Shown here piece by piece: positions 1-64,000 of a DNA stretch of 64,000 nucleotides. Location of the stretch: contig NC_073397.1 in assembly GCF_028641065.1 (NCBI RefSeq), positions 24,490,001-24,554,000 on the forward strand, written 5' to 3'. The position numbers and the translations under genes were made by a program. Every line of letters starts with the position of its first letter. The first letter of the stretch is position 1. The stretch comes from Leucoraja erinacea. Its lineage: Eukaryota. Below the pieces are notes generated by a model. That model was not told the origin of the DNA, searched no databases, and was given only the letters and a program-made list of their open reading frames with translations.

Positions 1-783
1 CTTTATCATTTAATCTGACCAGAACCCATACCAAGAAATGCCATTCCTTTCTTTTAAGGCCTCAATTGACCACTTCAGGCATTGGACACACAAAGAACTG
101 CAGATGTTGGAATCTAGTTTAGAACACAAAGTGCTGGAGTAACTCAGCAGGTCAAGGAGCATCTCTGCAGAACATGGATCGGTAATGTTATGGGATCGGG
201 GAACTTCCTCGGGCCTTTTGTGCTACAAAGAGAAGATTGCATCAACTAATGTGTTTTAAAAAATTCTTTCTTGGAGCTTTCTTGTCCAGGATATTTGTCA
301 ATTTGATTCCTGGTTCTTGTCCTGCTCAGTGTAATTGCTGGGAGAGCTGGGAGAGCTGCCGGTGAAACCAGCTAACAGCTTTTCTAGAATGATTCTCAAC
401 CAGATAACCCCAGGATACTTCAAGTGAAAATGTTTACAGGAAGCATCGGAAATAAGTATTTGAACAAGTTGTTCCAGGCTACTAGGTGTAAGAGTTTCAT
501 TGACTGCCTGATTAACCTAGGTGGCACAATAATATATCAAATGTTATTTTGTCTTGAGGGCTCTTGGTATCTTTCATTCAGGAAAGGATGCTATTTCCTT
601 CAGGATCAATATTTTAAAAAAATCTGTGTCTCAACTTCTATTACAATCATATTGTTATATGAAGGTAGACTGGTTCGAAGGTCGTCATGGTCAGACACAC
701 CGAGGCCACTCTGGTGTTCTTCTCATGACCACTACCTCCTGTCGGAGTACCAGAAGGCAAACAGGGGGATGTTGAACAGTAAT

Positions 784-1098
784 GGCACAGTGGCACAGTG
801 GTAGAGTTGCTGCCTTACATTGCCAGAGTCCCGGGTTCAATCCTGACCATGGGTGCTGTCCATAAGGAGTTTGGTAGTTTTGCCTATGATTGCATGGGTT
901 TCCCCCAGGTGCTCCAGTTTCCTCCTACTTTCCAAAGATATACAGATTTATAGGTTAATTGGCTTTGGTAAATATTGTAAATTGTCCTTAGTGTGTAGGA
1001 CAGTGATAGTGTATGGGGATCGCTGGTTGATGTAAACTCAGTGGGCCAAAGAACCTGTTTCTGTGTTGTATCTCTAAACTAACCTAAACTAAACAAAA
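784..1098 (+). mobile_element. tRNA-derived V-SINE (HE1-like)
   Basis: A-box-like TGGCACAGTGG, B-box GGTTCAATCC, V-domain-like GGGTTTCCCCCAGGTGCTCCAGTTTCCTCC, LINE-type tail ending (CTAAA)n. Confidence 0.85.
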
Positions 1099-1384
1099 CA
1101 CCCACTACTCTTACTGACCTTCCGAAGATCCTGCCCAGATGGTTTGCCAACTGGACGTGACCCCCAATTATCTGCATGATCACCCCGACCAATCCCTCTG
1201 CATCCATTCATCTTTTCCCTGTCTGATTTTCATCCTTCAATCCTGCCTTACTTCATCAGATCCTCTCCTGCTTGATCAAACCCCGAACACTGGCCAGGCC
1301 TACAGTGACAACAACCACCCCCCCTTCCAATAAATAGTCCCCAGACTCCACCACTCTGCTCCCCAACACGCAACCTCCATCAGT

Positions 1385-1558
1385 TCCATTCTCTACAATC
1401 TCGTTTCCCTCTCTGCTGACACGCAGTCTGAAGAAGGGTCTTGACCCGAAACGTCACTCATTCCAACTCACTAGAGATGCTGCCTGTACCGCTGAGTTAC
1501 TCCAGCATTTTGTGTCTATCTTCAGTTTAAACCAGCGTCTGCAGTTCCTTCCTACACA
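1385..1558 (+). mobile_element. Penelope-type terminal repeat fragment carrying a hammerhead motif
   Basis: CTGAAGAAGGGTCTTGACCCGAAACGTCAC...GATGCTGCCTG...GAGTTACTCCAGCATTTTGTGTC...CTGCAGTTCCTTCCTACAC, repeated many times in the window. Confidence 0.75.
1425..1458 (+). ncRNA. Minimal type I hammerhead ribozyme
   Basis: AGU-CUGAAGA-aGGGUC uu GACCC-GAAAC-GUC^ACU. Complete core, 5-bp stem II, 3-bp stem I, palindromic ACGU stem III; predicted cut after 1455. Confidence 0.75.
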
Positions 1559-1634
1559 TTCAGTGATTGAGATGTTGCCTCCCCATAACCGAACTACAGG
1601 CCGGAAAAGTGACGGTGCTTGCCCCCAGAACCAT

Positions 1635-1995
1635 AGTCTGGGCGGCTGAGGAATGGCTAATGGACTTCAATGCAGATAAGTGTGAGGTGTGGCATTTAGG
1701 GAAATCAAACCAGGGCAGGACCTTCACAGTGAATGGTAGGATCATGGAGAATGTTCTGCAGAAGAGTACAGGTTCACAGTTCCCAAGAACTGGCATTATA
1801 CATAGAAAGGGTGGTAAGGAAGGCTTCTGGTACATTGGCCTTCATCAGTCAGGGCTTTGAGTATAGAAATTGGGGCATTCTGTTAGAGTTGTGCAAGATC
1901 TTGGTAAGGCTACGTTTGGAGTATTGTGTTCAGTTTTTGTCGCCTTGTCCTAGAAAGAATGTAATTAAAGTGGAAATAGTGCAGAGAGGATTTAC
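1635..1995 (+). mobile_element. CR1 LINE fragment (ORF2 C-terminal region)
   Basis: Peptides WAAEEWLMDFNADKCEVWHLGKSN and LVRLRLEYCVQF. Confidence 0.85.
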
Positions 1996-2630
1996 ATAGA
2001 AACATAGCAAATAGGTGCAGGAGGAGGCCATTCGGCCCTTTGTGCCAGCACCGCCATTCATTGTCATCATGGCTGATCGTCCCCTATCAACAACTCGAGT
2101 CTGCCTTCTCCCCATATGCCTTGACTCCACTAGTCCCTAAAGCTCTATCTAAATCTCTCTTAAATCCATCCAGTGACTTAGCCTCCACTGTCCTCTGAGG
2201 CAGGGATTTCCATAAATTTACAACTCGCTGAGTGAAAAAGTATTTTCTCACCTCAGAGTTAAATGACCTCCCCTTTATTCTAAGACTGTGGCCCCTGGTT
2301 CTGGACTCGCCCAACATTGGGAACATTTTTCCTACATCTAACTTGTCCAGTCCTTTTATAATTTTATATGTTCTATAAGACACCCCTCATCCTTCTGAAC
2401 TCCAGTGAATACAAGCCTAGTCTTTTCAATCTTTCCTCATATGACAGTCCCGCCATCCCAGGGATCAATCTCGTGAACCTCCACTGCACTGCCTCAATCA
2501 CAAGGATGTCCTTCCTCAAATTAGGAGACCAAAACTGTACACAATACTCCAGATGTGGTCTCACCAGAACTCTTTACAACTGCAGAAGAACCTCTTTACT
2601 CCTATACTGAAATTCTCTTGTTATGAAGGA
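1996..2630 (-). mobile_element. CR1 (HER1-like) LINE 3' end
   Basis: [27 protein letters not shown]; 3' tail with TTTCTATG. Confidence 0.9.
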
Positions 2631-2715
2631 CTTACGAGGATTCCTAGCCTACAACTGGGCTGGCTAGGGTAGAATCACTGAGACATCCGTCATTATGATG
2701 TTGGGAAATCACAAT

Positions 2716-2868
2716 TCAAGTCGAGTCAAGTCAAGTCAAGTTTATTTGTCACATACACATACGAGATGTGCAGTGAAATGAAAGTGGCAATGCTCGCAGA
2801 CTTTTGTGCAAAAGACAAACAACAAAACAACCAAACAAATTATAAACACAATCATAACACACATATTC
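2716..2868 (-). mobile_element. Rex1/Babar LINE 3' UTR
   Basis: (CAAGT)n tail and UTR matching 19860-19938 in reverse. Confidence 0.75.
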
Positions 2869-2869
2869 C

Positions 2870-3897
2870 TCACTCAGTCTCTGCAAGATGAAGCCATCTC
2901 TCTGAGCTCTGAATAACACTGAACATATGTCTACTCAACTGTGAGTGTCCTTAATGTGGTTTGAAAATGAAAATATTGTTGGTTTGAAGTAAAAAGGCAC
3001 TGCCTGCAAATGGTTGTTTGGGGGGGGGGGGGGGGGTTGGGTTTAAATAAAAAAGGCACTGCCTGCAAATGGTTATTTGTCTAAACTTGACAACTTCCTG
3101 TAACTTACTATATTGATTTTGGATAAAACTCTACCACTTACAGCTGTGATTTTTGGCCATCTTACTAAGTTCCCCTCCTCTCATCGGGTGCAGAGGATTC
3201 TTCCCATCAATGAAAAACAAAAGTGTTATTAGTGTTTAAAAAATGTTGAGAATCTCTCTCCTGTCAATCACACCATGAAGGCCACACCTTTTCCAGTGGG
3301 AGGGGGAGGGATTATAAAACCCGGAATTGTGGGTGTTGCTCAGTCTCTGCATGATGGGGGAGGGAGAGGTCATGACTGTCTGAGCTGTGAATCAACTGAA
3401 CACACTGAATGTCTACTGTGTGGTTTTATGGTGGTTTCACCCTGCTTGAAATAGTATGAAACTGCATTTGAATGTGGTGTCGTTGCACCCTGCATGAAAT
3501 GGTATGAAACTGCATTTGAATTTGGTGGCCTTGCACCCTGCATGAAATGGTATGAAACTGCATTTGAATTTGGTGGCCTTGCACTCTGCTTGAACTGGTA
3601 GGAAACTGAACCTGAATTTGGTGGCCTTGCACCCTGCTCGAAGAGGTAAGAAACTGCACTTGAAATTGGTGGCCTTGCACCTTGCTTTAAATGGTAGGAA
3701 AATGGATTTGAATTTGGTGGCCATGAGTCAACTGCCAGCACATCAGGCTTGAGAGACTGCGCTGCCACCCCAAGAATCCATTTGGCCCACAATGCCCCCC
3801 CCCCCCCCCCCCCCCTTTGGTGGGGAGGTGGAATATTACGTTGGGGGACCAGCCCTCCTGTGTGAACAGGGGACCCAATGGGTTCCACTTAGTCTAG
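2870..3897 (+). mobile_element. Non-autonomous Helitron, 5' truncated, with 48-bp minisatellite
   Basis: Ends GGGACCCAATGGGTTCC hairpin + ACTTAGTCTAG|T; homologous to 61054-62906. Confidence 0.75.
3430..3723. repeat. 48-bp minisatellite, about 6 copies
   Basis: Unit GAAACTGCATTTGAATTTGGTGGCCTTGCACCCTGCATGAAATGGTAT; 16-aa periodicity in overlapping ORFs. Confidence 0.9.
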
Positions 3898-4199
3898 TAT
3901 TTATCTAAAAATTCAACTCAACTGTGTAGAGGTTATTTATGTAAACAGCCTTTGATGAGGTGGAGTAGCTGTTACTACTAATTATGTGTTTGGCATGTAT
4001 ATAGTGATGCATTTCATGTGAAGTCCAGTCTCAGTCATGCAAGTAACTACTCAGTCATGCAAGTAACTAATGTCAATCAGAGATACATTCAGTAATGACT
4101 CATATAATTATTCACATGGACTGCAAATCTCTTTGCTCTGCACATATGGTATTGGATTACAAACAATATAGAATTTAGTGAGAGCATGGACAAAGAGGT

Positions 4200-4830
4200 T
4201 GGCACAATGTGGGCAGGCAATGGGAGCATTGAGAGCAGGGTCTTGGAACCGGGCTCGGTTTAGGCATAGGCTGAGATCGGGCCTCAGTATGAGTGTAGAT
4301 TGAGAACAGAGCTTACTTTAGTGAAGTTTAGAGATACAGAGCGTAAACATGCCATTCGACCCATCGAGTCTGTGCCGACCAGCGATCCCCTACACTAGCA
4401 CTATCCTACACACTAGGGACAAGTTATATTTTTTACTAAAGCCAATTAACCTACAAACCTGCATGTCTTTGGAGTGTGAGAGGAAACCGGAGCTCCCGGC
4501 GAAAACCCAAGTGGTCATGGAGAGAACGTACAAACTCCGTACAGACAGCACCATAGTCAGGATCGAACCGAGGTCTCTGGCACTGCAAGGCAGCAACTCT
4601 ACCACTGCGCTACCTTACCACCCCAAACATTAATGTGAACAGGGACTAAAAGCAGATGTCAGTGTGGGCATGGACTGGAATGGAACAATATGGAGAGGAA
4701 CTAAGAACCGGGTTCAGTATGAGCAGGGACTCAGAACAGGGCATAGTGTTGGCGTAGACTGAGAATGGAACAGAGTCGAGAGGGATTGAGAATGGGACTC
4801 AGTGTGGGCAGGGACTGAACATGAGGTTCC
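4200..4830. repeat. Degenerate ~30-bp tandem repeat interrupted by a SINE
   Basis: Recurring CAGT(A/G)TG(A/G)GCAGGGACTGAGAAC-like units on both sides of the SINE. Confidence 0.5.
4313..4624 (-). mobile_element. V-SINE (HE1-like)
   Basis: Reverse complement of the 784-1098 family. Confidence 0.85.
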
Positions 4831-5403
4831 ATCAGGTGGGAAAGAAAGGTGGACAGGAATATAAAATAAATTGTGAGTGGTAAATCAGAAATAACTGCAG
4901 AGAGCGTTCTTGGTTAGACAAGCAATACCACCAGTGAAAATAAATATATTTTAAAATGTTGCACTTATCTATCAGAAGAAGCATGAAAAGTATAATATAT
5001 TTTGTTTATAATCATCCCAATAAAAACTGTTGATTAGATTAAATTAGCATGCTCTACTAGATTCACTTTCTGCCAATTTGACATTTACAAGAAACTGCAA
5101 TAATTGTGATTCCTGACAAAACAAATATATGTAAATTATCTCTTAAAGGATGTAGAGATATTAATGTCTGTTAAACTGTTTGGTAAACATAGCATTTTGC
5201 ATTACATTGCAACAAGATCTAAAGTGAAATAAACATTAAATTGACTTTGAGTCTATTGTTTCAGAAGTGCTTGTTAAATCTGAATTGAATTCCATCTAAC
5301 CATGGTGAGATAAAAATGTCACAATATCAAGCTTGATAATGTATTTGGTTCAACAGTATCAACATTATTTGTTTTTGTGAGTTGGTACTATATATGAGAT
5401 GTG

Positions 5404-5900
5404 TTTGAATGTGGAGTTAAAGCAATGTCCAAATATGAACCAGTTCAAAATGACATACAAAAAACTTTTTTTCACAAGGTACAGGGATGAAGGGGATGGT
5501 TGACAAACAGGGGTTAATGTTTATTTATTATTTTATTTATTATTAATTTATGTTTTTGGTTACTTCATACATATTACTTGTATGTGTACATCAGTTGTAT
5601 GCATATATATGTCTGTATGCATCTCTAAAAATTGTCTGGGGTATTATTATTATTAATTAATTAATTAATATGGAAGAAGGGTTTAGGGAGAAGGGGTGAG
5701 ATTAAATAAGTTATTCTTCTTCTCACTCCTTTTCGAGCTTGTAAAGAAAAAGTGTTGGACATTTAAATTTTGCTTTATGCTTTTCATTGCTTTGCAAATA
5801 TTGCCTGGAATGTCCAATTGTTTGACTATTTCGATTTTGTTGTTGTTATTTATTCCTATTTATGTCTTTCCTTGTTCCGAACAAATAAACAAAAAAAAAA
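5404..5900 (+). mobile_element. LINE 3' end (L2/Crack/CR1 group), ORF2 C-terminus plus UTR and poly(A)
   Basis: Reads LNVELKQCPNMNQFKMTYKKLFFTRYRDEGDG*; UTR motif GGGGTGAGATTAAATAAG...TTCTCACTCCTTTTCG; AATAAA then A-tail. Confidence 0.6.
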
Positions 5901-7015
5901 TATCTTGATCATTGTGAAACTAAGTAACATAATCAAATGTTGCCTTTTCTTGTGCATCACAGAAACCAAATACAAATCTTCAAAGGAAATGATCTACATT
6001 CAGTTGTCTCCATTTACTGTGATTATTATTTTATATTAAAATGTAGCCTTCTTCATTTCCAGCAATACTTTGTTATAATGCAAAACAAATCCATAGTCAA
6101 GAAAACAATTATCTGATGATCTGTGCTGTAACTAAAATTGATTTTCTCCAAACAGCTTTTGGTATTAATAGTCCATAACATTTATTGTACTCCACAGATG
6201 GTTGGCAATTATTTGATTTAATCTAATAGGGGAAAAATATGTTTACCAGAGTCTGCAAATAAATCAGATGACCAATGGATGACAGAGTCTGAATGTCAAA
6301 AGATGATGATATCTGTGCTAATTAAGAGTTCCTTCTCCCACCCAATCAATTATTTGTTTAATTAAAGGTGTTAGATGCATTTCCCCCTCCATCTGTTAAG
6401 CCACAAGGTCATCCTGACAGCTATTACTGTGACAAATTGTCTTAATTATACTTTCAATCCTCAACATGTCTGGTTAAAATACAGCTCAGTGACATGTAAT
6501 GCTTTCAACCTAAGGCTAAAGTGTCTGATAGTATTGTTCGCAAAGCAATCACACACTTAACTCTTTGAGTGCAATGGATGCATTTAAGCCAATTGAAATA
6601 TAAGATTGATTACTGTTTACTTTATCTTGTTGACATCTGACAAACAAATGGAACTAGATCAATTGGCTTTATAAATGTAAAAAAATGTCCAGTATAAAAT
6701 TGTCCAACTTCCAGTATAGTTCCTGGTGGACTCTTCGGAAGGTACAAGGTAATAGGTACAAGGTATTACATTGTACAAGGTATCACAATGCTGTAATTTT
6801 GTTCATGCATGGAACAAATAAACTTACTGAGTTTCAGACTTTGCATGGATTGCTTGATTTCCATGTTCTTGTGTTAAAACAACATACTTTTGCTTTTTAA
6901 ATAACTGACACTACTAGTCATATTGACTATTTTAAAATAATTGCAATATTTGTAGCAAGATAGATACAAAATGCTGAAGTAACAGGTCATGCAGCATCTC
7001 TGGAGAAAATGTATA

Positions 7016-7049
7016 CGTGACGTTTCGGGCCGGGGCCCATCTTCAGATT
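7016..7049 (-). ncRNA. Minimal hammerhead ribozyme motif in Penelope-type repeat (6960-7050)
   Basis: Reverse complement: CUGAAGA-uGGGCC cc GGCCC-GAAAC-GUC; core intact, stem II differs from copy 1 but still pairs. Confidence 0.65.
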
Positions 7050-7599
7050 CAATTATCAGTTCCAGCACTTTTTTTTCTTCGATTGCTTAAATTTCCTCCA
7101 CATTTCCCCATTCCTGTAGATTTTTCAGTCTTGTCCAAAATAATATGTTACAATATCATTGTGGTGTGTTGTTATTGTCCTAAGCTGTGTTGTAATGTGT
7201 GTTTTATAATGTGTTATCAGGCAACTGAATCACCCTACCGTAACTAGAAAGCAGTCCTGAACTACTATCTACCTCGGACTATCTTTGATCGGACGTTACT
7301 GGCTTTATCTTGCTCTAAACATTATTCCTTTATCGTGTAGCTGTGCACTGTGAATGGCACGATAATAATCATGTATTGTTGCAACAAAAGCTTTTCACTG
7401 TACCTCGGTACTCATGACAATAAATTAAAACTGAAGTAATGCCCATTAATGCCTTCCTCAAATCTTTAATGTAATGCTTTCATTTGCAACCAATAGGGGC
7501 TTGAAATTCATCTTTAGGTAGTGATGACTAATTAGATCTTCTTAGCGAGTCCACATCACAAGATTAGAAATTGTTCAGCCAGAGCTGAACACGCTTGTC

Positions 7600-8780
7600 G
7601 GCATCGGCAGCTTTGGGTCAACCGCAAACTTAGAAATGTCACATTTAATTCCCTCATCTAAATTGTTAATATATATTGTAAACAACTGGGGTCCCAGCAT
7701 CAAGCCCTGCGGCACCCCACTAGTCACTGCCTGCCTTACTGAAAAGTACCCGTTATGGTCCTGTCCCATGATGCGAGTTTACCCAAGAGCTCTTCCGAGT
7801 TCACTCGTGGTACACCATCGAGTATTTTTTTACGCTTGGAAATTTTTCACAGTTGAAAAAACTTCACGAGTTTCCGCGTTTCCCGAGTACCTGCTGTTAG
7901 CATTACGAGGCACTATGAGACATCCACGAGTCCCGACGTACCCGCTACGTACATTCTACGTACTTACCACGAGTTAGATTTTTTTTTTAACTCGGGAGAG
8001 CTCTTGGGTAAACTCGAATTGTGGGACAGGGCCTTACGTCCCTGCACTTTGCTTACTGTCTGCCAACCAGTGTGCTCTAAAACTATGTGCTCTGATTTTG
8101 CCCACTAATCTCCTGTGTGGGACCTTAACAAAGGCTTTCTGAAAGTTCAGATACACTACATCCACTGGTTTTCCTTCATCTATTTTACTTGTCACGTCTT
8201 CAAAAAAATTCCAGAAGATTAGTCAAGCAGGATTTCCCCTTCAGAAATCCATGCTGACTTGGACTAATCTGTTTACTGCTATCCAAATGCGCCATTATTA
8301 CTTCTTTAATAATTGACTCCAGCATCTTCCCCACCAGATTAACTGGTCTATAATTCCCCATTTTCTCACTCGCTCATTTCTTTAAAAGTGGGATAACATT
8401 GGCTATCCTCCAATCCACAGGAGCTGATCCTGAATCTATAGAACATTGGAAAATAATCACCAATGCATCCATGATTTCTAGATCCACCTCCTTGAATACC
8501 CTGGGATGCAGACCATCAGGCCCTGGGGATTTATCAGCCTTCAGTCCCTTCAGTCTACCCAATACTATTTCTAGCCTAATGCAATCTTTATTTCTGTTCC
8601 TCTGTCTCCCTAGATCCTCTGTCCTCTTGTACATCTGGGAGACTGTTTGTATCTTCCTAAGTGAAGACAAAACCAAAGTTCCTGTTCAACTCGTCTGCCA
8701 TTTCCCTGTTCCTCATAATAATTTCACCTGTTTCTGCCTTCATGGGACCCAAATTTGTCTTAACTAATCTTTTTCTCTAT
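7600..8780 (-). mobile_element. CR1 LINE reverse-transcriptase region fragment
   Basis: VTSGVPQGLMLGPQLFTIYINNL, KSPGPDGLHPRV, VDWRIANVIPL. Confidence 0.9.
7756..8033. mobile_element. PIF/Harbinger-like MITE inserted in CR1
   Basis: TIRs GGTCCTGTCCCA...CGAGTTTACCCAAGAGCTCT / AGAGCTCTTGGGTAAACTCG...TGGGACAGGGCC; TTA flanks. Confidence 0.8.
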
Positions 8781-9291
8781 GCAAAAACAAATAATTTCAT
8801 GTGACAATAAAGTATTATTGAATCATCGAATTAAATCATTGAATCAAACTATTGGAAGAACGCAGTGAGTTAAGCATCAACTGTGGTCGATGTTTCAGGT
8901 TGAATCCCTGCATCAGGACTGCCACTTCAGTTCACGATGCGAGATTACAACCCAAAATGTTGACTTTCCTTTGGCCCCAGTTTATGCAGCTTGATCTGCT
9001 GTGTTCTTCCAACAGTTTGTTACTATTGCTCCAGATTCCATCACCTGCAATCTCTTATACCTCCACACAATGTTAGCAACACTATGCAGACAAAGAAGTT
9101 TAATCTTCTGTTAACTGCCCGATTATTTTACCCAATCAGGAAATTCCTTTTTTTCCCACCCATCACCCTCCCCCTAACTTCTTTTCTACAAAGGCTAATT
9201 TGTTTTTCTCTTTCTCTGTTCAAATGAAGTATCTCTGACCTGTTTTTCTTTCCACAGATAACCCCTGCCTTGATGAGGTAAACCTTGATGA

Positions 9292-9600
9292 AGTTGAGTT
9301 TTTTTAGTTTAGAGCGGAAACACCCACTTTGGCCCGCCGACCAGCGATCCTCGCACATTAACACCACCCTACACACTACCCTACGTACACTAATGATAAT
9401 TTATATGTATAACAAGCCAATTAACCTACAAATCTGTATGTCTTTGTAGTGTGGAAGGAAACCGAAGATATTGGAGAAAACCCAGGCAGGTCATTGGAAG
9501 AATGTACAAACTCTGTATAAACAGCACGCGTAATCAGGATTGAACCCGAGACTCTGGCTCTCCAAGGCCGCAACTCGACCGCTACGCCACCATGCCACCC
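9292..9600 (-). mobile_element. V-SINE (HE1-like)
   Basis: Reverse complement of the 784-1098 family. Confidence 0.8.
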
Positions 9601-10806
9601 TAAATTTATTTTTTATTTAGAGGGATAATTACTGATTTATGCATTCTTCTGTTCTCACAGTATCAAAGGAAATATTTATTCTTCGATGAAGACCACCAAT
9701 ATGGTTTAATTGCACGATTTTCAATTTATTTGAGAATGCCTTGTTCCTGCTCAATGTTAGAATTAAGAATATCTCCTCAGTGTGAGCGAGGAACATTACG
9801 TGGGTTGAGAAAGATCTATTTACCTGGACCAAGTGCAAGTCAAAGATATAGATGAGTCAAAGAAAGAAGTTCTACTAAAGCAGTATGCCAACTAGGGACC
9901 AAATTAAAAAGTAGAGCTACCAAGGTGACCAAAGGTTACACAAAAAAGCTGGAGAAACTCAGCTGGTGCAGCAGCATCTATGGAGCGAAGGAAATAGGCA
10001 ACGTTTCGGGCCGAAACCCTTCAAAGGTCTACCTTGAAGAAGTTCTCCTCTTCTCTCTCTTAAACAAGGTGACCAAATGTGAATTTCTACCTGAGCAAAT
10101 GCCCAAAATATTATTAGATCAGGGAGCTGAATGTATGGTTCAAAGATTGATGTGGATAGAAGGTTGAATTCATGGTGCATTAGTACTGGTACTGACAAAG
10201 GAGAAAGAGATTCCATTAGAGCAGGCAATTAAGACGTTGAATAATATATTTGTTTTTATTACAAGGGGATTTTGAGTAAATGAAAAAAATGTAATATAAG
10301 GCTCGGTGAGACAAAACAGAAATACTCCCATAAACTTAGGTAAAGTATAAAGGGCTGTTGCTCTCTTTGATTTGGAAGAAATATTAAATTCATTTAGTAA
10401 CTTTACATCCTAGCAAGTAAATCAGTTTAGCGTCTTCTGAAGCATTATATTCAAAACTAAAGAGCATGCTTGAAACCTATTCACATGGAATTCTGACGTC
10501 AATTAAAATTGTAAGCAAATGGATCCAGTATTGGAGATGAGATCAATATCCAGAAGCCAAAAAGGTTCTGGATATTTTAGGTGTAGATTATGATTGTTGA
10601 CATACTGTATATAGCATGGAATAGTGAACTTATAACATTTTAATATGCCTCAATCAATATTTTAACACTAAATTTTTCTTAAGGGCATTTTCATTTTTTC
10701 CTGAATAATATTCCTTATAAATGTCAAGCAGTAATGAGGCTCTGCATGTTTTCAGAGTATTGCAAACATTCTTATTTTGGCAGAGATGAGAGCATATATT
10801 TAATGT

Positions 10807-10811
<5 letters not shown>

Positions 10812-10850
<39 letters not shown>

Positions 10851-10868
10851 GCACACACACACACACAC
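10812..10868. repeat. Compound (CT)n(CA)n microsatellite
   Basis: Seen directly. Confidence 0.95.
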
Positions 10869-10869
10869 G

Positions 10870-11406
10870 CTGAGTTTGCCCTTGACTCATACTTGCAGCA
10901 TGGTCGCCACAAGGTCGTAGGAGGTCATAGGAAGTCTTCGTAACTCTTCCTCATGCTCGTAAGTGGTCTCCGCGTACTCGTGGCCTCAAGTAGGTTGCGG
11001 CGTTTTTGCAAGCCTGAAAAAAATGTCCACGAGTAAAAAAAAGGTCGGCATGGAAAAAATTGATACGTTTTACTCATAGGTAGGTCGTAGTACGTTGTGA
11101 TGGTAGTCGTGGGTAGTCGTAGATAGTTGTAGGTCGGTAACTGGTCAGAGAAAAAAAAATGCAAACATGACATAATTTTATCATGTGATCATTTCCACTC
11201 GTAGCTAGTCATAGTTGGTCTAAGGTGTGGAAGACTGAGGTCGAGGGGGGTCGTAGGAGGTCATAGACATATTCGTAGGAGATCGTAGACATAGTCGTAG
11301 GAGGTCGTAGGAGGTCTTTTACTTTGGTGAGTCAACACGACCGTGACAATTTTTTCAGCATGTCTAGGGTCTTCTAAACTCGTGGATTACGTCGAGACAG
11401 GACCTT
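10870..11406. mobile_element. Harbinger-like MITE, one end lost
   Basis: Inverted homolog of 51051-51599 (shared EFALDSY.QHGRHKVVGG pseudo-ORF); GGTCGTAG internal repeats; degenerate right TIR GACAGGACCT. Confidence 0.7.
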
Positions 11407-11677
11407 AAAATTGTAAGTTGGCCCGAGTGTGTGTAGGTTAATGTTTGTGCGCGGGGATCGCTGGTCGGCGTGGACTCGATGAGCCCCCCCCCCCCCCCCC
11501 GGACACTTATTATTATTTATTCAAATCGTTTGCTATGTCGCTCTTCAAGGGAGATGCTAAATGCATTTCGTTGTCTCTGTACTGTACACTGACAATGACA
11601 ATTAAAATTGAATCTGAAATTGAATCTGAATCAAAGGGCCTTTTTTCTTACTGTATCTCTAAACTAAAGTAAACTAA
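11407..11677 (+). mobile_element. V-SINE 3' half interrupted by a LINE 3' tail
   Basis: SINE sequence resumes after an insert ending ATTAAA...(GAATCT)n. Confidence 0.6.
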
Positions 11678-12439
11678 TTTCTCAGCCATTCACCTTCCCT
11701 TTCAATTGGCCTGCTTATAATCGGTGGCAATCCACCACTAGCATCCTTGCACCCTTAGGCTTAACGCAATAATATAATAATACACAAAAAATTATGGTAC
11801 TGTTAAATTGGAGGAATGTTGTCTATAGCTACAACTTGACATGAATCACATGCAAAATAGAGGTACTTTGGCAGATATAATTTAACCCTGAGTGTAAGAT
11901 ACCTATTTAGAAAAGCCAAATAGGGATAGACTATATAAATAAATATTAGGGCAGGAAGGAATGTTGGTGAACAGTGAGACCTAGAGATCTAAGTTTATAA
12001 GTTCCATGAAAATGGCAACACAGGCTGATTCTTCCAGTTTCTTTTGGAGTGAGTGAGGCAGAGGGGGAGTTGGGAGGACATCTTAGAAGTATGTAGGATT
12101 AAGAGAGGCATAAATAGGGTTGTTACAGTTGTCAAAATCTTATTTTTTCCATGGTAAGAATAAGAGGGCACAGATTAAAAGCTAGAATGCTGGAGAAACT
12201 CAGCAGGTGAGGCAGCATCTATGGGATAGGAATAGGTAACGTTTCCGGTCGAAACCCTTCTTCAGATTCATCCAATTGAACCCAACGTTCTACCAATTCA
12301 TCATTATATTTTACTTTGGATTGCCCCTTTGCTTTTGGAACAACTCATTTAAATCAGATGATGTTATAATCCCTATCTCATAACCAATTAACAACCCAGA
12401 TATCCTTCTCTGATTGTCTTTGTGTAAATTCCTTTGCAG

Positions 12440-12489
12440 CTGCACAACATAAGAGGTTCAAACAGTTATGGATTTTAATTGAAGCTCAG
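12440..12489 (+). CDS. Candidate internal exon, (A)AQHKRFKQLWILIEAQ
   Basis: Strong acceptor TTCCTTTGCAG, donor CAG|GTAAAA, single open frame, phase 1 to 0. Confidence 0.3.
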
Positions 12490-12651
12490 GTAAAAAAAAA
12501 GCATGATTATGAAAATGCATTCCAAATCCAGTGAAGATATTTAGTTGCCATAAATTGCATTCTTAATGATTCGGAAGCTCTGTGAAATAAGAAGGAATGC
12601 CAATGAAAGTTTGGCAGAAAAGAACAGATAATACATGTAAACATTTTGAAA

Positions 12652-12865
12652 GAAGACACAAGGAACTGCGGATGCTGGTTTATACCAAAGATAGACACAA
12701 AGTGCTGGAGTAACTCAGTGGGTCAGGCAGCATCTCTGGAGAAAAAGGATGGGTGACATTTCAGGTTGGGTGCCTTCGGGAAGGGTCAGGACCTGAAACA
12801 TCACCCATGCTATTTCTCCAGAGATGCTGCCTGATCCACTGAATTACTCCAGCACTTTGTGTCTA
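12652..12865. mobile_element. Fold-back (inverted dimer) Penelope-type repeat with 14-bp TSD
   Basis: 12692-12865 is an imperfect palindrome; TAAACATTTTGAAA at 12638-12651 and 12864-12877. Confidence 0.8.
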
Positions 12866-12924
12866 AACATTTTGAAAATTTATTTATCCATAGAATTGAT
12901 GTGTGAATACCATATGATTTAAGT

Positions 12925-13312
12925 TATAGAAACTTACAAAATTCTTAAGGGGTTGTACAGGCTAGATGCAGGAAGATTGTTCCTGATGTTGGGGAAGTCC
13001 AGAACAAGGGGTCACAGTTTAAGGATAAGGGGAAATCTTTTAGGACCGAGATGAGGAAAACTTTTTTCACACAGAGAGTGGTGAATCTCTGGAATTCTCT
13101 CCCGCAGAAGGTAGTTGAAGCCAGTTCATTGGCTATATTTAAGAGGAAGTTAGATGTGGCCCTTGTGGCTAAAGGGATCAGGGGGTATGGAGAGAAGGCA
13201 GGTACAGGATACTGAGTTGGATGATCAGCCATGATCATATTGAATGGTGGTGCAGGCTCGAAGGGCCGAATGGCCTACTCCTGCACCTATTTTCTATGTT
13301 TCTTTGTTTCTA
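12925..13312 (+). mobile_element. CR1 LINE 3' end
   Basis: FFTQRVVNLWNSLP-encoding segment; tail TTTCTATGTTTCT. Confidence 0.9.
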
Positions 13313-16300
13313 AGTGCATCCCCAATAAATATTATTTACAATTACTGAAATTAATACTGTAGGAAATAGCACAATATGTTATTTCAGGCATTTAATTCCA
13401 GTTATTATTGATTTAAAAGCTGTTTGAATGACAGAGCAGCATTTAGATGAGGCATTTCTGTGGACAGTTTTTCTCTGTTGTTGAATGCTAGCTCAATGTA
13501 AAATTTCACAGTTTGATGGATTAGGGATGAGCATTTTAAATTTCCAGAAGCAAGTTAATTAAAACTCTTTGCATGTTTTTCTCACCTTGTTCTTTCACAG
13601 GATGTGTGCATTTTTGGCAAGATGAGTATTTATTATTCATTCTTAGTTGCCCTTGAAAAGCTGGTGAGCTGCATACCTAAATTACTGCGGAAGGTATTCC
13701 ATTGAGATGTTAGATACGGAGCTGCATGATCCTGATCCATCAACAATGATTGAACATTTAAAAAAATGCCTAAAGATGATGGTATATGATTTGGAGGGGA
13801 ACTTGAAAGTGATGGTATTCTTTATTGATAGCGCCATACATTGATGAAGCAGTCAACAGGTATTTTCTGTCTCTGAATATCGGATGCAGTGTACAAAACA
13901 CTGATGTTGTTACTTAGTGCATTTGTTGTTAACAACAGGGGTGAATTTCCAGGCAATTATCTTCTTTGCTATTATGCAACTTGGACCCGTTGCTTTTCGA
14001 CTGAGTAAACGATATTTGCTATGAAGATCAAATATTTATATGTTTATTTACTTTACTATTTCCTTCCTACATTCATAAAGTTCTATTTTTAATCATGAAT
14101 TCAGTTCATTTCTTCTGCCTTTCCCTGATCATCTCATGCCTTTTATTTAGAAACCTACCATATAAAATCTAATGTAACAAGAAGGAACTGCAGATGCTGG
14201 TTTATACCAAAGAAATACACAAGATCTCTCATCTTAAACTCGGGCCTTCTAGTTCTAGATTTCTCCTTCCCTGTGTATTCACCCTATCTATTCCCCTCAT
14301 GAAGTTATACAACTTTATTAGTCTCCTGCCCTTTAAGGAATAAAATCCAAGTCTGCCGAACCTCTAAGAAGGCAACAAATGTACATTGTACAATATTGGA
14401 TGCCATTGTAGGACATTGGCATACATTGGACATGTGGAGGTCCTAGCATGAAACTGCTGACTATGATACGTGTGGTAAATTCTGGCCTTTAGATTGCTTC
14501 CAAGCATGTGTCATTTGCCTTGCTATTCAATATTTTCATGCATTTCAATTCCACATCAATCTCCATTGCATCTAAAGCATAATCCAGTGCCACACTGACG
14601 TAATCTTACCCTGTCTCCTTTCTCATGTCACCTATTTTTGGGGGGAGCATTTTATGACCTGAAATTGCTTACCCCACGACCCCATCTCTGTATTAGCCGT
14701 AATTTCCAGTGTTGCTAGTCGTACCATCAGAGCAAATCCTATGTGTTGTTAATGGTGGCAGTGTTTAGTATCTGAAGTCTGGATATGCTCTGGTCTTGAT
14801 TTTGGTTTGACTTTGTTCTGGACTCAAACATAATCTTAGTTAGGTTTGATTTACATTTAAATACCATTCTCTTAATCTTAATCTTCAAACCTGGTCTTCT
14901 GAAGGAAAGTAAAAAGCCCCTTTCAGGTTTAATTGTTAAATATCTGTAAATCCTTGAAAATTGCACGACAATATTTCCGTTGAAAAGCATAGCATCAGTT
15001 TTTCTGTGTGTTCATAATGCTATGAGTAGGTATATCAGAATTAGTAGGAGTCTTTATTTTTTTCTGCCAAAAGCAATTTAGAAGTGTAAACAAGCTAATT
15101 AAGCCCAACATGGAAATCTTCAGACTGAATAGCGTTGCAAATTACAGGTTTCCTGCTGTTATGCTATGATATAGTTTTGTTGTTGTAAAAATTAACCTAG
15201 CCTTATGAGGGTTACACTTTCAATTCACCACACTTATTGCTGTTGTTTTTGCTGTCTTTAAGCTTCCCATTTTCTGAGAACTGTGTTCATAAAGGAAACG
15301 GATATCAATGCCAGAAGTGGATTTATTTTCACGGTTAACATATTATAGCGAAAAAATTCCTGGTGTGATGTGCCACGCAGAGGAATGTATGGTCCTTGTT
15401 ATAGGAATAAGCACAGTGGTGTTTTGGACCTTCTCGGGTCAAAGACCGGCACTGCAGTAGTTTGACCTTCTGTGCACGAGCAAATCAATAGCTCCTCTAG
15501 AATCTTTCTCTACTTTGATGCATTTTTATGTGATTCCTGGCTTACACTGATGGTTTAGCAATAGTGTGAAGCCGAAAATATTTCATCCTAATGCCAAGCT
15601 AAATGCTCCATTAAATCATGCTTTTATCATCACACTTTGAGTTGAATAACATTGCTTCGCAATAGCAAATCAGGCAGTAGAGGGAACAAAATACATTCCC
15701 ATCGCAAATATACTGACATGAAACCTTTCATCATTTAGAAACCTTGGTTATTGAAAAGAATGATGTAAGGAAATTGGATAGAGAATAAAAGGGTCATCAA
15801 GTTGCTCTTGGGCATTTTGCCCTGACAACCAATATACATTCCACCTATTACATTTGGGACAGAAATGTATGTGGTGAATATATTCACCACAGAGAGGGAG
15901 TAATGGGGGAGGTCCATGGCATTTTCCTGTCTGTCACACTGCAATCATTTACTGGCATGCGTGATGTTCAACATATTTTGTATAATAAGACAGGCCTTGC
16001 ACATGCAGATTGGCACAAAATACATTCCTCTGTAATTCCACAATGGGTGAGCCAGTGCAGAAGTAGATTGAGAAAGGAAAAAAAAACACATTATACAGTG
16101 AAAATACTCAAGCAGCATCTATGGGGCAGGAAATCAATCCAGATCAAGGACCTTTCATCCAAACTTGGGTTGTGTGAAATCTGGAAGTGTTTTGGAAGCC
16201 TTGGGATGAACATAGCAAAACTAACAGGCAGCAATCCCCACCATTTTACTGTTGAGATATTCATTCAGTGGATACCTCAATGCTAGGAGAGAACAAGCAA

Positions 16301-16654
16301 CAATTGGGCCATCAAGACTTAGGGTAAGTGGAGATGAAGTCTCATTGAGGTAAGACTGAAATGAAACTGTCAACGCCAGAAACATGGCGATTTTTTATGT
16401 AATGCCTCGGTAAAGTCTGCTGAATAATTTTACCTGATTAAATACAAAAATAAAGAATTTCACTGTACATAGGTACATATGACTATGAAGTATCGTTGAA
16501 TCATCAATGAATCATTAATTTTGGAATACTATTCCTTTACAAAGCTCATAAAAATGCTGCCCTAGGTTAAGTAATTTTGAGTCTCTTGTCAGTACATGTT
16601 CCTTTACCTACGAATCTGATTTCTTCTGATGTGAATGCAATGTTAGGGATAGAT

Positions 16655-16988
16655 ACTTTACAGTACAGAAACAGAGCATTTGGCCCAGTGACCCAGTACT
16701 AACCATCAACTATCAATCAACGGCTCAATTACTCTAATCATAAATTATTCTTCCATTTTTATCATAAATCTTCCCAGATTCTACTGCTCACCTACACACA
16801 AGGGAACATTTACAGTGGCCAATAAACATATTAACTTGTACAATTTTAGGATGTGGGAGTAGACTGGAGCACCTGGAGGTAACACATGCAGCCACAGGGA
16901 GAATGAGCAAACTCCATAGAGATAGCACCGGTCAGAATTGAACCAGGATCTCCCGTGCTATGGAGCAGTAATTCTACTAGCTGTGCAT
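16655..16988 (-). mobile_element. Old V-SINE
   Basis: Degenerate V-domain GGATGTGGGAGTAGACTGGAGCACCTGGAGG. Confidence 0.6.
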
Positions 16989-17723
16989 CTTTATCTTTGG
17001 CATATAAAAAAATACCAAAACAAATGTCAGTGAAAACAGATGTAACAGTGAAAAGACTCCATTCACCATAAATGGATTAGCTGCAACCATGTAACATACA
17101 TCAAGGTAATATCTTTGATAATTTTGCATTTGAATTAATTATACAATATCACATAATTAATATTTTTTTTCTAATAGAAAAACAGAGAACCCTGTGTTCC
17201 CTTTTTAAATGGCGTCTGAGATTGAAAGCCATAGCAGACATTAAGAGCAATTTAATAATAAAATACAACAAATGCTAATTAGTTCATGTCCTTTCATGTT
17301 TGACTGATTAATTTCACTTAAGGAGTTTAGAAAACCCTTTTTTAATGGCGTGCATTTTAAAGTCAACAGTGAATAAGGGTACGTGGAATTGCACACAGAC
17401 GTTTTGTGGTTTTGATTCAGGTACATGTGAGAATGTCTTGTTTACTCCTTGAACTGAACTTGGGGCTTTGGTGGTATAGAGGAGGAACAAATGTGGAGTA
17501 GAAACTCATGCCCGGCCAGAGTCAATGAATGCTTGATAAACTGGGGTATGCATAATGTACTGTGGTGCACAGGAGTCAATTGGATAGAACATTAAGCTCT
17601 GAGCACCATGCACTTACACAATTATATTCTGAGGTTAAGACATGTGAGCAAGGATCAACCTACATTGATCCCAAAATAAAGGATTTATTTGCCACTAATC
17701 TTTAATAAGCAAATTGTACAAAT

Positions 17724-19938
17724 ATTTATTTCCGGATGCGGCTATGGTGGTGGCTAGAGATTTTAATAAATTAAAGCTCAAAAAGGTAATGTCCAACTTC
17801 CACCGATACATCACGTGTGCCACCAGGGGGGAAGAATCTTGGACCACTGCTATACGCCGTTCCGGAAAGGCTACAAGGTCGTTTCACTCCCTCCTTTTGG
17901 AAAATCTGCCAATGCAGCCATTTTCCTGTTGCCGGAATATAAACAACGAATAGGACGGGAAGCGGCGGTGACGAGGGACATAAAGCGGTAGTCCGACCAG
18001 TCAAAGGCCATGCTGCAAGATGCACTGACCAATGTCAACTGAAATATGTTCCAAGCAAGTTCCAGTGATGTCAGTTCGCGGAAGCGGTCACGGACTTCAT
18101 TGCAACAATAGCCGATAACATTGTCCCCACGGTAAGGGTTAGCATCTTCCCTAATCAAAAACCCTAGGTGGACAGGTCCATTTGCGTTGTCTTGAATGCT
18201 CGCACCACTGCTTACAACTCTGGCCTGGCATCCAGAAATAAGGACGACTACAAGGTAGAGTCCTACCGACTGCGAAGGGCGGTGAAGGACGCAAAAAGGA
18301 GGTACAGAGGCAGGATGGAGTCGCAGATAGAGTAGAGTCTGGACAGAGTCTGGACCCTGCCAAAGACCAGACGCCTTTGGCAGGGGCTACGGACTATAAC
18401 TATCTACCGGAGCAGGCCCCCTTCAACCGGAAGTGCCGTGCCCTAGCTGATGACCTGAACTCTTTCTACGCATGTTACGAGACAGGAGTAGAAAGAGTTC
18501 AGGTCATCTGCTAGGTTGCCGGCTAACAACAACACCGCCAGCGCGCTGGCTAGCAAGGCTGGAGGGAGGTCCTCCTCTGGGGATGGATACACAATCTTGT
18601 TGTCCGAGCACGACGTGAGGAGGGCTCTGACACATGTGAACATGAGAAAGCTGGAGGCCCAGATGCTATATCTGGGCGAGTACTTAAGTCTTGTGCTACT
18701 CAGCTAGCTCCGGTGCTCACTGCAATATTCAACCTCTTCCTGGCCAGGTCCGTGGTCCCTGCCTGCTTCAAAAGATCCATCATTGTACCTGTACCAAAGA
18801 ATGCTTCTCCAGCTTGTTTGAATGACTACCGACCGGTGGCCCTCACCTCGGTAGTCATGAAATGCTTCGAGAGGCTGGTCAAGAACCACATCTGCGCCTT
18901 CCTCTCTCACAACATGGGCCCGCTACAGTTCGCATACCATCCAAACAGATCCACGGACGATGCGGTCTCCCCAGTTCTGCACACCGCTCTCTCTCACCTT
19001 GACAGCCAGAAGGGGGGCTATGTGAGGATGCAGTTCATTGACTACAGTTCAGCCTTCAACACGATAGTCCCCACCAGACTTGCTGAGAAGCTGCTGGAAC
19101 TGGGACTTAACACTCCCCTGTGTGCCTGGCTCCTGGACGTTCTCACCGCCAGGCCCCAGGTAGTCAAGATGGGAGGAAATACATCAAAGACCCTCAACCT
19201 GAGCACAGGATCCCCCCAAGGTTGTGTCCTCAGCCCCCACTGTACTCCCTGTACACACATGACTGTGTGTCTAGGTTCAGCTACAACTCTATAATGAAGT
19301 TTGCTGATGACACTGTGATGTCACCGAAAATAATGAGAAGGCCTACCGGGAAGAGGTGGCTGATCTGACACTTTGGTGTCAGGGCAACAGCCTCCTCTTG
19401 AATGTCAAACTCAGCTTCTACTCAGCGGTTGTAGAAAGCATCTTGTCTGGAAACATCACAATCTGGTTTGGGAACTGCTCTGCCCGGGACAAAAAGGCTC
19501 TGCAAAATAGTGTGTTCGGCCGAACGCGCTATGGGAACTACACTCGCCCCTCTGCAAGAACTATACATCAGAAGGTGCAGATCCAGAGCCAGCAACATTA
19601 TGGGGGACCCCTTCCACCTCAGCAATGGACTGTTCCAGCTGTTACGGTCAGGCAAACGCTTCCGCTGTCATGATGTGAAAACAGAGGATGAGACCTAGTT
19701 TCTTCCCAGAGGCCGTTAGGACTGTAAACTCTTATCTCACCAGGGACTAACTTAATCTACCAAACTACTGTTGTGTTGTGTCTTTTAAAAATTGCTGGGT
19801 TTTTTTCTCACCAATATGTAATTACTGATTCTGTTCTATTCTGTTTTGTCATTTTTTGCACATTCCGCAGGCATTGCCACTTTTCATTTCGCTACACATC
19901 TCGTATGCGTATGTGACAACTAAAGTTGACTTGACTTA
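17724..19938 (+). mobile_element. Rex1/Babar LINE, decayed ORF2 (APE end, RT, C-terminus) and 3' UTR
   Basis: [72 protein letters not shown]; (GACTT)n tail; stops and frameshifts. Confidence 0.9.
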
Positions 19939-20466
19939 ATCCAGAGAAAATTAAGTTTTTGATCATTTGTAGATTAACTTCTGACTGACGTGAAATTCAA
20001 CGTGTGTTGCGTGTACTATTCATTATAGCTCATCTAATTGCATTTTCTGTGTTCGACGCAGACCTGACTATTTATACAACACTCCTTTATACAACACACA
20101 TGTTCTTATTAGCAACAATTGGACACAGAGCTACAACTAATGATCTTCATTGGTTTGTCAGTAAAAGTGAGAGATCATCACACGATGATGTTGCTTTAAC
20201 CTTTATTTACAGAGACACCCTGCTGACGCAATGATACCGGTCAGGTCAGCTTCAGGAATCATGAAAGGTTGCTCAAACATCTCCCAAAGCCAACAGAAAA
20301 TAAGTTAAACCAATAGAGACTATTTTCTCTAACATCTTGCAGCTGAGATATTTATTGGGTGTCTCAATGTTGAGTTTGCTCTCAGCACTTGAAGAAACAA
20401 AGAACTGCTGATGCTGGTCAATACACAAAGAAGAGGTCTCTGAGCATATAACATTGAACATCATGA

Positions 20467-20608
20467 TAGAAACATAGAAACATAGAAAATAGGTGCAGGA
20501 GTAGGCCATTCGGCCCTTCGAGCCTGCACCGCCATTCAACATGATCATGGCAGATCATCCAACTCAGTATCCTGTACCTGCCTTCTCTCCATAACCCCGA
20601 TCCCTTTA
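20467..20608 (-). mobile_element. CR1 3' tail
   Basis: (CATAGAAA)n ATAGGTGCAGGAGTAGGCCATTCGG. Confidence 0.85.
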
Positions 20609-22037
20609 CTGAGCAGTTCTGGGAAACCCTTGGCAAGACCTGCTGCTCTCTAGCCATAGAAATGATATATTTTAATCTATCTAGACATTGCTTCTAACAC
20701 AAACAATACTTGGCTGTATCTAAAAGCCTCTTAAAATGAGTGGATTGCTAAATTATTTCAGAAGACAATTAGGGCCTGGAGTCACATAAAGGTCAGACCA
20801 TGGGAGCATGAACACCAGTAAACCTGATGGGGGTGTTTGTGGACATCCAGCAGTTTGAAGGTCATGAAGATGAATTTGCCTTCTATTGAGAAGAAGCCTT
20901 TGTCATCTCTGAAATGCAGCAGTGCTCAGGAGATAGAACTATAGGTCTGTAATATTCACATTTTTAATGAGGTAAAAGTGACATATTTAAGGGAGGCTTG
21001 ATATGCATGCAGAAAAGAGATGAGATATGAAGGGAAATCATGATTACAGTGTGAGGAACATAAGGAAGGATATTGACCAGAAAGATTAGATAGCTTATTT
21101 CTGTGCTATATGTTCTGTTTTGGTTAATTAATAACTTTTCTGCATGAAAGAAGTGTTATAAAAACATAGTGCGATATTCTTTACTAAAGTTGCTGAACAG
21201 CACACACAAAAACTTTTTTAATAAACCTAAACAAACATTAGAAACTGCAGAAAAAAACGAACTGAAAATACTGGGAACACTGAGGAACAGAGTTAATGTC
21301 AAGCATCTTTCATCTGAAACTAGCAGAAATTTCAGAAGAAAATAACCATAAAATTTGAATGCATTTTATGACCACAAAAATCACAAAAGACCTGCTCCTC
21401 TTAAATAAAATTCTGTTTATACTGTCACATAACTAGAAAAATATTTTTTAAATATATCATTGGGAGAGCTGACCACATATATAATACATTTGAACCTTCA
21501 AAGGTGGCTTTTTTTCCTGTGTGTTTTGCCAGTATGGAAAATTCTTCATATAATTTCTTATTTTTTTAGAATTCACTTAGAAAATAAAGCACAGATGCCT
21601 AATTATATTAGACTTTTAAGACAAATCTGTTTGTTCTGTTTTAGCTTCCTCACATTGGCTTTATACTATATCTTCAATATAAATTGATCTGGCGATCTTA
21701 CTTTGTTGCTCATTAGCATCATTACAAAACGTTTCACAGGTCTTAGCAGGTTGTATTGATAATTCAGAAGATTTATAAATCAATTAGTTTACTACTTTGA
21801 GAAGTAAATTGAAAGGGTTATTAATGCCCGTTTCATTTCAGTCACCAACAACGTAGAACATCAAGTTCTCTACAAAACCCTTTGTGAACCTTAAACAAAT
21901 GAGCGAGTAAACAGTTCATTTAATCCAAACTTAATGCACATTATGAACACTCATCTCTTATATAGTGAACATTCCAAGTAAATTGAAGGTAGACACAAAA
22001 CTCAGCGGGACAGGCAGCATCTTTGGAGAGAAGGAAT

Positions 22038-22602
22038 TGATGAAGCTGAATAAAGTTACAAAAATAAGAAGATATTAAATTGGCTTCTGGGCTAGTTTAC
22101 AGCTTATATTTAGTCTCAAATTAGGCTTGCTTCAGGTTGTGGTGTGTGAGATAATAAATACTATAACATTGTCTCCCAAGTGACGAGGTGACAGAGAGGA
22201 AGAGAGAAAGAGCTAGAGTCATCTCTTCGAAGTAAGATGTCGTAAACCAAGTGTCCTATGTTTATGAGGGAGGAGGTGACAAGCGAGGAGAAGCTAGACT
22301 GATCTAAGGGAATGTGACAAAATGCCTTTGATGTTATGCCTTTTCCTGTACCTCTGACTGTGACTAATGTCTGTGGAATGTGCTAAGGTGACAACGAAAC
22401 TATATAATGCGATGTAATTCTGTTGTTCAGAGAAGTGGATGAGGACGGCGAAGTGTCTGTAATTGCTCACTTGACTGGAGTTCTCCCTCCCTTCCATCGG
22501 CCGATAATAAGTAAAGTTTTGAACTGGTCTACCAAACAGTTTGTGTGGTGTCTGTTTATTAAGAAGCGAACCTGTTTAGTTGTTATAAAAGTAACTTTTT
22601 CA
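22038..22602 (+). mobile_element. Solo LTR (ERV- or Gypsy-like)
   Basis: TGA...TCA ends; 4-bp TSD GAAT/GAAC; splits a Penelope-type repeat; TATATAA near 22400 and AGTAAA near 22510. Confidence 0.7.
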
Positions 22603-23819
22603 GAACGGGTGATGTTTTGGGTCAAGACCCTTCTTCAGACTCCTTCCAAGTAAGTTCCTTTTGTTTTTACAAGATATGCCTTACTTTGGTTACTGCTGCA
22701 ACAAGAGTTTATAACTAATATAGATTGAATTTGTTTCTGAGGCAGATTTTTAATTTTGAAGAGGATGAGAATGAAAGAAGAGAGGTGTTTTTCAAGGTTC
22801 ATATCTATCCTTCCACATCAAGTCATGTTGTCTGACACAGGTGCATTGAGGAACAAGCACATGGAACTGAATTTACAGGTTTCAAATCAAAAGAAGCATT
22901 TCGATGGGCATGTAATCTGGTAGAATTTGACAAATGTATCCATAGCAATAAGTGTGGGGAGGGAGGGGGAGGTAGATTGTCATGAGTCTACATTCTCTAA
23001 AGCTCTGAGCAGAAGCTCACATTCTGGAAGATAAATCCGTGGGATGTAAACCTAAAACAAGGCGACGCAAAATGCTGGAGTAAAAGAGGTGACATTTTGG
23101 GTTGGGACCCTTCTTCGGAAGAAAGGAGGCTTGTCCTCTTTATTTCTCTTTAAAAGATTCCAAGTAGTCTTGATAAGGTGATTTGGAGATGATGTTTCCT
23201 CTCGTGGGACAACTGAGAACTGAGAATTGCTTTGAAAATATAAAGAATCACCCACTCAGCACAGAACTTAGGTGATATATTTGTTCTCTATGAGACTTGT
23301 GAGTCTTTGGAACTCAATTCAATGCAGGGTGGTGGAAGCAGAAGCTTAGAAGAGGTTATTAGTTGTAGTCTGAATAAGCAAAGGAGTTAAAATTTACAGC
23401 GAAAGGCAGGGACTCCAAGTTAAGGATGCTGTCTGGTCAGCCTTGATCTCATTGAATAGCAGATCAGGCTCAGAGTGCCTCATTGCTGCTTCTAATTCCA
23501 ATGTGCATGTATCTCACTACATCGCATAGAAGGGGCATTCTCTGAAGTTAAACTAATAATAATCATGCGTATTTGCAAGGGCAGAGAATGATGCTCCCGT
23601 GGTCAGCCAAGGGACATTCAATAGCAAGGCAGGTTTCAAAATCTAGCTGGGTTTGGGTCTACAATGTGCCATTAAAGCCCTTTAAATGCCCACTGCACAA
23701 TAGTCAACCTGACATTGAATGAGTTAGATTCCAATCCATTATTTGAGCACATGCCAGAACTAATCATATTTTGTTCCATCTGTGTTCAGTTTCATGTTGC
23801 TCTCAGCATGGATTTCAGA

Positions 23820-24145
23820 AGTTCATAAACGATAGGAGCAGAATTAGGCCATTTGGTCCATCAAGTCTACTCCACCATTCAATCATGGCTGATCTAGTTT
23901 TCCTCTCAACCGCATTCTCCTGCCTTCTCCCCATAGTCCCTGACGCCTGTACTAATCAAGAATCTACCAATCTCTGCCTTAAACATATACATTGACTTGG
24001 CCTCCACACCCTTCTATGGCAATGAATTCCACAGATTAAGTACTCTCTGACTAAAGAAATTCCTCCTCATCTCCTTCCAAAAGTTACATCCTTTTATTCT
24101 GAGGCTATGGTTTCTGGTCCCAGAATCTCCCACTATTGGCAACAT
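23820..24145 (-). mobile_element. CR1 3' end
   Basis: Matches other CR1 tails. Confidence 0.8.
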
Positions 24146-24245
24146 TAAACAGCTGGGTCATTTTTCTTTATAATTTTAATGTTTCAGGTCAATGCCTTTG
24201 AACCCTTATCAGAACATTTGTCCAGCACATACTAATACCAGACCC

Positions 24246-24447
24246 CAGGAGATCACGAGGTTCTTGGGGTGGAGAGGGGTGATAGCGGTATAAAGGGGAG
24301 GGTAGTGTCTTGTGTTCTGTGTCTTGTGTCTACTGTTTGTGGGTAAGTGTGTCTGTTTAGTGTTCAGCCATGAGCGAATGGCGGTGCGGGCTCGATGGAC
24401 CTGGTGGTCTGCTCTCGCACCTACTTTCTATGTTTCTATGTTTCTAT
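24246..24447 (+). mobile_element. 5'-truncated CR1-type element with a distinct 3' UTR
   Basis: Ends GGCGGTGCGGGCTCGATGG...(TTTCTATG)n; GACCC on both flanks. Confidence 0.55.
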
Positions 24448-26149
24448 GACCCGGTCGTGAAGTAGCCAGCTCAACCAGCCTTGCAGCTGCACTAGTTTAT
24501 TGCAGTCACATAGCTGTCAAAGCACTGTTAGCCTAGCTGCCATAGCCCCTCCATGAGGCTGTGTCAGTGCCTCCATGAGGCAGTGCATTAGTATTGGCAT
24601 TGGATGATTATTGTTATGTGCACCAATATGCAGTGAAGAACTTTGTTTTGTAAGCTCTCCAGGTAAATCATCCATTCATAAGTACAGTCAAACGATGCAA
24701 AATATAGTTTTACAGTTACAAAATGCAGTTTAAAGCTGATATAAAGTGGAAGGTCTAGATCACATAAGCATCCAACCCTCAGCTCAACAACTTACTGCAC
24801 TGTGGCAGGTCAAGGAGCAGAACAGTAGATCTAACCTCAGCCTCAGTATCCCCAGGTATTCCGCCTTCTCATTGGGTCCCCATTGACATGTTACCTCATA
24901 ATTCACATTTTTAGCATCTGCAGATTTTGTAAGGAATGCGGTTATTGCAACTCCTGGTATAAACACTTTACGTTAAGTGTCAGTTTTTACACTATCAACA
25001 AGTGCAAAAAGAAAAATGAGCACAAACCACCTTCTCTTCCATTTACAATTCAACTGTTGTACTAACATCTCTTTCATTCTTGTCCTCGAGCACTATTGTA
25101 TTATTAGCATTGGTCTCTGGATAGAAAGTACAAAGGTAACATCAAATTCACAGTAGATATTTCATGCATTGTGTAAGTGCACAAAAGATTGTCAGCTTGA
25201 TATGGCACTCTTGATAATGTTAAGAATTAAAGTGCTCAGATGTTTTTGTATGGCACCTTCAAATTCTACATTAGCTACTTGCTAATAAACAAAATATTAT
25301 CAGATGAGTAATTTCATATCAGGAAGACTGCACAATATGTAACTTCCCCTATCTCTTTCATCATTTATAAAGAATGTAGCATACAAGTTGCCAATTCATC
25401 CCCATGTTTGAATTGGCTATGTAATAAATCTGAAGCTCCTTACTCTAAAACTATGACTTATTCATGCCATCAAAAATTAATTTAAATAGCCTCAAAATAA
25501 CTTCTTGCATGATACTGCAATGTTCTACAAGTATATATATAGGGACCCATATATATTTAAGGCAGTGCCAACAGGGAGAAAAATGTTATTATGAATTCCA
25601 AGACGTCAAGCCATATCAAAATTTAGCTCATTCCCTGGCATAAAGGGATCACTATCTGAAAGGTATTTTTCATATTTTATATAAGTCAATTTGATTTATA
25701 TCATCAAAACATTGTCAGGTTGCTTGGCATGGGAGGATTGTTGTGCAAATGTGAACCATGTATAGATGTCTGAGTTTGTCTGTTATTTATTTACTTGCAT
25801 TATATTCTGAATTACAGATTGAACACTGAATACAAACAAGCACTTCAGTCAGATTAGAAATGTAATCTCTGAGTTACTGGAAATTGATTTTTGTAATGTG
25901 TGCTTTGTGTGTTACTATGCATATAATGTATTCAAACAATATTCAATTCAGTCTATGACTGCGTAAGTTGTTATGCTTCATTTTAAGACACATTGTCCTA
26001 ATGGGAAAACTTGAATGTTTTGATTGATTCTTGTGATGATAGCAACTAAAATAAACATTTTCTCTGCTGAGGCAATGGTCAGCTTTCATTGCTCCAATTC
26101 TGCCATCAGGAAGAAGGTACAGGAGTCCGAAAACGGTGACATCCAGGTT

Positions 26150-27012
26150 AGAAAACATAGAAAATAGGTGCAGGAGTAGGCCATTCAGTTCTTCAATCCA
26201 ATACCGCCATTCAATATCATCATGGCTGATCATCCAAAATCAGTACCCTGTTCCTGCATTCTCCCCATATCCCTTAATTCCATTAGCTCTAAGAGCTATA
26301 TCTAACTCTCTCTTAAATACATCCTAAGAAATGGCCTCCATTGCCTTCTGTGGCAGGGAATTCCACATATTCACAACTCTCTGGGTGAAAACGTTTTTCC
26401 TCATCTCAGTCCCAAATGGCCTACCCCTTATTCTTAAACTGGGACTACTGGTTCTGGACATTGTTCCTGCATCTATCCTGTTCAATCCCTTATGGGCCTG
26501 TCCCACTTAGGCGATTTTTCAGCGGACTACCGGCGACTGTCAAGTTGCTGGCAGTCGCCTGAAAAACCGGGAACTGGAACAGCGGCTGTCAGAGTGGAAC
26601 ACACACACACACATCGCTTCCTTCACCAGCCCGTGTGAATTTTTTAGATAGCGCCCCCCCCACTTGCACTGTCTAAAAAATTCACACGGCGCAAAGCCAA
26701 GGTGATACAGACACACACCACGATGAACAGGAAGGTTGGCGCTGTAAAAAGACAGCTAAAGCACAGTGTACGATAAGTCCTTTAAAAGAGGGGGGAGGGG
26801 AGATGGGGATATGGGGAGAAGGCAGGATGAAGGCTCTAAATTGTTAATATATATTGTCAGTAACTGGGTCCCAGCACTGAGCCTTGCGGCACCCCACTAG
26901 TCACCGCCTGCCATTCTGAAGAGGACCCGTTAATTCCTACTCTTTGCTTCCTGTCTGCCAGCCAGTTCTCTATCCATGTGAATACCCTACCCCCAATGCC
27001 GTGTGCTCTAAT
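26150..27012 (-). mobile_element. CR1 fragments with a truncated Harbinger-like MITE at about 26493-26820
   Basis: CR1 tail; TTA|TGGGCCTGTCCCACTT TIR; RT-region CR1 sequence resumes at about 26835. Confidence 0.7.
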
Positions 27013-27231
27013 TCAGAATCAAGTTCAGGATCAACTTCCTCCCAACAACCATTAGGCTATTGAAAACTATGAACTCCAACTAAACTCTGAACTACAAACT
27101 GCGTTGATCGCACTAGGGACATGAGGGCTTTATTTTTGTTTCTCTCACAGACCTGCAGCCAGGATAATGCCCTTCCAATTCAAACTTCTGTCTTTTATAA
27201 GTGTGCCAGTTCTGAATCAATATGATCAAAC

Positions 27232-27541
27232 CACGGTGACAAGGTGGTGTAGCAGTAGAGTTGCTGCCTTACAGCCCTTACAGTGCCAGAGACCCGGGTT
27301 CAATCCATTCAGAGTTTGCGCATTCTCCCCGTGACTGCGTGGGTTTTCTCTGAGATCTTCAGTTTCCTCCCACACTCCAAAGATGTACATGTTTGTAGGT
27401 TGATTGGCTTGGTATAAATGTAAATTGTCTCTAGTGTGTGTAAGATCGTGCTAATGTGCGGGGATCGCTGGTCGGTGCGGACTGTTTCCACGCTGTATCG
27501 AAGGGCTTGTTTCCACGCTGTATCTCTAAACTAAACTAAAC
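27232..27541 (+). mobile_element. V-SINE (HE1-like)
   Basis: B-box GGTTCAATCC, V-domain, (CTAAA)n tail. Confidence 0.85.
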
Positions 27542-28160
27542 TCAGTCGCTGTGAGTGCTGTGCATCTTAGTCTTCTTGATCAGCCTACCATGGGGAAGTT
27601 TATCAAAAGCTTTACTAAAATCCATGCAGATAACGTCCATTGTTCCACCATCGTAGATCACCTTAGTCACCTCCTCAGAAAATCCATTCAAGTTAGTACG
27701 ACAAGACCTGCCACGTAGAAGGCCGTGCAGATTGTCCTTGATTAGCCCACTCCCATCCAAACAGGAGTACATTCTATTCCAAAGGTCTCCAAATGAATGG
27801 CGTGAGGCTCCCCAATTCACTTGCTTATAATTCACTTGCTTATCTCTACTTCAATTCATAAACACTGGGAATAACATTGGGTTCTCTCCAGTTCTCCGGG
27901 ACCTCGCCTGTGGCTGAAGAAGTTGGAAAGATCTTCATCAAAGCCCCTGCAATCTCCTCTCTTGCCACTCACAATAACCTGGGATAGAACCCATCAGGTT
28001 CTGAGGATTTTTAACAATTTAATGCTCTTTAACAGCCCCAACACCACCTCCTTTTTTAAATCTCAAACTGCCCTTGCATATCAATATTCTCCACATTGAT
28101 CTTACTGTCCATGTCCTTCTCTTTGGTGAATACAGATGCAAAGTACTCATTTAGTACTTC
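27542..28160 (-). mobile_element. CR1 RT fragment
   Basis: HGLLRGRSCRTNL, MDFSKAFDKLPHGRL. Confidence 0.85.
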
Positions 28161-28394
28161 ATACATTGAAGTTGTGTAATATATTATCAGTCAGACAGCT
28201 TATTGCCATATCCTGACAATGAGAAATTAAGAATAAGATTTTACACCGTCTACAAAGTAGTGTTGTACTCCAACCCAAGATATTTCTCTGATGCAAACCC
28301 AAATTATGCATGAGCACTTTGCAACTATAATGCATTGTTGTAAACATGATGAAAAGCAATCAATTTGTGAACAACTGTACAAACTGCAATATAG

Positions 28395-28545
28395 CAATAG
28401 GCAGTTTATCCTCTTTTTAGCGACTTTGGTTGAGGGAAATATATTGACCTGGTCTCTGGAGAGAAGTCCATTGTTCTTCATTTAATAGTACCATGGGATC
28501 TTTTCATCTCCACCTCAGACAAGGAGATGGAGCCGCAGTGTTATG
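28395..28545 (-). mobile_element. Ancient DeuSINE-like fragment (SacSINE1/AmnSINE1 type)
   Basis: TTGGTTGAGGGAAATATATTGACC...AATAGTACCATGGGATCTTTT resembles the Deu domain as recalled. Confidence 0.45.
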
Positions 28546-29611
28546 GCTGTAGATCTGCACAAGGTGAATTCAGCTTTTCCACAATACCGGTTCCATATCT
28601 TTGATCTTGTTTTGAATCTTTCTTTTTTTTTAAAGAAGGAAATTGATGAAAGGCAGTAAGGATAATATTAATCATACTTACTCTCTACTGAAACAAAAAA
28701 AAACTATAAAATGTGCAGCATTCAGTCATTTAACGACCTAGCTCCTAAACTGCAAACAGTTCAGAGGAGATCCAAGAAAGATAAAAAAAATACAGAGTAA
28801 AGTGGAAATCTGGTGGAGATAAAAACCCTCATAATATCTGGATAAGCACTTGAATCAATAATGCTCAGGACTAGTGTAGATGATACATGTTGGTCGGTTG
28901 GCAAGTTGGACAGATGGACCTGTTTCCACACTGATGACTCTTTGACTCAATGACTAACAAGGCATAGAAGGCTATGATTCAAGGGAGGATAATTAGGATT
29001 AGCATAGATGAGTACTTGACATGAACATTTATGCTCTAAAAAGGGGATAAAGGGATCAGGTATGAAAGTAGACAATATGGAGGACCAACTGTGAGCTTGT
29101 GAATGGTGAAGCAACACACTAATTCTAGTGCATTGCATTGGAGATCTTCCTGCATTCATACACTAATTAAAAAACACATTTACATTGTATTCAGAGGATT
29201 TAAATTGTGGATAAAGAACTCAATCGATAAGCTAAAGTCATGCCAGCATTTATCCCCAATCTCAGTGATATTTTATACAGATGTAAACAGCCCATCGAAC
29301 CCTCCAAAATTCATAATCTTAAAACACGTAAGCTACGGGCTACTTTGCACAGCATTCTCTCATGAGTTATTCATTGCCTTGTTTTTTTGTATATGTACAA
29401 TTTATATTCATAGGCACGCAATGGTTTTCTCTCTTGTAGTGTTCATTAAATGTTTCTGCAGTTAAATTATTATCAACTCAGTTTGTTTTATTTTATTGCT
29501 TTTTAAGCACAGATCAACAGAGGCTTAATAAGAATAAAATTATAAAGCATCACATCAAATTACATCGACCTTGGCACTGGATTCGAACACAATGAAGTAA
29601 TACACAGCTCA

Positions 29612-29800
29612 ACGTGTAGGAAGGAACTGCAGATGCTGGTTTAAACAGAAGATAGACACACAAAAGATGGAGTAACTCAGCGTGTCAGGCAGCATCTCTG
29701 TGAGAAAAGGAATAGATGACATTTCGGGTCGAGACCTTTCAGACTGAGTCGGGGAAAGGGAAATGAGAGATATGGATGGTGATATAGAGAGATATAGAAC
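29612..29800 (-). mobile_element. Penelope-type repeat, hammerhead core partly deleted
   Basis: Reverse complement of 1385-1558. Confidence 0.75.
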
Positions 29801-31714
29801 AGCCAAATGTAAAAGTAAAAGTCTTATTTACTGACATCGAGAGATGCGTTACATTTGAAAATGTTATCTCATAGTCAGTTGACAGCCTTATATCCTTACT
29901 CATACTTGGGAATATCTTGCACCATTATTAATAAAGGCTGACGTTTATTCCTTCCCCTCACAGTCAGTCTTGTAGCATCCGAGGTGATATGCTTTCACTC
30001 CGCTCTTTGGCGACTTAGGTAGTTCATGACTTCAATCTGGAATGCACAGACTCTGCCACAGGTGGCGCAGAAAGTTTTTTAATCGATGGATTTTTGGAAT
30101 GTTTAATTTCCCTTCCATTTATGCTGGGCTTCCCGGCATTTCCAACAATTGAACTCTAAATGCTTAATACCTTCCCAAATACTGCTCCATTTTGGGCAGT
30201 TATGGATCAGAGATTGCCATAGTTTGGTGAGTACTTAATCTGTTTTCGTCGACGTTGAGAAATACTTGAATCTTTTCCACTGTCCGCTCAGTAATCATTT
30301 GTCCTGTTAGTTGTTTGCCTCAAGAATGTGATGTCAGGAATATGAACATAAAAACAATGTGACCTGCCTACAAAGGTGTATTAAGAGTTCAAACCTGGGA
30401 GAGGACACTGAAGTTAGTTGGTTTATCTTGCCAGTGGACATCTCTTCAGAGCTTTGTGAAGTCTGCTGTCATGTAGATGATAAACTTTGTTGTAGGTTTG
30501 AGGTTCTGATTATCAAATACTCTTTTCATCAGATGGCCAAAGGCTGTGCATTGAAACCTTGGTAAATTTCATCACTGAAGTTAATTACAGCAGGAATGGG
30601 ACAGTGGCCAATAAAGGAGTTCAATAATGAGAAGAACTGGCCAGGAGCAACAACAGAAGTGTTGAAACAAGATGCCAACTGAATCACTTGGATCCTAAAC
30701 AGTCGAAGCACACGTTCTGTACAGAAACTATTTCACCTTGTTTGTCACCCCTTAGTCCATTAATCTTCCTGCCTCCCTTTCTCTCACAGGGGCCTTGGAC
30801 ACCATTAAAAAACTTCTTTCATCTCCAACTCCTTCCATTTCTCATGGAAGGTTATCAGCCTGATCCTACGCTTTCTAATCATATCAGTACCCTACCTTCA
30901 TACTGATAACAGGTCAACCAATGTAATTCTTAACTCTGTTTCCTTATCCACAGTTACCATCTTATCTGCTAAGTAATCCCACCATTTTCTGTATTTTGTT
31001 TTTCATTTTTCCAAGCAAGCTAAAGTGATCCTAATACCAACAGGTCAGACTAAAGATGTTCCACTGCTGGTCGTGGTTAGTGAATAATTAAAAAAAAAAA
31101 AGAGTACACTCTCTGAAGATCACCCATTCCGTCTCCCCAGAGATGCTGCCTGTCCCGCTGAGTTACTCCAACATTTTGTGTCTATCTTCGGTTTAAACCA
31201 GCATCTGCAGTTCCTTCCTACACTCTTTGAATAGCCTAATTCTCAGTGATGGCAGAACCCAGCACAGGAGTATAAAAAAACAAGGTACAACTGTTTGCAA
31301 CAATCTGCATTCAAAAGTAAAGACTGTACAAGATACAAGATACATACTAGACTGCATGGTCCATCTTGGCTTCCTCTTGCAATAAACATTATCAAACGTA
31401 ATCGCCTTCAAGTCACATTATTCACTCCATTTGATATCAATATACTGGGAATAGCAAACAATATGAACCCTAACAATATCCTTGCTAATCCTAAAAATCA
31501 ATCTGTGCCGAAAGCCAAACTATCAGCTAAATTTTAAGTAATGCCGACATTACCTCGTTTCATTACCCTTCCTACCCGTGCACATCCCATTTCTCCCACT
31601 ACCTTGCCCCTCTTTCCCCAGCTCAAGCCCCGTCCCCTTTCACATATCACTCCCCCGGCTTTATATCTCACACCTCGTTTTTTCTTGTGTGACTCCCTGT
31701 GGCGGGGCTTGAAT

Positions 31715-32132
31715 GCAATAACCTCCTAAAAGGCGAAATCAGTGAAGCATCAGTCCCTGACGAGCTCAATGCGTTTTACGCACGTTTTGATAGGGAGAAC
31801 ACTGATGTGCCTTCCCGAGCCACCATTCGCCGTGATGGTATTTCGATCACAGTCACAGAGACCGACAGCAGAAGATCCTTCAGAGGGGTGAGCCCTCTAC
31901 CTGATTGTATACACGGGCGTGTTTTAAAAATCTGTGCGGACCAACTGGCTGGAGTTTTTGCGGATATTTTCATCCTCTCACTTCTGACCTCTCACCTGTT
32001 TTGAAAGGACATCAATAATACTGGTGCCCAAGAAGAGCAAGGTGACGTGCCTCAATGACTAAAATATTCTGTTGTGCTGCAGCAAGCAAGAATTTCATTG
32101 TCCTATCTGGGACACATGACAATAAACTCTCT
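31715..32132 (+). mobile_element. Rex1/Babar fragment
   Basis: PDELNAFYARFD, VLKICADQLAGVFADIF; 3' UTR GACAATAAACTCTC. Confidence 0.8.
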
Positions 32133-33373
32133 TTTGTTCCTCTTTCATCTCTAGCCTTACTCCACCCATTTGCTAACCAAACCACCCCCACCTGTATTCA
32201 CTTGCCAGGCGTGTCCCGCCCCCACTTCTTTTCCAGTTTTCTCCCCCATTATAATCAATCTGAAGAAGAATCCCGATCCAAAACGGTAATTGTTCATTTC
32301 CCTTCACTGCTGTGTTTCTCCAGTACTTTGTGTCTTGCCAAAGAGAACGTCAAATCCTTTCTGATCAATTTGCATCCAATAGTTTATTTTGATTATTAAT
32401 GGAGTGATGGAAGATTTCATTGATGTCAAGCAACACTAACTTACTAATATCTTGCTCACTCAGGCACAGTTTGGGTTCTACCAGCTCCAGTTATTTCAGT
32501 TAATGAATCAATGCTCATCAAGAGTGAAAACTCCATTGGTTTAAGTTAAGCCATGCAATATGAAGATGAGTGTAGTCATTGCCGATCAATCATCTCAACT
32601 CTAGGACATTATTGCAAAAAGCATTTGGCTGGGGTTCATTGACTCAGCTATCTTTAAATCTATCATCAATTACATTGTCCCATCTAAAGCTAAAGCTAAG
32701 GATGTTCTTGAAAATTGCCCAGTAGGTAGTCACATTTGTAAGCCTCAGATAAATGAACTAATCCTTAGAGTCATGCACCATAATCTGGACAAAATATGGT
32801 GTTGGGCTGGTAAATAGTAACATAGACATAATGATGATCAGAGTGATTTAGATCACTTTCCCTTGATGATCAACTTCATTGCTATCATCACATCTTCATC
32901 ATCATTGACATGGTCACAGTTTGCCTGGAAATATATTGCTGTTCATTGTTCATTAATGGATCAAGTCTTCGAACCCTTTATCTAATAGAACAATTAGGTA
33001 TCTTCACCACAAACAGTACATGTTTTGAAGAGGTGATTAACCCCAACCATCAGAAGAGTAGATACTGATCAGCTATAAATGCTGGTCTTAACAGTAAAGT
33101 CCACGTTTCATTAACCTATAAAATAAAATTTGATTTTAGAAACAACTTTTGTTCTCTGTGAGAAATTGGTCTAAAAGCTAATTTTGAAAACTGTATTTTT
33201 ATTTGTAGCTTTTATAATGAATGGAAGATTGTTGAATATTGTTCATAGTGTTCAGCATTTATCTAAAAATATATTTTATTAAGGTAGCAGCTGGTGGTAA
33301 ATAATATTTCTTTAGATTATTTAATTTTCCCATTTACATTGATAGCTTGTATAATTTCTAATATTTCTTAAAG

Positions 33374-33566
33374 AGAACCCATCAGGAATTTTTTATAAAT
33401 ATGTACCCATTATTTCATTTTCTGTGAAGCAAAAATATTTAATGCAATATGTTAATTGCCAAACGAGTTACCCAGTACAATTGGTAGGATTCCTCCTACT
33501 AACTGAATGTTATGTACCATTGGAGGAGGACTTGTCTAACATTGTTATCCTTAATCGAACTTATAG
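33374..33566 (+). CDS. Candidate internal coding exon, (E)NPSGIFYKYVPIISFSVKQKYLMQYVNCQTSYPVQLVGFLLLTECYVPLEEDLSNIVILNRTY(R)
   Basis: 64 open codons in very AT-rich unique DNA; acceptor TTTCTTAAAG, donor TAG|GTAATA; in-frame stops just outside both splice sites. Confidence 0.45.
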
Positions 33567-35659
33567 GTAATATTTCATAATAACAGTTCCCTTCCTGGGT
33601 AAAATAGACTTTTTATAATATTATAATTAGTTATTTTTTTCTCTTCATACTGTTTGCAGCTAGCTTACCTTTCTTTACACTGATAAAACCGAATAAATTA
33701 AATAAATTGGGAGTAAAAAAGTTAGACTGCTCAATAATGTGTAACAGTTGACTCAAATACAGATTAAGCGATGACCCACCGGAATAAACTACACATTTTC
33801 ATTCAGTTTCTCAAGTTTATGTCAATCAGTTTAAGGGTCTAATGGAAGCTGAAATATCAGCCCAGGGAATGTCTGCTTTCTGGACTCAAAGGTCTATGAA
33901 AACTGCATGAGAAAAAAAATCATTGATTTAGCAAATGGTCCAGCACAGAAGGAGGGTTCACTGCTGGATTTTTTGAAAAGGGTTCTCCAAATTGTCACAT
34001 TTCCTGCAGTTTTCTCAGAAATATGCAAAATGTTCCTCCTTCAGATATCCTGACATTACAATTGTTCTCTTTCAGTAAGTCTTAAACTGCAGTTTAATTT
34101 GAAAAGTTGGGTAGCCTTCTTACTTCCTTCATTGAATAATGGAAATACTAGTTTTAAGACAGTTTGTTTAAAGAAACATTCAATCAAGATGGGGAGAAGA
34201 CAGGAACGGGGTACTGATTGGGGATGATCAGCCATGATCATATTGAATGGCGGTGCTGGATCGAAGGGCCGAATGGCCTGCTCATGCACCTATTGTCTGT
34301 TGTTTATTGTCTATTACGATGGTTCATTTTTTTACGTAGTTCAAAAGAATGATATATTTATTTAAAAAAAATAAAAAATTCAGAATTACTACAATGTTAC
34401 CAAAATAATAGGCAAATCTAATAAAATGAATTGTTTATCACACAGGAGTGCTTTTACTGAACCCATTCAGAGCACATTTTAAGTAAGAACATGGCATTTA
34501 AAGATTATTATTAAAAGGAGGATGAAATCAAAATGTTAATTAGCTACCTACATATTTAAACAGATAACAGAAAACAACTTTTCACAAATGTTCTGATATT
34601 ATAAATTATAATAAATGATAAAAGGCCAATTAGATTTAACACTAAAACTGTGATAGTATATTTTCAATATACAGAATTAGTCAATAAAAGTGGGCTAAAC
34701 AAAGCAGAGTAATCTTGCTAAGTTTGTTTTATTCAACATTAAGATTCACCTTTCTTATGTATCCATATTATATCTTGGGAACGTAATGAAAATCACCCTT
34801 AATTGTGAACTGATTTCTTTAGACTCAGGAAATTGTGTAGGATATGTTATTGCTAAATAGGCACCAGGTACATGGGAGTGGATTTTAGGTGTGTGAAGAA
34901 CACAGCTAAATAAAACACTGCTAAACTTTAAAACTTAATTTAGAACACATTTACCAGACGATTGCCCCACTAGAGATTGCATCATTTGATCTATTCAGCC
35001 GAAGATAGACATAAAAAGCTGGAGTAACTCCGCCGTACAGGCTGCATCTCTGGAGAGAAAGAGTGGATGACGTTCCAGGTCAAGACCCTTCTTCAAAATG
35101 AAAGTTACGGGCTCAGCCTATTGTTTCTGCACTCCACTGGTGTGAATTTGAAAGATTCACCACCTTGTGCATGAAAATAAATTCTTACCATTTCGCTTCT
35201 GAATGCCTGATATCAGAATTTTGACCCCAGCTAGAAACGTCAATACTGTATGTACTATATCATCCCCATAAGAATTTTGAATTCCTGCTGCAGTTTTCTC
35301 CAGTGTCTGCTATATTGCATTTGTACTGCTAAGAATAATCTGCTCCTCATGTTCTACACTCTTTGAAGCTTCCAGTTGACCATTTTCCTTTGTGTGGAAG
35401 TCTTCAGAGTGTATGATATTGTACTATTAAAAATTGGCCTGCATAGCTTTCTATTATTTACTGGGACAGAGGTTAGGTTGCACCCTGCGCTGACACTCAA
35501 TTATTGATATTGGTCAGTCTCCTGCAGGTGTTGCACTGTACAGATGATGTCTGGTCCATAAAAGAAGAAAATCACAGATTAGCAAGTGTGCTTTATATTG
35601 CTCAGAGAGCTTAAGGAAAGCAGTTTTAATAAACATACCAAAATGACTGTCAGAAGATG

Positions 35660-36102
35660 AAAGAAAGGAGCGACTGGGCTTGTACCCACTGGAATTTAGA
35701 AAGATGAGAGGGGATCTTATAGAAACATATAAAATGATTAAGGAATTCGACAGGATAGATTCAGGAAACATGTTCCCGATGTTGGGGGAGTCCAGAATCA
35801 GTGGCTACAGTTTGAGACTAAGGGGTAGGCCGTTTAGAACTGAGATGAGGAAAAAACTTTTTCACACAGAGAGTTGTGAATTTGTGGAATTCTCTGCCTC
35901 AGAAGGCAGTGGAAGACGATTCACTGGATGCATTCAAAAGAGAGTTAGATAGAGCTCTCGGGCATGCGGAATCAAGTGATATGGGGAGAAGGCAGGAGTG
36001 GGGTACTGATTGTGGATGATCAGCCATGACCACATTGACTGGCGGTGCTGGGGCGAAGGACCGAATGGCTTACTCCGGCGCCTATTGTTTATGTATCTAT
36101 GT
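35660..36102 (+). mobile_element. CR1 3' end
   Basis: LYPLEFRKMRGDLIETYKMIK; tail. Confidence 0.9.
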
Positions 36103-37796
36103 GTATAAATTTCAAGCTTATCTCACTGGGAATGGAGGAGGTAGAATGATTATTTCCTAATACAGCTGATATTACAGAGTCCAATGACACATTTGAACAC
36201 AATGTTTTGGAGAGTAAAAATAAAAACATTTCTCAAGCACATTCGAGAAATTCCTCTTTATGGGAGCAAATATGGATGTTTTGTAAGACGGCAAACAGCT
36301 ATGTTTCCATCACTTTCAGTCTTATAAAGAAATGTCTTCCTCTGTGTATTGTGTTGGTGGAATTGTAAATCTGTTTAGAAACAGGTGGCCCTGTGAAGTT
36401 GTTCTATGCAGTGCAAAACTTCTCATGTAAAAAACACAGAACGAGCATCTGAACTTTTAGCAGTAGGGTTATTTTTTACACAAACGTGTCCATGTTGTTC
36501 TTGTAAATTAATTTGGAGCGGTTGATCTATGATGAGACAAATTGATTCCTTACCTGATTCAAATATTGTTTGGGGTGTTGTGCCCTTAGCTGATCAATTG
36601 ATCAGAGTAATGGTGGTGAGACAGATAGGAGAAGACATGTTTGGTAATGGCCTCTAGGTATATTATTGGTTTTGGAGGAATGCGTGTAATTGGTGTTTGT
36701 CACACCTGTAGGTAAAAGGTAAGTGTGGAATTGACTTTAGAAGGTTTCTAATCCAACAGTTCCCTGAAGGAAGAGGTTTTCTGGGAGCTGCTAATGATAA
36801 TCTACCCTCATCTAATTTCCCTCAAAATGATCCAAACAAATTTTTACATGGGGAGTGACTGGTGCATTAACCATTACAGACAAGCATGGGGCTACAGAAT
36901 GACTGGAATGATCAGCCAATTTTCTATTGTACTGCAAAGAAATATAAGTATCCCTTTCATATGTACTTTATTGTATTTCTTTTCACCAGTTTTGCATCTG
37001 CTAGTCTTCTTTTTTCATTTTGTTTTATATACTTTTACCATGTTGCCTCCTATAATCATTGAACATCAGGTCAACTCCAATATTCTGCCTTCTGATTATT
37101 CAAAAGTCGTGATGTTTCAGTGTCTGTTTCATTGGGGAATGTATCTCATATTTCCTTTAGGAAAGGAATAAAGCTAAGCTCCTATATTATTTTTAAATGC
37201 CTCATGTCCCTATTTCCCTTGTTTCCTTTAAACTTAATGTGTTCATGGAAGAAAATTATCAGGCTACTGTTTGTTTAAGAGGGAACTGCAGATGCTGGAA
37301 AATCGAAGGTAGACAAAAATGCGAGAGGAACTCAACAGGTGAGGCAGTATCAATGGAGTGAAGGAAATAGGCTACTGTTTGTTGTGATTATGTGAAGTGT
37401 GTCAGAATGTTTTCATTGGAATGCCGAAGGTTATGGGGAGACCGGATACAGTATCTAAAATTATGAGAGACATTGATAGAGTTGACACTTAGCATCTTTT
37501 TCCCAGGGAGGAAATGTCAAAGACTAGAGGGCAAAGCTTAAAGGAGATGTGCGTTACAAGTTTTTTGCACAGAGGGTGATGGGTGCCTGGAACATGCTGC
37601 CAGGGTTGGTGGTGGAGGCAGATGCGATAGCAGAGTTTAAGAGAATGGAGAGATATGGATCATTTGCAGGCAGATGAAATTAGTTTATCTTGGCATTACC
37701 TTCAGCTCAGATATTGTGGGCCAAAAGACCTGTTACTGTACTGTTCTGTTTTGTTCTATGATGACAAATAACATTCCATCTGCTAGTAGATTGCCA

Positions 37797-38340
37797 CCAA
37801 GTCAAGTCAAGTCCAGTTTATTCGTCACATACACATACGAGATGTGCAGTGAAATGAAAAGTGGCAATGCTTGCGGATTGTGCAAAAAACAACTACTAAA
37901 CAGAATGGAACAGAATCACATATTCACACATTGCATATTTGTGGGAGGGAAAAAAAGAAAAAACAGCAATTTTTAAAAGACAGCACACAACCGTAAATTG
38001 GTACAGTAAAGTTAGCCCCTGGTGAAAAGGGAGTTTGCAGTCCTAATTGCCTCTGGGAAGAAGCTCCTTCTCATCCTCTCCGTTTTCACAGCATGGCAAC
38101 GGAGGCGTTTGCCTGACCTTAGCAGCTGGAACAGTCCATTGCTGGGGTGGAAGGGGTCTCCCATGATCTTGTTGGCTCTGGAGTTGCACCTTCTGATGTA
38201 TAGTTCCTGCAGGGGGGTGAGTGTAGTTCCCATAGTGCATTCGGCCGAACGCACTACTCTCTGCAGAGCCTTCTTGTCCTGGGCAGAGCAGTTCCCAAAC
38301 CAAATCATGATGTTTCTGGACGAGATGCTTTCCATCAAGT
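37797..38340 (-). mobile_element. Rex1/Babar 3' end
   Basis: IWFGNCSAQDKKALQRVVRSAE...SFFPEAIR; (CAAGT)n tail. Confidence 0.9.
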
Positions 38341-39174
38341 GTGCTTGATCCTTGGAGCTTACATAATATGCAATTTTATATTTTTTAATATATATTTTCT
38401 CCTTTAATTCTTCCTACAATGTGGGTTAAGAAAGGTCATGTAATATTGGAAGCAAAATATTTTGAGTCGGACAATTAGATTTTTTTTTCCATTATAACTC
38501 ATTTCTCAAGGTTGAGGTTGTGACCTATTTTGGTCGAGAGAGGAAACTCAACAAGTTGAGCTTCCTTCACCCTTCCTCCTTCTCCATCTGTCTCACCACT
38601 CCTCCCTTCTGCTGCACAGGCTTCTCTCTCCACTCCACTCCCACTGCTGATGCACGGTTTTGGCCCAAAATATCAACCATTCCTTTTCGTTCATAAAGCA
38701 GCTCAACCCACCGAGGTGAATAGATTTTTTGTTGCTTCGGATTCCAGCATATATTGTCTCCTGTGTCTCAATTTGTTTGCTCCTGGGTCAGAAGTGCTTT
38801 GTTGCTCTTTATTGAAACTTAATGCGCTCAGTAATTTAGATTTAACAAATGTATTATCTGCATGTTAAGGAGTAACTTCTTTATGGTATTATAAATTATA
38901 TGAACATTATATTTTATTCCCATGACTACAATTTTATTCAAATTAAATTACCTTCAAGCCTATTAATGTACAGCTCTATGCTGCATCTATTTTCTCCTTT
39001 AACTGTTTTTTTCCACAACAATTAAGACGTGGCACACAAATCTATTGCGGAATTACTTAATGTCGTTAATGCTTGTTAATTTTTCCATTTAAAGCTGATA
39101 TTGATGGACTCAGATAGGTTTCAGAATAAGCAGCAATGGTTCATATTGGCTGCTACATAAGCTCCTGCAATGGG

Positions 39175-39408
39175 TGTTCATAAATTCATAAGTTATACGA
39201 GCTGAATTAGGCCAGTTGGCCCATCAAGTCTATTCTGCCATTCAATCATGACTTATCTATCTTTCCCTCTCAAAACCATTCTCCTGCCTTCTCCCCATAA
39301 TCCCTGACACCCTTACTAATCAAGAATCTATCAATCTCCACCTTAAAAATATCCACAGCCTTCTGTGACAACGAATTCCACAGATTCACCACCCACTGAC
39401 TAAAGGAT
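39175..39408 (-). mobile_element. CR1 3' end
   Basis: Matches 23820-24145. Confidence 0.8.
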
Positions 39409-42272
39409 GTGCTTCCTATCTCATTGATGTGCGTTTCCTCTCGCACTGAAATGATTATCTCACATTTTTAGCACAGTTCTTACTGTACAATGTATTGTTT
39501 AGGGCCATGGCACTTGCTCCACTTTACATACCAAAGGAATCTATAGGGTGGCATCAGATCCCATACAATGGACTTGATGGGTGGACTGAGTTCTTTCAGT
39601 GCTAATTTTAATTTGGTGCGACCAAACTGCACCTCAATCATCCAATTCATATTAGTTATTTGTAGAAAACAGCAGCATGTAGAGTTGGGCAGACTGTCTA
39701 CATACACCCCCCCCCCCCCCCCTCCCCCCCAATAGCAATTAAATGGAATCTTAATGACTTGGTTTATTGGTGACTGATGAAAAGGGGAGATGGCTGTTTA
39801 CATCTCGTTGATTTTCATTGTTAGATAGCTACAGAGTTTTAGAAGTGGTAGGGAGAAGTTATGTTTCAAGAAGGTGACTTAATTGAGATCACACAATTTC
39901 CAAAGACCTGAAAAATATTCAGTTCTGGGAAGGAGGTAAGGTAAGTATCACCATACAATCAAGTGTAGCACAGCGACCACCTCCAGCAAGAGAGAATATC
40001 TCTTCTGTCCATTGGTGCTCCAGAGTGTTGCTTTCACCAATCACTCAACATACATTTCCTGGGGCTGATCATTGGCCGGAGAAGTAACAAACTGGACAAC
40101 CACATAATTGTTGCAGCTGCTCTATTAGGTCAGATGTCAGGCAGGTGGGACAACATTTCTAATTCTCCTCAGGTTTTTCAACATTGATAGCTACAAATGA
40201 GGATCTTTAAAGTTGGGTGATGCTCCAGAACACATGAGAAGCTGGACGCCATCAAGGTTAATTGAGCCGAAGAGTTTGGCATCCTTTCCACCACCTTGAA
40301 CATTTCTACCTTCTACCACAGCATAGACCAGATGTAAAATGTACACTGCTTCTTTGAGAGGTTCGCTTAAAGTTAGGATATCTACCATTCCATAAGACAA
40401 AGTAGCAAGAAACAAGTTCATGGTGTCACCACCAGTGTATGGTAGCATCGTAAGGCATAGATTAATTCCATATGAGGAGCTTTTGAGACTTACTTGCAGA
40501 ATTAGTAAATACCTTATTACCCTTCAGCATGATCTAACATGGAGCCCACAGGCATGATCATCAGTGTATATGTCTCAATCCTGGAAGCTACATTTTAGGG
40601 TTGGGTCTGACCTAGTAAAAGTTCTGGTCTGCATCCCACAGAAAGACATTTTAACAGTAAGGTGGAAAGGGCTACAATACTCTGGTAAAATGTGACTGGC
40701 AAGGAAGGGGGTGATAGGGGTAACTTCAGCAAGGTTCTTGTCCTGATAACGTTCTTGGAGCTTAGTCTTATAACAAACTCCTTGCTCTGCCAAAGGAACA
40801 AGCACAATTGTCATGGTAAAATCCAGTTCAAAGCATTGGATCTGACTAGATTATGAAACATGAAGATGTCCACATCGCCCATGCCATTACAGGGTCTAAT
40901 GACTGCTTCACCTCAACCATCTACATCAAACTGGCCCCAAAACATCAGTGACAATATAAAGATGTTTGCAAGAAAATTGATGCTGAAAACTTTAAGGACC
41001 ACACAAAGGTAGCTGTTGAAAGCACCTCCGTTATAATTTGCAAGTCCCAGCCTACAGAAGCTACAAAACTAATAAGAGTTGCATAAGAAGAAAAAGACAA
41101 GATGATTACTTTTTTTCAGTGTATTGAAGGACTGATAATTGGGAGATTTAAGATTAAATTCTATCATAGAAAGTAGAGAGAGTTTCAATTCAGTAAATTA
41201 AATAATCCAAAATTGAATGCTAGTCTTAGTAACAGTGACCATAGATCTATTGAGTTGTTATTAAAAAAAGAACTTATTCGCTGAAATCATGGCACAATAA
41301 TTATTTTTTTAATTTGTAGGGAATGTTGTATTTTTCTTTATCAAAAGTTAAGTGAACAGCAGAATGAAGAAAGCAGCTAATGTGCATTTGTCAGATGGTA
41401 TTCACAAAGCACAATGCATTCTTATGCAACTATGGGAGATGGTACAATACAAGCTTGATTGGTACATTCTACCACTTGGAATTGATTATATCTCGACTCC
41501 GTCCTCAGCATCAAAAAAGAAACAGAATTCAAACATGAAATCAAGTTGTATAAGCACAGAATTCTTTCTGGTTGGTACAAAGGGAGGAACAGCGATGCAT
41601 CAGGTAGAGCTGATGCCTCACAGCTCCAATGACCCACTTCAATCCTGACTTCAGGTTCCGTGTGTCTGAAGTCCAGCACATTCCCTTTGTGAGCATGTGA
41701 GTTTTCTCTGGATGCTCCAGATTCCCCACTCATCCCAAAGATGCGCTGGGTGGAACGTTCATTTGCCAGGGTACATTGCCCTTATTAAGGAAGAAATCTG
41801 TTTGATTCTATGATGCTATCATTAATTCTGTTCACTGATGGAAGAAAACAATTTAGTGGAAGGAGAGTGTTAAATGTGAAACTTATGGAATATATCCTCA
41901 GCCTTTTCAGCATGCATTCACCACAGGTTGTACATTGATTGACATTGAGGTGCCCATTATCCTGTTATGGACATGCAGAATACTTAATCTGTTTAAATTG
42001 GACAATTCATGGTCTAGGTTTATTTGTCTTATTGTCACGTGTATCAAGGTACATTGAAAAGCTTTGTTTTGCATGTTATCCAAACAGATCAGATAGTATA
42101 CATAAGTACAATGAAAGTGGCATCACAAGTAAATATAGTTAAGAAGGCTTTCGATACATTGGCCTTCATCAGTTATGGTATGAGTATAGAAGTCGGGGTG
42201 TTATGTTACAAAAGAAAGACATCAAGTGCTGGTATCTCAGCAAGGCGGGCAGCATCTTTGGAGAAAAATGAT

Positions 42273-42308
42273 GGGTGACGTTTCATGTAGGGACCCTTCA
42301 TCAGACTG
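42273..42308 (-). ncRNA. Hammerhead motif, core intact, stem II disrupted
   Basis: Reverse complement: AGU-CUGAUGA-agggucccuacau-GAAAC-GUC-ACC. Confidence 0.45.
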
Positions 42309-42940
42309 AAAGTAGGGGAGGAGTGGGTGAAGAGTTGGAGATGAGAAAAGACCAGCATCAATCATGTTCATCCACAAATGACCTCAGGCAGGGCGATGCC
42401 TATTGGATCCATTGTTGACAAGGGAAGTTGTTATGTTACAGTTGTACAAGTTGGTGAGGCTGCATTTGGTGTGTTGTGTTCAGTTTTGCTGCTATGGGAA
42501 GGATGTTGTTAAGCTAGAAATAGTTCAGAGAAGATTTGCAAGGATGTTGCCAGGATGCAAAGGGGAATAGATAGGGTAAATGTCTAGTGTATTTTACCCA
42601 GAGTATGGGAATCAAGAACCAGAGGACATGGGTTTAAGGTGAGAGGGGGAAGGTCTAGCCTGCTCAACCTCTCCCTGTAGCTCAGACCTTCGAGTCCTGG
42701 TAAGATCTTCGTAAATCTTTTCTGTACTTTTTCCAGCTAAACAACATCCTTCCCGTAGCAGGGTAACCAAAACTGAACACAATATTACAAATGACGACAT
42801 TGGTTTAAGGTGAGAGGAGAAAAATTTAATAGGAATCTAGAGGACAACTATTTCACACTGAGTGTGCTGGGTTTATGGAACGAGCTGCCAGAGGAGGTAG
42901 TTGAGGCAGGTACTACAACAGCAGTTAAAAGACAATTGGA

Positions 42941-43953
42941 TGTTAAATCTAATACACAAGATTATAGGACTAGGGAACCAGAAATCCTTGATGAATGTTT
43001 GAATAAACATTCTAATACAGAAACATTAATAACTTATATTTATAACACCCTCTTAAATAACGAGGTCCCAGCGATGGAATTATATACACACATGGGAAAA
43101 TGAATTAGGCCAACCTATAACGAAAGATATTTGGGATGAAAGTCTACAATATATACATCAATGCTCGTTAAATGCCAGGCATGCTTTAATACAATTTAAA
43201 GTATTACACAGATTACATTCAAACAAAACTAACTAGAATCTTCCCACATATCTCTCCTATCTGTGACAAATGTCAACATCTAGAGGCTAACTTAAAACAT
43301 TCTTTTGTAAATTGTATAAAAATCAAAAATTTCTGGATTGATATTTTTAGAATAATTTCTGAAATTGTCAATACTAAATTGGATCCCGATTCAAAACTAA
43401 TAATACTTGGAATATCAGACCAAAGTCTAACACTTACAACAAGCCAAATAAACCTTCTCGACTACAGTATAATAACTGGGAAAAAATTAATATTAAAATT
43501 TTGGAAAGGCCCTATAACCCCCACAATTAAAATGTGGATTATGGAAATGTCGGAGACCCTACACCTGGAAAGAACCCGACTTGTCTTAATGGACCAACAA
43601 GAACTTTTTGTTAGAATATGGTCTCCATTCATGGACTATTTGAAGGGGTAGATTGGTTCAACATGGGAACCTAACTGAAGCTTGAACTCGGGATTAGATG
43701 AAAAGTTATACTTTATAATTTATGAACCTATCTCCAATGATGTATTATTAGTAACTCATTCCATTCTTTTTTTTTAAATCTTGACATTAGTGGGGTTTTT
43801 TCTCTTACTTTCTTACTCTCTATCTATAAAAATAAAAAATAAACTAGAAGCAGAATCAATCCACAATTGATAATATTAATAATGTACGACTGATATACAT
43901 GAAATGTTTTTTACCATAATATGTGTTTGCTTCTAATAAAAATATTATTGAAA
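42941..43953 (+). mobile_element. 5'-truncated L1 (LINE-1 clade) with 14-bp TSD
   Basis: CDKC...H...C zinc knuckle, KKLILKFWK...IWSPFMDYL, AATAAA and A-tail; TSD AAAAGACAATTGGA (42927-42940, 43954-43967) at TT/AAAA. Confidence 0.9.
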
Positions 43954-44227
43954 AAAAGACAATTGGACATTTACATGGATTGGAAAGGATTAGAGGGATA
44001 TGGGCCAAATGTGGGCAGGTGGAGCTATTGTAAGTGTGGAGTCTTAGTCGGCATGGACAAGTTAGGCCAAATGTCCTGTTTCCATTGCTATATGACTTGA
44101 TGAATCCATGACTATGACTAAGTCAAATTCATGAACAATAAATAAAATAAAGGGGAAGGTACAGAGTGCAGAAGGTAGTTCTCAGCTTCGTAGCACATTG
44201 GCTCCATAGACAAAGTCCAATATCCAC

Positions 44228-46422
44228 TGGACCTTGACCCACTGCAGTTCGCTTACCGCCACAACAGATCAACGGTGGATGCAATCTCGCTGGGCCTCCA
44301 CTCCGCACTGGACCACTTGGACAACAAAAACTCGTATGTCAGGCTGTTATTCATTGAATACAGCTCGGCATTCAACACAAATATCCCCTCCAAACTGGTT
44401 ACCAAACTCGCAGAATTGGGTCTCTGCGCATCCCTCTGCAACTGGATCCTCGACTTCCTCATCCACAGACCACAGTCTGTTCGTATTGGTGGAAATGTGT
44501 CAGCCTCGATAACAATCAGCACGGGAGCACCTCAAGGCTGTGTGCTCAGCCCCCTGCTGTACTCACTCTATACCCATACTGCGTAGCCAACCACAGTGCG
44601 AACTCCATCATCAAGTTCGCCAACGACACCACTATTGTGGGGCGTATCACTGATGGGGATGAGTCAGAATATAGAAGGGAGATCGAGCAACTGTCCTTAT
44701 GGTGCCAGCGCAATAACCTGGCCCTCAACACCAGCAAAACCAAGGAACTGATTGTGGACTTTGGAAGGAGTAGGAGGGGGACCCACAGCCCCATTTATAT
44801 CAATGGGTCGATGGTTGAAAGGGTCAAGAATTTCAAATTCCTGGGCTTGCACATCTCTGAAGATCTTTCCTGGTCTGAGAACACTAACGCAATTATCAAA
44901 AAAGCTCATCAGCACCTGTACTTCCTGAGAGGAATACGGAGAGTCGGTTTGTCAAGGAAGACTTTCTCTAAGTTCTACAGGTGCACAGTAGAGAGCATGC
45001 TGACCGGTTGCATCGTGGCTTGGTTCGGCAATTTGAGAGCCCTGGAGAGGAAAAGACTACAAAAAGATGGTGGATGTGCAGGAGTGGGCACCGTCTGTGT
45101 ATGGCTGTGTATGGCAGCCTGCCTGCAGTCCGTCTCTACACCTTTTTAAAATTTTATTTTATCTTGTCCTGTTAAAAAATGTTAGTGGAGGTCTTCTATG
45201 TGGGGGGTGGGGGTAGCGAAGGGGGAAACTTTATTTCTTAGTCATCTACCTGGTCGGAGAGGCAGCATCCTTCCAAGCTGCTTTTTTGCCCCGTCCTCGC
45301 GGCCTACCATCGAGAATGGAGCGGCATTTCCTGTCGGGACCGGCTGGGACTACAACTTCGGCAGCGGTTGCGCAACGCTGGGATACCAACGCGGAGCGGG
45401 CGATGCCTTACCGGGTCGCCCTTACGGAAGGGTCCGGAGCGCTTTGGCCGTCGATCCCAACCTCACGGAGCTGGGGTTGCGGGCGTCCGGCCATGGACGG
45501 CGCTGGATTTGTAGCGCCGCAGAGCCAGGGATCGAGTTTGCCAGGGTCGGAGCTCCAACCGGCGCGTCCTGAGGACTACGAGTGCCTCGGTCTCCAGGGA
45601 GGAGGCAGCCGCTCCAGATTTTTCCAAGCCGCTGAGGAATGTTTCACCCGATGCCGAAGTTCCATCTTCACGGCAAGAGGGCCCTGAAAATCATCGGACT
45701 GGCTGCAAGGCCACAAATGGCCCCCGACCTCGGGCGTTTCACAGAGGAAGAGGACTTCACTTTCTGGTGCCTTTCCCCACAGTGGAAATTTTTGATTCTG
45801 CTGTGGGGGGACGTTTGTGTTGAACTCTATAATGTGTCCATTTTATTCATTTTTTTTAACCTTTTTATGGTTTGTATGGAAACTTATTATTTAATTTATG
45901 TAAAGCACTTTGGTGTCAATGCGAGTTGACGTAAAACGTGTTCTATAAATAAAACTTACTTACTTACTTACAAAAAGTAGTAAACACTGCCCAGTCCATC
46001 ATCGGCTCTGACCTTCCTTCCATCGAGGGGATTTATCGCAGTCGCTGCCTCAAAAAGGCTGGCAGTATCATCAAAGACCCACACCATCCTGGCCACACAC
46101 TCATCTCCCTGCTACCTTCAGGTAGAAGGTATAAGAGCCTGAAGACGGCAACAACCAGGTTCAGGAATAGCTACTTCCCCACAGCCATCAGGCTATTAAA
46201 CCTGGCTCGGTAAAACTCTGATTATTAATAACCACTTTCTGCTATTTGCACTTTATCAGTTTATTTATTCATGTGTGTATATATTTATATCATGGTATAT
46301 GGACACATGTATCTGTTTTGTAGTAAATGCCTACTATTTTCTGTGTGCTTAAGCAAAGCAAGAATTTCATTGTCCTATACAGGGACACATGACAATAAAC
46401 TCACTTGAACTTGAACTTGAAC
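44228..46422 (+). mobile_element. Rex1/Babar LINE, RT to 3' end, interrupted at 45067-45968
   Basis: [40 protein letters not shown]; (CTTGAA)n tail. Confidence 0.9.
45067..45968 (+). mobile_element. Non-autonomous retroelement with L2-type 3' tail
   Basis: TGTAAAGCACTTTG...CTATAAATAAAA(CTTA)n; TSD TACAAAAAG at 45058-45066 and 45969-45977; GC-rich body. Confidence 0.75.
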
Positions 46423-46449
46423 CTTGGATAGATGTGAAAACACAATCTG

Positions 46450-47012
46450 GGTTATGGAAGGAGCATTTAGAATCTTGATAACAGAGGGGATGAGGTTGTT
46501 CCTGAATCTGGTGGTGCAGGCTTTCAAGCTTCTGTCCTTTCATCCAAATGGGAACAGGGAGAAGAATGAATGACTGGGGTGAGACAAGTCTTTGATTATT
46601 TTGCTTGCTTTTCTGAGGCAGCATGAAGTGCAGATGGAGTTAATGGTAGGAACCATGGTCTGTGGGATGGACTGCACTACATCTATAACCCTCTGCAATT
46701 TCCTGTGGTCCTGGGCGAGTTGTTCCCAAACCATGATGCAACAGTATGTTGTTCCTGTACATCTGCAGAAGTTTGTTGGAGCCACTGGAGACATGCCAAA
46801 TTTCCTCAATTTCCTCAGGAAGCAGGGGCATTGATGTTCTTGGCTGTTGCTTCAATTCAGTTTGTGAACCACAGATTGTCCGTAATATTAATGCCAAGGA
46901 ACCTGAAGTCATTACCACTTCAGCACCATTGATGCTGATTGGGGCATGTACTCCACCATGCTTCCTGAAGTTGATAACTAGCTCTTCCATCTTGCTGACA
47001 TTGAGGGAGAGA
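46450..47012 (-). mobile_element. Older Rex1/Babar fragment
   Basis: EELVINFRK...INGAEV; CLRKASKIIKDLSHPSHSFFSL. Confidence 0.75.
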
Positions 47013-47399
47013 TCAACGTTCTATTAGAAATGTATTATTACTGTACATGTTTCCAAGTGACTGGAATATCTAGAGAAGCAACAGAAATAGCATGGAATAA
47101 TCAGAGCTAAGTAATTCCACAATCAATGGATCAGGTCAGGACTCTCTAATGCTGATATATATATTTATGAAAGGTGGTGGATAATTAAACAGCTAAGAAG
47201 GGAAGTGTCCAAAACATCAGCATTCTCTGCAGTGGAGACGCCCAGCATAAGAGCCCTAACGTTAAGGCTAAAACATTTGTGGCCTCATCTTTTGTGTTCC
47301 CACGTTGGCTGTTCATCCAGAGGTACCAACTGGGTGATTCTTTTTCACTTCTTGAGATCTCCATGATGGATAGGACAATATTCAGCCAATTCAATTCAC

Positions 47400-47895
47400 T
47401 CCATGTGATAACAAGAATTAGGTTAGAACATTGGAGGCAACCAAGACTATGAAGCTCGACAACACACCAGCTGTGATGCTAAGGACCTAAGCTCCAAAAC
47501 TGAACGTGCAACTGGCCAAGATATTCTACTACAAGGATAACATTTTCATCTGCTTGACAATGTGGAAAATTGTCTGACTATGTCCTGTCAATAAAAATCG
47601 GAGCAAATACAATTTAGTTCATTTCTGCTCCATCAGTCTACTCTCAATCATTGGCATGAAGATGAAATGTATTGTCAACAGGGTTATCATTCAACATTTA
47701 CTTTCCCACAACGATGTTCAACATGAGTTAGCCAGGACCGCTTGGCTCCAAATCTCATCACAGCCTTGGACCAAAGCGCGGAATTCCAGAAGGGAGGTGA
47801 AAGCGGTTACTCTTGGCATTAGTGTTCAAGAAGGAACTGCAGATGCTGGAAGATCGTGTACTCTTGGTATTAAATTGGCATTTGACAAAGTGCAC
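47400..47895 (+). mobile_element. Ancient CR1/L2-group RT fragment
   Basis: Degenerate WKI..CPV.K...ISLLSII and KxAFDKV motifs. Confidence 0.55.
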
Positions 47896-48351
47896 CTATT
47901 TTCTATGTATCTATGTTTAAAATTAATCATTCAGATCAATTATGTCTTCTGGTTTTGTTCAGATTTCTAGTAGTTCTTTGTTTTTCCATGCCTTTGTAAA
48001 TAGGGCTACATTTCATGTGCAGGTGAAGGATAATTGTTCATTTCTATTTTGGAGGGAAATGGAAGTGTGCTCAGGCTTTATTGGACATTCTCTCTCTGTG
48101 TCCCTTGGGATGGACTCACTGACAAGTAAACAATGAGTAGAAGTCCACTAGTCACATCCTGTCCCTTCCAAATGTGTATGATTAGATTTCCACTCTATTT
48201 CTACTCTATTGAATTTCATCCATCTCTTCACATCACCATCATGATGTCGTGAGCCTTAAAAAAGTCACTGTAAACGCCAATTACATAGAAGCTCAGGGGT
48301 GAACTGCATGCACCAATATGCTGACCTCTTGTACTGTACATACCATTGTAC

Positions 48352-48518
48352 TTTGGAGAAAAGGAATAGGTGATGTTTCACGTCTGACTGAAGAAGAGTC
48401 TCGACCCAAAACGTCACCTATTTATTTTCTCCAGTTACTGCCTGACCTGCTGAGTTACTCCAGTATTTTGTGTCTATCTTTGGTGTAAACCAGCACCTGC
48501 AGTTCCTTCCTACACATC
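48352..48518 (+). mobile_element. Penelope-type repeat with short 5' inversion and 9-bp TSD
   Basis: CCATTGTAC at 48343-48351 and 48519-48527; hammerhead GAAA changed to AAAA. Confidence 0.7.
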
Positions 48519-49629
48519 CCATTGTACCCTGTTCCTTTGTCTGCATCACAATTGGAAGGTGAGCTGTGAGTTGTGAGAGGCATTACAGGTAGATCTCTGG
48601 ATAATTTGCATTTGATTCTACGATACAAGGGGTATCCTTGCATTTACGAATATAATATACATAGTCCTACAAGTAACTGCTAAAGTTTATTTCACATTAG
48701 CTATTTGGAATTTCACAATTTGTGTTGTTTCAGTCGGGAAGTTACAAATTAATGTAACATCGAACATGTTCGATTCTTTCTTGTTCTTTCTTGAACAATT
48801 CTTTCTTGTTTTTCTCACATAGGCTGCCAGCAAAATGCTGGTCGATCAAATGCACAGTAGGTGTTGGTCTTGCTCTTAAAACACTGAATAGTCTTCTCAT
48901 GCCAATGTCTATCTTTGATCCAGATCGACATTCAAAAACCTTTAATTTATCAATGTCTGAAGCTCACTAAAGTGAGCATCCTTGACATTTGTTTGTATTC
49001 TACCTGACTGAGATTTTGTGTGTCGATTTCTGTCAGAGTAAAAACACAGTCTCCAAGTCAACCACATTTAAATGCCGTTACTCAGCTAAATGTTAGAATC
49101 TGATTGATTTCCACCGTGTCATGTGGTTCAATGAATTATATTTATGAGCTCATAACCATATATGATTCTTATTGAAATGATGAATATTATTGGTCCAATT
49201 GTGATTCCAGAGAATCTTCTCTTCCCCTGGCTTCTCAATTTTCCATATAAATATGAAACTGGCCCAATCTGAGTAGTCAAATCAATTATTTTTCCCATTA
49301 AAATGCTCAGCAAGGTTTCACACTTATTTCAGACATCAGTCTTGGAAATCTGCTTCATCGGTGAGGGTCTGCAGATCATTATCAATGCTGAGGATGTGGA
49401 ACCTTGCATCCATGGTACAGAAGGACATTGAGTTGTGAATTGCAGATCAGATGGGCGTCTGTGACATTTGATTTATATCTTGATTGCCTTCAACAATTGT
49501 GTTTTCCATAACTTAAAAGAGTTACGCAACATCATGTCTATTGCAGAAAAGAAAATTATAAAAATGGAAGAAAATGAAAATGATGAAGATCCGAAATAAA
49601 AACAATTGGGAAACATTAAATCAAATGTA

Positions 49630-50300
49630 TAGAACATGAAACATTGAACAGTATATGAACTTGAACAGGTACTTTGGCCTCCAATGACTGTGCTGACTAT
49701 GGTGTCGAGTTAGACTAATCTCATCTGCCTGTAAATGGTCTATATCCTTTCCTTTACTTTCCTACTCATGTGTCTGCCTAAATGCCCCTTAAAAGTCACA
49801 ATCATATTTGCTTCCACAACTTCTGCGGGCAGTGCATTCCGGGCACTTAACATTTTATGTGTAAACATTTTACATCGTATATATCCTTTAAACTTTTCCC
49901 CCCATCACCCCAAACATATATCATCCAGTATTTGATATTTCCATCGTGGGAAAAAGACTATATTCACTATCTATACCTCACATTGTTTTATACACTTCTA
50001 CTATGTCATCGCTTAGCATTCGACACTCCAGAGAGAACAACCCAGGTTTGTCCAAACTCTCCTTATGGCTCATACCCTCCAATTCAGGCAACAACCTGGA
50101 GAATCCCTATATACTTTTCTATATGGTTGTAATATTCAAGCTAAACTTTATATTCAATACCTTGACAGATGAAGGCAATATACCATAAGCCTTCTTTACT
50201 AGCCAATCCACTTATGTTGCCACTTTCAGCAAGCTATAGACTGAAAATCCAAGATCCCTCTGTATATCAATGCCACAAAAGGTCATGCCATTCATTGTAC
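49630..50300 (-). mobile_element. Old CR1 3' fragment
   Basis: Degenerate match to CR1 tails. Confidence 0.65.
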
Positions 50301-51050
50301 ACATTCCAATGTAAGGGATTTGGAAAAGCTCAGTTGGTCAGGCAGTATATGTGGGAAAATAAATAGTTAATGTGTTTTTTTTTACCAATAAATATTCTCC
50401 AAATCTCATTATTCTATTGTGGCAATCATAACAGTCTTAGACCTAATGTAGATATGGTGGTTACAAATCCACTGCTCCTTGTTACAAATGCTGGCCTTGT
50501 CCTTCGATTCCAATGTATGGAAAATTATGAGCATCATGTAATATTCAGTGGTACCTTGTGAGGTCATGCCAATGGCACGGGATCTCACAAAATTCTACAC
50601 TACACTAACTCATTACACAGCAACAAAGCCACAGTCCCCGTCTGATGCAGGTGTCAAACCTGTCAAAAAAGTAATTCCTCAAATTAATAAAATCCAACAT
50701 AGAAACAAAGGAAATAGGTGCAAGGGTAGACCATTCGGCCCTTCGAGCCAGCACCATTCAATATGTGATGGTTGATTATCCAAAATCAGTACCCCGTTCC
50801 TACTTTCTCCCCATATCCCGTGATTCCGTTTGCCTTATGAGCTATATCTAACTCTCTTGAAAACATCCAGTGAATTGGCCACTGCAATCTGTGGCAGCAA
50901 ATTCCACAGATTCCACAATTAAAAAATCTTCAAATTATTATCTCCATAAAAATGACCATAATTAAAATGCTTCAAAAAAGTTCTGAATGTGAAACAAATT
51001 GACATCATTCGCTACACTGAATGCAAAACAATGTGAATTTTTCTAACCCA

Positions 51051-51599
51051 AGGGCCTGTCCCACTGCAGTGACCTAATTGGCAAGTTTAGAAGAGTTTAA
51101 GAGAGTTTGAAAAAGTGTCATGTTGAAGACCTCCTTCGACCATGTAGAAGAACTCCTTGGACCATGTAGAAGACCTCCTTCGACTATGTTGAAGACTAGC
51201 TTCCACTAGCTTTGGAAAAATTGGACATTGAATATTGGAGAGTGAAGACGACCTCTTTCGTTCTCCTTCGACCTCCCTTCGATTATTTTGAAGACTATCT
51301 ACGATTACGTTGGACTACCCTCGATTACCCATGAACAACATGCCAACCTATTATGACCTACTTCGACTAAACCTATAAATAAAATAAAATTGATTTTTTT
51401 CTATGGCGACCTTTTTTACTCGCATGTTGAAATATATGCCGCGACCTAGCTGAGGCCGCAAGTCCGCGGGGGCTACTCTCGAGCATGAAGGAGAGTTACA
51501 AAGACCTCCAACGACCTTGTGTCGACCGTGCTGCGAGTATGAGTCGAGGGCAAACTCTTCTAAACTCTCCAATTAGGACGCCGCAGTGGGACAGGCCCT
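51051..51599. mobile_element. Harbinger-like MITE
   Basis: TIRs AGGGCCTGTCCCACTGC / GCAGTGGGACAGGCCCT; internal CCTCCTTCGAC repeats. Confidence 0.85.
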
Positions 51600-51644
51600 T
51601 CAGTATTTCCCTCATAACAGCTTCCCACCATTCAAATGATCGAT

Positions 51645-51965
51645 TGATTGAATTGATTGAAAGATACAGCATGGAAATAGGCTCTTCAGCCCACCAAGTC
51701 CATGCTGACCATCGGTCACTTGTTCATGCTAGTTCTGTTTTTGCACATTTGCATCCACTCCCTACACCCCAATTTACCATGGTAGTTCACAAAGGCAATT
51801 AACCTACAAACCCACAAATCTTAGGAATGTGGGAAGAAATCAGAGCACCCAGAGGAAAATCATGAGTTCCCAGGGAGATTGTGCAAACATTGAGCACTTG
51901 AGGTCAGGACGGAAGTCAGAACTCTGCTGTTAAGAGGCAGCTCTACCAACTGCGCCGTCGTGCTG
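51645..51965 (-). mobile_element. V-SINE
   Basis: V-domain and tRNA-like head in reverse. Confidence 0.7.
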
Positions 51966-52547
51966 CCTGTGATGCTTTTGGAGATGCTGTTGCAGGTCTA
52001 ATTTGGCACAGGTTCCGGCAGCTATCCCTGCAAAAATGCTGTGGGATTACAACCACTTTATGTCCCATTGTTCGGGTCCATGAGAAATCTAATATCAGAG
52101 CATTGTTTGGAAGAGAATAGGCTGGCAAAGAACAGTCAACAAATTAAGGACTTCTACATTGGCAGGGAAACCAAAAACTGGTACCACTCACACTTTGGCT
52201 AAATTCACAGATTTTTCATGGAATACAGATGTCGGCCACAGTCTGCAGGATCAAAAATGTTGTGATTTAGTTCTTGGTTTCATTGATTTCAGTTTTAATT
52301 TCAGGTCTCAAGTTTTTGCATTGTTATTTTCTTTCACCTACCCTTAAATATAGAATATCATCAGAACTTCCAGAGCAAATACATTTTCCCACCAAAGATA
52401 GATAGGACTATCCTTTGTATATAAAGGTTAGGTTTCACCAATTTAGTTTTGGTGAAATTCACCCCTCCAACGGAATCCATCATGGAGCAGAATTATTCTA
52501 AATTTGGGTTGAGCCATAAGGTCTCTGTGGCTCGACATAATTCCTTG

Positions 52548-52758
52548 GACAGGCACAAAATGCTGGGGTAACTCAGCAGGACAGGCAGCATCTCTGGATA
52601 GAAGGAATGGGTGACGTTTTGGGTCAAGACTTGAAGAAGGGTTATTGACCAAAAATGTCTCGCATTCCTTCTATCCAGAGATGCTGCCTGTCCCACTGAG
52701 TTACTCCAGCATTTTGTGTCTATCTTCGGTGTAAACTAGCATCTGCAGTTCCTTCCTA
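52548..52758. mobile_element. Fold-back Penelope-type repeat
   Basis: CACAAAATGCTGG...GGGTCAAG / ...CCAGCATTTTGTG inverted arms; flanks ATAATTCCTT / ATAGTTCCTT. Confidence 0.75.
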
Positions 52759-54555
52759 TAGTTCCTTCACCCTGGGTTTCCTCTAGCTGCTCCATCTTCT
52801 TCCTCCACCATTAGATTAGTTGGCAAGTGTAAATTGCCCTTAGCCTGTAGTGAATGGCAGCATGCCAGAGGACATAGTTCAGACAGTTACCCGACTACTA
52901 TTAAAATACATTTGGACAAGTACATGGATAGAAGTTTAGAGGGATAAAACACAGGCAAATGGACTAGCATATGGATCCGCTGAGTTACTCAAGTACTTTG
53001 TCATAGACTCATAGAGTGATACAGTACGGGAAAAAAAAAATCCTTTGGCCCATCTTGCCAACATGTGCCAGCTACGCTAGTCCCACCTGCTCACATTTGG
53101 TCCTTATCACTCCAAACCTGCCCTATGCATGTACCTGTCTAACTGTTTCTTAAATATTGGGATAGTCCCTGCCTCAACTACTTCCTCTGGCAGCTTGTTC
53201 CATACACCCACCACCCTTTGTGTGAAAAGGTTACCCCTCAGATTCCTATTAAATATTTTCCCATTCACCTTTGTGTCTATCTCTGGACTAGCATATGTAG
53301 GTATCTTGTTGACATGGATGAGTTAGGTCAAAGGGCCTGTTTCCATGCTCTTTGACTGTATCTCTATTTGGGGCAAGTTGGTAGAGTGCAGGGAGAATGG
53401 ATTAAAGTTGGGTTAGTGTAAATGTATGCTTGAAGGTCAGTGTGGACTTAGTGGGACAAGGACCCGGTTACCGTACTGTATTTCTCTAAGATTCTATAGA
53501 AGGAGGCCATTCAGCCCATTGAGAGTGCTAGCTCACAGAGCATTATCCATTCCCCCATTTATTTCGCAGGGCTTATTTATGGAGCATAATGCTCTGTGTG
53601 TCCTCATCAAAAGTGCAGACAATACTGGCTAATTGACATGCTGATCATTCTTCATGCCATTTGTTAATTTAGCTGCCAATTCAGCAATATTATTAATTTT
53701 TGTGCTTGTTTGTTACGATTGATTACACAACTTTGCTTTACTTATAATTCAGAAGACTACCAGGAAAGTGTATTGGATAAGTGTGATTAATCCTATCAGT
53801 GTACTTTAAAAAATATCTTAATTTAAGTAAAGACAGCAAAGTAATGGCAAATAAAATTCTCACAAGGTTTTAATAAGGAAGGTTTTCTGTATCTAATTAG
53901 AAATGTATTTCTCAATGTGCCAATTTCGCCATGGGAGTACACTGAGCAAATGACAAACCAGCACAAAAGGGAAGATTAAAGCAATAAATAAAGGTAATTA
54001 AATCCAATTAAGGTGCATGTATACTGTAAAAGACCGTTCGCAGTATTTTATTCAGAATGTTGAATTTCAGATTTCCAGCTTGAAATTTTTATTTTAAACA
54101 GTGGTAGTTATCTAAAGGTTGGACATAGCATTAGCAGAAAGGCATTTCAATAATTTAGCATAACATCTTTATTTTACTTCGGAGTCACGTGAGTGACTAC
54201 GTGAATAACCCCGCCAGGACGCATGCGTGTCATATCGCTACACGCATTGCAACGAGTCACAGCAGGGGGAACAACGTTCCCCTTAGCAGCAGAATTTGAA
54301 AGCCGGGAACAGCAGGTAAGGAGACTCTGCGTTCCTTCCACTTACCTTACAGGTGGAGAAATGGACCAGATCCACGAAGGCTGCGAAAAAGCTGGCGGGG
54401 GAGAACCGCGGAGTTGCGGGCAGCCAGCAGCAGCAGCCAACGGCACGCCAATCTCCCGTAATGGGAACAGCTGTGCCCGACTTCACTCCCGCCGGGCGGT
54501 AGAGTGAAGCAAAAAACTGACAGAGACGTTGACTCCGATGAGTCCGACTCTGAAT

Positions 54556-54812
54556 AGCCGCGAGCGGCCAGTGCCCGTGAGCATTGGGGCCAGTTGGAGC
54601 GGCTTCAGGAGCAGCCGCGAGCGGCCAGTGCCCATGCGCATTGGAGCCAGTTGGAGCGGCTGGGAGCGGGGAACAAGAGCAGCCGCGACGGCCAGTGCCC
54701 GTGAGCATTGGAGCCGGTTGGAGCGGCTGCAGGAACTGGAGCAGGAGCGGCTTCAGGAGCAGCCGCGACGGCCAGTGCCCGAGCGCATTGGAGCCAGTTG
54801 GAGCGGCTGTTG
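54556..54812. repeat. GC-rich ~57-bp minisatellite, 4 copies, inside DIRS
   Basis: AGCCGCGAGCGGCCAGTGCCCGTGAGCATTGGAGCCAGTTGGAGCGGCT units. Confidence 0.85.
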
Positions 54813-54854
54813 GAGCAAATACTCCAAAGTGACAGGCTCCAGGAGATGGAGATT

Positions 54855-55390
54855 AGTCACAGTCATGCTGATGGCCTTGGTCATGGCACAAAGGGTCCAG
54901 TCACTACAGAAACTAAGGCTGGACAACATGACTATTTCATCTAGAAATTTAACTTTTCACATCAATGAATTAGTCAAACAGAACAGACAGGGGTCAGCAG
55001 GCCTAAAAACAGAATTCAGGGCATACCCGACAGATGATTGTCTCTGTATTGTAACACACTTACTATTATATATGGAGTATACTAAGATCATCAGAGGGAA
55101 AGAAATGTCACTTTTAATCAGCTACAAACAGCCACTCAAAACAGTGACAGTCCAGATCATCTCTAGATGGCTAAAACAGGTCCTAATAAGACTGGAGTAG
55201 ACACTTGCATTTTAAATCTCACTCCACCAGGGCTGCAGCTACATCGGCAGCTATGAAGTTGGATGTTCCTATGAACCAAATCCTCAAGACAGCAGGATGG
55301 TCAACGGAGAAAACTTTCCAACGATTTTATAACAAACCAGTCATTGAACCTGGAACATTTGCAGAAACAATTTTAAGTTCTGTAATATAA
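54855..55390 (+). pseudogene. DIRS tyrosine recombinase catalytic domain, frameshifted near 55195
   Basis: LMALVMAQR...LVKQ...ISRWLKQVL / FKSHSTRAAATS...AGWSTEKTFQRFYNKPV: R, K, HxxR, W and Y catalytic residues. Confidence 0.85.
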
Positions 55391-56454
55391 TTTACCCCAT
55401 AAATAGGGGCTATAATTTGGTGTTAATATATTTATCATTGGGTTTTCAATATCGTATTGATGTCTAATGATGTTAACACTATTCTCCCCATAATCAAGGC
55501 AGATATGATGCATGGACTCATTTCCACGGCATGAAATCACCGCTCCCATCCTTGATCATATACTCAACTGGTATCTCTTCTCTAATCTTACTATGGTTAG
55601 TCATTACAGTTATCTGTGATTTCACACCGCTGCTTTGAAGTATGACACGCATGCGTCCTGGCGGGGTTCTTCGCGTAATCCCTCAACGTTACTCCTCATA
55701 AAATAACGATCAAATTTCAAACTGGTAAGTTCTCGTTTAATCTTACTAGTTATGCTATTTTAAGCACACGCACACACATGCACATGCATGCACGAAAACC
55801 TGAAAACCTTCCACTAAGATTTCTCATCGACATTACAGACACTCAATAAACCACATACATTATATAAAGAAACTGTAGTTATGCAATAAGGTTCCTATTT
55901 CTCTTATGTACAATGAGGGGTTTCTACATTCACTCCAAATTGCCGCTCTCCCAGCCAATATTTGGAAATTTGTACGTGTGTGATTATATCCTGGTACTCC
56001 ACGGCTTAACTCACTGGGACCATGTATGCTGGTCTAAATAGTATAGTTATGGAAATGGGTGCAGGAGCTGTGAAAACCAGTACATTAGGAAGTTGAATCC
56101 AACCCATTGACTTCTCCTTTTAACTGTCATGCTTTGGGTTAGTTTTCTCAAAACTTCTTGGGAGTTGCAGAGCATCAATTTCAGTCTGCTAATTGGGCAA
56201 CGACCCCATTATTTACCCAAACAGTGAAATTTAACTATGAATTTGCAGTTTTTCTGAACTTTAGAGAAAAGGCCAGTGATTGTGGGGTGACAATGAAATG
56301 GTTGTTGAGCAGTTGAAGAAGTGATAGGGAAGCATGGCACCTAAGCTCTCACTGCTCGTGGAGAAAAATTTGTGCTAACAGATTCCAGCACAAATCTTCT
56401 GTCACACATGACAACTTGGAAGCACCATCTTGAATTTCAATCTGCACTTTCATG

Positions 56455-56731
56455 TCATTTTCTGTCTCCTTCAAGCAATTTGTTTGGCCTTGTAAATAAG
56501 GGCTGAGACAGATCTTTTTCAGTAACGGAACCAGCTGTGGGAGTTGTAAGGCATCTGTCACGGTCAACCGCCATGGGCTCATAAACCTTCAGTCCCATTG
56601 GGGAAGAGAACATTGGAGGAGCAGCGAAACTTACAGGAGGCCATGGAAGGAGGTGGCTGAAGGACATGGAAGGGGGCAGCTGAAGTTGCGGAGCTTGCAG
56701 AAATTCTTTGGGTAAAACAAACAGTGGAAAA
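56455..56731 (-). CDS. Candidate terminal coding exon of an unidentified gene (FPLFVLPKEFLQAPQLQLPPSMSFSHLLPWPPVSFAAPPMFSSPMGLKVYEPMAVDRDR...LLEGDRK*)
   Basis: 92-codon frame with raised GC in unique DNA; opens right after a CAG acceptor with an in-frame stop just upstream; Pro/Ser-rich C-terminal character. Confidence 0.55.
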
Positions 56732-57554
56732 CTGCTTCAAAATCCCAGCATTACAACAAAAGAACAATTGGCTTCTATTTATTGATCTTGTAATTCTGTA
56801 GTTAATGTAAGTGTCTAATGTTGTATTATGGTGTGCTTCTGGAAATGATAGTTCAAGGTACAGATTTGTTTAAGCATTGATGCACAGAGCTGTGAGTCGT
56901 ATCATTACTCCTCTGTTAATGCTATCTGTCCCAGTGCCAATGCAATGGACAATAGACAATATTGTATAGACAAATGCAGTTTTTTTACTTATGCAGTTAT
57001 TCCCTTTCATTGATGCAGTCATTGCTTATATCCAATGTCAACCATTCAACTATTATCAGTAGACAAATCTGCCACTCTGTAGATCCCAATGGCCTGGTGA
57101 TCATTCAGTGAGTTTGGCAACACTAAATCAAAATGAACAGAGCCTCTTTCCCCATGAGAAAATCTCACTTTACAGAATTATTGAGAAATGATACAAGCTA
57201 CCACAATTGAAACTTTAAAATCAATGAAATATAGATCGCAAGGAGTATATTTGTCACAAATCTGGGTTGCTTTGATTAAAGTGTAATTCCCATTCCTATG
57301 AGTAGAGAAATTTCATTTGGCACATCAAACCCCTTTACTCAAAGAGTGACAGTATTAAACTAATCAGGAAATCAAATATACAAAATTCTTCTAATGTTTT
57401 AAGGTTTTTGTTACATTTTCTTGTAATATCAATTATTGCAATATCTAACGATAGATACTATCTTTAATATTGATGTTTTATAGCTGATACAAGCTACATT
57501 GATATACTTCACATGTATGATAATCACCATTTCAATCCAATACATTAGCCATTA

Positions 57555-57940
57555 AATAGACAATAGACAATAGGTGTAGGAGTAGGCCATTCGGCCCTTC
57601 GAGCCAGCATCGCCATTCACTGTGATCATTGCTGATCATCCACAATCAGTAACCCATTCCTGCCTTCTCCCCATATCCCCTGACTCCGCTATCCTTTTGC
57701 CCCTGTCCCACTTAAGAAACCTAAACGGAAACCTCTGGAGTCTTTGCACCCCACCCAAGGTTTCCGTGCAGTTCCCGGATGTTGCAGGTGGTTGCCGGAG
57801 GTTGCAGGTAGTGGAAGCAGGTAGGGAGACTGACAAAAAACCTCTGGGAACCGCACGGAAACCTTGGTTGGGGCACAAAGTCTCCAGAGGTTTCCGTTCA
57901 GGTTTCCTAAGTGGGACAGGGGCATTAAGAGCTCTACGTT
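57555..57940 (-). mobile_element. CR1 3' tail hosting a MITE
   Basis: (AATAGAC)n tail; host ATCC|TTA|AGAGCTCT split by the MITE. Confidence 0.8.
57698..57924. mobile_element. Fold-back Harbinger-like MITE with ~80-bp TIRs
   Basis: TGCCCCTGTCCCACTTA...GGTTTCCGTGC / GCACGGAAACC...TAAGTGGGACAGGGGCA; TSD TTT/TTA. Confidence 0.85.
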
Positions 57941-58654
57941 AATCTGAAGTAGGCTCCTGATTTGAAACATCACAGATACATTCTCCAGAGATGCCGACCA
58001 ATCCACTGAGATACTTTACATCTTTTTTTTGTAAACCAGCATCTGCAGTTCCTAATAACACCCTTTACTTCTCATTTTTAACATCAGAAAAGATGTACAT
58101 GAAAAGAATGTCAAGAAGATTCCTTTTTTGGCAAAAAATTGTTGAAATTGGCTAATTAAAGTAATAACTTGCAGAAGGTGGAGAATTCCTAGAATTGTTT
58201 ATCTCAGATGGTTGTGGAAACGAAATCATTGGAGGTAGTTAAAAAGGAAAAAGGCAATTTCTTGATAGATCAAGGAATTAGAGGCTCTGGGGAATGATCA
58301 AGCTTGAGTAGCATATACCTACTCTTTATTATCTAATGTATTATATAATTATAAATTGGCAACATAAAATAAGACCCCTACCACACAGACTATTAACGAG
58401 ATAAAACATTGTTTTATCAATGTCACCGTTGAATTGATTTATTGTTCAAATACTTTTTTAAGTAAATACTATCATAGTTAGACTACACAACTTTAGAGTC
58501 TATAATTGAACAGCAAAAATTACTCAATTACATATTCATGGTACATTTTCAATCTTCTTCAATTGAAGATATTTTACTTGCATCCTCTTTTTCGATTAGG
58601 GAACTGCACTTGCTGTGGGATTCTTTCTTTTGTACCGTTCTCAAAATTCTAGAA

Positions 58655-59349
58655 AGAGGCCATTTGGCTTGCATTCTGCTTGAAATGCTGTGTAATTGAA
58701 TGTGGTGGCCTGCACTCTGCTTGAAATGCTGTGAAATCGAATGTGCTGACCTGCACTCTGCTTGAAATGCTGTGAAATTGAATGTGGTTGCCTGCACTCT
58801 GCTTGAAATGCTATGAAATTGAATGTGGTGGCCTGCACTCTGCTCGAAATGCTAGGAAATTGAATGTGGTGGCCTGCACTCTGCTTGAAATGGTATTTCA
58901 AGGAATAGCCGTGAGTGAACTGCCAGCCCACCAGCCCTGAGTTACTGATCTGCCAGCCCACCAGCCCTGAGTGACTGAGTTGCCAGCCTACCAGCCCTGA
59001 GTGACTGAGCTGCCAGCCCTCCAGCCCTGAGTGACTGTGCTGCCAGCCAATCAGTCCTGAGTGACTGTGCTGCCAGCCCACCAGCCCAGAGTGACTGAGC
59101 TGCCAGCCCACCAAGCCTCAGTGACTGAGCTACCAACCCTCCAGGCCCGAGTGACTGAGATGCCAGTCCACCAGGCCTGAATGACTGAGCTGCCAGCCAA
59201 ATAATCCATTTGGCCCACAATGTCCATACTAGCCCTCTAGAAACCAGCCCCTTTGCCCCACAACACCCAGACTAGTGCTGGAGAAAGCCCCCTCCCCACT
59301 GGCCACCAATATTGGAGATGGTGGATAATTGCGTTCGGGGACCAGCCCT
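58655..59349 (+). mobile_element. Internal fragment of the same Helitron family (41-bp and 30-bp arrays)
   Basis: 41-bp repeats 58665-58895; about 9 x 30-bp TGCCAGCCCACCAGCCCTGAGTGACTGAGC; subterminal match ends GGGGACCAGCCCT. Confidence 0.75.
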
Positions 59350-60905
59350 AAAGTAATCATTATTAATAAACTTGAACAAGAATGCTGACAGAGCTATTCA
59401 CCGCCAACTTGCAACAAATCACATTTGTAAAGGTCAAATGGATAATAATTATTTGTATAAAGAAGCTGAGTTGTCTACTTGATAACTGTTTCTTTTTATT
59501 GTAGTTCATTGCCACCTTTGATCTAAATTTTCTTAATGCAGTATCCAGGTGGCATCTGAGTACAAGCAACACATATGCATTGTTGCACTTTTTATGTTGC
59601 AGTCTAAATGTGTTTATTTTCTACCGTTTTGTTTACTTGGAAATTTTTATTTCTTCAAGCTTTTATTTTCACACAGATTCTCTTGAGGAATGAAATATGA
59701 AGGTCATAAACTATAGGTTTAACGTAAACAAAGTGAAAGGACAGACACGCACTTTTGAGTTTATCATTCGTGTCTTTGAGAACAAAGTAAAACTTACTCT
59801 ATGTGGAAATCTCTTTTAAAGTCCACTTTTAACGTTATGATCCTCTCAGTTTATAGTCTGGATGATTCACCAAGGGTGGCTCAAATACTTCATTTCACTC
59901 CAATAGCAACATCTTTAGCCTATAAAATGTCAATGTGCACTCATATTCTTGCAGGGAGTATAGAGAAATGTAAAAAATTGTGCTTTCATTTATAGGAATA
60001 TGCCCAAATCTTTGCTGCTGGCATATATAGTGCATCGTCAAAGGAGTGCAAACCAATTTTCAAACTACTGTGTAAGCATTTATAAAGCTTTAGTATCAGC
60101 TGGCAACTTTACAACAGTGGGAAGTCAATAGCTGTCCTATCACTGTGTAAAAATTACAGTATATTATCAGGCCCCCTTCCAGCTTCCAATTATTGAGACA
60201 GAATGACTGCAAAGTCATTTTCACCTCCTTCATTGACGTCTAATCTTTTGTTTATTTTAGTTCAATATTACTTCTTCAGTTTTTTTCTTATTTGATACTG
60301 CTGGCATTATTGTTGTGACATTTTAGATGATGTAAATGCGATCGTAATCTCTATCAGTATTAACATACATTTTTCAGAGTTTTACTAAATCAAATTGAAC
60401 GCCTCAGGTTTGTTTGACATATATATCTTGCAATGCTTGAAAAGTATAATGGTAATATTACACCAAACCATCAATTTAATAATGTGGCATTGGCATATTC
60501 GTCTGGAGCCATTCCAGAACATGGTTAGCTTTCTCTATATACCTGCTGAATCATACAGAACAGAATGAGGCCATTAAACCTATTGTGCCTTTGATGTTCT
60601 TTGAAAAAAATATCCAATTAGTTGCCCTGCCCTGTTATTTCCCCATAGAAGAAAAAAGGGAAGTCATATGATTAAGTGCGTGTTTCTATATTCTATTTTA
60701 AAAATTATGCTACCCTAACACAAATTATGCCAGCCTATTTTAATCATGATTATATTTATACCAAACTCATCCTGTTGTGAGTGATAAATGCTTTATGGAG
60801 ATTAGATTATATTGTGGAGAGAAGGAACTAAATCAAAAGTCCTCCGACAATCTAGGGACTTTTACACTGGGGTGTGAACAGGTGATATCAGATCCATCCT
60901 CTCAC

Positions 60906-60988
60906 CTCTCCTCATTCCTGCATGAATGAGGGCACACTTGGGCACACTTGGATAAAGCCATGTCAGTGACTGATTCAAATAAGCTAGT
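60906..60988 (-). CDS. Candidate exon (TSLFESVTDMALSKCAQVCPHSCRNEE, or AYLNQSLTWLYPSVPKCALIHAGMRR from an alternative acceptor at 60983)
   Basis: Polypyrimidine tract + AG, donor GAG|GTGAGA; first reading ends in phase 2, matching the 56731 exon. Confidence 0.45.
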
Positions 60989-61053
60989 CTTATTTGTAGT
61001 AGCAAAGAAAATGGAAATTGATACAAAAACAGAATTAAAATGATATAATAGAA

Positions 61054-62906
61054 CTAGACAAAGTGGGACTCGTTGGGTCCCATGTTCACACAGGAGGTCT
61101 GGTCCCCCAACGCAATAGTCCACCTCTCCACCAATTCCAATATTGGTGGCCTGTGGGGGGAGGGGGGCTTTCTGGAGTGCTAGTATGGGTGTTGTGGGCC
61201 AAAGGGACTGGTTTCCATTGTGGGCCGAATGGATTCTTGGGCTGGCAGCTCAGTCATTCAGACCTGGTGGGTTGGCAGCTCAGTCACTCAGGCCTGGTGG
61301 GCTGGCAGCTCAGTCACTCAGGCCTGGTGGGCTGGCAGCTCAGTTACTCAGGGCTGGTGGGCTGGCAGCTCAGAAACCTGCCAAAAATACTGCCCAAAAC
61401 CGGTGAGAGACTCTGCGAGAGAAAGGGGGAGAGGGCGGAGAATCAATTTTAGACATTTTTCATCTTTTTCTGTAGATCTCAGCAATGAAGGAGGAAAGTC
61501 TATCCTGGCCTGGATCTCACAGGGTGTCAATAAAAGGAGGGAGAACAATACTGTGGTGAGGTTTAATACTTGCAGGGGGAATACTTACTGATGGACCGAA
61601 TGGATTCCTCCTGGGCTAGTGCAGGGCTGATCGGCTGAAGGGACACTTTAAAAAAAATCTGAGTGTAATCTCAGTGAAAGGCAGTTTTTCTGGACTTTTC
61701 CTGGCTTGGCATGGGCCTTTTGGGTCATAATGCTCCGCCTGGGCTAATACGGGCATTTTGGGCTAAAGGGACTGGTTTGTCTGCTTATAGGGGCCTTGTG
61801 GGCCAAAATTAGTGGTTTCAGGCAGGCCAAACAACTCATTTCATTTCATTTCCATTTCCATTTCAATTTCAGGTTCAAGCACAGGGCAGGCTAAATAACG
61901 CAATGCATTTTCATTTCAGTTCCATTTCAATTTCAGTTTCAAGCACAGGGCAGGCCAAACAACTAATTGCATTTTCATTTCATTTCCATTTCCATTGCAG
62001 TTTCACGCACAGGGCTGGCCAAACAACTCATTGCATTTTCATTTCATTTCATTTCCATTTCCATTGCAGTTTCAAGCACAGGGCTGGCCAAACAAGCCAT
62101 TGCATTTTCATTTCATTTCCATTTCAATTGCAGTTTCAAGCACAGGACAGGCCAAACAACTCATTGCATTTTCATTTCATTTCCATTTCCATTGCAGTTT
62201 CAAGCACAGGGCAGGCCAAACAACCCATTGCATTTTCATTTCATTTCCATTTTCATTGCAGTTTCAAGCACAGGGCAGGCCAAACAACTCATTGCATCTT
62301 CATTTCATTTCCATTTCCATTACAATTTCAAGCACAGGGCAGGCCAAACAACTCATTGCCTGTTCATTTCATTTCCATTTCCATTACAGTTTCAAGCACA
62401 GGGCAGGCCAAAAACTCATTGCATGTTTATTTCATTTCCATTTCCATTGCAGTTTCAAGCACAGGGCAGGCCAAGCAACTCATTTTACTGTTATTAAGGA
62501 CTAACAAATCATTTATTGCTAGTACATTGCAGACTCACAGTTCAGTTGCCTCACAGCATAGAATCACCATTGTGGGCTCTCCCTCACGATCTTCCAGAGT
62601 GACTGACTGATGTCCAGCATCCGGCGCTTTATACACCTGGCACCCCCTCCTCCCCCCCTGGAAGGGGTGTTACCTTCATCATGGTGATTGGCAGGCGAGG
62701 GGGCCAATAAGCTGATCTCATGATTTTTGAAACATTCATAATTTTTTTTTTTCAGTGATCGGAAAATTCCTTGGGGCTGCTGCAGCGGAGGAGGACTGTG
62801 AGTAAGATGGCAAAAATTCATAGTGATATAGGGTAGCCTTTTTTCTAAAATCAATTAACAACGTAGACAGGAAGTGGTAAGATGAGGCTTTTAGTATAAT
62901 AATAGA
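61054..62906 (-). mobile_element. Full-length non-autonomous Helitron
   Basis: Minus strand A|TCTATTATTATACTAAAAG...GGGAC-CCAACGA-GTCCC hairpin-ACTTTGTCTAG|T; no TSD. Confidence 0.85.
61820..62487. repeat. ~64-bp minisatellite with variable CATTT(C) subrepeats, about 10 copies
   Basis: TTTCAAGCACAGGGCAGGCCAAACAACTCATTGCATTTTCATTTCATTTCCATTTCCATTGCAG. Confidence 0.9.
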
Positions 62907-63281
62907 TGCCACTGGTGATCACTGAACTACAGTGCAATTGAACTAAAGTTGCTGGTAGATTTTGTTTACTGTAACATATGTTCAGATATTTCTGTGTTTG
63001 ATTTATTGGATACCAAAAACAATTGCTAAATCATTTTTGTCCATTACATCTGAGTGCAACGTCTATAATGTCCATCCTAGGAACTATCCTCTTACTCTAA
63101 TAAGCATTAGATATTGTAACATAACACACCATTTCACTATTTATGGTTCATATTGGTTAAAAATATTTTGCAGTCTGGGACACAGCCAAGGTGTAATATA
63201 AAATAAGAGAGAATTGAATTTCTAAATAGGTCAAATGAACCCATTGGGCAAGTCAGGGGAGAGCAAATGTAAATAACTTAC

Positions 63282-63333
63282 CTAAATTATTCTGTGACTT
63301 ACTAGCATGTTGCTTGACAATGTTATATATCAA
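63282..63333 (-). CDS. Candidate exon LIYNIVKQHASKSQNNL
   Basis: Strong acceptor GTTCTTTGTTTTCTCTTAG and donor TAG|GTAAGT; one open frame, phase 0 to 1. Confidence 0.4.
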
Positions 63334-63654
63334 CTAAGAGAAAACAAAGAACAATTTAACATTGCCCTGTGCACTAAAACAAATTCAAAGTAAGATTCAA
63401 ATCTTAACATTTTGTAAGCAACATTATTATTTAATAGAGAGCTATGCATATCACCCACCTTGGGAAGAATTTCGAACAGCCATTGACGTTTGTTGCCGTT
63501 TGTTGAGCAGTGCTTACCATTAAACAATAGTGAAATGACAATGGATTTGCAGTTGGTGGGAAGATGCAACAGAGTTGGTGGGAAGATTGACTTTCTACTG
63601 CGCTGTAAAAGTTCTATGATTGAATTTTACTATTTCTGTACAGATTCTGGACAG

Positions 63655-64000
63655 GGGCAGCACTGTGGCACAACGGTGGAGTTGCTGCTTTACAGCACCA
63701 GAGACCCTGGCTCAATCCTGACAATGTGTGCTGGCTGTACGTTCTCCCTGTGACCACAAGAGTTTTCTCTGGGTGCTCTGGTTTCCTCCCACACTACAAA
63801 GACGTACAGGTTTGCAGGTTAATTAGCTTCACTGAATTATAAATTATCTCTCATGTGTAGGTTTGTGCTAGTGGATGTCCTAATCGTTGGGAGACACAAA
63901 ATGCTGGTGCAACTCAGCTGGACAGGCAGCATCTCTGGAGAGAAGGAATGGGTGACGCTTCGGGTCGAGACCCTTCCTTTGACGTAATCGTTGGCCCGTA
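63655..64000 (+). mobile_element. V-SINE with a nested Penelope-type repeat
   Basis: SINE head and V-domain; insert flanked by duplicated TAATCGTTGG. Confidence 0.75.

What the first reader, a model, noticed from the sequence alone, without database searches (positions are those of the whole stretch)
1385..1558. Dispersed short retroelement family carrying a minimal hammerhead ribozyme
Seen: an intact CUGANGA-stem II-GAAAC-GUC core at 1425-1458, with further cores on the minus strand at 7016-7049, about 12235-12270 (GUU triplet) and 42273-42308. Decayed copies lie near 8890, 10000, 22610, 23090, 29720, 32260, 35070, 38650, 48390, 52615 and 63950. Stem II keeps pairing between copies despite sequence change (GGGUC/GACCC vs GGGCC/GGCCC). 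Known: Penelope-like elements carry such minimal type I hammerheads with a palindromic stem III and are thought to cleave as dimers. Inference: this is a very high-copy, non-coding, ribozyme-bearing mobile family in a skate-like genome, about one copy per 4-5 kb. Intact intronic copies could cut host pre-mRNA.
Basis: partly seen in the sequence, partly recalled or inferred. Interest (0 to 1): 0.7.

Follow-up and report, generated by a model that had tools for sequence, protein, structure and literature searches.

The report
Penelope end stubs with minimal hammerhead
The motif is the miniature hammerhead-ribozyme sequence in the end repeat of a known kind of jumping gene (Penelope-like), scattered through this genome as roughly a million 100-135-letter stubs that are likely by-products copied from uncut RNA and likely do not cut host RNA.

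Summary
A minimal type I hammerhead motif lies at 1425-1458 (C3 = 1428, predicted cut after 1455), and all 14 other listed sites are real copies. The window has 26 copies, about twice the density claimed. Only 2 of the 4 'intact' cores keep stem II.

It is not shown to be an independent non-coding family. The same sequence is the pseudo-LTR of Penelope-like retroelements, most likely Neptune type (RT + GIY-YIG): it follows the endonuclease in 18 of 20 long elements, and a tandem element with two motifs exists. The genome holds 47,302 exact cores and an estimated 0.7-1.1 million copies.

Most copies are discrete stubs. 135 of 186 begin at the motif's front edge, with no peak at the cut site. 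They end at two sites about 35 nt apart, and clean examples carry 6-17 bp target duplications. Best reading: run-off cDNAs primed inside the leader of uncut RNA. Cores decay at CpG rates, with no compensatory covariation. Host pre-mRNA cutting has no support here, and no host gene was found.

This scan reported the same family before on other DNA of this genome.

The parts
1391..1558 (+). Focal copy: 5'-truncated PLE pseudo-LTR of subfamily A, with about 30-37 nt of upstream pyrimidine-rich spacer, the hammerhead motif, body and tail. The 5' edge is approximate and no clear target duplication was found.
   Evidence: (extension 41)
1425..1427 (+). Stem I 5' strand (AGU), within the conserved (T)CAGT just before the core where most stubs begin
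1428..1455 (+). Minimal hammerhead: CUGAAGA, extra A, 4-bp stem II with CUUG loop, GAAA, palindromic ACGU stem III without loop, GUC; predicted cut after 1455
   Evidence: features as in PMC4209133
1456..1458 (+). Stem I 3' strand (ACU): 3 bp in this copy, 2 bp in most copies
1459..1523 (+). pLTR body up to the first common 3' end (about 100 nt from the core)
   Evidence: 3' end histogram
1524..1558 (+). Optional ~35-nt PLE 'tail' up to the second common 3' end
   Evidence: tail described in PMC11167929 and PMC8557442
6957..7048 (-). Stub with a strict-intact core (stem II GGGC/GCCC), tail-less
12182..12267 (-). Stub with core letters intact, GUU triplet, first stem II pair broken
42211..42309 (-). 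Copy with core letters intact and stem II mismatched
8847..9055 (.). Decayed head-to-head inverted pair (8847-8916 minus, 8945-9055 plus)
12658..12865 (.). Head-to-head inverted pair (12658-12777 minus, 12780-12865 plus)
48351..48515 (.). Copy at 48386-48515 plus, with a short inverted piece 48351-48385 in front
52552..52759 (.). Head-to-head inverted pair (52552-52630 minus, 52632-52759 plus); source of the weak MIR2118 hairpin match
29615..29790 (-). Copy with about 60 nt of upstream spacer, decayed core, and tail
91..63980 (.). Further decayed copies: 91-211 -, 9927-10022 -, 14178-14224 -, 21978-22042 -, 22605-22641 -, 23076-23118 -, 31115-31222 +, 32256-32335 +, 34997-35100 -, 37273-37379 -, 38647-38752 +, 47824-47856 -, 57943-58053 +, 63882-63980 -

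Best explanation
The motif is the minimal hammerhead sequence in the pseudo-LTR of a Penelope-like retrotransposon, likely of the Neptune type, and the dispersed copies are likely dead stubs that the element's own enzyme pasted from uncut RNA. Shown: long elements read ORF end, pyrimidine spacer, TCAGT, hammerhead motif, ~100-nt body, ~35-nt tail and, in tandem copies, an ATG about 165 nt after the core that opens the RT-GIY-YIG ORF; stubs start at TCAGT and end before or after the tail; clean examples carry 6-17 bp target duplications. Inferred: transcription starts at or near TCAGT; the endonuclease nicks the target; RT primes internally at one of the two tail ends (as shown in vitro for Poseidon of Anolis) and, when it primes in the 5' copy of the repeat, runs off the RNA 5' end after 100-135 nt. 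Priming in the 3' copy would give ordinary 5'-truncated or full elements, and two cDNAs joined at their ends would give the head-to-head pairs. The ribozyme would act, if at all, only in tandem or protein-bound element RNA; inserted single copies decay neutrally.
For: pLTR link: same-strand copy within 600 nt after GIY-YIG in 31 of 37 distinct loci (34 of 40 before dropping 3 duplicates; one of the 37 was the query's source; about 15% expected from the density) and in 18 of 20 long-ORF loci. L072 has an 838-aa open frame with RVT_1 (E 5e-6) and GIY-YIG (E 9e-4), both below Pfam's cut-off, with DKG, YIDD and a CX4CX2C linker. L075 is a tandem with two motifs about 3.85 kb apart and ATG at 1329. 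5' ends: 135 of 186 core-bearing copies extend less than 15 nt upstream of C3; 5 of 321 hits start at model positions 33-36 around the cut site. Among 39 short solo copies, match to TCAGT fades to background by -6. Empty-site comparisons: about 12 clean insertions among 24 candidates from 350 tested, target duplications mostly 6-17 bp, 5' ends C3-6 to +6. An independent scan found duplications in 10 of 39 versus 1.75 in shuffles. 3 of 11 5'-complete long elements also start within 10 nt of C3. Head-to-head pairs: 112 of 321 hits. In RNA reads, element homology begins at C3-3/-2 and ends at the two 3' ends, with no place where many molecules begin or end. Neutral decay: G12A 3,035 versus 10,833 intact; in subfamily B the context-matched loop change (12 of 67) is no rarer than G12A (6 of 67). 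PMC11167929: internal priming at two sites, tail signature, cleavage not needed for insertion, no RNA-seq ends at the cut.
Against: No transcription start was mapped; the loose ends come from stubs inside host transcripts and say nothing on a start site. 8 of 11 5'-complete long elements extend upstream of TCAGT, so read-through RNA or a template jump must be added. In D. virilis Penelope the start lies 46 nt before a 75-nt intron whose end abuts the hammerhead, and here TCAG is preceded by a pyrimidine tract, so the hotspot could reflect splicing or an RT stop. The upstream library (38 copies) may miss old subfamilies and overstate short starts. The sample held 20 exact cores where 13 were expected from the genome count, so the copy estimate may be high. 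The focal copy itself extends 30-37 nt past the hotspot. No cleavage assay exists, and the RNA runs may be of related species.
Confidence: 0.7

Rival explanations
1. The stubs are an independent non-autonomous family (SINE-like or retrozyme-like monomers) derived from the pLTR, transcribed on their own and mobilised in trans by the PLE protein.
For: Discrete ends and their own target duplications. They outnumber ORF-bearing copies: PLE ORF remnants in about 20 of 60 sampled stretches versus 295 pLTR hits, none in the window. PMC3846280 concludes that pLTRs suffice in cis for mobilisation in trans; bioRxiv 10.64898/2026.07.22.740005 proposes retrozymes as non-autonomous PLE derivatives.
Against: Stubs of subfamilies A and B carry the same diagnostic letters as the pLTRs of ORF-bearing A and B elements. 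Both stub 3' ends are the element's tail ends. There is no start peak at the cut site, as ribozyme-processed monomers would give. Window copies are not tandem arrays.
Confidence: 0.12
2. The stubs are ordinary 5'-truncated copies primed at the 3' pLTR, and the pile-up at TCAGT is an RT stop or joining hotspot (RNA structure, bound protein, splice acceptor, or the palindrome TCAG-N-CTGA), not an RNA 5' end.
For: PLEs are mostly 5'-truncated. A continuum of longer copies exists (42 of 186 extend 20 nt or more). An acceptor-like pyrimidine tract plus CAG precedes the core. Some inverted pairs join at the palindrome (L105).
Against: RT meets the folded motif from its 3' side, so a structural stop should fall after the core rather than before it (inference). 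Empty sites show target DNA, not a shared exon, directly upstream. The monomer fold is weak (z about 0.1-0.7).
Confidence: 0.15
3. Intact copies in introns or UTRs cut host pre-mRNA, in pairs or with protein help, often enough to matter.
For: About 50,000-100,000 intact cores. 4 of the sampled stretches hold two strict cores on one strand, 0.9-5.4 kb apart. In subfamily A, damaging CpG changes are about twice as common as loop changes (G12A 3,035, G16.2A 3,094; loop 1,476 and 1,480). The bioRxiv preprint reports retrozyme exclusion from genes in Xenopus (abstract).
Against: Sequence context accounts for the excess in the controls available: A[C]G mutates at 10% versus 5% in the ORF, and the matched B control shows no excess (small n). 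The active dimer fold scores -8.5 kcal/mol versus -9.6 for two monomers and -23.7 for an inactive dimer. Single minimal motifs did not cleave and dimers cleaved weakly (PMC4209133). In run X18, which looks stranded, the two strands are near equal (52.5:47.5). No gene was found in the window.
Confidence: 0.07

Closest known systems
Minimal type I hammerheads (min-HHR) in pLTRs of metazoan PLEs (Cervera and de la Pena 2014, PMC4209133; main text parts 1-2 of 4 read, supplements not read)
   Same: Conserved core, extra nucleotide between 9 and 10.1, G10.1-C11.1 pair, palindromic 15.2-16.2 without loop 3, location in pLTR, mostly single dispersed motifs, some close pairs on opposite strands.
   Different: Stem II is 4 bp and stem I only 2-3 bp (7-8 and 4-5 bp in the Schistosoma family). 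At least 47,302 exact cores versus about 4,000 (coelacanth) and 9,000 (Xenopus), counted by different methods. Cartilaginous fishes are not named in the parts read.
Neptune/Nematis-type EN+ Penelope-like elements (Craig et al. 2021, PMC8557442; passages read)
   Same: RT followed by C-terminal GIY-YIG, DKG motif, CX2-5CxxC linker, partial tandems, inverted 5' copies, 30-40 bp optional tail.
   Different: Not placed on a tree with named references. No microsatellite targeting was seen in the empty sites examined. Most copies are pLTR-only stubs with a sharp 5' edge.
Poseidon of Anolis carolinensis, PAc (Frangieh et al. 2024, PMC11167929; parts 1-2 of 4 read)
   Same: Two 3' ends about 35 nt apart, about 100-135 nt from the hammerhead; no copies or reads starting at the cut site.
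   Different: In PAc the ORF starts inside the hammerhead; here the ATG lies about 35 nt beyond the tail. Several 3' junctions here share a few bases with the target.
Non-LTR retrozymes (bioRxiv 10.64898/2026.07.22.740005; part 1 of 5, passages and Discussion read; supplements not seen)
   Same: Non-coding, type I hammerhead, pLTR-related; reported in one chondrichthyan.
   Different: Retrozymes are defined by tandem units that each carry the ribozyme; the copies here are dispersed singles or head-to-head pairs.

Membership tests
PLE minimal hammerhead (min-HHR) | CUGANGA, GAAA and UH core in type I order | tested here: met
   1428-1455; non-CpG core columns 93% versus 82% in flanks across subfamilies
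PLE minimal hammerhead (min-HHR) | Extra nucleotide between 9 and 10.1, G10.1-C11.1 pair, stem II | tested here: met
   A1435; stem II 92% paired in 62 copies, though without covariation above shuffles
PLE minimal hammerhead (min-HHR) | Palindromic, loop-less stem III | tested here: met
   ACGU 1451-1454; CG kept in 79 of 127 sampled copies
PLE minimal hammerhead (min-HHR) | Stem I | tested here: inconclusive
   Only 2 bp in most copies, 80% of cells paired; 3 bp in the focal copy
PLE minimal hammerhead (min-HHR) | Self-cleavage as dimer or with protein | not testable with these tools
   No assay; the energy model does not favour the active dimer; no end pile-up in poly(A) reads
EN+ Penelope-like element | Single ORF with RT and C-terminal GIY-YIG | tested here: met
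   L072, 838 aa; both Pfam hits below curated cut-off, motifs DKG, YIDD and YIGET present; no ORF remnant inside the window
EN+ Penelope-like element | pLTR from partial tandem, inverted 5' copies, optional 30-40 bp tail | tested here: met
   L075 and 8 of 29 N-terminal loci extend into the previous unit; 112 of 321 hits in inverted pairs; two 3' ends
Neptune clade | CX2-5CxxC linker between RT and EN (shared with Nematis) | tested here: met
   CNRKKCNTC at 705-713 of the L072 frame
Neptune clade | RT phylogeny with named Neptune rather than Nematis references | not tested
   No named references on hand (one search hits are unnamed); vertebrates had Neptune and Poseidon in the preprint
Non-LTR retrozyme | Tandem units each with a complete hammerhead | tested here: not met
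   Window copies are single or inverted pairs
Non-LTR retrozyme | Unit ends at the cleavage site; circular RNA | tested here: not met
   No 5' peak at the cut site (5 of 321); circular RNA itself was not tested

The most novel reading that the evidence does not exclude
The stubs are the PLE counterpart of retroviral strong-stop DNA. They would mark the transcription start at TCAGT, show that RT routinely primes in the 5' pLTR and runs off an uncut RNA, and imply that a jump of this cDNA to the 3' pLTR builds the partial tandems, which are unexplained so far. The genome would then be a million-copy record of Penelope priming, run-off and strand joining, and would hold more minimal hammerhead cores than the counts in the papers read here.
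Probability: 0.35. Interest if true: 0.6.

Novelty: new member of a known kind. Interest (0 to 1): 0.35.

Why it matters
The ribozyme-PLE link is known since 2014, so the motif itself is ordinary. What adds value is scale and end structure. Roughly a million copies with sharply defined ends give genomic support, in a second PLE type, for internal priming on uncut RNA, and they make the open questions of where PLE transcripts start and how pLTR tandems arise directly testable (CAGE, in vitro run-off). The host also appears to tolerate tens of thousands of intact cores, which fits the view that single minimal hammerheads are inert.

Tried and rejected
- Rfam scan: no hammerhead family at E<=5; the MIR2118 hit is an inverted pair.
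- Compensatory covariation: not above shuffles.
- Copies starting at the cut site: no peak.
- Capture of host or element exons by splicing onto CAG|TCTG: the base frequencies fit it, but empty sites show plain target DNA upstream. No skipping joint appeared among the 15 joints shown; 95 were not shown.
- Selection for dead ribozymes: suggested by genome counts but not supported by context controls (67 B cores, 20 ORFs). It remains open genome-wide.
- Coding role of the pLTR body: an open frame in subfamily A is not kept in B variants (read).
- Host gene: 275 of 277 unmasked frames of at least 45 aa were scanned with Pfam and gave one RT fragment only.
- No RNA holder was listed for window 1-9000.
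- Target duplication at the focal copy: none clear.
- PDB sequence search of the L072 ORF: nothing significant.
- Protein-representative search: many unnamed relatives, not used further.
- Print searches: hammerhead+Penelope+shark, Penelope+elasmobranch, hammerhead+cartilaginous fish, pLTR/TSS/short copies and strong-stop+PLE listed no paper whose title or abstract start describes this family or a strong-stop model.
- Lunse et al. 2017 was seen only as a title in a reference list. Repbase/Dfam and the supplements of PMC4209133 and of the bioRxiv preprint were not seen and may list this element.

Full report
Observation. The sequence at 1425-1458 reads AGU, CUGAAGA, A, GGGU-CUUG-ACCC, GAAA, CG, UC, ACU, so C3 is 1428 and the predicted cut follows 1455. 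Only two window cores, 1428 (+) and 7046 (-), pass a strict test; the copies near 12265 and 42304 keep the core letters but have a broken stem II. Rfam has no hammerhead hit at E<=5. Stem II folds as 4 bp plus tetraloop. In 62 copies it is 92% paired, but its changes are mostly one-sided, and covariation does not exceed shuffles.

Abundance. A 28-nt core pattern has 47,302 exact matches in the 2.19 Gb genome, control 0. Sixty evenly spaced 10-kb stretches hold 295 hits, or 1 per 2.0 kb, and 28 strict cores. The sample held 20 exact patterns where 13 were expected, so I give 0.7-1.1 million copies. Cervera and de la Pena counted about 4,000 and 9,000 motifs in coelacanth and Xenopus by a different method.

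What it belongs to. Upstream of several close relatives lies the end of a GIY-YIG frame, and that domain had 91,434 first-look candidates in the genome. A same-strand copy of the repeat follows the domain within 600 nt in 31 of 37 distinct loci and in 18 of 20 long-ORF loci. L072 has an 838-aa open frame with RT and GIY-YIG matches below Pfam's cut-offs, plus DKG, YIDD and a CX4CX2C linker; that linker marks Neptune and Nematis elements (PMC8557442). L075 shows the tandem order: ORF end, spacer, hammerhead, body, tail, ATG about 165 nt after the core, ORF (frameshifted in this copy), second hammerhead about 3.85 kb on, then an inverted copy. The repeat is therefore the pLTR. At least two subfamilies occur. 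A includes the focal copy and was seen linked to ORF 3' parts; B is linked to the longest frames. The window has no PLE ORF remnant.

Ends of the copies. 3' ends cluster near model positions 95-106 and 125-133, the optional tail that Frangieh et al. traced to two internal priming sites. 5' ends do not cluster at the cut site (5 of 321 at positions 33-36). Of 186 core-bearing copies with enough flank, 135 extend less than 15 nt upstream of C3 and 42 extend 20 nt or more. In 39 short solo copies, match to TCAGT fades to background by -6. Of 350 copies tested for an empty site, 24 gave candidates and about 12 were clean insertions into other repeats, mostly with 6-17 bp target duplications, 5' ends from C3-6 to +6, and target DNA directly upstream. 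A separate scan found duplications in 10 of 39 versus 1.75 by chance. 112 of 321 hits are in head-to-head pairs. Of 29 loci picked by the ORF N-terminus, 11 include the whole motif: 3 start within 10 nt of C3 and 8 extend into the previous unit. The focal copy is one of the slightly longer ones.

Mechanism. The anatomy above is shown. The rest is inferred: TCAGT resembles an initiator (recalled consensus) and likely marks the RNA 5' end; RT primed in the 5' pLTR would run off after 100 or 135 nt and leave a stub with the whole, uncut motif. I noted this idea before consulting earlier findings. The term 'strong-stop' and the link to rebuilding end repeats come from e1-9854223. Against it: no start site is mapped, 8 of 11 long copies pass the point, and in D. 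virilis the start lies upstream of an intron that ends at the hammerhead, so an RT stop or splice-related cause remains possible.

Does it cut? Non-CpG core columns are more constant than flanks across subfamilies (0.93 versus 0.82), consistent with selection on source elements. Inserted copies lose G12 freely: 3,035 G12A against 10,833 intact. The other CpG changes number 2,470, 1,870, 3,094, 1,476 and 1,480. The excess at ribozyme positions looked like selection for dead cores, but A[C]G sites mutate twice as fast in the ORF, and in subfamily B the mirror-context loop change (12 of 67) is no rarer than G12A (6 of 67). The active dimer scores -8.5 kcal/mol versus -9.6 for two monomers and -23.7 for an inactive dimer (no tertiary terms). 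Published single minimal motifs did not cleave, and PAc needed protein. In four poly(A) runs laid on a subfamily B junction, the stub is covered thousands deep on both strands and no place has many starts or ends. This test is weak: fragmented libraries, about 5% of each run read, and species identity not shown. No host gene was found, so the intronic claim is untested.

Papers. Read in part: PMC4209133 (parts 1-2 of 4), PMC11167929 (parts 1-2 of 4), bioRxiv 10.64898/2026.07.22.740005 (part 1 of 5, passages, Discussion). Passages only: PMC8557442, PMC6765202, PMC6155905, PMC2377424, PMC3846280. Lunse et al. 2017: title only. No supplements were read.

Verdict. A real, very abundant, new member of a known kind. 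182 earlier notes on this genome fit the look-up, and seven of the eight shown reach much the same reading; these are not independent support. Interest 0.35, carried by the sharp 5' edge and what it may say about PLE replication.

Noticed in passing
L007, L097, L110, L123, L153: At 3' junctions of clean stubs the target duplication often begins with 1-4 bases that equal the element's last bases, suggesting short primer-template pairing in vivo; the PAc study stressed non-homologous priming.
   Followed up: partly
L105:5007-5187, L081; window 12658-12865, 52552-52759: Some head-to-head pairs join exactly across the near-palindrome TCAG-N-CTGA at the front of the core, as if two cDNA 3' ends annealed; others join within stem II.
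   Followed up: partly
window 1400-1426 and 1459-1476; Two acceptor-like tracts (pyrimidines then AG): one just before the core and one about 20 nt after the cut site, followed by ATG in typical copies. Sense intronic stubs might disturb splicing more than they cut.
   Followed up: no
   Followed up: no
window 18554-19937, 37800-38413, 44194-45149: LINE-type RT fragments (RVT_1 E 5e-17; an ALKBH8_N match in the C-terminal part), not PLE.
   Followed up: partly
window 27545-27850 (-) and 43190-43651 (+): Further RT-related remnants: RVT_1 E 2e-4, and a frame resembling a LINE ORF2 C-terminus (recalled; Pfam gave no relevant hit).
   Followed up: no
window 54508-55200 (+): 230-aa frame whose C-terminal half looks like a tyrosine-recombinase fragment (recalled likeness; no Pfam hit), preceded by a short tandem repeat.
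   Followed up: partly
window 783-1092 (about 6 copies) and 1788-2449 (about 9 copies): Two other dispersed families, likely a SINE and CR1-type LINE 3' ends (labels recalled); these are common targets of the stubs.
   Followed up: no
window 61819-62484; 3429-3797, 58665-59349, 61053-61377: A tandem array with a period of about 64 bp at 90% identity, and a second repeat with an internal ~30-bp unit present three times.
   Followed up: no
L071, L075: The ORF has a long Pro/Ala-rich repetitive segment between the N-terminal domain and RT; the full frame would be about 1,150-1,200 aa.
   Followed up: no
L165:800-1000, run X18: ORF-end reads are 2-3 times more frequent on one mate orientation, whereas the stub is near even; this may reflect orientation bias of longer copies in transcripts.
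   Followed up: no
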